A stretch of DNA of 64,000 bases, taken from the IMG/VR virus record IMGVR_UViG_3300032236_001802, positions 1-64,000 of that record; one strand, given 5' to 3'. The stretch comes from a virus. A program made the position numbers and the translations under genes. Below, one piece after another: positions 1 to 64,000 of this stretch; position 1 is the first letter of the stretch; each line of letters begins with the position of its first letter. Below the pieces are notes generated by a model. It did no database searches and was not told where the DNA came from. It worked only from the letters and a program-made list of their open reading frames with translations.

Positions 1-450
1 ATCTGTACTATTGGCAGTGGCCCCGGTTGCGATGCCTGCTAATTTCGTAAAATCAGCACTGCTCATAAATCCAGCTACGGTGCCAGAAGCATTGCTGTGC
101 CCGTGACCAGTGAGGGCAAAACCTGAAATCACTGCATCTTGGATACTGCCATCAGCCCAAACAAACGACAGCGTACCACCATCAAAATCAACGCTAGAGG
201 GGCGAGATTGAGCTGAAGGTGTCAACCCACTAGAATCTAGGGTTGCGACGCCATTGGCCACCCCTAGCAGTGCTACGGGTACAGAATCCGCAGAGAATAG
301 GGTTCGGGCCTGGGAGACGGCGATCCGCTTTGTTCGATCCGCACCCTCGGCGGATGCATCCCAGATCGGCAAAAGATCGGTATCGACAACGCTTTCCGCC
401 GCGATCGCCGGAAATTGAGAGATATTCCGAACGATAAATTCTTCTGGCAT
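1..450 (-). CDS. tail fibre protein, 5' part (runs off the left edge; not in ORF track)
   Basis: Hand translation from ATG 450: MPEEFIVRNISQFP...GVANGVATLDSSG...HGHSNASGTVAGFMSSADFTKLAGIATGATANSTD. These are typical phage fibre repeats; no stop before position 1. Confidence 0.75.
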   Translation of the reverse strand, partial: MPEEFIVRNISQFPAIAAESVVDTDLLPIWDASAEGADRTKRIAVSQARTLFSADSVPVALLGVANGVATLDSSGLTPSAQSRPSSVDFDGGTLSFVWADGSIQDAVISGFALTGHGHSNASGTVAGFMSSADFTKLAGIATGATANSTD

Positions 451-556
451 TTCTGTAGAGTTTGGTGATTTTCCTAAATAGTAATTGATCTCGGTTCACC
501 CGCCGCTTTGGTCCGGTTCTCTGTCGAAATGGTACATTTCAAAGAAAAGGATAGTT

Positions 557-1840
557 ATGCCCACATCCACAGGCAGGAACAATCGCGCCGAAAACATTTG
601 GCGATCGATTACCAACTTCTTCACCAGATCGGCCCCGGCTCCCACTGGGCAAACCGCCCCCATCGCCCAACAGTACGGCGGAAGTTTCTCTAGTCAGTCT
701 GCCCTGAGCCGCAGGTATGATCAGGAGTATGTTGAACTTCCCATACGCGACTTCGTAAGAGCGCGGCAATTAATTCACCTCCGACAGACACCAGAGATCG
801 CCACCGCTCTAGATATTTTGGTCGGGGATTTATTCAGCTCTGAGGATGGCGACGATTACGGTTTCACCATTGGGGAAACCTTGATAGACGGTTCCCCCGT
901 TGATCCGGCAATCCGCTCAATCTGCATGAAGGCGATCGAGCGGTTGCTGACGGGAGGCAAGATCACCACGATCGCAGAGGAATTCCTAGCCTATGGGGAC
1001 AGCTTCAGATCCCTTGTGGTTGACCCCAGCTATTCGCAGATCCAAAAATTGAAACAATTGCCGACATGGGAAATGTTTCGGGTTGAGGACGCCGACGGCA
1101 ATATTCTTAGGTTTGAGCAGCGCCGCCGCCTAACCGAAGAAACCGCAGAATTCACAATTCACCCGATGCTCTGTGTGCATTGGAGATTCCGCCCGCTCTA
1201 TAAATACGGGCGATCGCTGTTTGATGAATCGCCAGAGGATCTGGCCGCCCTAGAGCAAGGTTATTTTGCAGTAGAGAAAGCAGCCATGGCGATCGGGGTC
1301 AATCCGAACGTGCATATCATGCCCGCAGGCTGGACAAAGCCGCAGAGCGAAGCTTATAAGGCTGCATACGAGGCAGAGCGCGATCGCTCTGGTCGGGTAA
1401 TGACCGATTTCTTCATGCTCAATGGTGGTGAAGTTAAGAAGTTATCCCAGACATGGAACCCGGACCTAAAAGCGCTAACCAGCAACGTGGATCAGCGCCG
1501 CGCCCGAATTGCCATGCGATCCAGGATCCCACCTTGGATGATCGGGTTGGCCACAATTGGAGCACGGGAAATCAGTGGTCAGCCCGCCATGGCTTACGCC
1601 CGGTTCCTGGGGTCAGTTCGGATGACCTTGGCCGAGGGTGTCCGCCAGATCCTAGATACAGAGCTGGCGATGAACGGTTACTCGAAAGATCAGATGAACT
1701 ATCGAATCCTATTTCCCAAGATCTATACCAACACCCAAGCCCAATCGAATTCCCAGGTTGATGAACCCGTTCCGGCCACCCCGCCCGATGGCATCACCTG
1801 GGATCGCGATCGCTTCTCCACCCTTGCCCACTTCCAGTAA
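557..1840 (+). CDS. phage portal protein
   Basis: About 430 aa with portal-like segments (EEFLAYGDSF, HWRFRPLYKYGRSLF, RIPPWMIG). Start moved to ATG 557 after AAGGA. Confidence 0.75.
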   Translation: MPTSTGRNNRAENIWRSITNFFTRSAPAPTGQTAPIAQQYGGSFSSQSALSRRYDQEYVELPIRDFVRARQLIHLRQTPEIATALDILVGDLFSSEDGDDYGFTIGETLIDGSPVDPAIRSICMKAIERLLTGGKITTIAEEFLAYGDSFRSLVVDPSYSQIQKLKQLPTWEMFRVEDADGNILRFEQRRRLTEETAEFTIHPMLCVHWRFRPLYKYGRSLFDESPEDLAALEQGYFAVEKAAMAIGVNPNVHIMPAGWTKPQSEAYKAAYEAERDRSGRVMTDFFMLNGGEVKKLSQTWNPDLKALTSNVDQRRARIAMRSRIPPWMIGLATIGAREISGQPAMAYARFLGSVRMTLAEGVRQILDTELAMNGYSKDQMNYRILFPKIYTNTQAQSNSQVDEPVPATPPDGITWDRDRFSTLAHFQ

Positions 1841-1845
1841 TTCAG

Positions 1846-2046
1846 ATGAAAACCCCACCCCTCCATCAACCGCTGCCACCCTGGAACGATACCCCTCTGG
1901 TTATCCCAGAGACTCAGCAGCCGATGCCCCTTGCCGAACTGTTGCAACTGTCTGCCGTCACGGAAACAGATGCAGATACAGCCGTTCAATCATGGCGCGA
2001 TAAATCTGCAAAGATGCCCGAAATCCTTGACGCAGAGCCAACTTAG
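1846..2046 (+). CDS. hypothetical protein
   Basis: Starts 5 nt after the portal stop and is followed by a terminator. Confidence 0.55.
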   Translation: MKTPPLHQPLPPWNDTPLVIPETQQPMPLAELLQLSAVTETDADTAVQSWRDKSAKMPEILDAEPT

Positions 2047-2066
2047 TCGCTTAAAGCAAGTCCAGT

Positions 2067-2102
2067 AAAAACCCGTATGGTGTCCGCCATACGGGTTTTT
2101 TT
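2067..2102. terminator. intrinsic terminator, probably bidirectional
   Basis: AAAAACCCGTATGG-tgtccg-CCATACGGGTTTTTTT. Confidence 0.8.
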
Positions 2103-2217
2103 GATTTGGGTGGATTTACTGGTGTAGAACCAAAAACCCATAGCTATATTGGATACATAGAGCAAAGGACACACACAGTCCGAGCTAAACACTTAACTTA
2201 CACACTGGAGTTTAACC

Positions 2218-2415
2218 ATGAAATTCAACGTTATCGCCAACATCACGTCTGTATCCCTGGTCGCCCTAATCACAGGGACTCAGGTTGCCGCGATCGCTAA
2301 GGCGGTTGAGGTTTCGTATAGAGAATATCCCTGCTACGTGAGCGGGGAAAAGCGGACATGCTGGACCCGCACTTATTCGGATGGTTCAAGCTTTAGCGGG
2401 GTTGTGCCTAAGTAA
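2218..2415 (+). CDS. small secreted protein
   Basis: GGAG RBS, signal-peptide-like N-terminus, two Cys. Confidence 0.6.
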   Translation: MKFNVIANITSVSLVALITGTQVAAIAKAVEVSYREYPCYVSGEKRTCWTRTYSDGSSFSGVVPK

Positions 2416-2492
2416 CCGTTAGCGCCCAGTAAAAAGCGCTCTGGCTGGAATCCAGGGCGCTTCAATGCAAACCTACAAACGAGATCATACCG

Positions 2493-2732
2493 ATGATAGA
2501 ACAACTTTGGAAGATTAAACGAGGGGCTATATCCTGGAAGCCCCAGCAACTTCAAACAGCGGACTTAGTTTGTTTTGGGAATGCAGCCTTAGGGGTTGCT
2601 CAAATTGTTTTTCAGAGCGTGGAAGACGCTCAAGATTTCTGCGATCGCCTAAACGCTTACCAAGCAGTTAACGGCCCCATAGCGGCTCAACAGTTCCTAC
2701 AAATCAGCGCTGGCCAGGAGGTTGCAGCATGA
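2493..2732 (+). CDS. hypothetical protein
   Basis: ATGA overlap with the GGDEF gene. Confidence 0.6.
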   Translation: MIEQLWKIKRGAISWKPQQLQTADLVCFGNAALGVAQIVFQSVEDAQDFCDRLNAYQAVNGPIAAQQFLQISAGQEVAA

Positions 2733-3187
2733 TTTTTATCATTACGACGATCGCGGCTCTAGCCGTGGCCTATCACTACTGGCAACTTTCTCAAAGCTTG
2801 ATGCAGTGCCCGGTTTTTGGGTGCCTAACGCGGCAAGGGATTGAACGCCGCCGCCGCAAAGTTGGAAACGCGGTTGTATTCGCCGACATCGATAAGATGA
2901 AAGAGGCTAACAGCCTGTGGGGATACGAGGAAACAAATCGGCGGATTGCTGCGGCGATCGCTGATTTACGCGGCGATCTGGTTATGGGCCGTTGGTTTTC
3001 TGGTGATGAGTTCGTGATCTCCTGCAACGGGCAGGACGGTGATGCCCTGTGCCAACGGATTCAGGATGTGTTTGCCGCTCAGGGGCTATCGATTACCTGT
3101 GCCTGGGCGCTATCTACTGCGGCCCCACTGCAACAACAGGTAGACGCCCTATCGAAAATCGTTGCTCAGGCTAAAGAGCAACGATGA
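2729..3187 (+). CDS. membrane-anchored GGDEF-domain protein (variant SGDEF)
   Basis: N-terminal TM; GCLTR, VVFADIDKMKEAN..WG, GRWFSGDEF, AK-terminal helix; GGAGG RBS. Confidence 0.8.
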   Translation: MIFIITTIAALAVAYHYWQLSQSLMQCPVFGCLTRQGIERRRRKVGNAVVFADIDKMKEANSLWGYEETNRRIAAAIADLRGDLVMGRWFSGDEFVISCNGQDGDALCQRIQDVFAAQGLSITCAWALSTAAPLQQQVDALSKIVAQAKEQR

Positions 3188-3217
3188 TCAAATCTCAAAA
3201 CTAGCAATAAGCAAAGT

Positions 3218-3248
3218 GAAAACCGCCAGGTCCGGACTGGCGGTTTTC
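3218..3248 (+). terminator. intrinsic terminator
   Basis: GAAAACCGCCAG-gtccgga-CTGGCGGTTTTC. Confidence 0.65.
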
Positions 3249-3415
3249 GTGTGCCCTGTGTTAAATAAATGCTGGCGGTTGAGGGGGGAGGGAACAAACC
3301 CGATCGCATCAACCAAGAAAGCGATCGGGACAAGACTGAAGCCCAAGAAAACATCTCAAACCAACGAAATTACTTTAGCACAGGAGAAGCTATCTGGGGA
3401 AGTCCTTGGATAGAT

Positions 3416-4144
3416 TTATTTTGAATGAGGAATCAACTTAATCAGAACCGGAACCACGAACACCATAAACGCGAACCCGGCCATAGCCATTAACGCCCAG
3501 ACGGCTGCTCGCTCGTTGCTGGCAAAAACATCGGCGATCGCCTTAAATCCTTGAATCCAGGGTGAAACCTGAATTGAACTACTGTTACTAGAGGGGGCTG
3601 GCGATTGAGTTGGAGCCGTGCGAACAGCTTCAGCGCCGGGGATATTGGTTTTTGGCTCGATGTCAATTTTCCAGATTTCGGAGTCCCACACCTGGGGAAT
3701 CATGGACACGGTTTCACAGCTCACATTTTCATGGAAGATGAAAAACCCGGATAGGTTGGCCCCAGAAATCTGAACGCGGATCATTGCGTTGCCATCGATC
3801 GCCAAGGGTTTGCCGAGCGGCACAGTTTGCCATCTGTCATCCTGGTAAACCTGGCAGGTGATCCAGTCGCGTTCAGTGAGTCGGTTAATCATCCAATGAG
3901 TTTTACCGTTCTTTGAGATCTGATAGATCTCTAGACATTGCTGTGGAAACCATGCAGGCTTGCTTTTTATATTGCTGCGGCCCAGCAATATGTAGCCCTC
4001 ATCGTCGGAGTTAATGCAGCCTTGCTGATAGGTTTCTATCAGCAACAGTAAACACGATTTCACGTCTATCCTCCAGAATGCCCCTCGGCATAAGCGGTTA
4101 ATTTGTTGTAGAGCTACCTGAACCGAATCCGAACCATGCTGCAT
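3416..4144 (-). CDS. hypothetical protein with C-terminal TM helix (start uncertain)
   Basis: Long ORF downstream of terL with a hydrophobic C-terminus. Confidence 0.55.
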   Translation of the reverse strand: MQHGSDSVQVALQQINRLCRGAFWRIDVKSCLLLLIETYQQGCINSDDEGYILLGRSNIKSKPAWFPQQCLEIYQISKNGKTHWMINRLTERDWITCQVYQDDRWQTVPLGKPLAIDGNAMIRVQISGANLSGFFIFHENVSCETVSMIPQVWDSEIWKIDIEPKTNIPGAEAVRTAPTQSPAPSSNSSSIQVSPWIQGFKAIADVFASNERAAVWALMAMAGFAFMVFVVPVLIKLIPHSK

Positions 4145-6788
4145 TTTCTGGAGTAATCGAGGCGTAAATTATGGCCTCGGCTTCGTCGGGGCTATAACCC
4201 AATCGCTCCTTAATACTATCTTTTGAGTCTACGGCAATTCTCCATGAGGATAGGTGCCAGCGCATCGCCAATAGTCCTGATCTCATTCGGGTATTGTTCG
4301 GCAGTGCCACCCTAGAACCACTGTCGGGGTCCAACATTTCCCGAAACTTCCAAGCCCACTCCGCCCGTTTGTTGGAAAAACCCATCTTACCCGACTTATC
4401 GCGGGCATCGGAGCTTTCGGCTCCACTCAAGGGTTCACACTGCAAGCCCATTTGATGCATTGTGTCTACCGGGCTGCTACCAATCCCGATTACATCAATT
4501 CCACACCACGGATCCCCCTTCATATGCTCAATTAAAAATTGAACAAACATAGGCCCAGACCGAACCTCCGCCCCCGGCTTGGTGTGCAGGTTAAACCATT
4601 GGTCCCACCGCTCTGCGACGCTGGAATTGTCCGCCCCGCCCCGCGATGGATCGCCGCCGATGCCCTCTTGCCGAGTGTTGGGCGGTGGGTTTTCCGTCCA
4701 GCGGGCGATCGCAGCATCGACCCATTTTGTAGGGAAGATTTGCCAGGAATCATCATCGCTGCCCGCAGAAAAGTCACCGAACAGTAGTTGCGATCTGAGG
4801 GGTTCCGGTAGGGATTGCAGAATGGCTTTATAACCGGTGCGAACGTAGTAGGGGTTATCGTCAACTAGTGCAGGGATAAAGGTTCGCGATCGCGGTGTGA
4901 GCAATTCACCGTCATGCTCCACAAGATCGGGACGGCGATCGCCGCGCCCGACCTCACGGGTTTTGCCATTCACTTCTACATACCAAACCAGTTCTCCCGG
5001 CTTGGCCGGGTTGGGATGCTGAGGGTCTAGCCATGGCCCCCAGTAGGTTCGCACCCACTGCCCCTGATAGCTGGCGGGAGGGTTGCCCGTGCAAACAATC
5101 CGTACCCGCTGCCCGACGACTTCTGTACGGTTCCAGCCCGCTAGGGTGCGATACTGCGATTCACTAAAGTGGCAGATTTCATCGAAGGCCCGTAAATCGT
5201 GGGCACGGCCCTGGTATTTAGAAACATCTTTCTCATGTTGCACGGCCCCCGCTTCAACCGTGCGCCCGTCCTTCAACCGCCAGATATGATCCTGCCCATT
5301 GAATCGGCCAATGGTCGGGGTAACCAACTCGCCCGCTTTTTCGATAATTTCCCGTAACTGTGGATACTCACGCCGAAAGATGATCGATCGCCTGTGAGCA
5401 GTAAAGGCCAATCCGATCAATAGATACGAGTTGTGAGTAACATTGTATCCATCCGTAATGTAAAGGCTATTGGGATTACTAACGGTGATGCAACGACAAT
5501 AGGTCGATCCCTTTTTCTCAATCCCAACAATCTGCTTACCCACCCAGATGCTAGGCTCATGCCCCTTTGCTGCTTCCACTTTGCGCGGCAAGCTAAACAA
5601 TCGCCAGCGGCCATTGCCTTCCACCGAAACAATGTAAGACATCCGCTTTTCGCCCTCATATCCGGGACTGTAGCAAACCCCCTGCTTCTTCCTGACTTTT
5701 GCCATAAAACCAAGCGATCGCACCAAGTTCGCGACATCATCGGCTAACTGCGATGATGTCGTGCAATAGGAAACCTCATTCCGTTGCTTGCTTGATGCGT
5801 ATCCATCCGTATCAAACAGCCCTTGGGCAAGATTCCACCTAAACTCTAAAGACTCCTTTAGGTAACCTTGGGGTAAAAACTTTTCATACGACATTTTACC
5901 CAGTAGTCCCGAATTCCTTGCCCACTGATCTAACCACTGATCTTTAAGCTTTACATCAAAATGTCCATCTTTTGGATATGAAGCCCACTTTTCACATAAA
6001 GATGTGCATCTTTCAAGAATCCATTCATCCGCAGTGGTTAGCGTAAATCCACTTGAAAATCTGCGAGATGAAATGTGGCCATCGCCTATCAGAGCACCAT
6101 ACACGTAAGCACGGGCGGCATTGCCATGATGCAGATTGGTGTAGTTAAGTGGCGCTGCAATTGGAACAATCAACCGTATCCCGGAATTGACAGCCTCATA
6201 CATCCACTGGGTATCTCGCACCATCGCCCGCGTAATGTAATTCACATTCCAGTCGGCTGGAGACGATACCTCTAAAACCTCTCGGCGTCCATTACTGGTC
6301 TTTGCCCTTGTGTTCTTTCGAGCCTTCCAGAATCCCCACAAATGATCGCTACTGCATTCAACGCTAGTCCCGTCCTCAAACTTCACTAAATAGGTATCTA
6401 GCCGCCCACGTTCATGGATCTGAAGAATGGTCTGAATCTCCCCATCGGGATTCATTATGCGATCTCCGATCTTCAGCTCTGAAAATGACTTCCAGACGCC
6501 ATTCCACATCAAAACCTGAGAATCCATCAACCTAACCTCTTCAGGGATTAGATCGATTATATCGTCCAGATTATCCCCCGTAAATTGGCTCAGGTTCTCG
6601 AATGCCCATCCTAATGCATAGCATGCCTGAGCTTTTCCGCCGCCAGCGCCGCCTCCGAAGAAAAGTTCATCAGCCTGACTTTCAAAGGCCCGCTCCTGCG
6701 GACTGTTCGGAATCACTTTCCACGGAAAAGGGACAACGGCAGACCGCGCCCGCTTCTTTTCGGCGGCGATCGCTCCAATTCGGCGCAT
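4098..6788 (-). CDS. terL: terminase large subunit containing an intein
   Basis: Walker A GGGAGGGK|S split by the intein; Walker B AFDE; TGNPP coupling motif; RNase H-like GGDPSRGGAD, GIDVIGIG and SPDEAEA. Confidence 0.92.
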   Translation of the reverse strand: MRRIGAIAAEKKRARSAVVPFPWKVIPNSPQERAFESQADELFFGGGAGGGKAQACYALGWAFENLSQFTGDNLDDIIDLIPEEVRLMDSQVLMWNGVWKSFSELKIGDRIMNPDGEIQTILQIHERGRLDTYLVKFEDGTSVECSSDHLWGFWKARKNTRAKTSNGRREVLEVSSPADWNVNYITRAMVRDTQWMYEAVNSGIRLIVPIAAPLNYTNLHHGNAARAYVYGALIGDGHISSRRFSSGFTLTTADEWILERCTSLCEKWASYPKDGHFDVKLKDQWLDQWARNSGLLGKMSYEKFLPQGYLKESLEFRWNLAQGLFDTDGYASSKQRNEVSYCTTSSQLADDVANLVRSLGFMAKVRKKQGVCYSPGYEGEKRMSYIVSVEGNGRWRLFSLPRKVEAAKGHEPSIWVGKQIVGIEKKGSTYCRCITVSNPNSLYITDGYNVTHNSYLLIGLAFTAHRRSIIFRREYPQLREIIEKAGELVTPTIGRFNGQDHIWRLKDGRTVEAGAVQHEKDVSKYQGRAHDLRAFDEICHFSESQYRTLAGWNRTEVVGQRVRIVCTGNPPASYQGQWVRTYWGPWLDPQHPNPAKPGELVWYVEVNGKTREVGRGDRRPDLVEHDGELLTPRSRTFIPALVDDNPYYVRTGYKAILQSLPEPLRSQLLFGDFSAGSDDDSWQIFPTKWVDAAIARWTENPPPNTRQEGIGGDPSRGGADNSSVAERWDQWFNLHTKPGAEVRSGPMFVQFLIEHMKGDPWCGIDVIGIGSSPVDTMHQMGLQCEPLSGAESSDARDKSGKMGFSNKRAEWAWKFREMLDPDSGSRVALPNNTRMRSGLLAMRWHLSSWRIAVDSKDSIKERLGYSPDEAEAIIYASITPENAAWFGFGSGSSTTN
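5430..6632 (-). mobile_element. class 3 intein (401 aa) with LAGLIDADG homing endonuclease
   Basis: Begins Ala-Gln after the Walker A Lys; block B ECSSDHLW; block F CRCITV; block G VTHN/S; endonuclease motifs YGALIGDG and AQGLFDTDG. Confidence 0.9.
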
Positions 6789-6903
6789 GAAGACCTCAGC
6801 CCAACACGATCCTTATTAACACAAAGGCTGGAGCTTAAATGCCAATCCCCAGCAAAACTTGATCCGGTACCCTGAAATTAAGTAGTTCCACTCATGCCGG
6901 CAG

Positions 6904-6924
6904 CACGGTATACCGTGTTATACT
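6904..6924 (+). promoter_or_regulatory. palindromic operator overlapping an extended -10 promoter
   Basis: Perfect palindrome CACGGTATACCGTG followed by T-TATACT (TGnTATACT). Confidence 0.65.
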
Positions 6925-6961
6925 GGATTAACAACCAAGAAAACCGCGAGAAGACACTACC

Positions 6962-7162
6962 ATGAGCACCAAATTTCAACTAACCCCTGAGCAAATCAAG
7001 CCCGACTATAACTACCTGCGGAATATTCGCCTTTACTTTTTCTTAAATAAAATGGGCGGCGAAGGATTGGTGCGGATCTGCTATTCCTCCCAGGGGGAGC
7101 TGTGGGTCGGTGTGAACAACCTGATTCATGGGAGATACGGGACTTTCCCTAAGCACGACTGA
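6962..7162 (+). CDS. hypothetical protein (possibly continues in another frame to 7251)
   Basis: First ORF after the promoter. The -1 frame reads RLSKAMAHYEAL...RRYL* and overlaps the next ATG. Confidence 0.5.
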   Translation: MSTKFQLTPEQIKPDYNYLRNIRLYFFLNKMGGEGLVRICYSSQGELWVGVNNLIHGRYGTFPKHD

Positions 7163-7247
7163 GCAAGGCGATGGCGCATTATGAAGCCCTGGTAGCCGAA
7201 AACCCGAACCAGTCCGATGAACAAGTTCAACTCAACAGAAGGTATCT

Positions 7248-7505
7248 ATGAGTGGAAAATCCCGCTATCGCGGGTTAAAGCAATGGAAAGCCCAAGACAG
7301 TGTTCCTGGGGTTCGCCTACAAAATTTCCCGGCTTTCCGGGTTACCCCTGCGACCCTAGAAGCGTTTGAAAAGTTTTGCACCCAGAACAACAGCGATCGC
7401 CCCTTAGTTATGCGATCGCTGTTGCACTTAGCACTCTCGGATGAACAGTTTCAGAAACAGTTAATTCAAGTTCTGGAGAGGATGAAAAGTGTGGATTCAT
7501 TTTAG
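7248..7505 (+). CDS. putative ribbon-helix-helix DNA-binding protein
   Basis: AFRVTPATLEAFEKFC...RPLVMRSLL strand-helix-helix pattern. Confidence 0.5.
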   Translation: MSGKSRYRGLKQWKAQDSVPGVRLQNFPAFRVTPATLEAFEKFCTQNNSDRPLVMRSLLHLALSDEQFQKQLIQVLERMKSVDSF

Positions 7506-8037
7506 AGTGCCGTCGCAGGACGGCGTAAAACAACCATCGAAGGTTGTCTGTCAGGTGTCAGGTTTTGTTAGCGGGGAGGCTTCTACCTCCTTTGTTCTGA
7601 GAGATCTTTGCATCGGGCAAGTTCTTGGGGATGCCAATCGTGTGGCTCAGTATGGGCACATGGAGCAGTGGATCCAAGGGCATGGCCCCTTACCGTTACC
7701 CCTAACCTCCGATCATCTGCTAAAGATGGCAGAGTTCTTCCCCGTGGGGATGACGAGCCTATCGGAGATCTTTGGGTTGGAAAACCGCGTCCCCTTGTCC
7801 GTTCTTGCCGATAGGGGAGAGCTGCGGTTGACCAAAGCTCTGCTTGAAAAACTACGATTTGCCTTTGTTGGATCCTCTCGGTTTTTGCAACCAGAGATGG
7901 CCGAGAGTGCGATCGTTTTCAAGATCGGAACACAATACTTTTTGAATGCGACCTGTGGATCTACCGAGGTTGTAACACTGGCACTTGACCAAGTTGATTT
8001 GAACAGCAAGTTTCCACTAGATTTCTACTACCCCTAA
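7489..8037 (+). CDS. hypothetical protein
   Basis: GGAGAGG RBS; coupled ORF. Confidence 0.6.
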   Translation: MWIHFRVPSQDGVKQPSKVVCQVSGFVSGEASTSFVLRDLCIGQVLGDANRVAQYGHMEQWIQGHGPLPLPLTSDHLLKMAEFFPVGMTSLSEIFGLENRVPLSVLADRGELRLTKALLEKLRFAFVGSSRFLQPEMAESAIVFKIGTQYFLNATCGSTEVVTLALDQVDLNSKFPLDFYYP

Positions 8038-8039
8038 CT

Positions 8040-8261
8040 ATGACAAGTGCTATCAAAACCAGGGCTTTAGCTATAGCAATACAAACGTTACAGCAGGCAC
8101 CCAACGGGCTTACGCTGGATCAAATCGTTAACGATGTACTCTTGCAGATTGAGCATTTCCACAGCCGCAGAGAGGCGCAGGCGGTGATCCGTGATGGGCT
8201 GCGTTCTCATCCAAGGGTGTTAGTTCAGTCCGATCTTTATGAGGTAAACCAGTATGACTAA
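8040..8261 (+). CDS. small winged-helix-like protein
   Basis: GLTLDQIV...IRDGLRSHPR pattern. Confidence 0.45.
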   Translation: MTSAIKTRALAIAIQTLQQAPNGLTLDQIVNDVLLQIEHFHSRREAQAVIRDGLRSHPRVLVQSDLYEVNQYD

Positions 8262-8285
8262 CCATAGTTTCCCGGTTTACTAAGC

Positions 8286-8339
8286 TCACAAAACTTCCGT
8301 ATATTCACGGCTGAATAACACGGTATACCGCGTTATATT
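8286..8339 (+). promoter_or_regulatory. repeated promoter/operator block, copy 2
   Basis: TATTCACGGCTGAATAACACGGTATACCGCGTTATATT; near-identical to 9430-9480. Confidence 0.7.
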
Positions 8340-8382
8340 AAATGTACTGAAGCAAGCAAACTACAAACCGGGAGACAATATC

Positions 8383-9387
8383 ATGGCACATCAATTCGAT
8401 AGCGGTTTATTCGTCGGTACTGGAGCATGGCACGGTTTAGGGGTAACGGTTAAACAAGCCCCCGCAACAACCGCCGAAGCGATGAAGCTGGCGGGCATGG
8501 ATTGGACGGTAGAAGAAAGCCCAGTGATCACGATTGGACAAGATGAAACAGAGCCGTCCCTAGTGGATGGTTGGAAGGTTCTAAAGCGTTCCGACAACGG
8601 AACGGTCCTCAATGTCTGCCGGGAGTCTTGGACCCCAGTACAAAACGCCCAGGCGTTTGAATGGTTCGACCCCATCATCGCCGATGGTGACGCCGAGCTT
8701 TCAGCGGCGGTTTCATTGCAATCTGGCAAGCGGATCGCCATTACTGCCAAGATCAAAGACGCGACCGCCGAGGTTGTGCCTGGGGATCCGGTTGAATCTT
8801 ACCTTCTGCTGTTTAACAGCCATGACGGTTCCCTGTGTCTGGGGACCAAGTTTACAAACGTCCGAGTTGTTTGCGCAAACACCCTTGCGATCGCCCTGGG
8901 TGCTAAAACCCTGGCAGCCGGAAACGAAGATTTAACTTGGAACGGTAAGACTGGTCGCATCCGCCACACCAGATCGATTCACGATAATTTGCAAGCCATT
9001 CGGGACGCGATTGATGTTCAGCGGAGAACCTTCCGCTACTCAATCGAGGAATACAAGGCAATGAGCCGTGTGGATCTGTCCACCGCCGCGTTCAACGCTT
9101 ATGTTGCCAGCGTGTTCCTAGATAAGGATGATGAGAAGAAAACCGTTGGTGATCTGCGCCAATACGACCAGCTTGTTCGCAATTTCGAGCAAGGGCGTGG
9201 AGCCGACATGAAAGGAGTTCGGGGAACGCTTTGGGGTGCTTACAACGCTATTACGGAATGGACCAGCAGCCAACGGGCTGGGAATGGTGATATTGAGTCC
9301 GCCCGCGAGAACCTGAACTCTCTCTGGTTCGGAACAGCAGGGCAGATCAACGAAACCGCCCACTCTGCGGCCCTGGCACTGCTGTAA
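8383..9387 (+). CDS. DUF932 (phage/plasmid TIGR03299-like) protein
   Basis: AWHGLG, AGMDWTV, PVQNAQAF, LLFNSHDGS, RVVCANTL, IRHT, GTLWGAYNAITEW. Confidence 0.88.
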   Translation: MAHQFDSGLFVGTGAWHGLGVTVKQAPATTAEAMKLAGMDWTVEESPVITIGQDETEPSLVDGWKVLKRSDNGTVLNVCRESWTPVQNAQAFEWFDPIIADGDAELSAAVSLQSGKRIAITAKIKDATAEVVPGDPVESYLLLFNSHDGSLCLGTKFTNVRVVCANTLAIALGAKTLAAGNEDLTWNGKTGRIRHTRSIHDNLQAIRDAIDVQRRTFRYSIEEYKAMSRVDLSTAAFNAYVASVFLDKDDEKKTVGDLRQYDQLVRNFEQGRGADMKGVRGTLWGAYNAITEWTSSQRAGNGDIESARENLNSLWFGTAGQINETAHSAALALL

Positions 9388-9394
9388 CCCAACG

Positions 9395-9420
9395 CCAGCC
9401 CCGGCGCAGGTCGGGGCTGG
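9395..9420. terminator. GC-rich hairpin after DUF932
   Basis: CCAGCCCCGGC-gcag-GTCGGGGCTGG; no U-tract on the + strand. Confidence 0.5.
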
Positions 9421-9429
9421 TAAAATGGT

Positions 9430-9480
9430 TCACAACTTCAGTGTATTCACGGCTGAATGATACGGTATACCGCGTTATCT
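9430..9480 (+). promoter_or_regulatory. repeated promoter/operator block, copy 3
   Basis: TATTCACGGCTGAATGATACGGTATACCGCGTTATCT. Confidence 0.7.
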
Positions 9481-9517
9481 TGTATATATCAACCAACCGC
9501 GCAGGAGCGCTCACACC

Positions 9518-10225
9518 ATGCAACCTATCGTTACCACTGAAAACTACTTCTCCGACCTGAACTTGGCGATCGCTGAAGGTTTATTCCTCTCCAATGCAAA
9601 ACCCAAAAAGGTGGATCTCTACAATGCGATCGCCTCCCATAACAAAGCCTGTGAAATTGTTGATGCTCCCACCCAGGTAGTTACGCAACCCGAGAAACAC
9701 TCCGAGGAAATCGCAGTTGTTGAGCCTGTTGGCGCTGTGAGAACGGTTACCAAGGCTAAGAAAAACGCCTACGCCGAGCTTCGGCAACAGTGGAACAATA
9801 ACCGCGCCATGAAAGGAGTAAAGGCGGTTAAAGCGGCTTCTCAGAAAACAGAAAAGCCAGGGTTAACAGAGGCCCAAGAAGGACAGCTTAAAGTTTTAGT
9901 GGCGGGTTTTTACGCCGAGGACAAGAGCGATCGCATTAGAAATGCTTACTGGATCCATGGCGTTGTTGAGTTGGTTGGGACAACCAAAGCCGCCGAACTT
10001 TTAACCCTGAGCGTTCCCAACGTCGCACGGCAGGCTCGTAGCTACGAGCTTTTTACGCAAAGCAAAGTGATTGCAGACAACGTGAAAGCGGGGTTGTTAA
10101 GCTGGGCCAAGCTGCATGCAGAGATTGCAACCAAGACCCGCAAAACGCCGCTAGAAGAACTTGAGCAGTTGGCGCGGGACATCATTGCAGAAGCCCAAGC
10201 GAAAAAGACCACCTCAAAAGGCTAA
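9518..10225 (+). CDS. basic protein with a C-terminal ParB/Spo0J-like HTH
   Basis: AAELLTLSVPNVARQAR...VKAGLLSWAK; GGAG RBS. Confidence 0.45.
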   Translation: MQPIVTTENYFSDLNLAIAEGLFLSNAKPKKVDLYNAIASHNKACEIVDAPTQVVTQPEKHSEEIAVVEPVGAVRTVTKAKKNAYAELRQQWNNNRAMKGVKAVKAASQKTEKPGLTEAQEGQLKVLVAGFYAEDKSDRIRNAYWIHGVVELVGTTKAAELLTLSVPNVARQARSYELFTQSKVIADNVKAGLLSWAKLHAEIATKTRKTPLEELEQLARDIIAEAQAKKTTSKG

Positions 10226-10237
10226 GATTTTCCCGGT

Positions 10238-10269
10238 AAAAAGGGGATTCGGTTGAATCCCCTTTTTTT
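10238..10269. terminator. bidirectional intrinsic terminator between convergent operons
   Basis: AAAAAGGGGATTC-ggtt-GAATCCCCTTTTTTT. Confidence 0.85.
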
Positions 10270-11104
10270 ATGCCTCAATCCGATCAAGATACTGAGACGC
10301 GATCGCTTCAAAAAACTGCCCTAGGGCAATCTGCTCATCACCCGATAGGGCAGCCTCCCGTGCTCCAAAGGCATTTTTAGCCTCTGTGATGATCTGCAAC
10401 CCTAGGGGGGAAAGCTTAAACGTGACCGTTTCAAACACATCATCCTGGGCGACGCTATCGCCCCCAGAACCGCTGTTTTCATAGTTGGGGTTAAACTGGT
10501 CCCAGTTGGCTTCCGCAAGGGCTAAAAGCTCTTGCAGCTCTTGATCCTCATAAGGTAAAGCCAGGGCTGTTTCCTCTCCCATGTCAGCGTAAATATCAGC
10601 CAGCAATTGAGCTAATTCAATCTTATCGGGATCTCCATGGGTTTCATTGATAACGATCGTTAGCTTTTTAGCCTCTGCATCAGTTAGTCCGTGGATCACA
10701 TTAACAAAAACGGTCTTCCCGTCCATTTCGAGCCATCGGTGATAGCCATCAATGATCTGATATTTGCCTTCTTGGTCTGGATGGGGCCGAACTACAATCT
10801 CTTCGATCTGTCCAACCCAGCTAAGCGATTCACCAATCGCCGCCTGTTCCCTGGGTCTAGTTTTTTGAGGATTCCATTCGTTAGGTATTAGGTCCGCCGA
10901 TGACACGGCAACCGCCCGCTGTATTGCATAGCGCTGATTAAGAATGACAGCGCTATCAATGCCTGGATAGGCGTGCCAAACCTCTTTACCTTGCCCTGCA
11001 CTATCACCTTCTTCGTTGATCTGTTGTTCCCCCTGAGATTCCACAGGGGGAACAACAACTTCGTTTGCCGAAACGGTTGTTGAACCAGTTTTTCTTTTAG
11101 TCAT
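10268..11104 (-). CDS. ParB/Srx-domain protein linked to the DNA-modification operon
   Basis: LIPNEWNP, IVVRP, YQIIDGYHRW, LTIVINETHG. Confidence 0.85.
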   Translation of the reverse strand: MTKRKTGSTTVSANEVVVPPVESQGEQQINEEGDSAGQGKEVWHAYPGIDSAVILNQRYAIQRAVAVSSADLIPNEWNPQKTRPREQAAIGESLSWVGQIEEIVVRPHPDQEGKYQIIDGYHRWLEMDGKTVFVNVIHGLTDAEAKKLTIVINETHGDPDKIELAQLLADIYADMGEETALALPYEDQELQELLALAEANWDQFNPNYENSGSGGDSVAQDDVFETVTFKLSPLGLQIITEAKNAFGAREAALSGDEQIALGQFFEAIASQYLDRIEA

Positions 11105-12062
11105 CCCAAGTTATTCCCCTTGATTTCCATAGGTTAGTTGAATCAATTTGCATCTTTTGAAACTTTTTAACTTCACTTCTTAAATTGTGGATGTTTGCCG
11201 CTAAAGCCCCATCTGATTCTTTATAGCGGGGTAAGTGCTTGATGCCAGAAGCGGTTCCACCGCCAAACCTTAAGCATGAAGTCCACGACGATGAGTCGCA
11301 GGAATAAAGCGGGTAACGTTGCAAAACCCACTCGGAGGTTATTCCTAATAGGTGAACCTTTCTAAGTTTTTTCGTTTTTTTGAAATAAGCCATTACCCGC
11401 GAGAAGCACGGATCTAGCCAAGCCTCTAGCTTTTTCCGCTGGCGGGTATGAGGAACCAGCCCACCCAGGGCGATGTAATCGTATCCTTCTAGCGCCCTGT
11501 CCAGATGGGATAGATCGACGCCATGAGTAACGATCGGCATGGGATTCATACCAAGCTTTTCCAGAAGTTTTTGGTTTTTCCAGGTTGCATCCTGATCACC
11601 AATCACATCAAGGTTCATAAACAGAAGTGATTTAAGATGCGATCGCCACTTTGCATCAAACTGGATTGCCCATTGTGCATACTCTTGGGGGTGAACAATT
11701 CGATTACTTGCAAACGCCGAGAATGCTCCCGAATCGATTATCACGCGGGGCAAAACCCCTTCCCCTAAGGAGTTTTCGGCGATCTGCCGCTGGATAACCT
11801 TTTCTTTGTTTTTAACCTCTAACGGGTCAGCGTAGGTAGTTAAATGGTTTTCAATTGGCCCCATGCTGGCATACTGAATCTCTTTCTTTTGGGAAGGGTG
11901 ACCCGCTAGGTAGATTTGAACCATTTTTTTCCATGTGTTTTCATAGCTAACTAGCGGACCATCGGCATAAGCATAAGAACAAAGGTGGGATTGATACTGT
12001 TCTTGGGCAAGTAAATCGTATTGCCCGCGATCGCTACCTGCATCACAGAGGTGAATGTGCAT
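11097..12062 (-). CDS. dpdA: DpdA-like 7-deazaguanine DNA transglycosylase (TGT fold)
   Basis: IIDSGAFS, NLDVIGD, PIVTHG, IALGGLV, VHLLG, YSCDSSSW; sits directly downstream of the preQ0 genes. Confidence 0.78.
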   Translation of the reverse strand: MHIHLCDAGSDRGQYDLLAQEQYQSHLCSYAYADGPLVSYENTWKKMVQIYLAGHPSQKKEIQYASMGPIENHLTTYADPLEVKNKEKVIQRQIAENSLGEGVLPRVIIDSGAFSAFASNRIVHPQEYAQWAIQFDAKWRSHLKSLLFMNLDVIGDQDATWKNQKLLEKLGMNPMPIVTHGVDLSHLDRALEGYDYIALGGLVPHTRQRKKLEAWLDPCFSRVMAYFKKTKKLRKVHLLGITSEWVLQRYPLYSCDSSSWTSCLRFGGGTASGIKHLPRYKESDGALAANIHNLRSEVKKFQKMQIDSTNLWKSRGITWDD

Positions 12063-12762
12063 TTTGCTCTCTAAATTGCCAGATGGGATCGATCATGTTG
12101 TTCTCCTGAAACCCGCGATCGCGCAGTATGCAGGCATGGCACTTACCACACCCACCCTTAATGCCAGCGTAGCAAGTATGGGTTTCAGCGAACACCTGGT
12201 TAAAATCAAAGCTACCCATAGTCTCTACAGCCAGCTTGATACTCTCTGCCTTACTCAAATCCATCAAAGGCGTTCTGATCTCAAAGTGATCCGGGTTGCC
12301 CGCTATCGCCTCTCCCATAGCGGCTGCCGCTGCGTCAACAAAGGTCTGCCTACAATCCCAGTACCCAGCAAAATCGGCTTGACACAGCCCCGTGTAGATA
12401 GTGGTAATCCCTAAAGCCGCCGCCCGGTTTGCTGCGATCGTCAAAAAGAGTAGGTTTCTGGCGGGTACAAAGGTCGGTTCTACACCTGTTGGGAGTTCAT
12501 CAGGACCGCCATACTCCCCTAGGGGGGCGTTGCTGACCAGGGGGGAAGTACTTTGCAGTATGGGGCCAATATCGATAACCTCAAACCCATCTAGGCTTAA
12601 AGCGGTGGCCACCGCCCGCGCCGATTCCAATTCAATAGCGTGGCGCTGACCATAGTTAAAGGAAATCGCGTGAACCTCTTCAAACTCTTGCACGGCGATC
12701 GCGGCACAGGTTGTTGAATCTTGCCCACCGCTCAGAATAACCAGGCATTTACTTTTTGACAT
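12043..12762 (-). CDS. queC: 7-cyano-7-deazaguanine synthase
   Basis: LSGGQDST, FNYGQRH, TFVPARN, YWDCR, TCY..CGKCHAC. Confidence 0.95.
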   Translation of the reverse strand: MSKSKCLVILSGGQDSTTCAAIAVQEFEEVHAISFNYGQRHAIELESARAVATALSLDGFEVIDIGPILQSTSPLVSNAPLGEYGGPDELPTGVEPTFVPARNLLFLTIAANRAAALGITTIYTGLCQADFAGYWDCRQTFVDAAAAAMGEAIAGNPDHFEIRTPLMDLSKAESIKLAVETMGSFDFNQVFAETHTCYAGIKGGCGKCHACILRDRGFQENNMIDPIWQFREQNAHSPL

Positions 12763-12763
12763 T

Positions 12764-13360
12764 TCAAACCCCTATTAGGTTCATAGCTTGCATCGTAACA
12801 GACATATCATTTTGAAAGATTCCAGTTGTAGCGCGGGTCACCGTTACGGCTCCAGCTTTGAGAACACCACGGTTCGACATACAAGAATGCTGGGCACTCA
12901 GGATAACGATGACGCCCTGTGGACTCAGGGCGTCATCTAGAACCTGGCAAAATTGCGTTGTTAGGCGCTCTTGTAATTGCGGTCTTTTAGCCAAAATGTC
13001 TAGCGACCGAGGCACCTTAGATAATCCGGCAACTTTACCGTTTGGAATATAACCAACATTTGCAACACCATAAAACGGCAGTAAATGATGCTCACATAAA
13101 CTGTTAAAGGGGATTGATTTGATAATAACCAGGTCGCTGTGAGCGCAAGGGAAAGTTTTCTTTAGCGCCTCCGCTGGGTTTTGGTGCAAACCGCTTGCAG
13201 CTTCCACCCAGTACCGGAACACGCGATCGGGGGTTTCGTCCATTCCTTCGGATAATGGTCCAAATACGATCGCCATTGCTTCACGAAGCAGGGTGATCGT
13301 ATGGTTGTCCGTTATCGGTTTGGATGGGGGAATAGAAGCAAGATGAAGTGCAGGTTTCAT
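12764..13360 (-). CDS. folE: GTP cyclohydrolase I (start uncertain; overlaps the queD 3' end)
   Basis: ETPDRV, SLCEHHLLPF, GLSK, RPQLQERLT, HSCMSNRG. Confidence 0.93.
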   Translation of the reverse strand: MKPALHLASIPPSKPITDNHTITLLREAMAIVFGPLSEGMDETPDRVFRYWVEAASGLHQNPAEALKKTFPCAHSDLVIIKSIPFNSLCEHHLLPFYGVANVGYIPNGKVAGLSKVPRSLDILAKRPQLQERLTTQFCQVLDDALSPQGVIVILSAQHSCMSNRGVLKAGAVTVTRATTGIFQNDMSVTMQAMNLIGV

Positions 13361-13709
13361 CAATTCGGACGGCGATGAGTCCGGGTAGTACTGGGATGAG
13401 TTGGTCATAAATCCATTTTGCAACTAGTTCAGAAGTTGGACATTCAATTTTAAGCGTTTCATTTAGATGCCAGTGATCAAGATAGTCCCGAACCAAAGGG
13501 GCGATCGCCGCCTTGATATCAGCGTAATCTACAACCATGCCCCTTTTGGGACCATCTTCAAAAAGTTGGTTGCCCTGAACAAACACAAAACCCACCCAGG
13601 AATGACCGTGCAATCGCTGGCACTTCCCATCGTGATCAGATAGTTGATGGGAAGCTTCAAAGGTAAATTTTTTGGACAAAACCCATCCGCCAATAGGCAA
13701 GCACTGCAT
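13281..13709 (-). CDS. queD: 6-carboxy-5,6,7,8-tetrahydropterin synthase
   Basis: FEASH, CQRLHGH, LDHWHLN, PTSE, ET. Confidence 0.93.
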   Translation of the reverse strand: MQCLPIGGWVLSKKFTFEASHQLSDHDGKCQRLHGHSWVGFVFVQGNQLFEDGPKRGMVVDYADIKAAIAPLVRDYLDHWHLNETLKIECPTSELVAKWIYDQLIPVLPGLIAVRIDETCTSSCFYSPIQTDNGQPYDHPAS

Positions 13710-14383
13710 TATTTAACTCCTATCAATTTGTGGGTTTGCAGAGAAAGTCTAGCTTTGGGCCAAACCTTAAGCGCTTCTAATGTTACGTCAAAAGACCCCG
13801 ACTGATACGGAGAAACGTCAAACGTGTCAGTCCAAGCGGGCTGAAAAAATACAGGTATTCCTGAATCAAATAACCACTTCAACACACCCCCCCTAAATGT
13901 CTTTTCATCCCTTGCATAGAATAGAATGTCCTCTTCTTTTTCGATAACGAACTTGACCTCATCAGCCCTGAGCCAAAGCTGAACGGGATAACTTTTGTTC
14001 ATGTGCTCTTTAGGTGAAAGCGTGACCCACACTTGACCGGGAATCGAACTTTTAGATAAAAAACCTCCAGACGTTTCGATGTGAACAGCTTTACCCGCTT
14101 CAATTAACCCCTCGCATAGTGCGGACAAGTTTCTATGAATAAACGGTTCGCCACCAGAAATAACAACGGTTTCAGCGTTGGATAATTCGCCGATGAGTTC
14201 TGATAAAGTCATAGATTTTCGAGGGGTTGTCGCGCCGCCATCGGCGTAACCCGTATCGCACCAAGAACAGCCCACTGGGCACCCAGACAACCGAATAAAA
14301 TCAACATATCTTCCAGCGTGCAACCCTTCTCCCTGGACGGTTTGCTGAAAGGTTTCGTGAATCTGAAAAACTTGCTCCACCAT
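13709..14383 (-). CDS. queE: 7-carboxy-7-deazaguanine synthase (radical SAM)
   Basis: TVQGEG, FIRLSGCPVGCSWCDT, SGGEP, IETSG, SPK, LSLQTHK. Confidence 0.93.
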   Translation of the reverse strand: MVEQVFQIHETFQQTVQGEGLHAGRYVDFIRLSGCPVGCSWCDTGYADGGATTPRKSMTLSELIGELSNAETVVISGGEPFIHRNLSALCEGLIEAGKAVHIETSGGFLSKSSIPGQVWVTLSPKEHMNKSYPVQLWLRADEVKFVIEKEEDILFYARDEKTFRGGVLKWLFDSGIPVFFQPAWTDTFDVSPYQSGSFDVTLEALKVWPKARLSLQTHKLIGVK

Positions 14384-14389
14384 AAATCC

Positions 14390-14629
14390 TCAAAATAAGT
14401 TTAACTGCTGCCCTTCGGTGCAACCGACGCAGAAGCTGTCCACCACACCGCGATCGCAGCTGATCGCCAACCGTTCACGCCCACTGCAATGGGGGTACAC
14501 CCAATCGCGATCGCTTGCCCATGACCCGCCCACTGAGGACAGGATCCCTAAGTTATGCCCAGGGTAAAGGCTCCGGGCTTTCGCCATTGCAGTATTAATC
14601 GAGCTTACGCGATCGGGTTTGGTTTTCAT
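14390..14629 (-). CDS. hypothetical Cys-containing protein
   Basis: TAATG-coupled to the upstream gene; CVGC motif. Confidence 0.55.
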   Translation of the reverse strand: MKTKPDRVSSINTAMAKARSLYPGHNLGILSSVGGSWASDRDWVYPHCSGRERLAISCDRGVVDSFCVGCTEGQQLNLF

Positions 14630-15147
14630 TAGTTCAGCCCTGCTGACAGGGCTTTGTCGGTACTATCGCTGATCTGCACAATGGCATCCAGCACTTGATC
14701 GAAAACTTCTTTAGGCAGAGACGCTTCAAGGGCGTCAACAACCTGCCGAAGCTCTGTCTGAATCCCCTGCTCAATCTGCACTTGTACGGGTGCATCCAGC
14801 CCCAGCAATTTGCGCCGAGATTCATTGATTTTGATCGCAGTGGCGATCGCCTTCAGATTACCTTTTCTCACCTCTGAGGCAATCTTGAGCAGGTAGTAGT
14901 CCAGCCGTTCTAGTTCAAGGGCAATCAGTTCCTCTGCCGAGTTTTTTCGGGTGCTGGTTGCCTCATTCAGTGCAGCGCAAACATCCTTGTAGGCGGTGGA
15001 CTTACTGTAGGCCGGTTGACTAAATTTCACCGCGATCGCCGCCGCGATCGATTCAAACGTAGCTCCCTCGCGCCGCATGTTGAGCGCGGCCAGTCTGCGA
15101 TCCGCCACTTTGATTCGACCTGGGGACGTTTTTGATATGGATGCCAT
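14629..15147 (-). CDS. putative terminase small subunit (HTH)
   Basis: ALNMRREGATFESIA, LELERLD, AIKINESRRKLLGLDAP; resembles TerS-type HTH proteins. Confidence 0.6.
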   Translation of the reverse strand: MASISKTSPGRIKVADRRLAALNMRREGATFESIAAAIAVKFSQPAYSKSTAYKDVCAALNEATSTRKNSAEELIALELERLDYYLLKIASEVRKGNLKAIATAIKINESRRKLLGLDAPVQVQIEQGIQTELRQVVDALEASLPKEVFDQVLDAIVQISDSTDKALSAGLN

Positions 15148-15238
15148 ACTGCAAAACAGTGTCAGAGCTTTAAGTTTCCTGTAGTTCAATTTGGCATAAT
15201 TATGCTTAATTGATCCGCTTATCCGGGGATTTCCTCAA

Positions 15239-15931
15239 ATGCTGCCCGCAAACCTTTGGTCATTAACTCCAGATACGTTCATCGAATTGTTTGAAATCAG
15301 TAACTACAACTTGGACGATCCAGAGGAAACGTTTCGGTTTTGCAACTATACCGGCGTGAGCTATAGGTTGACCCCTGACTCAGATCCGCAGGAATACCCG
15401 GCGATCGGGTGCGAGTCTGAGGGATATGAGTTGGTTGGACAAGGGCCAATCCCTCAACCCAAGGTGACGATTTCAAACGTCGGTCGCGTGGTGAGTGACT
15501 GGCTCTTTTTGCTGAAGTATGATCCGCGCCATCGGCTTGAGGGTGCAAAGGTGACCCGCCGTCTGACCCAAGCCCCATTTTTGGAGGGTGGAGATCAGTA
15601 TCTAAGCCCGGTTCGGGAGTTGGCCCCAGCTATTTTTCTGATTGAGCAACTTGCTCAGGAATCCTACAAGGCGTGCCAGTTTATCCTAGCCAGCCCCTTC
15701 GATTTGGAGGGAGTAACGCTGCCAAACCGCCCCGCCCTGCGAACATGCCCGTTTGCTTATCGTGGCCCCTATTGCGGTTATACAGGCGTGGGGGCGTTTA
15801 CCAGGGCAAACCAGGTGACGACTGATCCGCGCCAAGATATTTGCGCCAAGACGATCGCCGCCTGTGAGCTGCGGTTCCCAGAGGGAAATCTGAGGTTTGG
15901 TGGGTTCCCTGGTCTGGGTGCTGTACGATGA
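15239..15931 (+). CDS. minor tail (tip) protein L, lambda gpL-like
   Basis: IELFEI, GAKVTRR, LASPFD, CPFAYRGPYCGY, DICAKTIAACELRF, FGGFPG; four Fe-S-type Cys. Confidence 0.88.
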   Translation: MLPANLWSLTPDTFIELFEISNYNLDDPEETFRFCNYTGVSYRLTPDSDPQEYPAIGCESEGYELVGQGPIPQPKVTISNVGRVVSDWLFLLKYDPRHRLEGAKVTRRLTQAPFLEGGDQYLSPVRELAPAIFLIEQLAQESYKACQFILASPFDLEGVTLPNRPALRTCPFAYRGPYCGYTGVGAFTRANQVTTDPRQDICAKTIAACELRFPEGNLRFGGFPGLGAVR

Positions 15932-15987
15932 TCGGCCTGTGACCTACATAAAAGCGATCGCCCCCTGGATTGGAGCGATCGCGGTGG

Positions 15988-17433
15988 CTATGAATCTAAA
16001 TCCTCACTTTCCCTAAATAGTCGCTCAAGCTTTTGTCGGTTAGATTCTGGAGCATCACCCGAACCAGCAGACGGCGGAGTTGAATCAGAACCACTGGAAC
16101 CCGTGGGGTTAGCCGTGGGGTTAGGGGGCTCGGGGTTGGGGTTGCTAGGCATGGAAGGGTTGTACCCGGTAGGATTACCCTCAAGATCTAAACCAGGCAG
16201 ACTGGCAGGGTACCAGCGCCCTTTTGCGTAGACCAGGGCCGGGTTTTTGACTGCACTCAGCAAAGCTGCCAGCTCACCCCTGAGCGCTTCATTTTGGCGG
16301 GTTCCCAATCTGTAGAAAATGGTATCGGCCATGATTTCCCCGATCGCCGTGCCGGGGAAAATAGCCACAGCCTTAGACCTGTGCTCCTGCGGAATGAATT
16401 CGGCGGCTGCCATAGAGACAGATACACCAATCAACCGCCGCCGAATTTTGCGGGTGAATGTACTGTACTTGAGCATCCATGGCCCCACAATATCCCGGCA
16501 CCGGCCACGGGATTCCCGGATCCGTTTCTTATTGAGCGATCGCAGTTCGGATAGGGTGTCCGGCGCTTCCTCCATGATCGTGACCCGCTCAGGGAACTCA
16601 TTGCGCCCACCGCGAAACTCTTCAGCTTCGGCCTCAATATCCAGCAAATCCTGTTCCATGGAATCTAGGATCTGTTCGGCGTTGCACAGGAGGGTTGCCC
16701 CTTGCCATTCCGAGGTTCGCCCGTAGGCGTCCCATGCTCGGATCTGAGCTTTTAGGACGTGCTTTGATAGCCATTTGACGAACTTGGACTTACCCGCGCC
16801 CATGCCCCCGATTACCACGACCACGGGATAACGATCTATGTCCTTAAGATCCTCCCACTGGAAATAGGTTGAATTGGTCCCCTGGGTTGGATAGGAGATC
16901 GCCGGGTCCGGCTGCTGCATGGGTTGCCCTGGACCGGGCTGTCCTGCTGGCTGTCCTGCTGGCGGTTGATAACCCTGCCCCTGGTACCCTTGGGCCTGCA
17001 TGATTGCCGGATAAGCGATCGGCATAGGATTCAGCATCCGCTCGATCTTCTGCATCTCCAATCGTGCGGGAAGGGTTCGCACCATGGCCTCGGCCTCCAT
17101 CTGCAACACGCGCTCACGATAGTTAAGATCGCGCTCCATATCATCCTGGGTTTGGATTTCCTCAAGAGCATTTTCATGCTCTGCTTCAATGCAGATCATT
17201 TCTGCTGTTTTGTGCATTGACCAAAGTTCGGAGGGGATTTCACCCTTTTGAGCATTGCGTGCGCCCCAACCTGCCGCCGCCAGCCCCAGCACTAGGGGAG
17301 CAATCCGCCACGGGCGAGGGGTGGAAATCGTTACACCAAGCAACACGATCGCCGCGATCGCACATCCAAAACTGGTGGCCGCTAACCGCTCGGAGAGGTA
17401 ACGGGATTCATCTGCTGATAATGATAAAGTCAT
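15988..17433 (-). CDS. membrane-anchored P-loop ATPase, FtsK/HerA-like
   Basis: Two N-terminal TMs, coiled coil, Q/P linker, Walker A GGMGAGKS, Walker B TIMEE, RK..LI segment. Confidence 0.7.
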   Translation of the reverse strand: MTLSLSADESRYLSERLAATSFGCAIAAIVLLGVTISTPRPWRIAPLVLGLAAAGWGARNAQKGEIPSELWSMHKTAEMICIEAEHENALEEIQTQDDMERDLNYRERVLQMEAEAMVRTLPARLEMQKIERMLNPMPIAYPAIMQAQGYQGQGYQPPAGQPAGQPGPGQPMQQPDPAISYPTQGTNSTYFQWEDLKDIDRYPVVVVIGGMGAGKSKFVKWLSKHVLKAQIRAWDAYGRTSEWQGATLLCNAEQILDSMEQDLLDIEAEAEEFRGGRNEFPERVTIMEEAPDTLSELRSLNKKRIRESRGRCRDIVGPWMLKYSTFTRKIRRRLIGVSVSMAAAEFIPQEHRSKAVAIFPGTAIGEIMADTIFYRLGTRQNEALRGELAALLSAVKNPALVYAKGRWYPASLPGLDLEGNPTGYNPSMPSNPNPEPPNPTANPTGSSGSDSTPPSAGSGDAPESNRQKLERLFRESEDLDS

Positions 17434-17798
17434 TACTTGATCACCTCTGGTAACACCTCGGCGTAACAAATGAGTTGATTGGCCAGCATTCTAGCCACTT
17501 GGAGATCCTTGATCGCCGTTGGCAGATCCCTGCGGCAGGTTGCAGCAAAGCAATCCTCTGCCGCTGTGCGGATCCAAAAGGAGAACTGAACATTTACCTC
17601 ATCTGGCAAAACTTTCAGCAATCCAGAGATCAAGGTGTGGTAACCCTCGATTAAATCCTCTAGGCCGCTGTTTTCGTTAATGATGACGAGCGCGTAACGC
17701 TCACAGAGCCGATTTACAGCCTCATGGGCATTTAGGCGATCGCTGGTTTTCGGTGGGTGGTATCGAAACATTTGCGCGAGCTGGGCTTCAGAATACAT
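17433..17798 (-). CDS. Acb2/Tad1-like helical hairpin protein (candidate nucleotide-signal sponge)
   Basis: FRYHPPK...HEAVN...RRDLPTAIKDLQVARMLANQLI matches the FxYHxP...R..AxxxLxxAxMxAN pattern, with an internal insertion. Confidence 0.55.
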   Translation of the reverse strand: MYSEAQLAQMFRYHPPKTSDRLNAHEAVNRLCERYALVIINENSGLEDLIEGYHTLISGLLKVLPDEVNVQFSFWIRTAAEDCFAATCRRDLPTAIKDLQVARMLANQLICYAEVLPEVIK

Positions 17799-17800
17799 AG

Positions 17801-18208
17801 TTAGATCCCTAGGATTAATTTGATTGTCAGTGCCAGGATATAGAGCAAAAAGGTGTCGGTCAGGAAATCAGCGATCGCTACCCTGAAATTGCGCCGTAAC
17901 CGCTCATGTTTGACATTTAGAAGCGGCTTGTAGCGGGCGATCTGAACAGCTTCAATCGTTTCGGCGTCATACAGGGATAGGCATGTCTGATAGTACAAAC
18001 GAACGCCCCAGAATCGGGAGATTGAGGCAAGTTTTTCATGATTCTGCCATCGTTTCTGGAGCGAATCAGCTTTGCCGATGTAGACCACGGGAGCTAAAGG
18101 GTTCCACCATTGGATTGCATAATAAACCCCCGGTTTGGGCGGTAACTTGTTTCGGTGGCGTAGGGGAACAGACGGCTTGAGTGTTAGGGGTAGCAGAAGT
18201 CGGCGCAT
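17801..18208 (-). CDS. GIY-YIG nuclease with C-terminal hydrophobic anchor
   Basis: PGVYY, YIGKA, LQKRWQNH, IE...KPLLN; ends FLLYILALTIKLILGI. Confidence 0.8.
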   Translation of the reverse strand: MRRLLLPLTLKPSVPLRHRNKLPPKPGVYYAIQWWNPLAPVVYIGKADSLQKRWQNHEKLASISRFWGVRLYYQTCLSLYDAETIEAVQIARYKPLLNVKHERLRRNFRVAIADFLTDTFLLYILALTIKLILGI

Positions 18209-18217
18209 GATTCCCCC

Positions 18218-18448
18218 CTAAACGATCCAAAGGATCACGCCAAGCGCGATCGCCCCGGCACTGAGGAAGCCATAAGGCTTTAGCTCATCGCCCAGCAGTA
18301 GGGTGAATCCCAGGGCGGCAATGATCGTGGCAGGCATAATGACGATGCCCCTTGGAAGCGCTGAAAGAGCGCCATGCAGGAGCGCAGAAAGAAAGATTCC
18401 GCCGATCATGAAACAGACGATTTTAAGCACTTCCAATAGTTGGGTCAT
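18218..18448 (-). CDS. small 3-TM membrane protein
   Basis: Almost entirely hydrophobic. Confidence 0.7.
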   Translation of the reverse strand: MTQLLEVLKIVCFMIGGIFLSALLHGALSALPRGIVIMPATIIAALGFTLLLGDELKPYGFLSAGAIALGVILWIV

Positions 18449-18552
18449 CTTGGTTTTCTCCAGAGGGCTAGATGTAGCAAGGTGGCAAGGAATGCAGCAG
18501 TGATAAAAATGAGGGCGATTTTCATCGCTGCTGCCAGTATCAGGGCTGGCAT
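18445..18552 (-). CDS. 35-aa single-TM peptide (below ORF-track cutoff)
   Basis: MPALILAAAMKIALIFITAAFLATLLHLALWRKPR*; starts 3 nt after the upstream stop and overlaps the next gene by ATGA. Confidence 0.6.
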   Translation of the reverse strand: MPALILAAAMKIALIFITAAFLATLLHLALWRKPR

Positions 18553-18555
18553 GGC

Positions 18556-19233
18556 TTAACCTGCTCGGCGCTCAAACCTGAGCACGCGCCCACTGGTCGG
18601 GGTGTAGGTTGGTTCCTTCGCCTCTGGGCTGCGGACCTGCCCTCGGGCTGCTCGGTAGCGTTCCACTAGGGATTTTTTGGCCACAGTGGCTTTTGTGTTC
18701 TCCAGTGCAGTTTTCTCGCTGAACAGGGCACTTTCGTAGCCCATAGCGTTTTCGTGTTTAGTATTCTCCAACCCAATGCCCAGATCAAGCCGTAGCCGCT
18801 CCAGCTCAAAGGCGTTAGCGTCGCGGTGATTCAGGACGCCCATGCGGGTATTGTGCCCGTATGCTTCCTGATTGAGTTTGACCTCGGTGGCCGCGACGTT
18901 GGAGCGCGATCGCATCACGTTCTTAGCCAGTTCAAGCCGTTGGCGCTGAACTTCCTCCCAGGTTTCCAGGTTCCTGGTCTGAGTAGTGACGTACTGTTTC
19001 CAGTGCTCCAGAAGTTGAGTTAACGCGGCTCCATCGCCCTGGGCGTTGTTCACATCTTCTGCGGTCAAGTTGCCCCAGTTAACAACCCAGGGCAACGAAT
19101 CTGTCCAAGCCTGCACATCGCCCCATCGGGCATTCGCAATTCCAAACCGGGAGCCGCTGTCGGTACCGCCGCCGTCAGTTTCAATCCCAACAGCTTCGGC
19201 AGTAGTTGCAAAAATGCTCTTTTTCTTAGGCAT
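18556..19233 (-). CDS. coiled-coil protein
   Basis: GGAGG RBS; long heptad-like region. Confidence 0.7.
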   Translation of the reverse strand: MPKKKSIFATTAEAVGIETDGGGTDSGSRFGIANARWGDVQAWTDSLPWVVNWGNLTAEDVNNAQGDGAALTQLLEHWKQYVTTQTRNLETWEEVQRQRLELAKNVMRSRSNVAATEVKLNQEAYGHNTRMGVLNHRDANAFELERLRLDLGIGLENTKHENAMGYESALFSEKTALENTKATVAKKSLVERYRAARGQVRSPEAKEPTYTPTSGRVLRFERRAG

Positions 19234-19236
19234 GGG

Positions 19237-19728
19237 TTAAATCCCTCCTGGGGAAAGCTGCAAGGTGGTCTTAGGGGCGATCGCCTTCTGATCTGGGCCT
19301 TGCCCTTGAAGCGGCTGTGCAGACTTTGAGGGCAAAACCTGCACATCGATCGCCCGTGGGGTGACCGCCGATTCAATTGCCCCAACTTCGTAACCAGACA
19401 TAGTTTGGGTGATGCGAACCCGTTCCCCGATGAGATCCAGGGTTAGCCCGCACTGGGTGCTATAGGTGAAATCAACCCTGAGGTTAGTAGTTGGGCGATC
19501 GCCATACTGCCAATACTGACCACAGTGGATCGCGCCCATTTCTTCAACTAGAGCCTGCTCGGCCTGAATGTCGTTGTCGATGCATTCGATTAGCTGGTTA
19601 TCTCGCCGCCGCAGCAGTAGCAAGCGGTGACGCCCCAAACCCGAACGGCTCGGAGTATTTAACAGAGTGAGGATATGGAGCGTTTCGGATCGCGTCCGTG
19701 CGACCAGGGAATGGGGTGCGTAGATCAT
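19237..19728 (-). CDS. hypothetical protein
   Basis: ATGA-coupled within the operon. Confidence 0.6.
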   Translation of the reverse strand: MIYAPHSLVARTRSETLHILTLLNTPSRSGLGRHRLLLLRRRDNQLIECIDNDIQAEQALVEEMGAIHCGQYWQYGDRPTTNLRVDFTYSTQCGLTLDLIGERVRITQTMSGYEVGAIESAVTPRAIDVQVLPSKSAQPLQGQGPDQKAIAPKTTLQLSPGGI

Positions 19729-20141
19729 TGTAAAGCTCCTATTGTGACGTTCTCACCCGCTTTTCCATGGCTGGGTGAGAAGCATTTTTGTTGATTCATG
19801 TTTGCAATTGCCACTCCGATGGCAAGGCCGAAAGTTGTACCGAAGACGAAAGCACCAATGATCATCACCCTTGACCGCAGCGAAAACACTACCGACATCA
19901 TCGCTAACCGCATCTGCCACTCCTGTCGAATCAGATCGTACTGAGTGGCTGGATGTTCAGACGCGATCGCCTGTTGCTCGATTAACCTGGACAGCTCTGC
20001 ATCAGTCATTTCATTGACGCCGCGCAGAAGCCGATACTCTTGGACCGCTTGCCCCTGTACCAAGCCGTTGACCGATTTACACAGAGCGTCTGTTCGCTGC
20101 TGCGTAAATCGAGCTAAATACTTGGCATGGTAGGAAGTCAT
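19725..20141 (-). CDS. single-TM protein
   Basis: Hydrophobic segment VMIIGAFVFGTTFGLAIGVAIA. Confidence 0.6.
   Translation of the reverse strand: MTSYHAKYLARFTQQRTDALCKSVNGLVQGQAVQEYRLLRGVNEMTDAELSRLIEQQAIASEHPATQYDLIRQEWQMRLAMMSVVFSLRSRVMIIGAFVFGTTFGLAIGVAIANMNQQKCFSPSHGKAGENVTIGALQ
19750..19781. repeat. TTCTCACCC-N14-GGGTGAGAA site, copy 1 (intragenic)
   Basis: Same arms and spacer length as the sites at 42495 and 52162. Confidence 0.7.
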
Positions 20142-20143
20142 TG

Positions 20144-20518
20144 TTAGGCGAGTCCGTATTTTTGTAAGAAATCGGTAACCTTAGCGTCCGAATCCTTGAT
20201 AAGCCCGTCTACAGCCGTGCTTAGTTCGGTTTGGCGGGCCACTGTTGCGGCGTTGATACCGCCAGCCCTGCGCTCAAGCTTTGCTCGAACTTCAGCGTCG
20301 ATCGCTTCAGGGATGGCCCCATAGATGGAAGCGATCGCGCCGCTGGCTTGGTTAACAATCTGACTGGCTGTCTGTGCAGCTTCCTGAACTGCTGCGACTC
20401 CAGTTCCCTGGATCACAACGGCAAGAGAGTCCTTTTTACTGGTCTTTTTCCGCTTGACCCCGGTTGGGGCTGGCTGCGGAATACTGGATTCTGTTTTCGC
20501 TAATTCTGAACTTGACAT
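20144..20518 (-). CDS. helical hypothetical protein
   Basis: Coupled ORF within the operon. Confidence 0.6.
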   Translation of the reverse strand: MSSSELAKTESSIPQPAPTGVKRKKTSKKDSLAVVIQGTGVAAVQEAAQTASQIVNQASGAIASIYGAIPEAIDAEVRAKLERRAGGINAATVARQTELSTAVDGLIKDSDAKVTDFLQKYGLA

Positions 20519-20820
20519 AGCTCGTAAACCCTCCTTAGGGCGAGTGGGTAGAGCCGGTTATAGGTGTCTCCGGCAAAGTTGCGGACTCCGGCATAGTGCA
20601 GCATGGCGCAAGTGGTCAGCCCAGCGGCAATCTGTAAATTGACCTCATCTGAGGAAGTTCCCCGGATTGAGAACCGAGAGCACCAACGGGAAAAGGTTGG
20701 GGCCGGGATGGGCTTACCCGCGATGTGTTCACACCATTCCCGCAGGTAACCGAGGGACAATCGAATTTCCTCCGGCGTAGTGGTGTGAGTTTCAGTTTCG
20801 CGTGTGAAAACTTGGGGCAT
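20500..20820 (-). CDS. putative HTH protein, first gene of the membrane/ATPase operon
   Basis: LSLGYLREWC...PAPTFSRWC; AAGGA RBS. Confidence 0.55.
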   Translation of the reverse strand: MPQVFTRETETHTTTPEEIRLSLGYLREWCEHIAGKPIPAPTFSRWCSRFSIRGTSSDEVNLQIAAGLTTCAMLHYAGVRNFAGDTYNRLYPLALRRVYELCQVQN

Positions 20821-20982
20821 GATCCTTGATTTCTGGCGGTTTTAGAGTTTCATGTGTGAAAAAATCCGAAACTTAAATAAGAGATTAACACAGGTTTTGG
20901 AGTTTTCACCGTTTTTCTGTCGGTGTTTTGTCGGGTTGATAGCGGCTTGCTGTACGATAGGAACACCTGAAAGGTGTGTGAT

Positions 20983-21297
20983 ATGGCAAAACCCGAATCT
21001 ATCCGAATTGATATCCGAGTAACCCCGAAACAGCTTGAGCGGGCAGATGACCTGGCTAACGCTTTGACAAGCGATCGCCCGGACGTAATGAGAACGGCCT
21101 TGGATCTGGGTTTTGATCAGTTGGAGCTTCGGCAGTTGCAGCACTGGCAGTATTTGAATGCCAAGCTGGTCAATGCGAAGCTGGGAGGGCGGCGGCAGAA
21201 CATAGCCGATGCCCTGGATCTGCTTACTCAGGATGGCGAGGATCTTGAGGGCCGGATTAAAAAAGTAATTGCCCTACTTGAAGGGGCGATCGGTTGA
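20983..21297 (+). CDS. putative RHH regulator, divergent from the ATPase operon
   Basis: IRIDIRVTPKQLERADDLA...RPDVMRTAL. Confidence 0.6.
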   Translation: MAKPESIRIDIRVTPKQLERADDLANALTSDRPDVMRTALDLGFDQLELRQLQHWQYLNAKLVNAKLGGRRQNIADALDLLTQDGEDLEGRIKKVIALLEGAIG

Positions 21298-21435
21298 TGC
21301 GATCGCGTTGACCAAGAATTTGAGGGTGGGCTGCTGCTGCACTACCTCATACCCATGCCAGCCCACCCAAACCCCGCCGCCAAAGGTTAGGGTTAGGGGG
21401 ATTAAGTAGCACACTAACTTAATGATTTTCATGGA

Positions 21436-21948
21436 TTATCCCTTTTTGCGCGCCCGCACGGGAGGGGCCGGGGATGGTTGGGGAGCGGGTTGGGCTTCAA
21501 TCCTGGCATCCTCCAACCGCATCAACCGTAACCAAGCGGCGTCCAATCGGTTGGATTCGGAGATCTGCCGCGCTCTGATCTCACTCCAGCCTGCGAACCC
21601 TGTTGCCAGCAGCAACCCAGCGATCGCCGTCAGGGTCCAAGCCGCTTTGGTGATCTTGAGATGCTTGGCAGGGTTCGGTTGAGGGTATTCCAGAGCATTG
21701 AGGCGATCGTTCAGACTATCGCCCTCGACTCTGGTCAGATAGTCTTGCGTCATCTGGAGTTCGATCAACTCCAATCGATTGGATAACAGGGTTAGCTGTT
21801 CGCCCTGTATGGCGAACCCAACATCAGACGAGCCTAACCGCCTGTGTATGGCCTGCAAGTCGGCTCGGGTAACGGGAGGCAGTTCTACCGTTTTAGGCTC
21901 CTGTGTTTGTTCAATCTCGGTTTCTGAAATCTTTGAAATCTTGAGCAT
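21436..21948 (-). CDS. coiled-coil protein with one TM
   Basis: GGAG RBS before ATG 21948; AWTLTAIAGLLLATGFAGW. Confidence 0.6.
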   Translation of the reverse strand: MLKISKISETEIEQTQEPKTVELPPVTRADLQAIHRRLGSSDVGFAIQGEQLTLLSNRLELIELQMTQDYLTRVEGDSLNDRLNALEYPQPNPAKHLKITKAAWTLTAIAGLLLATGFAGWSEIRARQISESNRLDAAWLRLMRLEDARIEAQPAPQPSPAPPVRARKKG

Positions 21949-22056
21949 ACTGTTCTCCATACACGAAAGACACGCCGATGATAGCAGCAAACCCGACAAA
22001 AAACCGTTATTTTGTCGGGGTAATCACGGTTTTTTCAGATTGCATCCCTTTTAGGG

Positions 22057-22085
22057 TTGACAACCAACCACGGGTAAGCGATACT
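22057..22085 (+). promoter_or_regulatory. sigma70-type promoter
   Basis: TTGACA-N17-GATACT. Confidence 0.65.
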
Positions 22086-22240
22086 GAAAGAGTAACGAAC
22101 GCGAGAGGATCGCAAGTATGATGACAGCGCGTAAAGAGGGGTTATTGAGTTTTCGCTGTTGCCCGCAGATGAAAAACTGCTGAAAGTGAAGGTTGATTGC
22201 TAGTTCGGATCAAAAACCATCAAAAACCAAGGAAACTGCC

Positions 22241-22696
22241 ATGTCGAATATTGAATACATCAACGGTCAAGAAAGTCACACCTCTAACTGGGGGAAATAC
22301 TACGTCAAAGGGCTGGAAAAGTGGGGAGTCAAGGAAGATTTTGCCGAGAATCGGCAAGACAAGCATCATTCTTATCAAGGTATCTGTGCCACGGAAGTTC
22401 CAGACGGAACGATTTTTACAATATTTGAACAGTCGGGAAACAAGCACGGTACAGATACCTATGTGTTTACGGTTTGCGAAACAAGCGATGAATCCTTTAC
22501 CAGCGATATATCTGGGTATGGATCGGGTAAGTGTGAAGGGAATTTTAAGATTATTGCCCGTGGCGCAACAAAAACAACCGCGCCGCGCCTAATGCAATGG
22601 TGGATCGATTCTTCGGTGAAAACCTTGGAATTTGCCCAGCACTGCGCGACGTACATCACAAAAAGGGGGATTAAAGAGCTTCCGCCTATGTCGTAG
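22241..22696 (+). CDS. hypothetical protein
   Basis: AAGGA RBS; 151 aa. Confidence 0.65.
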   Translation: MSNIEYINGQESHTSNWGKYYVKGLEKWGVKEDFAENRQDKHHSYQGICATEVPDGTIFTIFEQSGNKHGTDTYVFTVCETSDESFTSDISGYGSGKCEGNFKIIARGATKTTAPRLMQWWIDSSVKTLEFAQHCATYITKRGIKELPPMS

Positions 22697-22781
22697 CTAG
22701 ATTTCATTTCCCAGTTAAACCTACAAGCAGGAGACAAGATGATTTTTGTTGCAGCTACTGAGATGCTTGGCATGGTCGCAT

Positions 22782-22922
22782 TAGGTCCGGAGGAGGCGCG
22801 CCTCTCGCAAGAGGCGGCAGAAACTACCTGTTTCATAGTCCCGATAGGTCCGGAGGAGGCGCGCCTCTCGCAAGAGGCGGCAGAAACTACCTGTTTCATA
22901 GTCCCGATAGGTCCGGAGGAGG
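22782..22922. repeat. 63-bp exact tandem repeat (2.25 copies)
   Basis: Units start at 22782, 22845 and 22908; each full unit holds the hairpin CGCCTCT-cgca-AGAGGCG. Confidence 0.9.
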
Positions 22923-22966
22923 TGCAAAGTTAGGCGATCCTTATTTCCAAATTTCCCATTTTCAAA

Positions 22967-23002
22967 TAGGTTTACTGAACTTTGAAAAGTTCAGTAAACC
23001 TA
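22967..23002. repeat. 17-bp perfect inverted repeat with a 2-nt centre
   Basis: TAGGTTTACTGAACTTT-ga-AAAGTTCAGTAAACCTA. Confidence 0.9.
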
Positions 23003-23006
23003 CAGC

Positions 23007-23369
23007 ATGACTATAACTATGTTTCTAATTTTTCTGACCTCTGTTGCTTCTTTTTGGTTGAGCCAATATTTCACCCTTGAGCGGGGCGGTGGGCTTTACC
23101 GTGGCGAGTTCATGTCCGCGCGGTTTATTGCAGATGTGGTTCAAGCCTGGAATCTGCTGCTACTAGTAAGCCGCTGGGTTGTGAAGGTAGGGCGATCGCG
23201 CCGAAAATTTTTCAATCAGTTTGGATGGGTGGGCCTATTGCGTTTTACCGAAGGCGGTTTTGTTGATGATGAGTTCTTTGACAAAGGTGTGGGTTACCCT
23301 GCGGGGATAGCTGTCCCCTCCGCCGATCAATACACGGATAAGATCAAGATCTGGGAGGCGCATGAATAG
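23007..23369 (+). CDS. membrane protein
   Basis: Hydrophobic N-terminus; overlaps the next gene. Confidence 0.5.
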   Translation: MTITMFLIFLTSVASFWLSQYFTLERGGGLYRGEFMSARFIADVVQAWNLLLLVSRWVVKVGRSRRKFFNQFGWVGLLRFTEGGFVDDEFFDKGVGYPAGIAVPSADQYTDKIKIWEAHE

Positions 23370-23811
23370 CGTCCCGTTGCAGAAGATTGAAAACGCGGCT
23401 CAGTACATCGCGGCTGTTGGCGAGCTGCAAGATTTACTCCAGAAAGAGCCGATGGACAGCCCCAGAGTCGCAGCTATGGCGATCGCCCTGGTTAGCCAAG
23501 CTCAAGCCCATCTGGCGGCTCCGGTCAAGATGGCGATCGCCATAATGGAATGTGTCAAATCAGGGCCAATGACTAATGCAGAGATTGCCAAAAAAATTGG
23601 GCGATCGCCTGAATCCGTGCGGCAGGCAATTGAAGCGCTCAAGCATGGCGGGGTGGAGCTTCAGGAATCCAGCGCCGGAAATTTCCGGGCCACTGGTAGA
23701 CCTTACGTCCTCCATCAGTACCGGACTGCTAGACCATTGTTTGAAGCTGCCGCGCAGGCCCAGGCAGAGGCGGCTGAAGCAACTTCGTTTGAAGGAAGGA
23801 GTTCAACATGA
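23362..23811 (+). CDS. winged-HTH DNA-binding protein
   Basis: MTNAEIAKKIGRSPESVRQAIEALKHGG. Confidence 0.7.
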   Translation: MNSVPLQKIENAAQYIAAVGELQDLLQKEPMDSPRVAAMAIALVSQAQAHLAAPVKMAIAIMECVKSGPMTNAEIAKKIGRSPESVRQAIEALKHGGVELQESSAGNFRATGRPYVLHQYRTARPLFEAAAQAQAEAAEATSFEGRSST

Positions 23812-24119
23812 AAGCTATGGCTGTTTTGACTCAAGACTTTCACCCTTTTAGAGAGGGTGATAGCTTTGAAATACAGAGAGATAGTGAAACAGCATATCTA
23901 TGCTCAAGCGGGGCAGGATTATTTCTGATTCCGAAAACCTCATTAGTGGTTTATCAAGTTCCGGGAAATATCTTTTTGCAATGTGCCGCCTGTAAAACGG
24001 TCCTCGATATACCATTTGCGTCTGATCACCTCTGTCACCCTGCTGGATGGATCTTTACTAGTAGCCATAAAAAATATTGCTCTAGCACTTGTTACGAAAA
24101 TTGCAAAGATTCACCGTAA
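23808..24119 (+). CDS. hypothetical protein with a Zn-binding C-terminus
   Basis: CAAC...GW...YCSSTC; AGGAG RBS. Confidence 0.6.
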   Translation: MKAMAVLTQDFHPFREGDSFEIQRDSETAYLCSSGAGLFLIPKTSLVVYQVPGNIFLQCAACKTVLDIPFASDHLCHPAGWIFTSSHKKYCSSTCYENCKDSP

Positions 24120-24121
24120 CC

Positions 24122-24811
24122 ATGATCTACACCTCATACTTTCGCGGCCCCACTATCGGCGATCGCGTCTCAATCTCCAGATCGGTCCCCAAGGGCTATG
24201 CCATTGCCGATAAGTGGTCTGTGTTCCAGCCCTCGAAAGAGTTGCTGCAATCCTGGAAAAACAGCGCCCAGGATGATGCAGCATGGGGGGAGTATATCGC
24301 AGGCTACAGGGAACTGCTACGCCTGCGACGGGATGAGTTGATGGCACTGGCCGAGGATCCGCCAAAGAACGATGTAACCCTACTCTGTTGGGAAAAGGAC
24401 CGCGATCGCTGCCATCGATCGCTAGTGGGAAAATGGATTACCCATTTCCTACCCGACCTGTGGGGCGGGGAAGTGCCCGTGCAACCCGTGCAACCCATAG
24501 AGCCGCAGGAGATGCCACAAGCACAGCCAGAAGCCCCAGCACCCAGCCTGATTGAATCACTGATAGATCCAATTGACTCCGAGGAAATAGCGCTCTATCA
24601 GTGGATTTTGAGCGCTCAGGATACGATGCAGGTTCCTGACGGGCTTTACCTGCATCCCCATATCCGGATCTGCAACGGTCAAAACTTCCTAAGGAAACTG
24701 GTTGAAGACACCCATACCGCGATCGCGGGTAACTCTGCGCGATCGCGGTATGGGGCACTAGCAAAGGACTTGGCGGCGCTCAAAGCTATTTTAGAAAATA
24801 GCTTGACATAG
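24122..24811 (+). CDS. DUF488-like protein with C-terminal extension
   Basis: MIYTSYF, SISRSVP, PSKELL, LLCWEK...CHRSLV. Confidence 0.7.
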   Translation: MIYTSYFRGPTIGDRVSISRSVPKGYAIADKWSVFQPSKELLQSWKNSAQDDAAWGEYIAGYRELLRLRRDELMALAEDPPKNDVTLLCWEKDRDRCHRSLVGKWITHFLPDLWGGEVPVQPVQPIEPQEMPQAQPEAPAPSLIESLIDPIDSEEIALYQWILSAQDTMQVPDGLYLHPHIRICNGQNFLRKLVEDTHTAIAGNSARSRYGALAKDLAALKAILENSLT

Positions 24812-24831
24812 CTCCTACTAGGAGCTTTAAT
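24803..24831 (+). promoter_or_regulatory. sigma70 promoter with an operator palindrome in the spacer
   Basis: TTGACA-N17-TTTAAT; spacer holds AGCTCCTA-C-TAGGAGCT. Confidence 0.7.
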
Positions 24832-24893
24832 AGATTTAAGGGCGAAGACGCCTGAAGCAAACCGCGAAATTAAACCAAGCAAGAAGGATATTT

Positions 24894-25286
24894 ATGGAAA
24901 GCGTTCTGGCATTTGATCTGGGTGAAGCCGTTGCCGTAACTGCTGACGAGTCAGGGGTTCAGCTTTGGACCGCAGGCTATAGCAGTAATTGCAAGGTGTT
25001 TGAAGAAAATGGTAGAAAAAAGCTTTTGTCTGGTGATTCCGGGTATCGGTGGAAAAAAGAGAAGAAAACCGCGAAATATTGCGAGTATGCGAGCTTCTGG
25101 TTTGGAGATTTTCCCTACAGTAGTTGGTGCTACGCTATCCGCCGTTGCCTGGTAACTGGTGAGGTTCAGGTAAGCGAGATCGCAACTGATATAAACAGTA
25201 GGGGTCCATCAACCCATGACCGATGGATCGCAAACTATCAGTCCTATGTACCTTCCTGCGTGGAGGCGGATCATATCCTCGCTTAG
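24894..25286 (+). CDS. hypothetical protein
   Basis: AAGGA RBS; follows the promoter. Confidence 0.6.
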   Translation: MESVLAFDLGEAVAVTADESGVQLWTAGYSSNCKVFEENGRKKLLSGDSGYRWKKEKKTAKYCEYASFWFGDFPYSSWCYAIRRCLVTGEVQVSEIATDINSRGPSTHDRWIANYQSYVPSCVEADHILA

Positions 25287-25342
25287 GGCGCTCTTAGGGA
25301 ATTTCCATTAGATTTTTAGTTATTTCAGCTAAGGAGTCAAGA

Positions 25343-25882
25343 ATGATTATCACGCCAGAGATTCAGTTGCACGAAGAAGAGTACCGCCCGTGGCTTATGG
25401 CCGCGCAAAATGCAGGCTACAAGCCAGAATATTTCGGTAATGGTGTGCTGTACAACCACCCAGAGATTCATCACTTCTCCTGCTCCCCTTGGGGAGCAGG
25501 ACACTGGGTTGACAGCGATGGCAACCGACTGGAACGGCCTGGTAGCCCGTGGTACTGGCCAGAAAATCGCTCAATCCTGGACGGCGGCGGGAACGCCGCA
25601 GTTCAAGAAAGAGCGCGGTTGAAAACGTATAAGTTTGTCTGCGACACAATATTAATCCACTGTCAGAAGGAGGCGATCGAGCCTGAAGATGGAAACTGGG
25701 CAAATCATTACCCTTACAGACAGTTTGTAATTGAAGTGACCAGGGCGGGTGACACCTACTCTGTTACCAAGGTTGAAACTAAGATCAATAGCCAGGTCTG
25801 CCCGGTTGGGGAAACAGCCGCCAACTTTGTTGGTGGGATGACTGGCGGTGGGGTATTCGCTGCGGTCAACGGTTGGGATTAA
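25343..25882 (+). CDS. hypothetical protein
   Basis: AAGGAG RBS. Confidence 0.65.
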   Translation: MIITPEIQLHEEEYRPWLMAAQNAGYKPEYFGNGVLYNHPEIHHFSCSPWGAGHWVDSDGNRLERPGSPWYWPENRSILDGGGNAAVQERARLKTYKFVCDTILIHCQKEAIEPEDGNWANHYPYRQFVIEVTRAGDTYSVTKVETKINSQVCPVGETAANFVGGMTGGGVFAAVNGWD

Positions 25883-25883
25883 G

Positions 25884-26135
25884 ATGCAGAAATCAACGAT
25901 CGCATCTTTGCGAGTGTCCGGCCCCAACCTTTTGAAAGGGGTTGTCCCCAAGGTGCCAACGGTGACAGAAGGCAAGATCCTCTTAATCCTGGACTTCCTT
26001 AAGCAAAACCCAGGAAGCCATACAGCGGCGCGACTTGGGGCTGTTGTTGGGTGGGGCGATCGCCAAACCCGGCAAGCCCTATGGGCGATCGGCCTCCAAG
26101 GTCGAAAAGGCAAAGGTTACGAGTGGAAACGATAA
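25884..26135 (+). CDS. small winged-HTH protein
   Basis: ILDFLKQNPG..TAARLGAVVGWGDRQTRQAL. Confidence 0.55.
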   Translation: MQKSTIASLRVSGPNLLKGVVPKVPTVTEGKILLILDFLKQNPGSHTAARLGAVVGWGDRQTRQALWAIGLQGRKGKGYEWKR

Positions 26136-26158
26136 ACCAAAAACCAAGATCAAAACCC

Positions 26159-26572
26159 ATGAAAGGCAATCTTTACGCAATTCCTACAAATCCAGAAATC
26201 GTATCGGCGATCGCGCAGCCGATGTATGAGCGAACGCCCCACCCGCAGCACATTACTCTGGCTTACAACATAGATGAACACTCTGTTCATGCTGACAGCA
26301 CGGGAATTGTCTTCTCGGCCCCGGTTGTGAGCCAGTGTTGGAATGACCGCACTCAATGCCTAAAGGTTATTCTGCCTACTGGCATCCCTTGGGCCTGGGG
26401 CCAAGAAAAGACCCCTCACATTACCCTATCGTGGCCGCAGGGATCCGCCCCAGTTCAATCAAGCCTCATGCTTGCATCAAGCGGTTATAGTGAAACCGTT
26501 TTCCCTGAGCCGATCTTTGTGGTGTTCAGAGTTGAGTTTGTACCCTACGTGGAAAAGGAGCCACAATTCTAG
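26159..26572 (+). CDS. 2H phosphoesterase family protein
   Basis: Two HxT motifs (QHITLAY and PHITLSW) about 55 aa apart. Confidence 0.7.
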   Translation: MKGNLYAIPTNPEIVSAIAQPMYERTPHPQHITLAYNIDEHSVHADSTGIVFSAPVVSQCWNDRTQCLKVILPTGIPWAWGQEKTPHITLSWPQGSAPVQSSLMLASSGYSETVFPEPIFVVFRVEFVPYVEKEPQF

Positions 26573-27999
26573 CGTTGACTCGCTAAATGATGGATCACGA
26601 TCGCGTTGGGTGCCGCCTGACAATCCAATGAGGTAACGTTGAACTCTGCTGGTAGGGTTATTGGGATAATCTTGGTCCTGTGCAGCGCCCTTGCTAGGGC
26701 AAGCTGATCGATAGCACACCAAACCAACCATTCAGCCAGCCAGTTTTCAAAAAACTTTTCAACATGCAGGCCGCGACGCCATACCAGAACACCGCCGCTG
26801 TACTGTGCAAAGTCAGCCCCCAACCTTTGTACAGTGCAATCCTTTTCCATACCCTTTACGAGCGATCGCCCTACCGTTGGGGCGATCGCGTCTTTCGTCA
26901 TGGCGATCTGAGCACTGCCCAGAAATCGCCAGATACAATCAATATCCCCCCTGCACACAGTGTCAGCATCCAGATAGATGGTTTCATTAAATGGGCTGAT
27001 CCAGTAGCTTGCACCCTTCAGCAAGCGGGCCTCCTGCTGATCTGAAAAACCAAAGTCTGATCGCCGGGTATTCAAGATCATTTGGAAATTGGTCTTTTCC
27101 TCCAAACTTAGATTTTCCGTTGTAACAAGGGCGATCGGCAGGTTGGAATACTGCTTGATCGATTTGGCGCAACTGAGGGCTAAATCAAGATACCGCCGTC
27201 CAACGGCAACGATCAGAACCCCCTTGGACAGTCTTACCAGGTAATTAGCGTTTTTTGCCGCATTGATGATCCGCTGTGCCGTTACCCTCATATTTATATT
27301 TGCCCTACGCTCTGCGGCTTGCCCCAGGGCATAAACTTGCCCCGCTGAAATGGCATCTGCATTATCGCTCAGGTTGTTCGCGTGCCTGCGCCAATAGTAC
27401 AGTGCTCTAGGATTGCACTTGATCAGCCCTTGTTCAGAAATTTTGAGACACAGATCATAATCAGGAGTTGCACCCGAAAAGGTATCAACTCCACCAACGC
27501 GATCATAAATGGATCGGCGAATCAATCTGAAGTGGAAAACCATAAAGTAATGCATCAATGCCAGATTAGAGTAACTAATCTGGCATCGCGTTCCCAAGCC
27601 GCGAGATGCAAAGTTTTCATCGACTTCGTTGTAATAGCTATACGCCATATCGACTAGTGGATTCTTATCAAAAAAATCCAACATGCTCGACAGGCAGTGA
27701 GGGTGTAAGGCATCATCACTATCGACCCATCCAAGGAATTCCCCAGATGTTTGCTCCAATGCTAAAGCCAGGGATGGGGCAAACCCTAGATGGGGATTGG
27801 AGATCACACGATAGCTGATCCCAGCGTCCCTAAATCGTTCCGCATAGTTTGCCGCAACTGAATCAGAACCGTCTGTTGAACCGTCAGACCAGACGATATA
27901 CTCAATTTCTGATCCTTCAATTGTTTGAAGCAAAACACTTTCCAGTGTTTGCACCAACCATTTCTTACGGTTATGAACGATTGTTACCAATGAAATCAT
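26569..27999 (-). CDS. two-domain glycosyltransferase (GT2 + GT8-like)
   Basis: GT2: SDGSTDGS, WVDSDD, DYDLCLK. Second GT-A domain: TIYLDADT, YSGGV, DQLAL. Confidence 0.82.
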   Translation of the reverse strand: MISLVTIVHNRKKWLVQTLESVLLQTIEGSEIEYIVWSDGSTDGSDSVAANYAERFRDAGISYRVISNPHLGFAPSLALALEQTSGEFLGWVDSDDALHPHCLSSMLDFFDKNPLVDMAYSYYNEVDENFASRGLGTRCQISYSNLALMHYFMVFHFRLIRRSIYDRVGGVDTFSGATPDYDLCLKISEQGLIKCNPRALYYWRRHANNLSDNADAISAGQVYALGQAAERRANINMRVTAQRIINAAKNANYLVRLSKGVLIVAVGRRYLDLALSCAKSIKQYSNLPIALVTTENLSLEEKTNFQMILNTRRSDFGFSDQQEARLLKGASYWISPFNETIYLDADTVCRGDIDCIWRFLGSAQIAMTKDAIAPTVGRSLVKGMEKDCTVQRLGADFAQYSGGVLVWRRGLHVEKFFENWLAEWLVWCAIDQLALARALHRTKIIPITLPAEFNVTSLDCQAAPNAIVIHHLASQR

Positions 28000-28013
28000 A
28001 ATTTTACCTATTA

Positions 28014-28394
28014 TTAACTACTAAGCCAGGGCGTATCTTCATCCAACTCATCCCACTCCTGGAAAACTGCTGGATGGGTTTGCATGAGCCATTCTGCCAA
28101 ATCAGAATAAATCTCTGAAAGCATATCAGCTTCATGTCTGATCTGATTAGCGGAATCTTGCAGATGAATAACTAAAAAAGAAATCACCTCGGATGCGCCG
28201 GGTTTTGAGCACAGCCATTCAACGTTCTGGCAAGTCCAATGCATCCAAGCCTGCAAAACATATAGGTGATCATCAGAGCTATTAATAGCCCACCGCCGCA
28301 TCATGTCATAGGTGGGAACAATGCCAGCGGTTTTCAAAACTTCGCATTGATTAATGATCGCTTGAAACCTGTTCTCTGTTTGCTGTTCAGCCAT
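28014..28394 (-). CDS. hypothetical protein
   Basis: GAGGTG RBS. Confidence 0.6.
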   Translation of the reverse strand: MAEQQTENRFQAIINQCEVLKTAGIVPTYDMMRRWAINSSDDHLYVLQAWMHWTCQNVEWLCSKPGASEVISFLVIHLQDSANQIRHEADMLSEIYSDLAEWLMQTHPAVFQEWDELDEDTPWLSS

Positions 28395-28418
28395 ACCGCT
28401 GTCACCTCTTCTGATGAA

Positions 28419-28713
28419 TTATTGAGCCGTTTTCTTCTTGGCGCGAAGTGGGGCGTCATACCTTAGATGGCATGGAGCACACAGCGCTTTAAGATTGCCA
28501 GGAGCACAGTTTGAAGGGTCTGGTATCATGTGCGCCGTTGTTAGTGTCCACTTTTGTGGATGCTCAAATATGGCGATCAACAAAATCATCTAAGGACTCT
28601 TTCTTTTTACGGCACTGTTTGCCGCAGAATTCACACTGCCAGCCTGCGGCGGTACGAACGGCAAGGGAAATTTCATCCCAGTTTTTTGGATAAAGCTCTA
28701 TATGCATGGGCAT
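28419..28713 (-). pseudogene. HNH endonuclease split by a +1 frameshift
   Basis: Frame A: MPMHIELYPKNW...WQCEFCGK...RHI* (stop at 28564). Frame B: EHPQKWTLTTAH..DPSN..NLKALCAPCHLRYD. Confidence 0.75.
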
Positions 28714-28718
28714 AGCAT

Positions 28719-29177
28719 TCACCATTCATCCAGGTTTCTAAGGGCTTCCCGGTAGTTAATCCTGACCTGTTGCAAGATAGGATCCGGAATTGTCCAGAGT
28801 CGCGGGCTCCCACCGCACGGGACCGGATCAATTGGAACTACGTTTTCAAGCTTCCAGCCGATTTTCCCGACATACCATGGGTTTGAAGAGTTTGGCGGCT
28901 CTTCACCCGCATACTGCGCGATCGCAATAATGCTCATCTCTGGATCGGTTTCAGGCGTTGGATTTTCGATCAACTCTGATCGGTTTAGATCGCAAACAAA
29001 TTCATATCCCTTTTGATCCCACGTCTTCCCGTTGTGGATTGCGATGTAGGTTCCTATAGGATAGTTAAATCGATAGTTTCGATTTTCAATGCGTTTATCC
29101 AAGTATGCGATCGCGTACCCGAACGGTCTATAAAGTGTTAAACCAAATATTTTTGCCTTAGTTGCTGTTGCTGTCAT
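28719..29177 (-). CDS. ASCH-domain protein
   Basis: LTLYRPFGYAI...KRIENR...IAIHNG...W.LENV..P..G...LW. Confidence 0.75.
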   Translation of the reverse strand: MTATATKAKIFGLTLYRPFGYAIAYLDKRIENRNYRFNYPIGTYIAIHNGKTWDQKGYEFVCDLNRSELIENPTPETDPEMSIIAIAQYAGEEPPNSSNPWYVGKIGWKLENVVPIDPVPCGGSPRLWTIPDPILQQVRINYREALRNLDEW

Positions 29178-29461
29178 TAGTTTGGTTCCAAAGTTGGCTT
29201 CCAAGTAGTTCTGCTGTCTACGTTTAATCCGCTTCTCTTACACTTAGCAACTCCGTTTCCCCAGCACTGACTTTTGCAAGCTTCAAAGTAAGCCATCTGT
29301 CTAGAGAATCCCAGCGTTCTATAAGCGTCAAAAACCCTTATTAGGTTTTCTTTTCTGCCCATATAGTTAGGCTGTTCAGCCAGCAACTTCATCCTCTGAA
29401 GCCAGCATAGGTTGTCCAGCGGCAGATACCGCTGATAGCCGTCAATAGTTTTTATGTACAT
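29177..29461 (-). CDS. hypothetical protein
   Basis: Coupled ORF. Confidence 0.55.
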   Translation of the reverse strand: MYIKTIDGYQRYLPLDNLCWLQRMKLLAEQPNYMGRKENLIRVFDAYRTLGFSRQMAYFEACKSQCWGNGVAKCKRSGLNVDSRTTWKPTLEPN

Positions 29462-29800
29462 TCAAGAAAGCCCCCACGGGTCAAGATCGACATTGACCTT
29501 TTCTGGGGTCAACTCAATCAGGGTAAAACTGTCGTTAAAGTGCTCTGGAGTTCTGAACCATAAGCGACCACTACAGAGATAGACAACCACAGGCTTACAA
29601 CGCTCATCTCTGCGGCAGAAACACAGTACCCCTTCTGTAGAGCGCTTGAGCAGAATTGAAGCATCGCTTTCAGTTGAAACCGCGATCGCGACTAAGGGCA
29701 TGTAGAGCAGTTCGGTTTCGTCGCGGGGTTCCGCCACTCCCAAGATCATCGCCGTCTTGCCGTCACGATGTCGGTAAACTTGATTAGATTCGATGCTCAT
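29462..29800 (-). CDS. DUF1653-like protein
   Basis: VYRHRDG...VVVY...LWFR..F...F. Confidence 0.5.
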   Translation of the reverse strand: MSIESNQVYRHRDGKTAMILGVAEPRDETELLYMPLVAIAVSTESDASILLKRSTEGVLCFCRRDERCKPVVVYLCSGRLWFRTPEHFNDSFTLIELTPEKVNVDLDPWGLS

Positions 29801-30777
29801 GCTCTAACCTTAAGTCCTGGTAACGGTAAAGGTAACTGCCGAACTGACTCAATGCACAAATTAACAGCGGGCTGGTTTAACTCAATCCCGATCGCATTCC
29901 GCCCATACTCCTGGGCTACAGAAAGGACCGTACCACTGCCCGCAAAAGGGTCCAGCACGATGCCATCCAGAGGGCAAGAGGACAAGATGCAAAGTAGAGC
30001 CAGCATCCGGGGAAATGGGGCAATATGCCCCTGAACGTGCGCTGTTGGAATAGACCATACATTTCGGGCATGATTTGCCCCTTTTGCCCCATCTGCCGCT
30101 ATCGATTCCAAGATGGACTTATCAAAATAATATTTTTGGGATTTGGTCAGCATAAAAACTGGCTCCCACGCTGTTGACGGCCTGTCGTCAACAGCTTCAG
30201 GTGAGGGGTTAGGTTTAGCCCACACCACCTCAGACCGAACACACCAGCCGGAGTCAGCCAGGGCGATCGCCATGCGTTGGGGGACCAAGTTTAGGCCCTT
30301 CCCCCGAAACTGGGTTGATCCACACGTGCCATCCCCGATATTTAGCCACATTACGCCCTGCGGCTTGAGTACCCGGTACAATTCCTCAAAAAGTAGCATT
30401 AGATGCGCCTGATACAGCGCGGGCGTTGGCTCCTGCCCTAATTCCCCCAGCCATGCCCCGCAAACCGAACAGGTCGATGATTTTTTGTGCCGGGTTTTTC
30501 GAACGCGATCGGCATTCTCTGGGCCTGCGGCGTGATAGCGATGAGAACCCAGCCCAGCGCCCCCGGCAACGTAGGTCGTGCTTTCAATCCATTGATGATC
30601 GCATTTAACATCTCGCCCCTGACACCAGACCTGTGGAGCGCTTTTATAGTTCCTCTGATTCCAATAGGGTGGACTGGTGACGATGGCATCAATAGAGCGC
30701 GACGGAAGCGATCGCACAATATCAAGGCAGTGGCCTTGATAAATCTGTACTTTCTCCGTGCTGTAGGTTGGTTTCAT
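29797..30777 (-). CDS. DNA methyltransferase, N4-C/N6-A beta class
   Basis: TSPPY, RVLK..G, VWAKPN, HIAPFP, LDPFAGSGT, GIELN; Cys/His-rich insert. Confidence 0.9.
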   Translation of the reverse strand: MKPTYSTEKVQIYQGHCLDIVRSLPSRSIDAIVTSPPYWNQRNYKSAPQVWCQGRDVKCDHQWIESTTYVAGGAGLGSHRYHAAGPENADRVRKTRHKKSSTCSVCGAWLGELGQEPTPALYQAHLMLLFEELYRVLKPQGVMWLNIGDGTCGSTQFRGKGLNLVPQRMAIALADSGWCVRSEVVWAKPNPSPEAVDDRPSTAWEPVFMLTKSQKYYFDKSILESIAADGAKGANHARNVWSIPTAHVQGHIAPFPRMLALLCILSSCPLDGIVLDPFAGSGTVLSVAQEYGRNAIGIELNQPAVNLCIESVRQLPLPLPGLKVRA

Positions 30778-31235
30778 GGATTGCGGCTTTTGATAAACCT
30801 TTGATGAACTTCTGGCTTGTGACGCCATTTCCAGTAATGCTCAATCATTACTGGATCATAAAAAACAGCTCGACAACCTTTTAATTTGTACCAGTGAATG
30901 CCCTCCAGGAATTCCCCGTTATACCTGCGGGCTTTTATCTTATGCACCGTGAGATCCGAGATCTCGGCGCACAATTGAGTCGCAGTAACAAGCCTTGGCG
31001 GTTCTGCTGTGTTAGGTTCTGTTTTGTTCGTAGCTAAGTTACTGACAGCGCGGATATAGGTTTTGCCGTCGCACATGTGACACACTTTGTCCTCGTGTCC
31101 CACGATTGAGTCGGTAAATTGCGGCTTGGCAAACGGCCCTAAAGCTTCTGTAGCTATAGAGTCAAAAACTTTCCCATGAACAGGTTCAGCCGTTCTTCCA
31201 CTCCCCTGACACATGGGACATTGAACTATTAGCAT
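30774..31235 (-). CDS. Zn-finger plus excisionase-like HTH fusion
   Basis: CPMCQGSG...CHMCDG followed by EGIHWYK...FYD. Confidence 0.6.
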   Translation of the reverse strand: MLIVQCPMCQGSGRTAEPVHGKVFDSIATEALGPFAKPQFTDSIVGHEDKVCHMCDGKTYIRAVSNLATNKTEPNTAEPPRLVTATQLCAEISDLTVHKIKARRYNGEFLEGIHWYKLKGCRAVFYDPVMIEHYWKWRHKPEVHQRFIKSRNP

Positions 31236-31240
31236 ATTTT

Positions 31241-31531
31241 TTATACCGGCTTGGCGTGTATATAGGTTCTGCCATAGCAGAGTTGACATTTTTTGTCCTC
31301 ATATCCGGCAATTGAATCAGTAAATTGCGGTTGAGCAAACTGTCCTAAAGCCCCGGTAGCTATGGGGTCAAAGACTTTTTCATAGACTGCTTCGGCTGTT
31401 ACTCCACGCCCCCGGCACATCGGGCATTCAACCTTTATTAACTCTGGCTCTGGTCCTGTCTGTGGTTTTGGCTGCGGATCTATTGGTAAGTAGAAACCAT
31501 AGGGGCTGTGTGATCCTGGGAATAATGACAT
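31241..31531 (-). CDS. Zn-finger protein, paralog of the N-terminus of 30774-31235
   Basis: CPMCRGRG...KVFD.IAT.ALG.FA.PQFTDSI.G.EDK.CQLCYG. Confidence 0.6.
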   Translation of the reverse strand: MSLFPGSHSPYGFYLPIDPQPKPQTGPEPELIKVECPMCRGRGVTAEAVYEKVFDPIATGALGQFAQPQFTDSIAGYEDKKCQLCYGRTYIHAKPV

Positions 31532-31608
31532 ATTTATTGCCTGCAACGTTGTTAAAAAGGTTTTCTGAAGTTGTCAGAACATCCAACAACTTCAGAAAAA
31601 GGCAAACC

Positions 31609-32337
31609 TTAGCTAATAATCGGAAAGCGCCCCATGGTGGCATGGGTTAAGTGATCAACGATGTTTTGAATCGCCTCAATCTTCCACGCTGCCCCATCAG
31701 CTTCAAACAGGGCACAGGTTGGGGGTTCTCCTGTTTTTGCGGCTTGCTGCATTCGGAAGACAAAAAGGCCCGATGGCTGTTGAATCTCAGAAAAAGTCCG
31801 AAACGGTCGGAGGGTTACACGATTTGGGACCGGGCGATCTTCAACCACGCCCAGGCCGGTTCTGGCTGTAACCGTCTGGGTACAGCCATCGTCCGAAAAC
31901 CGCGAGATTTTTTCCTCCTTCAAATTGCCGATGATGGCAACCAGATTGTCTAAGTCCTCCGTTGGCTCAAAGCAGCTTTTAAGCGCAATGATCATTTTTT
32001 CAACGGGGATATATACCTCAAACTTAAAGGGAGTTATATAGTGCTTTGCCGTTGCTGTTAGGATGCAGTGGCGATCCTCATACTCCACGGCCATTTGGCC
32101 GTAAAGATGAACGGTCGCGTGATCTTCAACATGGATGAATGAGGGATACACATGCTCTTCATCGATCGCCTCCAGATATTTAGCAATTCCCGAAAGGGTG
32201 TTAAGCCTTAGAGTGGGAGGCGTTCGTCTTGTGGGCGGAATGAAGATTTCTCGATTGGTATACTCAATGCCGTTAATTGTGACGGTCTCAACTTGTGTAG
32301 CTTCTTGGGCTACTCTGATAACTTCTGTAAAATTCAT
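31609..32337 (-). CDS. conserved phage protein
   Basis: LRPFRTFSEIQQP...FVFRM...ALFEADG; a family I recall as usually paired with the adjacent gene. Confidence 0.7.
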   Translation of the reverse strand: MNFTEVIRVAQEATQVETVTINGIEYTNREIFIPPTRRTPPTLRLNTLSGIAKYLEAIDEEHVYPSFIHVEDHATVHLYGQMAVEYEDRHCILTATAKHYITPFKFEVYIPVEKMIIALKSCFEPTEDLDNLVAIIGNLKEEKISRFSDDGCTQTVTARTGLGVVEDRPVPNRVTLRPFRTFSEIQQPSGLFVFRMQQAAKTGEPPTCALFEADGAAWKIEAIQNIVDHLTHATMGRFPIIS

Positions 32338-32391
32338 GGAGTTTAGTTTGACTAGGTTTGACTTAAAAAACAGGATGAGCAAAATCAGGCG

Positions 32392-32754
32392 TTATTCGTT
32401 GTAATTTGAGTCGCGATCGCGGCCAACTTCTGTAGCCCCAACCAAGGGACCAGCACCCTCAACGAACATTAGCGATCGCGTTGCCTTTTGTGGTGCCAAA
32501 GTTTCTTTAACCTGAGAGGCTACAGATACTTCTCCATCTCCATGGGGCTTAAAAGCGATGGTAATGGTGATCCGCCGAACGGTTTCAGGATTGCAATTTG
32601 GATCCAAGATGTTTTGTAGAACCCTGTGCATTGAAACTTCAAACTGCTCGGAAACAACGCCACCGCCAATACTTGAAATTGTTGGAATCTTCCTTGTGAT
32701 TTTTGCGGTAACTTTTGGTGCCGTTGGGCTGTCTACTGTTCGATCTTCATACAT
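32392..32754 (-). CDS. conserved phage protein (often annotated 'replication terminator protein')
   Basis: GG..EQF....VLQNILDPN...RRITITI.FKP. Confidence 0.65.
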   Translation of the reverse strand: MYEDRTVDSPTAPKVTAKITRKIPTISSIGGGVVSEQFEVSMHRVLQNILDPNCNPETVRRITITIAFKPHGDGEVSVASQVKETLAPQKATRSLMFVEGAGPLVGATEVGRDRDSNYNE

Positions 32755-32851
32755 GGCTAACTAGATAGTGAATAGTAAGTGGATAAGAAAACACACGGCT
32801 GACCAGGGTTATACCCTAAGAGTATACACGATAAACCACGATAAGCAACGA

Positions 32852-33058
32852 TCAAGTCCTACTTAGGAATAGTTTGATCGCGTCTTGAACAACCTGTTGC
32901 AGATCTTGCCGAGTCCCGTTGCTAACGTAATCCGTTAGCTGTTGATGTACGCCCGGATCGATTTCGATGAGTATTGCTACAAGGTTCGCCGCTTGATTCA
33001 TTTCCCGATTTTCTCCTGTGATAGTTGATGGCGTTGTTGATGATTTTGCGCTCTGCAT
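32852..33058 (-). CDS. small RHH-like protein
   Basis: IEIDPGVHQQL...VVQDAIKLFL. Confidence 0.45.
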   Translation of the reverse strand: MQSAKSSTTPSTITGENREMNQAANLVAILIEIDPGVHQQLTDYVSNGTRQDLQQVVQDAIKLFLSRT

Positions 33059-33302
33059 AAAACCTGTCGAGCGCTTGTTGATGGCGTCTAGGATTGGCGT
33101 AGTAATACTGTGCCCAATCCCGGATCAGTTCCTCATCGAAATAGATGAGGTTCATGAAACGGTGATAATGAACCCCTTCTATAAGCTGTCCGTTGTCGCG
33201 GGCGGCTTTGAGTGATTTGGCTGAAAAGGTTGTTGCCGCGATCGCCTCCCGCACGGTTAGCAGTGGGCGGGCGACACTGGGGACTGGTGAAGGTTTCTTC
33301 AT
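32922..33302 (-). CDS. excisionase-like HTH protein
   Basis: LKAARDNGQLIEGVHY...IYFDEELIRDW. Confidence 0.65.
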   Translation of the reverse strand: MKKPSPVPSVARPLLTVREAIAATTFSAKSLKAARDNGQLIEGVHYHRFMNLIYFDEELIRDWAQYYYANPRRHQQALDRFYAERKIINNAINYHRRKSGNESSGEPCSNTHRNRSGRTSTANGLR

Positions 33303-33304
33303 GA

Positions 33305-34867
33305 TTAGGTGTATGGATTGATAGCGGGTGGGCGAATCACGCCCCTTTTTGAAAACACTCTGATGAAATCATCCAGCCCAGCGCCGAACACATCCAGATA
33401 GTAGAAATGGACAGGAAAGGTCGCGGGTGAATCATTTCCGACGAAGGTAATCCGTCCGACAAACTCGCAGCGATAAAACGCTGACAGCTTTTGGGACCAA
33501 ACAGTGGATGTGTCACCCCTCGTTAGGGCAATGTGACGGTGATCAATTCCTACCGCTTTCATGAGTCGGTGTTCCTCCAAGATCTTTTCGATCCAGGGCA
33601 AATTCACTGAAAGCATTTTGGGATCACCGTGGCGATCGTAGATAGGTGTGCCGTCGCGAAATTCAGGAATTGAAAAGGGATGATTCGTGTAGGTAAACCA
33701 ACTTTTTGTTTCCAGCGGGTTAACCTTTTCCCCTAGGGACTCTGGATCCCATCTGCGATTCAACCCGTTATCTTCAGCGGTAAAGTGGTGCCGCGCCCGA
33801 ACGTTAGCGGCATGCCCCTTGGCGTTGCTGCATGGGTCCAAGTCGATCGTACCGAAAACATCGTAAACCAGTTGCATTACATCCTCTGGGCTGTAATGCT
33901 CACAGGTTTTGCTTGATGTGAAAACCTTTCTGGCGTGATCTACCCGGCCATCTTCTGGTTGTGGATCCAAATACTCGTTAACGTTCAGCTTAAACGTACC
34001 GGGCAACGGCTCAACTAAGCCAGGAACCTGATCATCACCGTCCTCATCGCCATCGGTTTGGAGATCTTGCACCCTACCAGATCTCCAACGCTCCCAGCGG
34101 GTTTCCCCCTCGCCGCCCGGTTGATCGTCCTGTCCTCTCTCTATCACAAGGGGAGCCGCAGCCACAGGGGCGGGGGTGGGTGTTTCTGCCCCGTTCAAGT
34201 CGTTACTGTTGAGAACAAAACGCTCGACGGGTTGAGGTTGCGATCGCTGCATGGTGTAGGTCGATTCCCCACGGGTCACCGTGATTTCCGTTCCCGGTGG
34301 GTCAACTTTGCCCTGTTCTGCCAGGGCAAACCAGTGGGCGCGGAACGTCTTGGGGTCCATCTGGGTGTGTTCTGCCAGTTGGCGGTAAGACAGACCCGCA
34401 GCATGAGGACTGGTTAAAGCCGCTTCCACGATGCATGGGATGTCGGCACGCGATCGCCGCAGCCCATGCCGGGTATTGCATTTTAGAGCTGCCCATTTTG
34501 CATCAGTGGCATCCCCGTGCTCTACATAGGTTAAAACGCCAACCGCTTCAAACGTTGCAGCGCGATCGCGTTGATCCTGGGTAGCTTCAGGCGTGTTAGC
34601 AAACTCGCAGAACCGCAGGAGAGATTCGAGTCGATGATTGCCGTCAAACAGGTAGTAATCCTCGCCATCCAGCATGGCTGAAAGGGGTGGGAATACGTCG
34701 CCCCGTTTGTAAGCCGTTAGGTATTCCTCTACGGTTGGCTCATCCAGACTCTTTCGTGCCTGAATTTGGTGCTTAATCAGTTGCGACAACGCAACCTCAA
34801 CAACAACACCCTGTGAATCTTGTATCTGGAGATTTCCCCGGATAGCTTCTGCAACTGGCATGTTCAT
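33305..34867 (-). CDS. ParB-like domain fused to a phage Dam-type N6-adenine methyltransferase domain
   Basis: N-terminus: LFDGNHRL, NTRHGLR, HTH. C-terminus: HYSP, IDLDPCS, FTAEDNGL..W, YTNHPFS, GRITF. Confidence 0.75.
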   Translation of the reverse strand: MNMPVAEAIRGNLQIQDSQGVVVEVALSQLIKHQIQARKSLDEPTVEEYLTAYKRGDVFPPLSAMLDGEDYYLFDGNHRLESLLRFCEFANTPEATQDQRDRAATFEAVGVLTYVEHGDATDAKWAALKCNTRHGLRRSRADIPCIVEAALTSPHAAGLSYRQLAEHTQMDPKTFRAHWFALAEQGKVDPPGTEITVTRGESTYTMQRSQPQPVERFVLNSNDLNGAETPTPAPVAAAPLVIERGQDDQPGGEGETRWERWRSGRVQDLQTDGDEDGDDQVPGLVEPLPGTFKLNVNEYLDPQPEDGRVDHARKVFTSSKTCEHYSPEDVMQLVYDVFGTIDLDPCSNAKGHAANVRARHHFTAEDNGLNRRWDPESLGEKVNPLETKSWFTYTNHPFSIPEFRDGTPIYDRHGDPKMLSVNLPWIEKILEEHRLMKAVGIDHRHIALTRGDTSTVWSQKLSAFYRCEFVGRITFVGNDSPATFPVHFYYLDVFGAGLDDFIRVFSKRGVIRPPAINPYT

Positions 34868-34869
34868 TT

Positions 34870-36252
34870 CTATCTCCTGGCAAGGTTGCGAAATTGGGTA
34901 AATTGAGATTCAAATAACAATTTAACGGTACCCACAGGACCATTCCTGTGCTTTGTGATGATCAATTCTGCAATACCCCGATCTGGGGTATCGGGGTGAT
35001 AATATTCATCCCGATAAAGCATCATGATCAAGTCTGCATCCTGCTCAATCGAGCCGGATTCCCGTAGATCGGACATCATGGGACGCTTATTGGTCCGCGT
35101 CTCGACAGCTCGGCTGAGTTGGGAAAGCGCGACGATGGGAACCTTTAACGCCCGCGCCAAGGATTTGAGCGATCGCGTGATTTTCGATAGCTCTTGCACG
35201 CGATTTTCTCCGCCCTTGGCCTCCCCTTGGATTAGCTGGAGGTAATCAATCACGATTAAATCCAGGTGACCAAACTCAGAGATATGGCGTCGGGCCACGC
35301 TTGCAATGTGATTGCACGTAGGGTTCGGGTAATCATCCACCCAAAACGGTAGGGTTGAAACCTGGGAGAGAGTATGCCCCAGCGGCTCCCACTCCTGCGC
35401 GGCGATCTGCCCTTCGCGTAACCTGCCGCTGTCAACCCGCGCTCTGCTGGCGATCATGCGAGTGAGGATCTGTTCACGATCCATTTCCAGGGAAAACAGG
35501 AGCACATTGCGTCCGCCGATCGCAACGCTTTCGGCCACATTGGTGGCAAAGGCTGATTTGCCCATGGCGGGCCGCGCTGCCACGATGATCAGATCAGAGC
35601 GCTGGAAGCCCTTGGTCATCGCATCCAGATCATAGAACCCGGTTGCAATCCCCGGCTGTATGCGCCCCTCTTGCACCTCTTCAATCCGGTTGAATACGGC
35701 GATCGCAATATCGCCAGCTTTAGCCAGGGTGTTTTTGGCCTGGGTGGCCTGCGTCACCCCGAAAATCGTCTGCTCTGCCAAGTTGCAAAGCTCCGGCAAT
35801 TCTTCCTGACTATAGCCAGTAGCTACAATCTGGTGCCCAGCTTGGATAATCTGGCGGCGGTGCCACTTGTCCACGATCATCTCAGCGTAGAGATCGACGT
35901 TCACAGCGCTAACCGTGTTCGCGACCAGATTCATGATCACCGACTGCCCGCCGATTTTTTCCAGCAGTGCCGACTCTCTGAGCTGAGTTAGCACTGCAAC
36001 TGGATCGACCATTTTATGGGCTGAATGCACAGCCAGAACGGCCTGGAAGATCAGGCGATTTGAGGACAGGTAAAAAGCGTCTGGGGGTAACTTATCCAGC
36101 ACTCTCGAAATAGCCTCTGGATCGATTAGCAATCCGCCCAGGATCGCAATCTCGGCCTCTACGCTGTGTGGTGGTGTTTTTTCTGAAAATGCCAAACCAA
36201 AAGGGATAACTTGCCCTGTTTGCCCTGTAGGTTGAACCTTAACTTCCTGCAT
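34870..36252 (-). CDS. dnaB: replicative DNA helicase
   Basis: PPHSVEAE, AARPAMGKS, FSLEM, IDYLQL, LSQLSR, DLRESGSIEQDAD, KHRNGP. Confidence 0.97.
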   Translation of the reverse strand: MQEVKVQPTGQTGQVIPFGLAFSEKTPPHSVEAEIAILGGLLIDPEAISRVLDKLPPDAFYLSSNRLIFQAVLAVHSAHKMVDPVAVLTQLRESALLEKIGGQSVIMNLVANTVSAVNVDLYAEMIVDKWHRRQIIQAGHQIVATGYSQEELPELCNLAEQTIFGVTQATQAKNTLAKAGDIAIAVFNRIEEVQEGRIQPGIATGFYDLDAMTKGFQRSDLIIVAARPAMGKSAFATNVAESVAIGGRNVLLFSLEMDREQILTRMIASRARVDSGRLREGQIAAQEWEPLGHTLSQVSTLPFWVDDYPNPTCNHIASVARRHISEFGHLDLIVIDYLQLIQGEAKGGENRVQELSKITRSLKSLARALKVPIVALSQLSRAVETRTNKRPMMSDLRESGSIEQDADLIMMLYRDEYYHPDTPDRGIAELIITKHRNGPVGTVKLLFESQFTQFRNLARR

Positions 36253-37414
36253 GTTTCGCCCCTCCCATCAAAAGCTGGCGGGCCACATTACGAGCGGCTG
36301 CGATCGCTTCTGAATCAGGGGGGGAATGCTTGGGCGGCGGTTCACTGGGTTCGGCAAACTGCGGGGAAACCGCATCAGCCTTTCGTTTTTCGATCTGACT
36401 TGCATGACTCCAGTAGTCAAGCAAGTCCTGTCGGGCTTTCAGCGCTTCGGTTCCATAATGATTGCGGGCGGCGCTTTCCAGTCTGCGGAGATGCTTGGAA
36501 ATAGCGACCTTATTGATTGAGCCGTTCGGGAGAGTGAATCCCGGCAATCCGTTCATGATTTCATGCACGGCTTCAATCATTCCATCTGAAAAGCTCATCA
36601 ACCCAGCCCGCCAAGGGGCCTTCTCCAGATCCCAAAAAGAGCTTTTAATATTTTCCTGACTGGGAATTATTTGCGGATTCTGAGCGGGGTTTATTGGAGC
36701 CTCTAAGGCGGTTGCTATCTGTTGGGGGTTAGATATATCCATTGGGGCACTGTCCGTTGGTTTTTGAGGGTGTTTTGTTGGGCTTACAGCATCGCCCGCT
36801 GTGGGGTTGCTATCTGGATCTACGCGATCGCGGTTCGGATCATCCCGCGATCGCGTAGCGACAAGGGGGGGATCTGGGGCCGCTGGATCCGCGCCTGGTA
36901 CTGCCTCCGCTACTGATCCCTCTACTGTAGATACTGTATATATAGAGGGCTTGGTAAATTTACCAAGGTAGGTCGGTAAATTTACCAAGGTAGGGTCGGT
37001 AAATTTACCAAGGGGGTCGGCATTTTTACCAAGGGGGGGGTCGGTAAATTTACCAAGGTCATCCAAGAGATTTTTCCGGCTAAGGAAATAGACCTTTGCA
37101 GCACCGTCCGCTTTACTTCCCTTGGCGGAAATGTAGGTTTTATCCTGCAAGATTTTAAGTTTTTGCCGGATCGTTTTTTCCCCGGAAATGCCGACAAGCA
37201 TTTCTACGATTTCGGCAATGCTGTGTGCTCCCACTGGAATCACAGCCTTTTCCGCCAGTTTTGGATTTAAGGCGATCGCACCGTTGGCCCAGTACTCGAA
37301 AAGCCCTAAAAGTGCGGCGGCGGTGGTATCTCTGTTCATCAATTCCCAGTAGTCCAGGTGGACCACTGCGATTCGGTCGTTCGCCCGGTGAGTTATGCAT
37401 GATGTCCTAGCCAT
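36239..37414 (-). CDS. phage replication initiator (lambda O-like layout)
   Basis: Directly upstream of dnaB; N-terminal wHTH followed by intragenic iterons. Confidence 0.7.
   Translation of the reverse strand: MARTSCITHRANDRIAVVHLDYWELMNRDTTAAALLGLFEYWANGAIALNPKLAEKAVIPVGAHSIAEIVEMLVGISGEKTIRQKLKILQDKTYISAKGSKADGAAKVYFLSRKNLLDDLGKFTDPPLGKNADPLGKFTDPTLVNLPTYLGKFTKPSIYTVSTVEGSVAEAVPGADPAAPDPPLVATRSRDDPNRDRVDPDSNPTAGDAVSPTKHPQKPTDSAPMDISNPQQIATALEAPINPAQNPQIIPSQENIKSSFWDLEKAPWRAGLMSFSDGMIEAVHEIMNGLPGFTLPNGSINKVAISKHLRRLESAARNHYGTEALKARQDLLDYWSHASQIEKRKADAVSPQFAEPSEPPPKHSPPDSEAIAAARNVARQLLMGGAKHAGS
36950..37058. repeat. iteron array, probable replication origin
   Basis: Five copies of GGTCGGTAAATTTACCAAGG or variants at 36950, 36971, 36994, 37015 and 37039; palindromic core GGTAAATTTACC. 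Confidence 0.85.
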
Positions 37415-37801
37415 TTACACTGAAGCTCTGTCTATTAGTTCGCTAAGGATAGTTAGCTGAGTTGCTAACTCATTGATGCGATCGCGGCGATCGCATTTTT
37501 GAATCCATTCGATATGCTGATTGCCCCCTGGTTTTCCAATCAATCGCTGTCGGCGTTTTCCGTCTGCTTCCCAACAAAGCCGGACATAGTTATAAACCTT
37601 GTTCCGTTTTTGTTGTTGAATCTCCACTATCCAGTGTGCAGAAGGTGCGATCGCACCTTCCTCTCGGATCGCATCGATTTGATCTTGCAATTCATTGAAA
37701 GCGGCTTGCAGCAGTTGCAGATAGCTCTGCTTGCTCGGCTTACTAACGAGCCGCAGCGGTTGCACTTCGCGAGTTACCGGAACCGATACAGCAGCGGCCA
37801 T
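37415..37801 (-). CDS. hypothetical basic protein
   Basis: YNYVRL.W...RLIG motif; coupled ORF. Confidence 0.6.
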   Translation of the reverse strand: MAAAVSVPVTREVQPLRLVSKPSKQSYLQLLQAAFNELQDQIDAIREEGAIAPSAHWIVEIQQQKRNKVYNYVRLCWEADGKRRQRLIGKPGGNQHIEWIQKCDRRDRINELATQLTILSELIDRASV

Positions 37802-38001
37802 TATCCCACCAGCCTATCTTGTGGTGATTGTCCCTTGAGGACAGTCAGACTAGTGACAGATCGATCTTCTCCAAGGCGAATTGTTACCGTCATCTCGCAG
37901 CCTACATCTAGCGCCTGCTTGTAGCAGGCTCGGAGATGTCTAATCATTGCGTGTAAAGCTTTGGGTGCCCGAATTTGGCACATCTCATTATTGGGTATCA
38001 T
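37801..38001 (-). CDS. small putative regulator, first gene of the replication operon
   Basis: AGGAAA RBS; RHH-like QIRAPKALHAMIRHL. Confidence 0.5.
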   Translation of the reverse strand: MIPNNEMCQIRAPKALHAMIRHLRACYKQALDVGCEMTVTIRLGEDRSVTSLTVLKGQSPQDRLVG

Positions 38002-38157
38002 TCTTTTCCTTCCGTGTTGAACTTGGTTTTAGTGTGCCTTTTGGGCTTTACCTTGGCTTAACTATTTACTAGATAGCACTTAGCGATTACATCTGTCAAC
38101 AGGGTTCACGGTTTGTTAACAGACTAGGGTGCTGAGATACGATTAAGGGGTAGTTTC

Positions 38158-38610
38158 TTGGGGACGGTCATGCTAAATCGCCTTTGTGGAGTGCTCTTTA
38201 CTGGTTTTGTGCTGGCGTTGAATCATCCCGATCCCGCTTTCAGCCGGGACGAAAATACCATACTTGGCCGGGTGATCCTTCCGGGGAATTACTTAGGGTT
38301 GCCCAATGAGGACTGCCCTAGGAGCAAGAAGTATCCCGATCTTCAGGATGGCGGAACGGTTTTGGCGACAAATGAAGATGGGGAAATCATTGGGCGGGGT
38401 TTGCTGCTCCCAGCCTCAAACGTCCCGATCTCTCCAGAGTTATCCCAGAATCGATCACTGCAACCGATGGCATGTCATGCCCTGTTCGTGATCAAGGTTC
38501 CCAGCGCTCAAACCTACTCTTTTCAGATTGTTAGTCCCGACCTCCTGATCACCCTGCCCAGCAAATTCCTAATCGAAAAAGGATGGCGCTTGGTAATCTT
38601 TGCCAAATAG
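38158..38610 (+). CDS. secreted/periplasmic protein
   Basis: Signal-peptide-like N-terminus; Cys pair. Confidence 0.6.
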   Translation: MGTVMLNRLCGVLFTGFVLALNHPDPAFSRDENTILGRVILPGNYLGLPNEDCPRSKKYPDLQDGGTVLATNEDGEIIGRGLLLPASNVPISPELSQNRSLQPMACHALFVIKVPSAQTYSFQIVSPDLLITLPSKFLIEKGWRLVIFAK

Positions 38611-38670
38611 TAGCATACTGTAACGGTATTGTGTTACTGTTGCAGTGTTGTTAATTAGAGCACGTCAGGC

Positions 38671-39207
38671 ATGCCAAGGCCATTGAATCTTGAAAGTCCG
38701 TGGGCGGAAGCGATCGGTAGAAAAGAAGTTGACGCCATAGAGTCTTTTCAAGCGAGACTCCTAATTGTTGAAAGGGACTGTCTTGCTACCGGGTTAACGC
38801 CCCACGCCAAGGCGATTGAAAACATTGTTGCGGCATCAGAGGCAGGGTGGCAGATTGTCACCATTTACAACGACCTTGGACGCAACACAGTCGATGTTAT
38901 TGTTGACGCCCGCCAGCTTTTGCGGGTCTTAAATTGTGTTGGCGCGGCTTATGTCTGCTGTGATCCAGAGGGGTTTTACTGCTGGAATGTCCGGCAAACT
39001 CCAGGGTTTCAGGTCGTTATCAACGCTTTTTCTCTGGGGTATGAGCAAGAATCCCCACCTTTTGACTTCCTCCTCCCAGAACTGGGGATGATCCGGGCTT
39101 CTGTGCATCACGTTCAGCCCGATAGGGTTCTTCTTGTCGGTACGGATCCTGAAGTCGCACGCCGCGCTCAGGTTGCTTTCGTTGATGGTAATGATTGGAA
39201 AAATTAG
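38671..39207 (+). CDS. degenerate HAD-like protein
   Basis: PELGMI...VLLVG...ARRAQVAF as in GmhB-like HADs, but DxD is replaced (IVERD). Confidence 0.45.
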   Translation: MPRPLNLESPWAEAIGRKEVDAIESFQARLLIVERDCLATGLTPHAKAIENIVAASEAGWQIVTIYNDLGRNTVDVIVDARQLLRVLNCVGAAYVCCDPEGFYCWNVRQTPGFQVVINAFSLGYEQESPPFDFLLPELGMIRASVHHVQPDRVLLVGTDPEVARRAQVAFVDGNDWKN

Positions 39208-39215
39208 GAGCACAA

Positions 39216-39740
39216 ATGGCAACACTATTTGAAATTGGCAAAGACCTGCAAAATCTGGAAGATGCGATCGGGAAGATTGCAGACGCCCCGCAAGAATTTC
39301 AGGAGCAACTTGAAGCGGTTTTCCTGGACATGAAAAACGCTTCTGAAGAAGAGCTACGCAAAAAACTGGACAGCTACGCTAACTTAATCGCTCAATTGCA
39401 AACCTTTCAGGAGATCCGGCGAAAAGAGGCGGCGCGGTTAAACACCCTGGCCGCAGGCGATGCTATAACAGCAGCCACGCTGCAAGCACGATTAAAAGAT
39501 TTCATGATCGCGATGGGTTACAGAAAGCTTCAATCTAATTTTCATAAATTCTCAGTCGTTAAAAACGGCGGACTTGCACCGCTTATTTACGATGAAATTG
39601 ATCCGGCAGATCTGCCGCCAAACCTCCAAAAGACAACTGTGCAGCTAGATAAAGCTGCCCTTAGGGATATGTTGGAAGGCGGGGTTGAATTAGAGTGGGC
39701 CAAGCTCGGAGAAAGAGGCTCGTCAGTTCGGATTAGCTGA
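39216..39740 (+). CDS. Siphovirus Gp157 family protein
   Basis: TLFEI...KLDSYA...EAARL...KNGG..PL...DKAAL...L.ERG.SVRI. Confidence 0.85.
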   Translation: MATLFEIGKDLQNLEDAIGKIADAPQEFQEQLEAVFLDMKNASEEELRKKLDSYANLIAQLQTFQEIRRKEAARLNTLAAGDAITAATLQARLKDFMIAMGYRKLQSNFHKFSVVKNGGLAPLIYDEIDPADLPPNLQKTTVQLDKAALRDMLEGGVELEWAKLGERGSSVRIS

Positions 39741-39798
39741 TTTCAATTGAATTAGGAAATCAATAAGTAACTCAATTAGCAATCAATAGAGGTCAAAG

Positions 39799-40653
39799 AT
39801 GTACGTTGTTTTGATGATGGGAATCCCCGGCAGTGGGAAAACAACTCGCGCTAAAGAATTAGTGGCCGCTCACGGCTTGATCCGAGTCAATAAAGACGAT
39901 ATTCGCGCAATGATGGGCCTACCCTATTCCACTGAAATGGAAAAGATTGTCCGATCTGCCCACTCACAGGCGATCGTCGCAGCTTTGCGTAACGGGTTTT
40001 CTGTTGTTGTTGATGATGCCTCAAACCTCAAAGAATGGACTCGTAAGGAGATCCAATCCTTGATCCGCACCGTGGAAAACTCAAACCCTGAGTACGGGCA
40101 AATTGAAATGATTCTCAACGAAGAATGCTTAAACACTCCCATTGAAGAGTGTATTAAGCGTGATCTTCAGCGTCCAAATTCTGTAGGTGAAGCAGTTGTC
40201 CGCCATTGGGCCGATCGCTATCTCCCCAAACCCACGGCATACCAGCACAAGCCAGGGCTAAAGTCTGCGATCGTTGTGGACATTGACAACTGCTTGGCAA
40301 TAACTGGGAACCGTGGTCCTCTGGATTACGCTGCCGCAGGCAATGACAAAGTTAATCCGCCCATTGCTCATCTGCTTAAAGCAGTTGACGGCGATGTTAT
40401 TTTACTCACGGGCCGCGAAGAATCTGGCCGCGAAGTGCTGGAAGAATGGCTAGATAAGAACCTCATCGTTCACTCTGGCATCCTGTTCATGCGCCCAAAT
40501 GGCGATCGCACTCCGGCACCTAAATTCAAAAAGCAAGTGATTGAGGATACGATCCTCAATCACTGGAATGTGGAATTGGTAGTAGATGATGATCCAACAG
40601 TGATTGAACTTTGCAAGCTCTGGGGAATCCCCTCATTAAAGGTGACGCTATGA
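39799..40653 (+). CDS. polynucleotide 5'-kinase/3'-phosphatase (T4 PseT-like)
   Basis: GIPGSGKTT, RVNKDDIR, HAD DIDNCL, LTGR, MRP..D, VDDD. Confidence 0.88.
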   Translation: MYVVLMMGIPGSGKTTRAKELVAAHGLIRVNKDDIRAMMGLPYSTEMEKIVRSAHSQAIVAALRNGFSVVVDDASNLKEWTRKEIQSLIRTVENSNPEYGQIEMILNEECLNTPIEECIKRDLQRPNSVGEAVVRHWADRYLPKPTAYQHKPGLKSAIVVDIDNCLAITGNRGPLDYAAAGNDKVNPPIAHLLKAVDGDVILLTGREESGREVLEEWLDKNLIVHSGILFMRPNGDRTPAPKFKKQVIEDTILNHWNVELVVDDDPTVIELCKLWGIPSLKVTL

Positions 40654-40841
40654 GTCAAGTCTTAAACCCATCAGATAATCGGCGCTTTTTGGTTTCAGTG
40701 CAGGGCAAAAAGCAATATTTTAAGCATAAGGTAAGCGCCCAAATGGCTTACCAATGCGCCCACGGCTATGTAAGTCTTTGGAGTGCTGCCGGGTCCGGCT
40801 GGCACCTAGAACAAAGCAAAGGGGGACCGATAAAGGTATGA
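40650..40841 (+). CDS. hypothetical protein
   Basis: ATGA-coupled on both sides. Confidence 0.55.
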   Translation: MSQVLNPSDNRRFLVSVQGKKQYFKHKVSAQMAYQCAHGYVSLWSAAGSGWHLEQSKGGPIKV

Positions 40842-41347
40842 ATCCATTGAAATTTGGCACGAAGTTTGAAGTAGTTGTGTCCGCAGGGTTGATCGTAGAA
40901 ATTTATGAGCTACTGGAACAGGCAATGGATCAACTTGCCCAAAATGCTGAAAGGGGAGTAATTGATAGCGAGAAGGCAATATTTGCGATCGCCGTGAAAA
41001 TCATCGCTACCCTGGCAAACCAGTTCACAGCGGTTTCAATTGAAAAGCCCGCGCTCAATGAGTTGACCGATGCAGTTATTTTTTCAAATACCTGTTGCCG
41101 CAGCAATTCAGTTACCGTGGGGCACAATCCCCGCCATGGCCCCGTGTACCGCTGTGGACACTGTAAAAGCTATTGGGCTATAAACTCTAATCGGCTTTGG
41201 CAGGCTGTTGACGAGCCATTTAATCCCGCAGATCCAGGGATGGGACTATCACAGGTTTTCTTTGGATCTGGTGAACTAGGGTTAGGAAACGCCCTGGCTC
41301 TGGGTTCGCAGTTTGGAACATTGCTTTTAGGGGTCGATTTGGGATGA
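40838..41347 (+). CDS. hypothetical protein with Zn ribbon
   Basis: CC.S...YRCGHC. Confidence 0.55.
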   Translation: MNPLKFGTKFEVVVSAGLIVEIYELLEQAMDQLAQNAERGVIDSEKAIFAIAVKIIATLANQFTAVSIEKPALNELTDAVIFSNTCCRSNSVTVGHNPRHGPVYRCGHCKSYWAINSNRLWQAVDEPFNPADPGMGLSQVFFGSGELGLGNALALGSQFGTLLLGVDLG

Positions 41348-41625
41348 ATACAGAACCGCTTTACAAAATCACCGCAGCTATGAGCGACATCCTTTCGGAG
41401 GACTCCAACCGGGTCCGTCAATGGCTCCCCCTGCACTTTAACCGGGCGATCGCGATCGTCCGGTTGCTAGAGGACGGGAAGCCGCGAACATCACGGCAGA
41501 TTGCCGATGATTTGGAGCTTTCCAAAGGGGTCACCGTTCAGCTCCTAAACGCGATCGCCAAAGGTTACCCAGCCTTAAACCAACTGGGAAGAAAAACAAA
41601 GCTATGGAGCATCACTAAACCCTAA
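41344..41625 (+). CDS. winged-HTH protein
   Basis: TSRQIADDLELSKGVTVQLL. Confidence 0.65.
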   Translation: MNTEPLYKITAAMSDILSEDSNRVRQWLPLHFNRAIAIVRLLEDGKPRTSRQIADDLELSKGVTVQLLNAIAKGYPALNQLGRKTKLWSITKP

Positions 41626-42488
41626 TGACAGACTCAAACCAACAACCCGATTTAATCGTTCTGATCAACCAAATGCAGGCGATCAACGCACAACTCAAGC
41701 AAATCAGAGGATTGCTTGAACCCAAGGATCTGGGATTCTGCGAAAGCCCCTATGTCAGGCGACTGTACTGCAACACCCAGTACAGTAATCCTGATGGCAC
41801 CGGATGTTTATACACATGGAATGGGGCTATCAACAAACCGGAAATCATCCCCCATACCGCGATAAGATTTCTGCTAAAAAAAGTAGAGATTGAACCGGGT
41901 GAATACAAGGGCAAAGACAACACGAAGTTAATCCTAGTGATTGACACAGGTAATTGTCATTACCGCCTAACAATGAGCATTAATAAAACCACCGCCAAAT
42001 GTGCCCTAGGTGGTTTAACAGTCGCCGATCTGAATCAACCCATTACCTTTTCGTTTCGCGCAGGCGATCGCGAAGAAAATGCCCTCATTTGTGATGTATG
42101 GCAGAACGGTGAAAAGCTATTTTTTGAGAACCCTGACAAGGTTCCCGCCAGTAGATTGATCCAGGCAATTGCCGACAGGCTCAACCAAACTGAGCTAATC
42201 GCCAAACCGGAAACCCAACCTGAAGCCAGTCAACCATCTGGGGAAGTTCCTCAGATAGAACCTGAGCTAGAACCCGCCAGCACCCAAACCGAACCAGAAG
42301 ATCTGTCAGAGTTGATTGCCCAGATCTCGGTATTGATGCAGGCAATTCACTGGAGCGCGAACCGTGGGCGATCGCACATCCTAGCCACCTACGGCAAAAA
42401 GAGCCGCGCAGAGCTGACCCACGATCAACTGGTAGAGTTTGCCAAATACCTAGAGAACCTACGGGATAATCCGCCAAAGGTTCTCTGA
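41625..42488 (+). CDS. hypothetical protein, possibly ssDNA-binding/recombination
   Basis: OB-like core; C-terminal W...GR..L..YGKKSR..LT..L motif seen in cyanobacterial phage/plasmid proteins. Confidence 0.5.
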   Translation: MTDSNQQPDLIVLINQMQAINAQLKQIRGLLEPKDLGFCESPYVRRLYCNTQYSNPDGTGCLYTWNGAINKPEIIPHTAIRFLLKKVEIEPGEYKGKDNTKLILVIDTGNCHYRLTMSINKTTAKCALGGLTVADLNQPITFSFRAGDREENALICDVWQNGEKLFFENPDKVPASRLIQAIADRLNQTELIAKPETQPEASQPSGEVPQIEPELEPASTQTEPEDLSELIAQISVLMQAIHWSANRGRSHILATYGKKSRAELTHDQLVEFAKYLENLRDNPPKVL

Positions 42489-42494
42489 ATCTCT

Positions 42495-42524
42495 TCTCAC
42501 CCGTTTAACGTTAAACGGGTGAGA
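42495..42524. repeat. perfect 30-bp palindrome; TCTCACCC-N14-GGGTGAGA copy 2
   Basis: TCTCACCCGTTTAAC|GTTAAACGGGTGAGA, between convergent operons. Confidence 0.9.
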
Positions 42525-42527
42525 GTG

Positions 42528-42956
42528 TTAAATTGCAGCCACCGCGCCAAAGAAGTCAAAGATCTTCGGAACCCCACCCTCAACCGCGATCGGCGTAGTA
42601 AAGGTGGCCAACCCGATCAGCATCCCCAGGGTTGAGCCAGCGGTAGAGCTGCCCCCAACAACGACAAATGCCTGCTTGATTGACAGGCTTGTTTCCCATG
42701 AAATTGTCCACAGAACGTCTGTGGACTCCCATTGATTAGTGTCGATGTTCCAGCCCCCATAGGTTGGAGCCTCTGCTCCTAACCGGCTCCATCCTTCGGC
42801 TCTATATTCAGCTAAGGCGATCGCCTCGTAACTGGCATCTGCTGCGACCTCATTACCATTTAAGATGATGCCCAAGTAAAGGCCGTTCTCTAGGACGGCC
42901 CGTTGCATTGCCCAGCCTAAAAACTGCTGGCTAACTACTAAGCTTGCCGTTGGCAT
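42528..42956 (-). CDS. virion structural protein, paralog of 42958-43401
   Basis: Shares LGIIL.G, AEY...GW.R, SIKQ and TFTTPIAV with its neighbour. Confidence 0.65.
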   Translation of the reverse strand: MPTASLVVSQQFLGWAMQRAVLENGLYLGIILNGNEVAADASYEAIALAEYRAEGWSRLGAEAPTYGGWNIDTNQWESTDVLWTISWETSLSIKQAFVVVGGSSTAGSTLGMLIGLATFTTPIAVEGGVPKIFDFFGAVAAI

Positions 42957-42957
42957 T

Positions 42958-43401
42958 TTAGACCTCTGCAAAAATGGATAGGGCACAGTCAATTTGAGTA
43001 GTTTCCCCATCTGCCACGGCGATCGGCGTGGTAAAGGTACTCAATCCGGCAAAGGTTCCAGTCGTATTTCCGGGCGTTGTGCTGCCGTCAATGATGATAA
43101 AAAACTGTTTGATTGAGAATCCGCCCGTGGGACCAATCACGTCCCAGCTAACTGTGGGAACGTCAAATTCTAAGTTTGGAGCATCCCACGCCCCCGAAGT
43201 TGAAAAGGATATTGTTGGCCGCAGCCAGCCGCCTGCCGCATACTCTGCGGCGATCGCGTCATTGGATGCTGTGTAATGAATCGTTGGTGACACATCATCA
43301 CCATCCAAGATGATGCCCAACCGTAGATCTTTCCCTTCAAGTGCCAAACCCACAACATAATTAGAAAAGTCGGGACCAATCAGAAAGTTTGCCGTTGCCA
43401 T
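42958..43401 (-). CDS. virion structural protein
   Basis: Follows gpJ; beta-rich; tandem paralog. Confidence 0.65.
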   Translation of the reverse strand: MATANFLIGPDFSNYVVGLALEGKDLRLGIILDGDDVSPTIHYTASNDAIAAEYAAGGWLRPTISFSTSGAWDAPNLEFDVPTVSWDVIGPTGGFSIKQFFIIIDGSTTPGNTTGTFAGLSTFTTPIAVADGETTQIDCALSIFAEV

Positions 43402-43408
43402 AGTGCTC

Positions 43409-46400
43409 CTAAAGTGCGTCGATCAGATTTTGCGCGGCGGTTTGCAGAGCCGCGATCTCGCTGGGTGTTTTACCGCTCCCAGCAATGACGAGAGTATGCC
43501 GTCTTGATGAATTGAGCGAACTTGGCCCAGATAACCCACCCTGAAAGCTGACCAGAGATCCCAACCCAGACGAATCAAAGGAGTTTGTATCCGTGGTTGC
43601 ATCGATCTGAGTTGACCCAACGAAGAACCTAAAATCATTGTTGGCCGTTCGCGAAGCGCTGATCAGAGCGCTTGTAGAGCTGCTGGTGTAAGCAATGATC
43701 CGCTCTGCCCCGGTAACCCCCGGCCCCACATCCCGAAACGACGTTACATAGCAAGAATTATCGGGGAATCTATAGTACAAATGGAGCTGCCGCAAACCAG
43801 TACCCGACGCCCCGAAAACTGCCGCCGTGTTAACGCCAGAGCCGCCAATCCCCTTTAGATAAGCCCCAGCAAAAAAGCTGAATCCAGGGTGCAACGTGCC
43901 AACATCGTAGTTATGGTTAACAAAGGCATTCCCGTCCCCTAGCAGCCCAGCAGTGGCCCCTGCTTGCACGTATTGCCCAACGGTGAACCCTGAGTTCGTA
44001 GCGATCGCGTCTGAGGGGTGCCGCACTGGGACCATTAACCCGGCCATGATCTCTGTAGAGCCTGGGCCTGTAACTCCGGCGTACAAATGGATTAGATCAA
44101 GATCGATGCCATCAATCTCAGTCAGGAATGCATCGATCGCATTTAGACCGGCAACGCTAACATCTGCGCCCTGTGCCTGTACCCTGGCCTGCCAATCTAG
44201 GGTTTCCGCGCTGTACCCTGGTCCAAGCGCCGTCGTTGTTAGGGTGCCTCGCCAACCAACCCGCCCCCGTAGGGTATCAACTGAGATTGCATCTGGAGCG
44301 GTTAGGGTTCCCCGCCAGCCAATCCGCCCCCGCAGCCGGGGAACCCCAGGGCGATCGCTCAAGCTGAAACTTGTCCCGATCTGTAGCTTGATCAGGTTGA
44401 TTACTCGGATTGGCCCTGCTTCAACCCATGCTGATTCAGTTTGGGTGTAGTCGATGCTTGCCACCCGCACAAAATAGCCGCGATCGTTGAATGGTACATC
44501 CCAAGATGCTGACCGAAAGGAAACCTGCTGGGTGCCTTGCCACTCCCCCCCAAACGGTTTGTACTGAACTGTGTATCCAGTTGTGAAGTCAGAGTTTGTT
44601 GGCGGTTGCCAGATGGCGGCCAAGATCAGATTCGTTGCCGAGAAATTGTCCTCTAATGTGCCTTTAAGGTTCTGCACGGGAGGGGGAATCGCAGGAGCAC
44701 TGGGCAACGGTGGCAACGGTGGCACATAGTAATCTGTGTCAATCACGCCATACTTATCATCACGATATTCCAGCGCCGATACTTCATAGAGCAGCCCGTA
44801 TTCCCCCTGCACTCGCACGATACTAATGATCTGGTAATACCCTGGCAGAATCGTTGTGCTGGCCAGAATCCAGGGGGATTCAGATAGGGGTATATCTCCT
44901 TCAAGGGGTTGGATTGCTAGGCGATCGGTAACTGTGCCCTCCGGGGTATAAACCACCCTTTCTACAATGTTGCCGTCAGGTAGAGTCAGGGTAATGGTCA
45001 GCGGCGCATTTTGCAGAGTCACGGGCCGATCCAAGACAATTTCATTGGCAGATGCCGCAACTACCAAACCGCTATAGTTCAGGATCGAGCGCTTCACGTC
45101 CATGGTTTTGATCACTTGCCCTGGTACAGCGATCGCACCATACGGACGTAATCTGAACTGAACCAACTCCAGTTCTAATCGTTCTGAAATAATGGTGGCC
45201 CATCCAGCCCTATGGGCCTGTGTGCGCGACGTGCAACCGAACGCCGAAAGCTCATTAATCCGGCGTCCATAGAGTTCAATCCCGATGGGGTCTTCTACTA
45301 CCTCAATGGTCCTACGATAAAAATTCTCAGGGTCCAACCAAGTAACATGGGCGATCGTCCGGCGCTCCCGAATTGGAGTGCGCGACCAATTGAACATACC
45401 ATCAACGATGTCCGACTGAGTAACTACCATTGTCGGCAAGCGCTGCCGGTCTGGAGCCAGCCGAATCACGCCAGAAATCCAATAGGAGAACCCCCGGAAA
45501 ATGGAGCGCAGAGCATCGATTACCCGTGTCGCATCCTCCTTATCCTCCAGAAGCACATTGCACTGATAGCGCCGCTCATAGGTTGGTCCCTCATACCCAC
45601 CCCCGGTCCCAGGGATGGCAATCAGCTCGTTGCAGTATTTTGATAGCTCATAAATTGACCACTTATCAACGTCCTCAGCTTTGATGTACTCTCCCAACCC
45701 GTACCGATCATTGATGATCAAGTCATAGAAGATCCAAGCAGGGCAGGAGGCGGCGATCGCCGCCTCGTAAAAAGTGCCGTCCCATGTGCCCGTGTAATGC
45801 AAGCCGCGATCGACGGCGACCGCTGCATTCGATGGGATTTGCAACAACCGCCCGCCAATCTCAAAAGCCCCTTGCGGCATGGAATCGAATTGCGCCGAAT
45901 CAAACTGCAACCCGACCAGGGCGCTGTAAGGATAGCTCAAACGAGCGGCAACCACCTCGGCATAGGCTCGGAAGGAAAGAACTCTCTGATAGCGCGTTGT
46001 GTCGCTGTCCTGCGGTGTTACCCGCTCTACTCGGACGGCAAAAGTGGATACCGTGCCCCCCGCATTGTTAACGGGAAAATCATACTCAAATTCGGTCAGG
46101 CTACTGAATCGAGCCTCAATCTCTTGATCATGGCGCACAACAAACGCGCCCAAGCCTTCCTTGATCAAGATCCTGAAGTGCATTGTTACCCGCCGATAGC
46201 CGCCGTCAGGGGGAAACTCCTGCATCTGGAAACCCAATCGCACCCGAATCAGATCACAAGATGCATTCGTGAATTGTCGGGTAACTGGCAAGTTGAACTT
46301 AACCTCTTGCCCTACGCCAGTCTCCGACGTAACATCCGTGCCATACCCAGGGATCGGCTCTTGATTTCCGGTCCCCGGCCTGAAATCGTAGCTTACTCCG

Positions 46401-46609
46401 CTGAAGTTGAAACTATTGTCCGCATTCTGGAGCGGTGTTTCGTTCAGGTAAACACCCTTTGTCCCACCTAGCGGCCCCTCGATTGGCCCCTCAGAAACCA
46501 CACCCAAAAGCTTCGCATAGGCTGTACTAAACCCAGTTTCACCGTCTTCTCTGGGCTTCTTCTTCTTCTTTTTACCGCCCTTACCCTTTGGGGTGAAGCC
46601 CTTTGTCAT
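43409..46609 (-). CDS. central tail fibre / tip attachment protein, lambda gpJ-like
   Basis: VSEGPIEG, VYLNETPL, YPYSALVG, NDRYGLG, DKWSIY..SKYC, GCTSRTQAHRAG, FnIII region, distinct C-terminal domain. Confidence 0.9.
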   Translation of the reverse strand: MTKGFTPKGKGGKKKKKKPREDGETGFSTAYAKLLGVVSEGPIEGPLGGTKGVYLNETPLQNADNSFNFSGVSYDFRPGTGNQEPIPGYGTDVTSETGVGQEVKFNLPVTRQFTNASCDLIRVRLGFQMQEFPPDGGYRRVTMHFRILIKEGLGAFVVRHDQEIEARFSSLTEFEYDFPVNNAGGTVSTFAVRVERVTPQDSDTTRYQRVLSFRAYAEVVAARLSYPYSALVGLQFDSAQFDSMPQGAFEIGGRLLQIPSNAAVAVDRGLHYTGTWDGTFYEAAIAASCPAWIFYDLIINDRYGLGEYIKAEDVDKWSIYELSKYCNELIAIPGTGGGYEGPTYERRYQCNVLLEDKEDATRVIDALRSIFRGFSYWISGVIRLAPDRQRLPTMVVTQSDIVDGMFNWSRTPIRERRTIAHVTWLDPENFYRRTIEVVEDPIGIELYGRRINELSAFGCTSRTQAHRAGWATIISERLELELVQFRLRPYGAIAVPGQVIKTMDVKRSILNYSGLVVAASANEIVLDRPVTLQNAPLTITLTLPDGNIVERVVYTPEGTVTDRLAIQPLEGDIPLSESPWILASTTILPGYYQIISIVRVQGEYGLLYEVSALEYRDDKYGVIDTDYYVPPLPPLPSAPAIPPPVQNLKGTLEDNFSATNLILAAIWQPPTNSDFTTGYTVQYKPFGGEWQGTQQVSFRSASWDVPFNDRGYFVRVASIDYTQTESAWVEAGPIRVINLIKLQIGTSFSLSDRPGVPRLRGRIGWRGTLTAPDAISVDTLRGRVGWRGTLTTTALGPGYSAETLDWQARVQAQGADVSVAGLNAIDAFLTEIDGIDLDLIHLYAGVTGPGSTEIMAGLMVPVRHPSDAIATNSGFTVGQYVQAGATAGLLGDGNAFVNHNYDVGTLHPGFSFFAGAYLKGIGGSGVNTAAVFGASGTGLRQLHLYYRFPDNSCYVTSFRDVGPGVTGAERIIAYTSSSTSALISASRTANNDFRFFVGSTQIDATTDTNSFDSSGLGSLVSFQGGLSGPSSLNSSRRHTLVIAGSGKTPSEIAALQTAAQNLIDAL

Positions 46610-46938
46610 TATTCAAATACCGAAGAGGGAGCCACATCAAACCCTATCAGGTTCTTATTATCATCCCAAACCGAAACAAGACGCCCCGAACCTTTGAGGT
46701 TCTGAGATATTGAGCACAGCAATCCCCCAACCGTCAGGTATTGGGCACCGTCGCGGCCCTGCTTTGTTATCGCCAGGGCATCAGTTCTTTCGTTGATCTT
46801 GGTCCCCGCTGAAATAAACGATCGCACTGCTGGATCGCCTTCAATCAGCTCGTTAAGGTACTGGGCGATCGCCTGTTGCACCGCGTCAATAATTTGCTGG
46901 TTTGCATTAATTTGCTGGTTTGCATTTTCTTCGGTCAT
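46609..46938 (-). CDS. hypothetical protein
   Basis: TAATG-coupled to gpJ; 18-bp tandem duplication at 46891-46926. Confidence 0.55.
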   Translation of the reverse strand: MTEENANQQINANQQIIDAVQQAIAQYLNELIEGDPAVRSFISAGTKINERTDALAITKQGRDGAQYLTVGGLLCSISQNLKGSGRLVSVWDDNKNLIGFDVAPSSVFE

Positions 46939-46962
46939 GATTACTTGCCTATTTTTTTGTGA

Positions 46963-47193
46963 TTATAAATCTAGAACCCGGCCCCCAACGATTTCGACCA
47001 CCCTTACATAGGCTCGGTCGATCCCCTGGGTTGACTTTGCAACCTGCTCCAAGCTATCGGCAAACCCCAACTGAAACCAGCCGCTTAGATTATGGAATCC
47101 CTCGATTCTGTAGCGCGGGTTGGGCACGGGTTCAGCCAAAGCGGACGCGATCGCGGTTTGCAATTCTGGTGAAAATCTTTCGAGGTTTATCAT
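46963..47193 (-). CDS. hypothetical protein
   Basis: ORF in operon position. Confidence 0.5.
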   Translation of the reverse strand: MINLERFSPELQTAIASALAEPVPNPRYRIEGFHNLSGWFQLGFADSLEQVAKSTQGIDRAYVRVVEIVGGRVLDL

Positions 47194-47247
47194 TGTTTTC
47201 TGTGGTTTAATGAGTACACTACACTAAAGAACTAATGGAGCCGATCA

Positions 47248-48207
47248 ATGACCGAATCAAGCCCTCAATATACCGCAGCAATCCCCGCCGAAGGACTCCC
47301 CGTTGCAGAACTTTTGCATCGCTACACAGTACAGAAACCCGCTTTCTATGGTCGGGTTAAAGCGCTTGGAATCAAATTTAGAGCACAGGGTAATCGCTCC
47401 TATGCTTCCGCCGAGCAGATTGAAAAACTAGATAAGCTCCATGATCACTTACAGCAAGGGGGAACCTTTGCCACCTTCGATCAAGGGGTTAAGGGCGCGA
47501 GTGATATTGAGTTAAACCGCGTTGATTTGAACTATCCAATGATGGCGGAACTATTTACGCGATCGCTCCCACCAGCCGCCCCCCCCTCCCCTGCCCAGCG
47601 GCTCCAAGACATCTGCAATGGAGGATGGGAGATAGATAGTAAGGAGCTATGCGAAATACTCGGTTTGGCGCGCCTGCGCGGGGATCTGCTGCATCGCCAT
47701 GGGTTCACCATCCGAAGGGCTGGCAAGCGATCGCCATGGTGGCGGGTTTGCCCTCCGGATCGGCTAACGATGGAATTGTTAAACCAGGCGATCGAGCGGT
47801 GGCCGTTCGCGGTTGAAGCGGCCTGCGCGGCCTGGGGTTTGCCCGTGGAAACGTTCTATAAGCAAATCCTAGTAAGGGAGATCCCGCTGTCTGCCTTTAT
47901 GGCCGCTGTGATCACGCGATCTGTAGCGATCGAGAAGCTTAAGCTAGGTATGCCGCAGCAAGACACAACCGAACTCCAGGACAAGATAATCCACCAACTT
48001 GGAGAGAAGCCGTTAATGGAAACGATGAAGACAACCCTTGGAAGTATGGATAGAGTGGATTTGATCGCGACGGCAATTCGGGTATACATGAACAAGGGGT
48101 TCAGTGCCGAAGACTGCCATTCAATTCTGAAAGAAGATGGTAGATACTCAGACGAAGAATTGCACAGAGCCTTCCTGCGTGCTGCAAGTTTAGCCACCCT
48201 GGAATGA
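47248..48207 (+). CDS. multi-HTH DNA-binding protein on the opposite strand within the tail module
   Basis: N-terminal MerR-like RY.V....Y.R..ALGI...Y...Q...LD.LH; GGAG RBS. Confidence 0.6.
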   Translation: MTESSPQYTAAIPAEGLPVAELLHRYTVQKPAFYGRVKALGIKFRAQGNRSYASAEQIEKLDKLHDHLQQGGTFATFDQGVKGASDIELNRVDLNYPMMAELFTRSLPPAAPPSPAQRLQDICNGGWEIDSKELCEILGLARLRGDLLHRHGFTIRRAGKRSPWWRVCPPDRLTMELLNQAIERWPFAVEAACAAWGLPVETFYKQILVREIPLSAFMAAVITRSVAIEKLKLGMPQQDTTELQDKIIHQLGEKPLMETMKTTLGSMDRVDLIATAIRVYMNKGFSAEDCHSILKEDGRYSDEELHRAFLRAASLATLE

Positions 48208-48744
48208 GGTTTGGGTCTTTTGAGAGATCAAAACCCATCCGACCAGAATAATCCCGTAGGCGATGGGCACGCGCCCACCCTCGGAAATTGTTGTACTTGG
48301 TCCCCCAAAGATTAGCGATCGCCGTCCGTCGCGTTCGGAATCTTTAGGGGATTTTACTTTACCGCGCAAAGCGCCCAGCAATAGCGCGGCCCCTGTAATG
48401 GCTAAGGTCGTGCTGGTCATGCCCAAAAAACCGACGCCCGCAATCCCCAGCCCTAGCAGGGCAACGCCTGCAATAATTCTGAATGTGTTCCCCGCCCCTT
48501 TTGGGATTGGGGCGATCGTAATCTCGCAGTTTATAGGGATTGGAGCATTAATCATTTGCTCTGATACTTCATACCCGTTTACACACACCCTATAGTGCAA
48601 GCCACTTTGAGCGGCTTCAATTAGATACCGCTCAAAGTCGCGAAAATTGGCCCTTAAAGCTGCGATCGCCTCTCCAATGGACTGCACTTTACAATCCACC
48701 TCTGGGGCGAACAACTCAGCTAAAGAGCCAAATAACTTAATCAT
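48190..48744 (-). CDS. tail assembly protein I, lambda gpI-like
   Basis: IKLFGSL, EAIAAL, I.P...GAG, EGGRVPIAYG..LVG. Confidence 0.85.
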   Translation of the reverse strand: MIKLFGSLAELFAPEVDCKVQSIGEAIAALRANFRDFERYLIEAAQSGLHYRVCVNGYEVSEQMINAPIPINCEITIAPIPKGAGNTFRIIAGVALLGLGIAGVGFLGMTSTTLAITGAALLLGALRGKVKSPKDSERDGRRSLIFGGPSTTISEGGRVPIAYGIILVGWVLISQKTQTSFQGG

Positions 48745-49044
48745 GCAGCCTTAACGGGTTTTGATTGGGCAGGAACGGGAAAGCGGATCAGCTTACCTTT
48801 CCCTTCAACAATACCGCTAGATCCGTTCATCCCTGCTTGAATAGAAGATTGTGAATTTGAATTCATGATTGTTTGCCCTACGTAGATTTGACTTTGCATC
48901 AGGCTGGAATCTGAGGAATTTCCCCACATCCAACCCAAGTAAAAAGATAGTAACACAGCCAAAATAGAGAGGATCTATTGCACAAACAAAAATCGCCCGC
49001 CTGAGAAGTCGAGCGATCTGGGTTGCAGTTGAGTAGTTAAACAT
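48741..49044 (-). pseudogene. single-TM protein apparently split by a +1 frameshift (possible lysis accessory)
   Basis: MFNY...AIFVCAI joined to +1-frame ILSILAVLLSFYLGWMWG gives one clean TM; the second frame ends in an ATGA overlap with gpI. Confidence 0.4.
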
Positions 49045-49074
49045 TCAAGCTTACGTTATCAAATAATAACAGAG

Positions 49075-49866
49075 TTAACAGAAAGAAGCGTGTCTAAATA
49101 GACAGGCTGTTGCATTTCTTAGCGATGTGTCCAGTGATTCAATCAATGAGTACCGCCCTTCACCTAAGTTGTGTAGAATCTGATTCTCTTCGGCATTACT
49201 AACGATCGCCAAGTGCCCCGGCTCTGGTGTGCCTATGTTGATTAGCAATACGTCATGATCCTGGATTGGCGTATCTTTTGGTAATTGCCGGAAACCTTGT
49301 TCGCGAATCCTGCCGGGTGTGAACTGATTTAAGCCCAGAGTGTTGCACGTTTCCAGATCGATTCGAGAGTAATCTCTTAGCGGGATTTGGAGCATCCCGG
49401 CATAGTAGGCACGAACCAGGGAAAAGCAATCGCTACGCCCATAAACAAAGCGCCATAAATTGTAGTATTCAATCTGTCGAGGGCTTTGCAATGCGTTAAG
49501 CTCCAACGGGAACGGATGCAGCCCAAACGGATCAAAGTAGTCCCATTGGGCAAAAATCGTGTGGTAGCAGAGATAGGGGATCCCAACCTCTTTCGAGTTC
49601 ACTATATCTGCCGAACTGAGTTCAGCGGGGATTCCCTCATCAATGTGACTGTGATAAATGGCGATCGCCTTTGAGCGATACTGCTCAAACTCGGCCCCCA
49701 TTTCAAATTCTTTCGAGGGATCTGCTGACTTATTTGCCAATGCAATAACGTCCCCGTTTTCAAGGATCACCCCACAGGCTTCAGCGTTGTGAACGCTTCT
49801 GCACTGGTGAATAACGGCAGTAGCAATGTCATTTGTCAGGGTAAATAGGCGATGAGTTAGCAGCAT
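49075..49866 (-). CDS. tail tip assembly protein K (JAB + NlpC/P60)
   Basis: EACG, YHSH, LS.AD; DCFSLVR.YY, GHLAI, ILH. Confidence 0.88.
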   Translation of the reverse strand: MLLTHRLFTLTNDIATAVIHQCRSVHNAEACGVILENGDVIALANKSADPSKEFEMGAEFEQYRSKAIAIYHSHIDEGIPAELSSADIVNSKEVGIPYLCYHTIFAQWDYFDPFGLHPFPLELNALQSPRQIEYYNLWRFVYGRSDCFSLVRAYYAGMLQIPLRDYSRIDLETCNTLGLNQFTPGRIREQGFRQLPKDTPIQDHDVLLINIGTPEPGHLAIVSNAEENQILHNLGEGRYSLIESLDTSLRNATACLFRHASFC

Positions 49867-49867
49867 A

Positions 49868-50581
49868 TCAACTCCCGTAATTAAACCGGGCCACATACCC
49901 GCGATCGTCTACGTGGGTAAATGTACGGCCAAATCCTAAGCCGCCATCCCAGACGGGATCCAAAGTTCGCTGAACCTCATCATCTGGCATCATATCAATG
50001 TAAAAATCAACAGCCAGCCCGGTTAGGTGCTGGCTGTTTTCCACGCCTCCCACCGCTCGGTTAGATTCGGGATCCCTGTACCAACTGGTTACCCGGATCG
50101 GTTGCTCCCCTAGCTCCCGGCGTATGTCCTCCATCCTGTAAGCCATGTGTTCAATGTTCTGAGTGTGCTTGGCCGTTACCGGGATTCGTTGACCATTCTT
50201 AGTGGCTTCTCCCCAGGAGAAGTGCCCGTCTGGGATGATTGGAGAATCAAGCTCTACCGGGCTGGACTTACCCGGCAAAATGATTTGTCCCGGTTTGGGT
50301 GGGCCAATTGGTGGCTCTTTAGCATCCAAGTGAATTGGGTGATCATCTTCAGACAGTAATTCAACGTGCTCGGTAAAAACAAACCAGCTTAGTCGCCCGC
50401 TAAATGGTTGAACCAGGGTGATCAGAAGATGCTTGTCTGATGCAGGTTGAACGCTCCGCAACTCAAACTCTTTTGGTCCCCCACCCTCCGGATTAACCGA
50501 AACTTTTTGACTGGCATCGAGCCTAGAACTGGGAATTGCGGCCTTTTTGAAAATGGTACTCTCTTTGACTAACAGCTTCAT
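49868..50581 (-). CDS. endolysin, peptidase M15A
   Basis: TSWYR..N.AVGG..SQH..G.AVD, FTHVD.RG. Confidence 0.85.
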   Translation of the reverse strand: MKLLVKESTIFKKAAIPSSRLDASQKVSVNPEGGGPKEFELRSVQPASDKHLLITLVQPFSGRLSWFVFTEHVELLSEDDHPIHLDAKEPPIGPPKPGQIILPGKSSPVELDSPIIPDGHFSWGEATKNGQRIPVTAKHTQNIEHMAYRMEDIRRELGEQPIRVTSWYRDPESNRAVGGVENSQHLTGLAVDFYIDMMPDDEVQRTLDPVWDGGLGFGRTFTHVDDRGYVARFNYGS

Positions 50582-50843
50582 GGTGCCTCTGAAGATTTAA
50601 GGTACAGCCGATCATGCAAACCTCGCGAACATCATAGAGCGGACTTGCCCTTTGGAACGCGATCGCCGCCGCCTCTGATTCAAAAAATGTTGCCGCCGAT
50701 AGGTTGTCGTAAGGATCCTTGCGATCATGCCGGAACCGCCCCTTACCAGTGGTGTTCCAATATCGAAAGCAGTGTTTTAACATTGGTTTGCGATCGTCCG
50801 GGATCGCACCCTTGCGGTATAGGAAATATAGTTCTTTCGTCAT
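50523..50843 (-). CDS. hypothetical protein
   Basis: ATGA-coupled upstream; 3' end overlaps the endolysin start. Confidence 0.45.
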   Translation of the reverse strand: MTKELYFLYRKGAIPDDRKPMLKHCFRYWNTTGKGRFRHDRKDPYDNLSAATFFESEAAAIAFQRASPLYDVREVCMIGCTLNLQRHHEAVSQREYHFQKGRNSQF

Positions 50844-51019
50844 AGACTCCAAACGGTTTTGCTACTGCCCAGGCTGATCCAGCTCTGCGGATATACCGAT
50901 CCAAGACTAACAGAATTGGCTTTTGGAGCAGTGTTATTGACCTCAGGATCTATCGGTGGACTGGAACCACCATCGCCCGCCAATCCGCCCAATCCTTTTA
51001 ATCCCGATAAACCCTTCAT
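50840..51019 (-). CDS. 59-aa Gly-rich protein with shared C-terminal module
   Basis: MKGLSGLKGLGGL...ANSVSLGSVYPQSWISLGSSKTVWSL; ATGA-coupled. Confidence 0.6.
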   Translation of the reverse strand: MKGLSGLKGLGGLAGDGGSSPPIDPEVNNTAPKANSVSLGSVYPQSWISLGSSKTVWSL

Positions 51020-51339
51020 CTTGGCACCAACCTTACCCCGATATTTAGGTATCCAGTAATCCCCGGCCCGCCCGCTGGTAGGGTAATCGTTAGCGGCTCC
51101 CCTGCTGCATACGCCATCCACCATGGCATTGGCGCTGGCCCCGCAGCAGTACAGGGGACAGGAGATGTTATTATGCCGTCTGAAATTGTCAGAACTTTAG
51201 GCTCGACAGGATTGGCATCATAGGCGGCATGGATCGTTGTTATCAGCCATCGCTGAGATCTAGATGGTCTGGGCAAGTTCAAGACTATCTCTGTGTCAGG
51301 TTCTTCAGAGTTTCCTGTATAAGCAATACCGTAATTCAT
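51016..51339 (-). CDS. small beta-rich virion protein
   Basis: Coupled ORF in the tail operon. Confidence 0.55.
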   Translation of the reverse strand: MNYGIAYTGNSEEPDTEIVLNLPRPSRSQRWLITTIHAAYDANPVEPKVLTISDGIITSPVPCTAAGPAPMPWWMAYAAGEPLTITLPAGGPGITGYLNIGVRLVPR

Positions 51340-51342
51340 AGA

Positions 51343-51786
51343 TCACAAACTCCAAACGCTGTCATCCCCGCCCAAGCTTGCCCAGCTCTGCGGATATAGC
51401 GATCCAAGGCTAACAGAGTTGGCATCTGGAGAAATATCATTACTGAGCATATTTAATCGGCGTATATCGCCAGAACAGACCCACAGTCCCGGCCCCGGCT
51501 GCTCCCATGCCCATTTTTTCATGTTGTATAGCGTGTCTGGTGTATCCAGCATCCGATTGTAATCGCGTAGCCGAAACGGCTTACCCCGGCGCTCTCTCAG
51601 GAATGCATCGACAGCGCTATAAAACCGGGTTGTAAAGCGTACCGAAATCGTTTCTGATACTGGGTAAAGGTTTAGATTCTCGCGATCGTCTACGCCCAGC
51701 TCAAAGCGGCTAATCGTGGGATCTGTGCTGAACTTGTGTTCAGTGTCCCATACGAAAACTGGCTCAATTAGGATCGGGTATCGCAT
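51343..51786 (-). CDS. gpM-like distal tail protein with shared C-terminal module
   Basis: VDAFLRERRGKPF; ends ANSVSLGSLYPQSWASLGGDDSVWSL. Confidence 0.55.
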   Translation of the reverse strand: MRYPILIEPVFVWDTEHKFSTDPTISRFELGVDDRENLNLYPVSETISVRFTTRFYSAVDAFLRERRGKPFRLRDYNRMLDTPDTLYNMKKWAWEQPGPGLWVCSGDIRRLNMLSNDISPDANSVSLGSLYPQSWASLGGDDSVWSL

Positions 51787-51795
51787 GGCTAACCT

Positions 51796-52137
51796 TTAAC
51801 CTTGGGGATTCTCAAACGTGGCCCTCAACCTGTACCATCCGGGGCCAATTTTTGAGATACTCCACTCCACACAATAATAAGTTCGGCGTGGTAATTCTCC
51901 CGTGGGACTCCACTCAAACCGCCCTGCCCCGGCAAGCTGCTGAAAAACATCCTGAAGCTGTTGCGCTTCCAACGGATTGAGCGCCGCTGATTCGATATTC
52001 CAGCGCTCTGTGAGGGATTGCAACCCGATCGGCATGATCAGATCGTAATTATCGCCTAGCGTTACTTCAGCGATCGCGGCCTCAACTTCTTCTGGTACTG
52101 CCCACCTTGGAGGCAGGGTAAGGATAGGAGTCGTCAT
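51796..52137 (-). CDS. minor tail protein M, lambda gpM-like
   Basis: LGDNY...GL....W...F.WSP...YYC.EW...ATF. Confidence 0.7.
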   Translation of the reverse strand: MTTPILTLPPRWAVPEEVEAAIAEVTLGDNYDLIMPIGLQSLTERWNIESAALNPLEAQQLQDVFQQLAGAGRFEWSPTGELPRRTYYCVEWSISKIGPGWYRLRATFENPQG

Positions 52138-52161
52138 CTGGGGATTTCCTTGGATTAATTG

Positions 52162-52193
52162 TTCTCACCCATCTATAAAGCAATGGGTGAGAA
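52162..52193. repeat. TTCTCACCC-N14-GGGTGAGAA site, copy 3
   Basis: TTCTCACCC-atctataaagcaat-GGGTGAGAA, intergenic. Confidence 0.75.
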
Positions 52194-52196
52194 GCT

Positions 52197-52904
52197 TTAC
52201 CAAATCGTGTAGACAGTGAATTTGCCAGACTCCAGTGTATGCACCCGCCCTAGGCCGTCTGAGACGGTGAGGGCGTACACAAAGGCGGTTTCCCCCACCG
52301 GCAGGGTGTTTGTATCGCTGGGATTGATGGAAAAATCAGCCGTAAATGTTTCCACCAGCGATCGCGTATCCTGCGATGTTTCGGTCTGATTCATTGCGCC
52401 GCCAGCTTTTTCGATGTCCGGTCCCTCAGAAGTGGATCCCACCTTAAAGGCTTGAAAGGTTGGGGTAAGCCCGTCAAGCCGCTGCCCCCTCACCTTGACC
52501 TGAACAGGAATCAAATCGCCGCGAACAAACCGCGCGCCGTTCAATCCCGATGCAACAAAGTTCGGGTTAGTGAGTGAGTTTAGGGACGTTAGCGATAGGT
52601 TGCCCTGTGGCGGTGCCGTTGGGATTGCATTCAGAAAGAACTGAATTGCCGTCTTGGTATGCGCCCAGCCCTGGGCTGGCAGAAGTTTTGATCGCCGTTT
52701 TAGATCGACCACCGCCCCCGCCGCAGTCTTTGCAGCGATCTCTGTAGATCGAACCAAACCGATTAATGAAATGTTGAGTTTTGCCTGCGCTAAGGATTGC
52801 CCCGGCGTTCGCACGTTCCCCATTGACCGTGCCAATCCAACAACATCCAGCCCTGTTTCTGTAGAGCTTTCCCCCGTAACCGCTCCAAATGCCAATCTAG
52901 CCAT
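52197..52904 (-). CDS. virion protein with BppU-N-like C-terminal domain
   Basis: RGD..P...I.PSDT..L...Y.L.V...G.V.T...G.F.V. Confidence 0.55.
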   Translation of the reverse strand: MARLAFGAVTGESSTETGLDVVGLARSMGNVRTPGQSLAQAKLNISLIGLVRSTEIAAKTAAGAVVDLKRRSKLLPAQGWAHTKTAIQFFLNAIPTAPPQGNLSLTSLNSLTNPNFVASGLNGARFVRGDLIPVQVKVRGQRLDGLTPTFQAFKVGSTSEGPDIEKAGGAMNQTETSQDTRSLVETFTADFSINPSDTNTLPVGETAFVYALTVSDGLGRVHTLESGKFTVYTIW

Positions 52905-52972
52905 ATTTCATCCCTCGTAATGTGTGTGGTGTGATCACAATCAGAGGCGATCGTGATCACACGCGATCGCCT

Positions 52973-53776
52973 TTAATCCAACAGTAGATCTAAACTGCCG
53001 CTTGGCAGGTAAGGGGTGATTCCTGCATCAATCACTCGGTTCGGAGTGGATGCAAACCCGATATAAGTTCCGCCCGTGGCCGCCGTCCAGAACGATAAGC
53101 CCACCGCCGTACCCTGATTCCCTGTAGCTTCTGGCCAAGTGAGTTCCAGAGCGTTTGTCTTGTTGCCCGTGGCGGCTGGGGCAAACATCCCCGTATTGTT
53201 GGAAACCTGAACCCGTGCATAGCCGTTTCCGGTTGGCTCGGTGCCCCCGGCAGTGTTGCTACTGGCAGAAGTCGTGTAACCAATATGCATAGTCGGAATT
53301 GTGTTCATGGCCACCCCCCCGAACAGGTTGTTCAGGAGCTGGTTTTTGATCAGGTTACTAAACAGCCCCGGCCCAATCTCGATCGTTAGCGCCCCCGCTG
53401 GCACCCTCATGGCATCCCCAGTTTCTACCAACTTGGGAGCGGGTAGAGGGAAGTAGAACCAGGGGTTCCCGTTAACTGGGGAGTCAAATAAAACAACTGA
53501 TTGCACTAGGCCGTGATTGGCCTCAGCCGTGCGCCATAGAATATCGTTCTCTGTGGTTTTGATCTGGGTTGTTGTCACTGGGAAGTTGCCCACCGTATTG
53601 GGAATCGCCTTCCTTTCGTAGCCCGCGCCGCCCGGTTCTGCCCCCGGAGCCGCCGCCGTGGATGTGCCCACCGAATACGCTGCATACCAAGTAGATGGGA
53701 CATTCATTGGAACGCCCCCAAACATAAAATTCATGATCTGGCTTGCGCCGTAGTTTGTGATCTTGCCGGTTGTCAT
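52973..53776 (-). CDS. tail/fibre-associated protein with two tandem homologous domains
   Basis: Halves share FGGV.MN...EP.G.GY.R....N..G.F...W..A....G. Confidence 0.7.
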   Translation of the reverse strand: MTTGKITNYGASQIMNFMFGGVPMNVPSTWYAAYSVGTSTAAAPGAEPGGAGYERKAIPNTVGNFPVTTTQIKTTENDILWRTAEANHGLVQSVVLFDSPVNGNPWFYFPLPAPKLVETGDAMRVPAGALTIEIGPGLFSNLIKNQLLNNLFGGVAMNTIPTMHIGYTTSASSNTAGGTEPTGNGYARVQVSNNTGMFAPAATGNKTNALELTWPEATGNQGTAVGLSFWTAATGGTYIGFASTPNRVIDAGITPYLPSGSLDLLLD

Positions 53777-53787
53777 CGCCTTTACCT

Positions 53788-56700
53788 CTATTGATTGAGC
53801 CTACCGTTCGGTCTTTGTTGTCTGCGTAATTCTTCAAGCACCGATGCCCGCACCGCATCTCGCAGCTTGGGCATGTTGATTGAAGGCTTCTCCTGAGAGG
53901 ATCCTGCATTGATCTGGATGGGCACCGATACCGATGTACCACCAATGGATCCGCCGCTAGGGACGGCGATCGGGAAGTTCCCCCGAACGATTCCCCCCTC
54001 AGAAAATCTTTGGATGCGATCGCCCTTATGGGCTGCTCCAAGCGCATACCCTGCCCGCGACTGCATCGCCAAATAGCTCCGGGTTTGGGATCGGGTAAGC
54101 ACCATTTCCCCCGGCGTTAGCGTGGCGAGAACTGAGTCCGGCCCTTCGCGCCGCAGGGCATAGCCAATCTCATCCGGGCGATCGCGTAGCCGTTGGTGCC
54201 CAGGGTGGCCCGGTACGATACCGCCATCGGCAAAACCAAACAACCCGCCCAGCAGTCCCCCGATACCGCCGCCCCCACCACCGCCGCCAAATAGCCCACC
54301 ACCGCCCCCGCCGCCCATACCGAACAGATTGCCAAACAATTGCTCTGTGATTAGTTGCGCGGCCAGGTTGGCAAGGCTATTCAAAACGTTGTCGATCATT
54401 TTGGAGAAAGCGTCTTCAATGCTTTCGTTCCCCGTGATCACATCTCCTAAAAACCCTTGGAACGCGCCTTTGACACCCTTTAACGCTTCGGTCATTGGGT
54501 TAAATTGTGCGTTGATGTTTTGCAGATTCACCGCATTGAGTTCAGTGAGATTGTTCCGCAGTTGGGCCACAATATCCGGCGCTGCCCCGACATCCTTTGC
54601 CCACTGGTCAATCTCGCGCATCCCCTGCTGAAGGGAATAGTTTTCGCGGGCGATCGCACCCTCTTTCTCGTATTGATTGGCCTGATACTCAAATCCCATC
54701 GTTCGGGCATAGTTACCCTTGGCATCGTTGATCGACATTCGGGATTCAAACACCTTGGAATCCTCCTGCCACTTCATTTCACTCTGCTGCTTCCTCAGCT
54801 CCTCGGTCTGGGCCTCAAGCTGGCTTTGAAGATTGCTCAAGTCAATTTGGGACAGTCGCTCATACTCTGCCCTGAGCGCCGCCGCCTGCTCCGTTGTTCG
54901 CTCACCCTTGCGAACCTGCTCGTCTAAGGCCATCCCCAATTGAGCGATCTGGTTTTGGGCATTCCTCTGATCCGCTTGGAATCCCAACTGAAGCGCCCTT
55001 TGTTGCAGCTCAAACCGTTGATCGCGTGTAGTGCCAGGGCGTTGGGCCTGGTTCTGGGCCTGTTGGGCCTCAGCCCTCAACACTTCGATCTGTTTGCCCC
55101 CTAGCTCCTGCTCAAATGCAAATTTTCGAGCGGCATTGGCCTGCTCATACTTTTGGCGGATGTCCGTCAATCGTTTCAACGCCTCATCATCAATATTCCC
55201 GCTCAGGGCATCTAGTTTGGCGTTTTGGTCCTGCAACAACGAGATCTGTTTATCCAACTCTGGAACAAACTTTTTCAGCTCATCAGGTAACCCCTCACCC
55301 TTCAGCGTATCCCGAATGCTAAGCGCATCCGCCAGGGCTGATTTTACCTTCTCTGATTCATCGCTTACCTTTTCCCGAAACTCGCGATACTCCCGTTCAG
55401 CTTGGGTTAACTCCTGTTGGAATTGCTTGTCCGGAGTGCTTTCCCCAATCTGCGATCGCATATCGCCAAACTGTTCCATCAGGCTCCGGGTGGATCGGGA
55501 CTGGTCCCGACCTGCAACCTGCAACTGCCGCTCCGCCTTTCTAGCCGCCCGTGCGGCATCCAACCGGGCACCCGCCCCCATCGCCCTAGCTCTGGCCTCA
55601 ATGTCGGCAATCTCCTGCCGTGATGTTTGATCGGCCAAACTGGCTGCATCCCCTAAGCGCCCCTGTAAAGGCTGTGAGGGTGCCCCCCTACTGATTTGAC
55701 CGTCAGGGAACAGCATCCTTGCCTTATTAGCGTATTTTGACCCAACCTCATAAGGCCGGAGGACCATTCTCGCGAAGGATGTGGATGCATCTGCCACAGA
55801 TTGATTCTGCGATCGCTTTTTCCACTCTGCGAACTGGTAATCAGTCATGATGGCGCGCGTGTTTTTGGCCGGATCGTAGTAATCCTTGACTGATTTGATT
55901 CCGCCTTTTCCAATCCAAGTCCCCGGCCTGCCGGGTTCATCGGTTAACTGAAACAACCCCTTACCGCCATATCCGCCCACCTCATCTTTAGCCATACCCA
56001 GGGTCGATTCCTGCATCGCACTAGCCATCATGGCGGCAATTTGATTGTCTTTCAATCCAGCCTTTCGGCCCTCGGCTTCAATGATTGCGGCGTATGCCCG
56101 CTGTTTGGGGTTGACGCCCTTAGGGATGATTGAGCCGCCAGTTTGAACCCTGGGCAGACTGGTGAACCCTTTTGTTGGATTGATGGTATTGCCCGCCTGT
56201 GCAATCTGCTTGGTTAATTGATTGCCATCCAGGAATTGAAACTGTGATGCGCCCGACTTTCTCAATTCGGCTTGGAACCTATTGAAATCAGCTTCGGTTT
56301 TGAACACGATGCACCCTGCACTGCCGGGAGCCGTAGCGCGGTTGGCGTCGGTGTGGAATCCGATCGCGGATCTCTCCGTGTTAAACGTTGGATTTACACC
56401 GATGAATGTTTTGCCCACACCAGGTAAGCCAGAGGCGATCGGTGCCCCGATATTGTAAGTCCCATACTCGACTGGAGCCATTGACCCCGATCGCGTAGTT
56501 CCACCTTTACCGAATTGATTCTGCGTTGTGGCCTGTCCAGAGTTCACGGTGTGTTCAGAAACCGCTTTCCCAGACCGATCAAATACCACTAGCTTCAGGT
56601 TCTCTAGTCCATATTCATCCTTGATCCCCGTGCGCTGCATGACCACTTTCCCGGCAAAATTCTTGCTGGTGACACCTGTTATCCCACTTGCACTACTGCT

Positions 56701-59700
56701 CCCCTCTGCCCCGGTTGGCAGTTGCCCGCCCAACTCCGTGGCCTGCTTTAAGGTGTCCTGTAACTGCTGCTGCTTGCCCATGATTTCCCGTTGTGCGGCG
56801 ATCGCCTGCTCAAACGGTTGGCTCAATGAATCAATCAGCCCGATCAAACTATCAACAAACTCACTGATATAGTTATCCTGAAACCCTTTCAGCGCAGACT
56901 TTAGGCGGTTCTTAGCGTTAGCGTTAGCGATCTGATTGCGGATCTCTTTCGAGCTAAGCGCCGCCTCTTGAGCCTGCCGCTGGATACCCTGGTAGAACTC
57001 CTCAACTTGCTTAGCCAGATCGCGCATCCGCCGCATTGCCGATACTTGTGCCTCGGCAAGGTCTGCTTCAAATCCCGACACCTGCCCTTCCAGTTGTTGC
57101 AGATCAGCCAGCTTGGCCAGAAGGGCTTTGTCCCGTGGCCCCGTAGCGCGATCGCTGAGTGTTTTTAGCTCTGCGGTCCCGGTCTGATTCGTAATGTTGT
57201 AGTTCTTCTGGATGGTTGCAATATCCTGCACATTCATCTCAGAGCGCATCTGGGCGATCGCCTGCCGGTTGAGTTTAATCTTCTCGGCGAGTTGATCTTG
57301 CTGCAATAGCTCGGTTCTCCGTGCGCTTTCACCCTGGGAGCCGCCCGCTAGTTCTGATTCGGCGATCGCCTTACGGGTTACGTTTCCAGTTTTTTCAAGG
57401 GCGGAAGTAGCATCCTCCAACTTGTCCACGATGCCCGCCCATGCCCGCTCAAACGCGGCCAAACCGTTCACCGAACTTGCCATAGCCTGAGTGAGGGCTT
57501 CTTGATCCTTCTGCGCTCCGGCTAGAGCGGTTTGGAATTGCACTAACCGGACGTTGTATTCATCCTGGGTAATCTTGCCCTCTTGAGCCAAATCTCCCAG
57601 ACTCTTGATCGCGTTCTTATAGGTTTCAATTTCCGCCGCGTTAGCCTGCTGTAATGCGGCCACAGGCTTTACTAAAGCCTCCCGCTTACCCAATAGTGCA
57701 TCTTCCTGGGATTTGAGCGCTCTGGCACCCTCTTTGTCGTTGGGATTAGTAACCGCCAGCCCCCGCCGCCGCCCCTGGATCTCCTGGATCTGGCGATCAA
57801 TATCCTTCACCTGATTGAGTTGGGACTGAGCGCCCTTCAATTGCTGGGTAACCCGATAGTGCATCTCCATTCGGGATCCGGCCAAATCGTCCATGGCGAT
57901 ACTGCGATCGTCCGCTTGATTCTGGGCAAAGGTCCGCCCACCGAATAAGCCCTGTACGCCGCGCTCCATATTCCCGATCGCCTTCTTAGCCCCCTCCCCA
58001 CCAATAAAGCCAGCCACACCCCCAAGGAACGTGCCCTCAAGTAGCGAATCCCCCTTCAAACCGCTGGCATTCTTCGGCATGGAGTCCATAAAATCGCGTT
58101 GGGCAACCCTCGCCTCAATCAGTGCAGATGTGTAATCCTTCAGCCCGCTCTGTGCCGCCGTTGCAAACTCTCGGAACTGCCCGCCCTGGTCGCTCAGGGA
58201 TTTGCCCACCATACCAAGCATGTCAATGACCGTTTGCACGATCATAAACTTGGCAAGGAACGCGCCGATGATTGGTGCGAACTTGGCAATCATCGCCATC
58301 AGCGATCCAAATGCTTTGCTTAGGGATGGGAGAAGAGTACCCGCCGCCGCAAAGGATGCAAGGAATTTCCCGGCAAACATTAGGGCGACGGCAGGAAGCG
58401 TCTTTAACAGGATAGATAGAACTCCGATAAGTAGCTCAATCCCGCCCACTGCAACATCTGCGCCGATTTTATTAAGTTGCAAGATGAATTGCCCCATCGT
58501 TGCCTGCAATTCAAAAATTACGTTATTTAATCGATTGAGCGATGCTTGCGCCGATTTTGATGCAGCGGCAACACCAACAGAGCTTTCTGCTCCTAATTGT
58601 TGGGCAAACTTGGGTAGAAATTCAGAGGATAATACCTCTCCCCGTTCTACCATTTTTGAAAACTCAGAGGTTGTCATTCCCATCGATCGCGCTGCAATAT
58701 TTAGCGCCCCCGGCAGACTGTCCCCAAGTTGTTGACGTAGTTCTTCCATGCTTACGACGCCTTTTGAAGCCAGTTGCGAAAGTGCTTCAAACACTAGCTT
58801 CTGCCGCTCTGGAGACAGTTGATAATTAGCCGTAGCCTGAGATACGTTTTTGAAAATCGATAACGATTGATCGCCTTCCAGCGAAGTATCTTTCGTGCTT
58901 GCAGAGAACTGGGCATAACCTTCAATCGAAGCTCTTAAATCCGTTCCTAATCGTTTAGCTTCACTCCTCAGTGAAGCCATAACTTCAGCGCCCCGACTTG
59001 CCCCACCACTTGTAAAGGTGATGGTCCGGTTGAATCGGTCCATATCTAGCGCGGCTTGCTTACAGGCTTCCCCGATTTGCTGAAGAATTGGGACAATTAC
59101 TGCCGCGCCGCCCAACCCCAACAGGGAAGACATTGCCAGCCCAAACGCCCCAGGGATTTTCATGAACGTGCCAATCATCGACTGGATCCGTTCTTTGGCC
59201 ATGTCGATAAACCCGCCAGCGGCAACTAGCCGCTTAATCCGTGCGGCGATCGATTCTGGCTGGTTCATATCTGGGAGATTCACAGATTGATTGAAGCGCT
59301 GATTTACATTAGATTCAGCGCGTTCAAATCGGTTGTAATTCTTACCAAAGCTGGCTTCTGCCTGATATGCCTTAGCTTCTGCCTCTGGATCTGGTTTTGC
59401 GTTAAGTTCGCGGATCCGGTTTACGGCTGAAGAGATAGCTTCATCTATTCCGCCGAATGCGAACTGCACATCCTGTGCCGCTGAATCCAACCCAGAGAAC
59501 TCAGCCAGAACCTGATTGACTTGCTCTTGCAAACCCATGGAGGAATACTGCCGTGTTTCCCCGCTGCTAAATTGTTGACGTGCTTCCACAATGCGAGGGG
59601 CGATCGCCGCTGCTGCTGCTGCCCCCTTACCTGGTACCGCCGCTAGAACTGGGCTGATACTGTTGAGGATTTGATCGACAGCCATAGCGATCGCAGATCC

Positions 59701-62700
59701 AGCGACATCCCCGGTTAGCCCATTCCCCATCTCAGATTCTAGGGCTTGCAGCTCTATCGCCGCCTGCTTGAGCAAGGTATTGAACTTTTGCAGTAGCGTA
59801 GCCGATTGATAAACCTGGTCGTTTTGGAGCTTCTGATAGGCGGTTACACCCGCCGCACCCGCTAGGCTGGCTTGCCGCCCTGCCATGCTGCCAACAACTC
59901 CCGCCACGCTACCAGCAACGGGCCCCGCCGCCCCCGCCGCTGTACTGGCAATCGTGCCCCCGGCGATCGCGGCTGCATCTGGTAGCACCCGCCGCAGAGT
60001 CCCCGGCGATCGCAACGACTGCATTAAATCGGCAATCTGCTGGCGTTGATCTTCAAATGCATATTGCTGCTCAGGAACCTTAAGCCGCGCCTGGGTCGCT
60101 AAATTCCTAGCGCGTGAGATTTGGGACTTCGTATTGTTGATCTGATTCCCTGCGCGGGTTCCCATCTTGGCCTCAGCCCCTAAGCTGGCCGATAGGTCCG
60201 AGATCTCGGCAGTAGCGGTTTCTGCCATGTCCTGAATTGTGCGGATCAGTGCATCCGCCAGTTGCAGATCACCTTTTTTGATCGCGGCCTTTAACCCTTG
60301 GTAACCTTCGCGAATCTGGGCAGAAATTTCCTTGGCCCGTGCAACTGCATCATCTGCACTGACCTTGTAAGCGAAGGCGGCTTGCTCTACCTTAACTTGA
60401 TCGGCTTGAATCTGCTTAACGGCTGCCGCCGGCGAGGGAACCGCATTACTTGAAACCGTTGCCGTGAGTGCTTTTAGTGGCTGTTGCGCCTCAACTAAAA
60501 TCGGCTCTGCCTGCGGCGGCAGGGCAAGTTTGGGCTTGAATTCTACCGCGTTACCCACCGCCCCCACCGCTGCCCCGGCCCCGGCCTGCAACATTTTACC
60601 GCCTAATACAACGGTACCAGCGTTAACGGCCATATCGCCGATCGCCCCTCCCGCCGCATGAATCGCCCCCGTGGTTGCAGTGGAAACGCCCTGGGCAATC
60701 CCCATAGCATGGGGGAACGCTTGCCCAATAAATCCAGCCGCCGAATTAGCCAGCCCACTAGTTCCGGCCTGCATCAACGGGTCGATACCAGCCCCGACCA
60801 ACCCGTGCAACCCGTGCGCCATCGCGCCGCCTGCTGGGCCTAGGGCATGGGTGGCTAGGGTAAACCCAACCGCAGGCAGGGCAAGCTGCTGCAAGCCTCC
60901 CTTAATCGTGCGTCCCATGGGCATGATGTCCAGTGCCACCCCTTCCAACCCCTTGGCCAGTGCCAGCCCTGCCCGCGCCGCTGTACCAAGGGCATGGGCC
61001 ACCCCCGCGCCCGCTTTGATTAATCCATTTGTGGCCTCATTGGAGCGCGTAGCTAGGGCGCTGGATTGCTGGGAATTGGCATACTCGCTGACCTTGCGAA
61101 AAACTGACTGTCCGGCACCGGCAACGCGCCCCGCCATGGCCCCGGCTCCGGCTGCGGCCTCCTGCAACTGCTCCCGCCGTCGTGCTGCGGCCTCCTGCCG
61201 TTGCAACTGTTCCGCCGCCCGCCGCCGCGATACGGTAAAAACTTCCTGACTCATCCGATCCACATCAGGATAATTACCGATCGCGTCAACTAACTGCTTT
61301 TTATTTAGTTGATCTGCCCCCTCAACACCTAGATTCTGAGCGATCGGCAGTAGGTCTTTTTTGCGATTGAATGTCCCCGCCGCTTCCCGTGCGGTTTGCC
61401 GTAGGCGTTCCGGTTTTTCAGAGATTGCCTGCCCAAAGTCTTCATAAAGCTGGAACAGATCAGCGATCGCGCCCTTGAAGGCGGCTTGCAGCTTACCAAT
61501 CTCTTGATCAATCTCTGCTACGGGTAACTGGCTAATGTCTGGGATTGCATCAAAGCTTCGAGAAAATTCTTTATTGATGTCTTCAATTTCAGCCAGCATC
61601 GCCGAAATTTCCTCATCAACATTAACCGTCGCCCCGGCAATCTTACCCTTCAGTGATTGCAGAATTTTCAGCCGTGCTTCGTTGTATTGATTTTGGATTT
61701 CCCCGCCGCCAACACCAGCCACGGTGTTAAATCGGGCGATCGCCTGCTTCTGTTCAACACTTGCCTTAATCGCGGCAGTGTTGCGTTCTGCGAACACGTA
61801 GGCGTCTGTTTCTGTTGCGCGATTGTAGTCAGCATTGCCGCCGACATTAGCTTTTACAGATCCTTCAATACGCCCACCTAGTTTTTTAGCTTCCTCAGCA
61901 GTTGCCTGCAATAGCTCAACACCCGTTTCAGTTCCATGTGCTAACTCCCCAAATAGAGATTGCATCGCATGGCGCAATTCATGTACCAGTGTTTCAAATT
62001 CTTTATCACCAAGCTTGCCTTTGCTGATTTGCTCAATCACTTCAGGGCGCACTCTGATTTCGTTGGCGGTTGAACTGTAAGAAGCGTGAGCCGTTTTGGG
62101 CATTTGATCATCGGCGATCAGTCGCGGAATGTCCGCACTGGTCATCGCAACTTTAGATGCTTTGGCCACATCTAAGGCGATTTGCTCGTAGATGTCTGTT
62201 ATGTTATTAAATTGATAGCTACCCTGAGCCTGCGCGGCCTGCACAGTGCGCCCTGAGCGCGATGCAACGTCTACCGGAATCTTCAGTAAATCTTTGTTCC
62301 TCTCTACTGCGATGCCTCTTTGAAACGATCTATTAGCCTTATAAAATTCATCAATGCTCTGCTGTAACTCTGCCGAATCTTTGCTTAAAGACGTTTCGGC
62401 GATTCGATAGATACCCTTTAGCTCATTACTTAAATTTGAATAAGAATCAGCCAATGTCTTGATTTGACCACCGATCCGACTAACACCCTCTTGATCGCCC
62501 GCCGCTCCCGCCGCCTGAAGCTGTGGAAATAGCGCCTCTCTAGATTGTTGATTAACAGCCATGCGATCGCGAATCTTACCCGCACCCAATCGCTCTGCCT
62601 CTGCTTCCATCTTGGATTGAAGCGTTTGAGATTGACTGGTGATGCGATCGCGCTCTATCTCTAATTGGCGTTGCTGCTGCTGCAACCGATCATAATTTTG

Positions 62701-63552
62701 CTTGAATTGCTTATTTTCTTCACGGGCCTGCTCCCCGGCATAGGTATCCCGTTTTTTGGCCTGCGCGGTCTGCTTACCTCTGGTCGCAAATCCTTCGCGG
62801 GTAATGTCGGCTTCCCCAATAACATCATTAATCGTCTGGGTTATGCCAGCAAGATCCGCGCCCATGGCGTTTAGCAATTCCTCGGCCAACCCTTGCCCCA
62901 GCTTGCGACCGACCAGGTTAAAGCTCCCGATTATGTCGCTCAATTCACCCTGAATTCCGTCTGACAAACCCTTACCCAAATCATGGGCGATGTTTTGCCC
63001 AAGTCCCAGCCCCACACCAGACACGATCGGGCCAAAGATAGCCCCAATCGCCTTAAATGGTGCGGTAATCGCTCCGGTTATCAGATTACCTTTCGGTTTA
63101 GCTGCAGCAAACCCGTTCTCGATGGCCTTGGATATTGCCTTGCTAACACCTTCAGAGTCAGTTTTAACCTGAACCTGCTGGGTTGTTTGCTGAGTTTGCT
63201 GAACGGTTTGGGCTGGCGTTGTCGTTTTAACGTTGACCTGAATATTCCGGTTTTGAAGCCGGTCAAGTTGCCTATTGAGATCCGTTAGTGCCTTGTCGTT
63301 GACCTTGGGGGTCAAGGGTTTGGAGTTCATCAGGCTTTGAACTCTGCCCCAGTGCTGCTCCTTACTGGTAAGGTGACGATTCAGATTAGTTAAAGCCGAA
63401 TCGTCAACCCGTACCGTATTCCCCCGTCCTAGCGATCGCTCAATCAGTCCCCCGATCCTGACGGCATCCGTTCGGGCTTTCTCCAAGGTCCGGTTATAGT
63501 CCGTTGGATTGAGCTTCAAGTCTAGGATGAGTTGACCGAGGGATAGTGCCAT
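53788..63552 (-). CDS. tape measure protein (3254 aa) with metallopeptidase, L,D-transpeptidase-like and lysozyme-like modules
   Basis: LGQLILDL N-terminus; tape-measure core (SKGVVSMEELRQQLGDSLPGA); HELRH; FH..GSAGC; QES..GLFQ; C-terminal FADGGIV and LTPGEMVL. Confidence 0.92.
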   Translation of the reverse strand: MALSLGQLILDLKLNPTDYNRTLEKARTDAVRIGGLIERSLGRGNTVRVDDSALTNLNRHLTSKEQHWGRVQSLMNSKPLTPKVNDKALTDLNRQLDRLQNRNIQVNVKTTTPAQTVQQTQQTTQQVQVKTDSEGVSKAISKAIENGFAAAKPKGNLITGAITAPFKAIGAIFGPIVSGVGLGLGQNIAHDLGKGLSDGIQGELSDIIGSFNLVGRKLGQGLAEELLNAMGADLAGITQTINDVIGEADITREGFATRGKQTAQAKKRDTYAGEQAREENKQFKQNYDRLQQQQRQLEIERDRITSQSQTLQSKMEAEAERLGAGKIRDRMAVNQQSREALFPQLQAAGAAGDQEGVSRIGGQIKTLADSYSNLSNELKGIYRIAETSLSKDSAELQQSIDEFYKANRSFQRGIAVERNKDLLKIPVDVASRSGRTVQAAQAQGSYQFNNITDIYEQIALDVAKASKVAMTSADIPRLIADDQMPKTAHASYSSTANEIRVRPEVIEQISKGKLGDKEFETLVHELRHAMQSLFGELAHGTETGVELLQATAEEAKKLGGRIEGSVKANVGGNADYNRATETDAYVFAERNTAAIKASVEQKQAIARFNTVAGVGGGEIQNQYNEARLKILQSLKGKIAGATVNVDEEISAMLAEIEDINKEFSRSFDAIPDISQLPVAEIDQEIGKLQAAFKGAIADLFQLYEDFGQAISEKPERLRQTAREAAGTFNRKKDLLPIAQNLGVEGADQLNKKQLVDAIGNYPDVDRMSQEVFTVSRRRAAEQLQRQEAAARRREQLQEAAAGAGAMAGRVAGAGQSVFRKVSEYANSQQSSALATRSNEATNGLIKAGAGVAHALGTAARAGLALAKGLEGVALDIMPMGRTIKGGLQQLALPAVGFTLATHALGPAGGAMAHGLHGLVGAGIDPLMQAGTSGLANSAAGFIGQAFPHAMGIAQGVSTATTGAIHAAGGAIGDMAVNAGTVVLGGKMLQAGAGAAVGAVGNAVEFKPKLALPPQAEPILVEAQQPLKALTATVSSNAVPSPAAAVKQIQADQVKVEQAAFAYKVSADDAVARAKEISAQIREGYQGLKAAIKKGDLQLADALIRTIQDMAETATAEISDLSASLGAEAKMGTRAGNQINNTKSQISRARNLATQARLKVPEQQYAFEDQRQQIADLMQSLRSPGTLRRVLPDAAAIAGGTIASTAAGAAGPVAGSVAGVVGSMAGRQASLAGAAGVTAYQKLQNDQVYQSATLLQKFNTLLKQAAIELQALESEMGNGLTGDVAGSAIAMAVDQILNSISPVLAAVPGKGAAAAAAIAPRIVEARQQFSSGETRQYSSMGLQEQVNQVLAEFSGLDSAAQDVQFAFGGIDEAISSAVNRIRELNAKPDPEAEAKAYQAEASFGKNYNRFERAESNVNQRFNQSVNLPDMNQPESIAARIKRLVAAGGFIDMAKERIQSMIGTFMKIPGAFGLAMSSLLGLGGAAVIVPILQQIGEACKQAALDMDRFNRTITFTSGGASRGAEVMASLRSEAKRLGTDLRASIEGYAQFSASTKDTSLEGDQSLSIFKNVSQATANYQLSPERQKLVFEALSQLASKGVVSMEELRQQLGDSLPGALNIAARSMGMTTSEFSKMVERGEVLSSEFLPKFAQQLGAESSVGVAAASKSAQASLNRLNNVIFELQATMGQFILQLNKIGADVAVGGIELLIGVLSILLKTLPAVALMFAGKFLASFAAAGTLLPSLSKAFGSLMAMIAKFAPIIGAFLAKFMIVQTVIDMLGMVGKSLSDQGGQFREFATAAQSGLKDYTSALIEARVAQRDFMDSMPKNASGLKGDSLLEGTFLGGVAGFIGGEGAKKAIGNMERGVQGLFGGRTFAQNQADDRSIAMDDLAGSRMEMHYRVTQQLKGAQSQLNQVKDIDRQIQEIQGRRRGLAVTNPNDKEGARALKSQEDALLGKREALVKPVAALQQANAAEIETYKNAIKSLGDLAQEGKITQDEYNVRLVQFQTALAGAQKDQEALTQAMASSVNGLAAFERAWAGIVDKLEDATSALEKTGNVTRKAIAESELAGGSQGESARRTELLQQDQLAEKIKLNRQAIAQMRSEMNVQDIATIQKNYNITNQTGTAELKTLSDRATGPRDKALLAKLADLQQLEGQVSGFEADLAEAQVSAMRRMRDLAKQVEEFYQGIQRQAQEAALSSKEIRNQIANANAKNRLKSALKGFQDNYISEFVDSLIGLIDSLSQPFEQAIAAQREIMGKQQQLQDTLKQATELGGQLPTGAEGSSSASGITGVTSKNFAGKVVMQRTGIKDEYGLENLKLVVFDRSGKAVSEHTVNSGQATTQNQFGKGGTTRSGSMAPVEYGTYNIGAPIASGLPGVGKTFIGVNPTFNTERSAIGFHTDANRATAPGSAGCIVFKTEADFNRFQAELRKSGASQFQFLDGNQLTKQIAQAGNTINPTKGFTSLPRVQTGGSIIPKGVNPKQRAYAAIIEAEGRKAGLKDNQIAAMMASAMQESTLGMAKDEVGGYGGKGLFQLTDEPGRPGTWIGKGGIKSVKDYYDPAKNTRAIMTDYQFAEWKKRSQNQSVADASTSFARMVLRPYEVGSKYANKARMLFPDGQISRGAPSQPLQGRLGDAASLADQTSRQEIADIEARARAMGAGARLDAARAARKAERQLQVAGRDQSRSTRSLMEQFGDMRSQIGESTPDKQFQQELTQAEREYREFREKVSDESEKVKSALADALSIRDTLKGEGLPDELKKFVPELDKQISLLQDQNAKLDALSGNIDDEALKRLTDIRQKYEQANAARKFAFEQELGGKQIEVLRAEAQQAQNQAQRPGTTRDQRFELQQRALQLGFQADQRNAQNQIAQLGMALDEQVRKGERTTEQAAALRAEYERLSQIDLSNLQSQLEAQTEELRKQQSEMKWQEDSKVFESRMSINDAKGNYARTMGFEYQANQYEKEGAIARENYSLQQGMREIDQWAKDVGAAPDIVAQLRNNLTELNAVNLQNINAQFNPMTEALKGVKGAFQGFLGDVITGNESIEDAFSKMIDNVLNSLANLAAQLITEQLFGNLFGMGGGGGGGLFGGGGGGGGIGGLLGGLFGFADGGIVPGHPGHQRLRDRPDEIGYALRREGPDSVLATLTPGEMVLTRSQTRSYLAMQSRAGYALGAAHKGDRIQRFSEGGIVRGNFPIAVPSGGSIGGTSVSVPIQINAGSSQEKPSINMPKLRDAVRASVLEELRRQQRPNGRLNQ

Positions 63553-63848
63553 TAGAATTCCGGCGTTTTTAGAGTTGCGGGTTCATATCGATATTTTTCA
63601 GCCCACTCAATGAGAGTTTTTGCCGCCGCCTGCCCTGGCCTAAGAGGTTGCATGGGCTGCCCCCATTGGGGCAGTTTTACAGCGGTCCAAAGGTCTGCGG
63701 GTAGAACGATAGACACATCGCCGCAGGGCAACGATAAACCCGCATAGAACCAGCCGTCTGGGGCTTGGGTGCCTCCTGTATCCCGATAGGATTTCCACCC
63801 CGTGGAGGGTGGTAGTAGATTGCACAGAGCAATAAACAGAGCATTCAA
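63552..63848 (-). CDS. hypothetical protein resembling a degenerate WDGH-type domain; frame is open up to 63926
   Basis: LFIALC..WKS...GWF.AG..LP.G......LW; TAATG-coupled to the TMP. Confidence 0.5.
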   Translation of the reverse strand: MNALFIALCNLLPPSTGWKSYRDTGGTQAPDGWFYAGLSLPCGDVSIVLPADLWTAVKLPQWGQPMQPLRPGQAAAKTLIEWAEKYRYEPATLKTPEF

Positions 63849-63904
63849 AAAGTCATCTCGATCCGGAAAGGTTGGTTCTAGCGCGATCGCTTCATCGATT
63901 TCGG

Positions 63905-64000
63905 TTATAGCTGCTTTTTGGCCTCCTTAAGAAAATCAGATAGTTGCCCCAGGAACTCTTGAGGGATTTTGCCCTCACGCTCCAACTGAATCAGAATCTT
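63905..64000 (-). CDS. 3' end of an upstream gene, candidate tail assembly chaperone
   Basis: ...KILIQLEREGKIPQEFLGQLSDFLKEAKKQL*; positioned before the TMP. Confidence 0.45.
   Translation of the reverse strand, partial: KILIQLEREGKIPQEFLGQLSDFLKEAKKQL

Follow-up and report, generated by a model that had tools for sequence, protein, structure and literature searches.

What does a tailed cyanobacterial phage do with an operon of ten small genes that ends in a membrane-bound P-loop ATPase? Such an operon lies in the 64,000-nt stretch of viral DNA analysed here (the window), and a first-pass annotation had read it as a candidate machine for spreading DNA from cell to cell. Our analysis partly confirms what was observed at that time and partly supports its interpretation as DNA spreading. 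The explanation that we favour, tentatively and with somewhat less than even confidence, is that the operon encodes one membrane apparatus, built around a TcpA/FtsK-type ring ATPase, which would move phage DNA into neighbouring cells of the filament independently of virions.

The ten co-directional ORFs run on the minus strand from 20820 to 15988 (Table 1), and they are as tightly coupled as had been described: they overlap or are closely packed, with gaps from g1 to g10 of -19, 2, -4, 3, 3, -4, 9, 2 and -1 nt. A strong terminator-like hairpin lies 6 nt past the g10 stop (15982-15954). By hydropathy, membrane proteins account for five of the ten products, with TM segments at the C-terminus of g3 and g8, at the N-terminus of g10, in the small peptide g6 and, three of them, in g7. 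The inverted repeat inside g3 is located 22 nt upstream of the g4 start, has two copies in the window against none expected by chance, and occupies the same place in L001, a near-identical phage contig; it might serve as an operator or fold into an RNA hairpin. A promoter-like match overlaps this repeat. As for the divergent gene that had been called an RHH regulator, it does adjoin the operon, but its match to Pfam RHH_1 is weak (E 0.068 only), no counterpart was found by tblastn beside the operon of the distant phage G407, and its membership of the module is uncertain. The statement that no T4SS or relaxase genes were recognisable holds across the 75.7-kb phage genome, where neither AAA_10/VirB4 nor PF03432 was found, nor any integrase or clear plasmid-maintenance system.

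Table 1. Position of the operon genes and of the adjoining features in the window.
Feature	Position	Strand	Remarks
Terminator-like hairpin	15954..15982	-	11-bp stem from two HIP1 octamers, then T-run; operon end
g10, 481 aa, membrane ATPase, last gene of the operon	15988..17433	-	AF2 model, fold matches
g9, 121 aa, helical, accessory insertion	17433..17798	-	sub-threshold Acb2/Tad1 hairpin match
g8, 135 aa, GIY-YIG nuclease domain and C-terminal TM anchor, core	17801..18208	-	46% identical in G407
g7, 76 aa, three TM segments, core	18218..18448	-	36% identical in G407
g6, 35 aa, single-TM peptide, accessory	18445..18552	-	hydropathy 2.47
g5, 225 aa, soluble, core	18556..19233	-	47% identical in G407
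g4, 163 aa, soluble, unknown fold, core	19237..19728	-	28% identical, syntenic in G407
g3, 138 aa, soluble N-terminal part, then one C-terminal TM, core	19725..20141	-	41% identical, syntenic in G407
Perfect 9-bp inverted repeat TTCTCACCC-N14-GGGTGAGAA	19750..19781	.	within the 3' end of g3
g2, 124 aa, Ala-rich, soluble, basic N-terminus, core	20144..20518	-	31% identical, syntenic in G407
g1, 106 aa, first gene of the operon, core	20500..20820	-	54% identical in G407
Divergent gene, 107 aa, possible ribbon-helix-helix N-terminus	20974..21297	+	adjoins operon

Eight of the ten genes are present in the same order and orientation, at 28-54% identity, in phage G407 (78.8 kb), which otherwise shares only ~20 of 114 ORFs with this phage, at 25-40% identity; this core is the longest syntenic block between both genomes. 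The other two genes, g6 and g9, are missing from the G407 operon, where the counterparts of g5 and g7 abut and g8 overlaps the ATPase gene directly, and for this reason we regard them as add-ons, so that the ten-gene unit of the first-pass annotation stands for eight of its members. It should be noted that phages often keep genes tightly packed and in synteny even when these are unrelated. The operon has diverged from its G407 counterpart as far as the other shared phage genes have, which points to vertical descent in the phage lineage.

The AF2 model of g10 (pLDDT 82.8 overall, >90 across the ATPase domain) begins with two TM helices that form a hairpin, followed by a stalk helix of ~70 residues, a disordered P/Q-rich linker (residues 140-186), an FtsK/TcpA-like P-loop domain (residues 188-425) and a Pro-rich tail that precedes a conserved acidic helix (residues 465-478). 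Two-TM anchor, stalk, P/Q linker and motor make up the same layout as in FtsK, TraB and TcpA. Walker A is GGMGAGKS and Walker B IMEEA, and residues G214, K215 and E289 are invariant among 44 homologs. The best fold match was TcpA of pCW3 (Z 15.2, 201 residues, rmsd 3.4), followed by EssC/EccC (Z 12.2-13.1) and FtsK (Z 12.1) and, with lower scores, by VirB4 (10.3), HerA (10.2), STIV B204 (10.2), TrwB (9.6) and Zot (8.1). Neither Pfam FtsK_SpoIIIE nor any curated model matched g10, and its class is therefore assigned on the basis of the fold alone. Within that limit, the model supports g10 as a member of the FtsK branch of the FtsK/HerA superfamily with an N-terminal membrane anchor, in agreement with the 2-TM FtsK/HerA-like ATPase proposed initially. 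Of the comparisons then suggested, those with FtsK and Zot gave the fold matches above, but there is no sequence membership of TraB or FtsK_SpoIIIE. A likeness to TraB in DNA recognition was not borne out: the model has no folded domain past residue 425 and no site-reading wHTH of the TraB/FtsK kind, and no clt-like cluster of short repeats was observed in or near the operon.

Regarding the partner genes, the g8 profile (A4) matches the N-domain of UvrC (1yd6, E 1e-7) as well as T4 endonuclease II and I-TevI, and the catalytic positions G-Y, Y-G, R, E and N are conserved; together with the C-terminal TM segment, this agrees with the membrane-tailed GIY-YIG nuclease described before. The best conserved core protein, g1, gave a good AF2 model (pLDDT 82.7; order beta-alpha-alpha-beta-alpha-alpha) with MerR-type DNA-binding domains among its matches, but these reach only ~Z 4 and the best Z is 6 or less; the previous label of HTH protein is thus weakened to that of a candidate DNA-binding protein. 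No family matches were obtained for g2, no usable ESM Atlas match for g4 and no informative one for g5, for which a large protein search gave a single close homolog and whose C-terminal tail is conserved (KEP..PT.GRV..F.R.AG). The hydropathy peak of g3 spans residues 94-112, the three TM peaks of g7 are the same in its G407 counterpart, and the hydrophobic pattern of g6 is retained in L001. The hairpin match behind the Acb2/Tad1-like label of g9 does exist (Pfam PF24729), but with 19.9 bits it stays below the cut-off of 27, and no PDB entry was matched by sequence; given its absence from G407, g9 does not belong to the conserved module.

Where else is this motor found? The family of g10 comprises 74 cluster representatives, all of them with a single ATPase domain; it is an uncharacterised family, and its other homes are small plasmids and tRNA-integrating elements of filamentous cyanobacteria, with few genes besides those for an integrase, a replicase, the ATPase and small membrane proteins. 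A CyRepA-type DUF3854 Rep and ParM adjoin the ATPase on plasmid-like contigs and on the Pseudanabaena plasmid pPg_01, DUF3854 proteins being plasmid replication proteins (PMC10079941), and ParM, ParA or ParB partition genes lie beside ATPase homologs on plasmid-like contigs. On chromosomes, the recurring order is Int, ATPase, 2-TM protein and DUF3854/D5/VapE primase-helicase. The commonest neighbour family is the tyrosine integrase (12 of 27 loci), tRNA genes abut the integrase at three loci, and one integrating element of 15.6 kb, in Leptolyngbya sp. AN10, has a 44-bp tRNA-Met repeat at its ends. In most plasmid and integrating-element loci, the ATPase is immediately preceded by a small 2-4-TM gene, so the conserved membrane-gene neighbours that had been predicted are present in G407 and, as analogous genes, in these loci. 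The nine partner genes, in turn, have no detectable relative there, with the exception of the GIY-YIG domain (genes related to g8 lie within ~3 kb of an ATPase homolog in L060, L061 and L071). The predicted recurrence of the gene order outside phages is thus true for the ATPase with small TM genes but not for the partners, and as a consequence the "machine" as such is kept only within one phage lineage. Phage and plasmid copies of the ATPase are intermixed in a quick tree, in which a plasmid-like copy from Alkalinema clusters with the phage clade (support 96-99). Among the Pfam neighbour families listed for ATPase homologs there is no T4SS family, no VirB4 and no relaxase. By analogy, the Int+Rep+ATPase elements look like the AICEs of Streptomyces and other actinomycetes, and this context suggests a movement of DNA between cells that is independent of secretion systems.

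The enrichment in filamentous hosts that had been anticipated was also observed. Using hetR, which is missing in most unicellular cyanobacteria (PMC12669612), as a marker of filamentous ones, we found the family only in hetR-positive cyanobacteria (24 of 24 genomes). In a sample of 401 species, hetR was present in 19/19 family-positive species versus 101/401 overall (Fisher p ~1e-12, and ~1.5e-6 under a rough genome-size restriction), an association that is confounded by phylogeny and genome size. Five further carriers were all hetR-positive, including the MAG that holds L001.

Taken together, the pump fold, the mobile-element context and the filamentous bias fit a cell-to-cell spread of DNA. 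In the mechanism that we propose, the g10 motor would assemble as a ring, anchored by its two-helix hairpin and kept off the membrane by the long stalk, and most likely would thread double-stranded DNA at the cytoplasmic membrane or through it. The passage may be formed or gated by g3 and g7, with g6 in this phage, while g8, tethered to the membrane, would make cuts or nicks in the DNA where it enters. The soluble products g1, g2, g4 and g5 might select or deliver the substrate, g1 being the candidate DNA binder, and the acidic helix at the C-terminus of g10 probably serves as a docking peptide. Since in the other homes of the family the set of integrase, replicase, ATPase and small membrane proteins resembles that of self-transmissible elements of the TraB type, which do without a T4SS, the phage copy would most likely serve the virion-independent spread of phage DNA along the host filament. 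DNA pumps that work without a T4SS are already known from small integrating elements: TraB in AICEs (PMC3429521) and the hexameric TdtA, with a nuclease partner, in ICEth1 of Thermus (PMC5365140). Some observations speak against a DNA pump: the second-best fold matches, EssC/EccC, are protein movers; with a terminase and a tail of its own, the phage does not need another route of spread; and neither an integrase nor clear plasmid maintenance was found in its genome to let the transferred DNA persist.

Another possible role, unlikely in our opinion but deserving attention, is the exclusion of superinfection or entry, or a defence located at the membrane, in which motor and nuclease would capture and cut incoming foreign DNA, thereby protecting the phage, plasmid or integrating element from competitors. 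Several defence systems are built on the pairing of a nuclease and an FtsK/HerA-type ATPase, mobile elements are frequent carriers of exclusion genes, a possible anti-defence gene (g9) is inserted in the operon, and DndH, TdpAB and Sir2/HerA are among the fold matches of g10. With Z 8.5-11.8, however, these matches rank below TcpA, EssC and FtsK, the PADLOC models gave nothing above noise with any of the ten proteins, and the ATPase is kept beside Int and Rep across differing backbones, which is the behaviour of a backbone gene and not of variable cargo; besides, defence would leave the restriction to hetR-positive genomes without any reason except phylogeny. It seems decidedly improbable that functionally unrelated early or accessory genes were packed together by chance, the ATPase working alone or with one or two neighbours. 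Small overlapping genes are usual in phages, g6 and g9 are present in one phage and missing from the other, and for seven of the nine partners no family is recognisable, but a chance assembly would hardly keep eight genes in order and orientation, as the longest syntenic block and at such low identities, between phages that share so few ORFs, nor would half of its products be membrane proteins.

We give still less credit to septal DNA clearance or segregation, where the pump would act within one cell so that no copy of the element or phage genome is caught or goes missing when the host cell divides. The FtsK fold and layout of g10 and the partition genes beside its relatives agree with such a role; however, elements already bearing partition systems have no obvious need for it, there is no gamma or wHTH domain to orient the pumping, and the nuclease and the many small membrane proteins would be left unexplained. 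Lower in probability is a minimal type VII (EssC/EccC)-like export of the small helical proteins of the operon, such as g2 and g9, for which the second-best fold matches and the two TM helices plus stalk of EssC could be invoked. Against this stand the single ATPase domain in 74/74 representatives, compared with three plus FHA domains in EssC/EccC, the lack of matches to WXG100-like or other T7SS families, and the absence of an obvious use for secretion in small Int+Rep elements. Least probable, to the point of being very doubtful, is an embedded element, whether a satellite, one of inovirus type or a membrane-containing virus like PRD1/PM2, in which an FtsK/HerA-type ATPase and small membrane proteins package the DNA. 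Membrane-virus packaging ATPases and Zot do share the superfamily, but the scores of B204 and Zot are far lower than those of TcpA and FtsK, and the TM helices of g10 are N-terminal, opposite to those of Zot/pI. Moreover, the operon itself lacks an integrase, a Rep and any gene of capsid size, is not flanked by repeats, and has diverged from G407 in a way that points to inheritance with the phage.

Returning to the proposed DNA pump, how does it compare with the closest known systems? EssC/EccC share with g10 two TM helices, a stalk and an FtsK-like domain, but have three ATPase domains instead of one, while g10 is devoid of an FHA domain and of T7SS partner families. FtsK/SpoIIIE and g10 both present N-terminal TM helices, a long P/Q-rich linker and a RecA-like motor; FtsK has four TM helices instead of two, and g10 has a shorter motor without alpha or gamma domains and fails the family HMM. 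TcpA, the FtsK-like coupling protein of Clostridium perfringens pCW3 (PDB 6o1x), has a single FtsK-like domain behind N-terminal TM helices and resides, like g10, on mobile elements, with a sequence identity of only 12%. TcpA works with the Tcp T4SS-like apparatus, whereas neither the phage nor the listed neighbour families of g10 homologs include a VirB4-type ATPase or a relaxase.

Another parallel is transjugation in Thermus thermophilus, where an FtsK/HerA-family membrane-associated ATPase, TdtA, is co-encoded with a NurA-like nuclease on ICEth1, a small tRNA-integrated element with 47-bp repeats, and drives DNA out of the donor cell with no T4SS involved (PMC5365140). The HerA-like TdtA differs in having no TM helices, against the two of g10, whose HerA matches are weaker (Z ~10), and the partner of TdtA is a NurA-type and not a GIY-YIG nuclease. 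Compared with the TraB/TraSA and Spd systems of Streptomyces plasmids and AICEs, g10 lies outside FtsK_SpoIIIE, and neither a C-terminal wHTH nor clt-like repeats were observed; the Rep of AICEs is of the rolling-circle type and that of the g10-family elements a DUF3854 primase-helicase, the operon sits in a tailed phage, and the likeness to Spd proteins is one of small hydrophobic character. Nevertheless, both combine a membrane-anchored FtsK-like motor with small hydrophobic proteins, both families occur in minimal Int+Rep+ATPase elements within tRNA genes (AICE features: PMC3429521), and the hosts of both are multicellular filamentous bacteria.

The operon comprises ten minus-strand ORFs (g1 to g10) between 20820 and 15988, with intergenic gaps of -19, 2, -4, 3, 3, -4, 9, 2 and -1 nt, which agrees with the tightly coupled arrangement described in the first-pass annotation. 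Directly past the last stop there is a hairpin with an 11-bp stem and a T-run; this terminator hairpin is made of two copies of the HIP1 octamer. By a simple hydropathy scan, membrane segments are present in five of the ten products. All ten genes and the flanking gpL gene were found, with 69-95% identity, in L001, a contig of 15.5 kb assigned to the MAG of an uncultured cyanobacterium, which is too similar to the window to inform on the conservation of the unit. The informative relative is one IMG/VR virus, represented by the 50-kb contig G406 and the 78.8-kb contig G407, the latter 95% complete according to CheckV. G407 has only about 20 of the 114 ORFs of our virus contig (G000) in common, at 25-40% identity, and keeps g1, g2, g3, g4, g5, g7, g8 and g10 in unchanged order and orientation, with identities of 54, 31, 41, 28, 47, 36, 46 and 38%, respectively. 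It carries about 600 extra bases between g4 and g5, including a 128-aa TM ORF, and has neither g6 nor g9, nor a counterpart of the divergent RHH-like gene. Given that eight genes are retained in order without g6 and g9, the conserved unit is one of eight genes rather than the ten initially taken as a unit, and the 35-aa g6 and the Acb2-like g9 are lineage-specific additions to this core. Alignments of g5 and g1 matched only the already found two contigs in IMG/VR, the GenBank phage collection gave no close DNA or protein match to the region or the ATPase, and no relative was recovered among JGI metagenome contigs.

G000 is a single virus contig of 75,752 bp, of which the window covers the first 64 kb. 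Among its products are a giant protein of 3,254 aa, DnaB, a number of DNA methylases, and tail proteins L and J of the lambda type; a preQ0 cluster (QueC/FolE/QueD/QueE) is also present. G000 contains 135 copies of the HIP1 octamer GCGATCGC (1.3 expected), so the host is a cyanobacterium; in G407 there are 74 copies (1.1 expected). A search for a terminal repeat of the contig turned up no more than an imperfectly repeated coding segment. An inovirus or PRD1-like element embedded in the genome was considered and rejected. Among the few genes in common with G407 there is a small membrane GGDEF-like gene (window 2729-3187), 38% identical to G407 17366-17698. In addition, eight copies of the 8-mer AATTTACC, part of a longer CTTGGTAAATT unit, lie within about 100 bp at 36950-37050, inside or beside a 391-aa gene immediately downstream of DnaB; this iteron-like cluster is a possible replication origin. 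The adjacency of the gpL and ATPase genes is also kept in L001.

Coordinates of features in the window and in related contigs
Feature	Sequence	Coordinates	Strand	Remarks
Large terminase gene	window	4098-6788		LAGLIDADG/homing-endonuclease (intein-like) insert
Lambda-type minor tail protein L (gpL) gene	window	15239-15931	+	isolated, convergent with the ATPase gene
Perfect inverted repeat TTCTCACCC-N14-GGGTGAGAA	window	19750-19781		inside the operon, 22 nt upstream of the g4 start
Tail-tip J gene	window	43409-46609	-	27 kb from the gpL gene, opposite strand
Perfect inverted repeat TTCTCACCC-N14-GGGTGAGAA	window	52162-52193		spacer unrelated to the other copies
TTCTCACCC-N14-GGGTGAGAA	L001 (close-relative contig)	1023-1054		pre-g4 position kept here, not in G407
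Leptolyngbya sp. AN10 element, 15.6 kb	L006 (ATPase homolog locus)	3586-19275		bounded by a 44-bp direct repeat, tRNA-Met 3' end

The product of g10 presents a Walker A (GGMGAGKS) and a Walker B (IMEEA) motif, and residues G214, K215 and E289 are invariant in the alignment of 44 homologs. An exhaustive HMMER search defined a family of 74 cluster representatives of 127-668 aa. Curated models (Pfam, PHROGs, NCBIfam) recognised in g10 nothing past a generic P-loop. The FtsK_SpoIIIE model PF01580 did not match g10 and gave weak matches in 3 of the 44 family members (best E 3.3e-4), for which NCBIfam showed just scattered weak matches to TrbE, VirB4, TraC and EccC models, and the matches of the family profile to PDB sequences were confined to the P-loop. 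The AlphaFold2 model (mean pLDDT 82.8, above 90 over the catalytic domain) begins with two helices that form a membrane hairpin, the second of which extends as a stalk of about 70 residues. From there a disordered linker rich in Pro and Gln leads to a compact alpha/beta domain (residues 188-425), behind which lie a Pro-rich tail, likewise disordered, and a short acidic helix of 14 residues that is conserved. In an all-against-representatives structural search, the model matched TcpA, the FtsK-like coupling protein of pCW3 (Z 15.2, 201 residues, rmsd 3.4), EssC/EccC (Z 12.2-13.1), the FtsK motor (Z 12.1), DndH (Z 11.8), VirB4 (Z 10.3), HerA and STIV B204 (both Z 10.2), RecA/Rad51 (Z 9.5 or less) and Zot (Z 8.1). 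Foldseek agrees, with TcpA, FtsK and EccC ranking top. From both rankings, g10 is a membrane-anchored ATPase that belongs to the FtsK branch within the FtsK/HerA superfamily, so that the early guess of an FtsK/HerA-like ATPase is sustained by motifs and fold. A predicted four-copy assembly of the ATPase domain, run without controls, scored 0.01 against a mark of 0.42 and bears neither way.

Regarding the other products, a six-sequence g8 profile matched the UvrC N-terminal domain over its whole length (E 1e-7), single-sequence Pfam matches being slightly under cut-off. Positions G27, Y29, Y43, G45, R53 and E86 are invariant and the catalytic sites are kept, so the membrane-tailed nuclease recognised at first reading is a genuine GIY-YIG domain with a C-terminal membrane anchor. 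A second, unlinked GIY-YIG paralog, 37% identical to g8, is found at G407 19323-19586. The match of g9 to the Acb2/Tad1 hairpin domain was sub-threshold (19.9 bits, cut-off 27), and g9 was unmatched by sequence in the PDB. The model of g1 is confident; its fold matches are at noise level, with MerR-type DNA-binding domains at just Z ~4. For g2 to g7 no family was recognised; the ESM Atlas gave no informative match for g4 and g5, a large protein search returned a single close homolog of g5, and PHROGs were uninformative for all ten proteins.

Outside these phages, relatives were found for the ATPase only, in plasmid-like contigs and in chromosomal elements. In plasmid-like contigs of Alkalinema and of strain FACHB-63, the ATPase lies a few kb from a divergent DUF3854 gene of about 1,000-1,100 aa, and the FACHB-63 contigs also carry a ParM-like gene. 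In cyanobacterial plasmids, DUF3854 marks the CyRepA replication proteins (PMC10079941). In pPg_01 of Pseudanabaena galeata, a distant member annotated in the record as a T4SS DNA-transfer family protein adjoins a DUF3854 gene. Among PLSDB plasmids g10 was unmatched, and a homolog query gave one distant match. Two truncated 220-aa ATPase copies were observed in contigs C51 and C12 of Alkalinema CACIAM 70d (G001).

For the chromosomal setting, 20 further chromosomal or contig loci were compared. The recurrent layout begins with a tyrosine integrase (about 400 aa, with an Arm DNA-binding domain) and a small gene; then come the ATPase, an overlapping gene for a 2-TM protein of about 140 aa, some six small genes and a divergent DUF3854/D5/VapE primase-helicase. 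By neighbour clustering, 12 of the 27 loci have an integrase and 8 have a DUF3854 Rep; integrase, ATPase and Rep occur together in L055, L056, L058 and L069, and L064 also has the integrase. When 114 further neighbours were sorted by Pfam family, Phage_integrase, ParA-type ATPases and serine recombinases came first, and T4SS families are absent among the neighbour families shown. In L006, L007 and L057 the integrase lies next to a tRNA gene. The Leptolyngbya element in L006 contains the integrase, the primase-helicase, the 2-TM protein and the ATPase; its large proteins (786 and 435 aa) matched no PHROG family, and against Pfam showed only a weak sub-threshold Laminin_G_3 match (435 aa). A simple exact-match search found no att repeats at five further integrase-bearing loci. 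In L007, from Alkalinema sp. RU_4_3, a decayed ATPase gene spread over three frames (65-1075) adjoins an integrase and tRNA-Phe.

Of the operon, whose recurrence in plasmids and prophages had been raised as a check, the ATPase is present at these loci; HMMs of g1-g9 against 1,119 ORFs of the loci gave nothing under E 0.4. At three element loci, a g8-like GIY-YIG gene is found no more than about 3 kb from the ATPase. The ATPase has conserved membrane-gene neighbours: a small multi-TM gene lies, as a rule, directly upstream of it across homolog loci, and the core membrane genes are kept in G407. A segment of about 60 aa in a 287-aa phage protein (window 41625-42488) is about 40% identical to small genes in L057, L058 and L064, and is a second link between phage and elements besides the ATPase and the GIY-YIG genes. 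A quick maximum-likelihood tree groups the phage ATPases, with support, in a clade that includes the Alkalinema plasmid-like copy, so the gene has moved between phage and plasmid backgrounds.

Of 401 species sampled evenly across the phylum, 19 gave a match to the ATPase family profile, with carrier genomes all of 4.1-8.5 Mb. HetR (Peptidase_S48), a marker of filament-forming cyanobacteria, was present in 101 of the 401 genomes and in all 19 carriers (Fisher p 1e-12; p ~1.5e-6 for genomes above 4 Mb, whose number was roughly estimated), a result in favour of the suspected enrichment in filamentous hosts, to be read considering that HetR-positive lineages cluster phylogenetically and that genome size is only partly controlled. 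Five additional carriers, including the MAG holding the near-identical phage contig, are HetR-positive. Most unicellular cyanobacteria are without hetR, which has also been lost in some early-branching filamentous ones, e.g. Pseudanabaena (PMC12669612).

The best-supported reading of the operon is a membrane DNA-translocation module. In such a module g10 would act as the ring motor and g8 as a membrane-held nuclease; the passage through the membrane would be made up of g3, g7 and in some cases g6, and the soluble g1, g2, g4 and g5 would choose or deliver the substrate. Cell-to-cell DNA movement would be the most economical function, because of the kinship of g10 with the sole candidate transfer gene of minimal plasmids and integrating elements and the restriction to filament-forming hosts. 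That the operon is a DNA-moving apparatus related to element transfer seems to us a reasonable possibility, somewhat short of an even chance. The full proposal is rather doubtful: a tailed-cyanophage lineage with a T4SS-independent, TraB-like dsDNA apparatus, its genome passing along the filament without virions, while the same motor drives actinomycete-style conjugation of small plasmids and tRNA-integrating elements in filamentous cyanobacteria only. We hold virion-independent spread of the phage genome itself in similar doubt.

Several other explanations deserve consideration. The operon could serve membrane-sited exclusion or defence, which we consider unlikely; PADLOC gave noise-level matches only for the ten proteins. 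A cluster of unrelated early genes is distinctly less likely; the eight conserved genes form the longest syntenic block between G000 and G407 and encode the proteins best conserved between both genomes. Septal segregation, with the FtsK motor among the structural matches of g10, is slightly less probable still. As for protein export of the EssC type, EssC/EccC ranks high by fold; these proteins have two TM helices followed by three tandem FtsK-like ATPase domains, whereas g10 has a single one and the tandem arrangement was seen in none of the 74 family representatives, and we regard this function as very improbable. The least credible explanation is an embedded satellite or membrane-virus-like element.

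With respect to known systems, the translocation module shares with TraB of Streptomyces the N-terminal membrane anchor and the FtsK-like motor, and to this extent the TraB-like module first suggested stands. The C-terminal winged-helix domain of TraB reads 8-bp repeats of the clt locus. The g10 model has no folded C-terminal DNA-reading domain, no repeated-8-mer cluster was found in or adjoining the operon, and FtsK_SpoIIIE membership failed, all of which weakens the analogy. It is further weakened by partner genes whose homologs were detectable only within the phage lineage, and by the fact that no integrase or recombinase that would let transferred DNA persist was found in G000 and G407. 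Coupling proteins of the VirD4/TraG/TrwB type co-occur with a VirB4 ATPase and a relaxase, and the TrwB-like fold has an all-alpha domain. TrwB (Z 9.6) and Cag-beta (Z 9.8) both fall below TcpA and FtsK as matches of g10. The VirB4 AAA_10 and relaxase PF03432 models, the two used, were unmatched in G000 and G407, in line with the lack of VirB-type T4SS and relaxase genes already remarked, and neither turned up in the 25 neighbour families shown for the 27 loci with homologs.

The newly defined ATPase family is unannotated, without a Pfam or NCBIfam model for its 74 cluster representatives; it serves as a marker of small plasmids and integrating elements in filamentous cyanobacteria, and in one lineage of tailed phages it has become part of a conserved operon of eight genes. 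The family, its AICE-like cyanobacterial elements, the filamentous-host bias and the phage operon appear to be undescribed in the searchable literature. If the pump does move DNA between cells, it would represent a gene-flow route in a major multicellular bacterial group, a second mode of spread for a virus that needs no virions, and a possible DNA-delivery tool for filamentous cyanobacteria, which are hard to transform. The small size of the elements, one of them with its ends mapped in a cultured Leptolyngbya strain, makes the idea directly testable. TraB, TcpA and TdtA already provide precedents for the fold and the general idea. T4SS-independent transfer by a single FtsK-like pump occurs in mycelial actinomycetes (PMC3429521) and, in a different form, in Thermus (PMC5365140); the literature searched held no report of it in cyanobacteria. 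Actinomycete AICEs are defined by an integrase, a Rep and a Tra protein with an FtsK domain, which moves double-stranded DNA unaided (PMC3429521). This gene set recurs in cyanobacterial homolog loci, in one of them between repeats of a tRNA gene, and not in the phage. The Int-Rep-ATPase set of these elements also recalls ICEth1 of Thermus, where DNA is expelled from the donor by a nuclease and TdtA, a hexamer of the FtsK/HerA type (PMC5365140).
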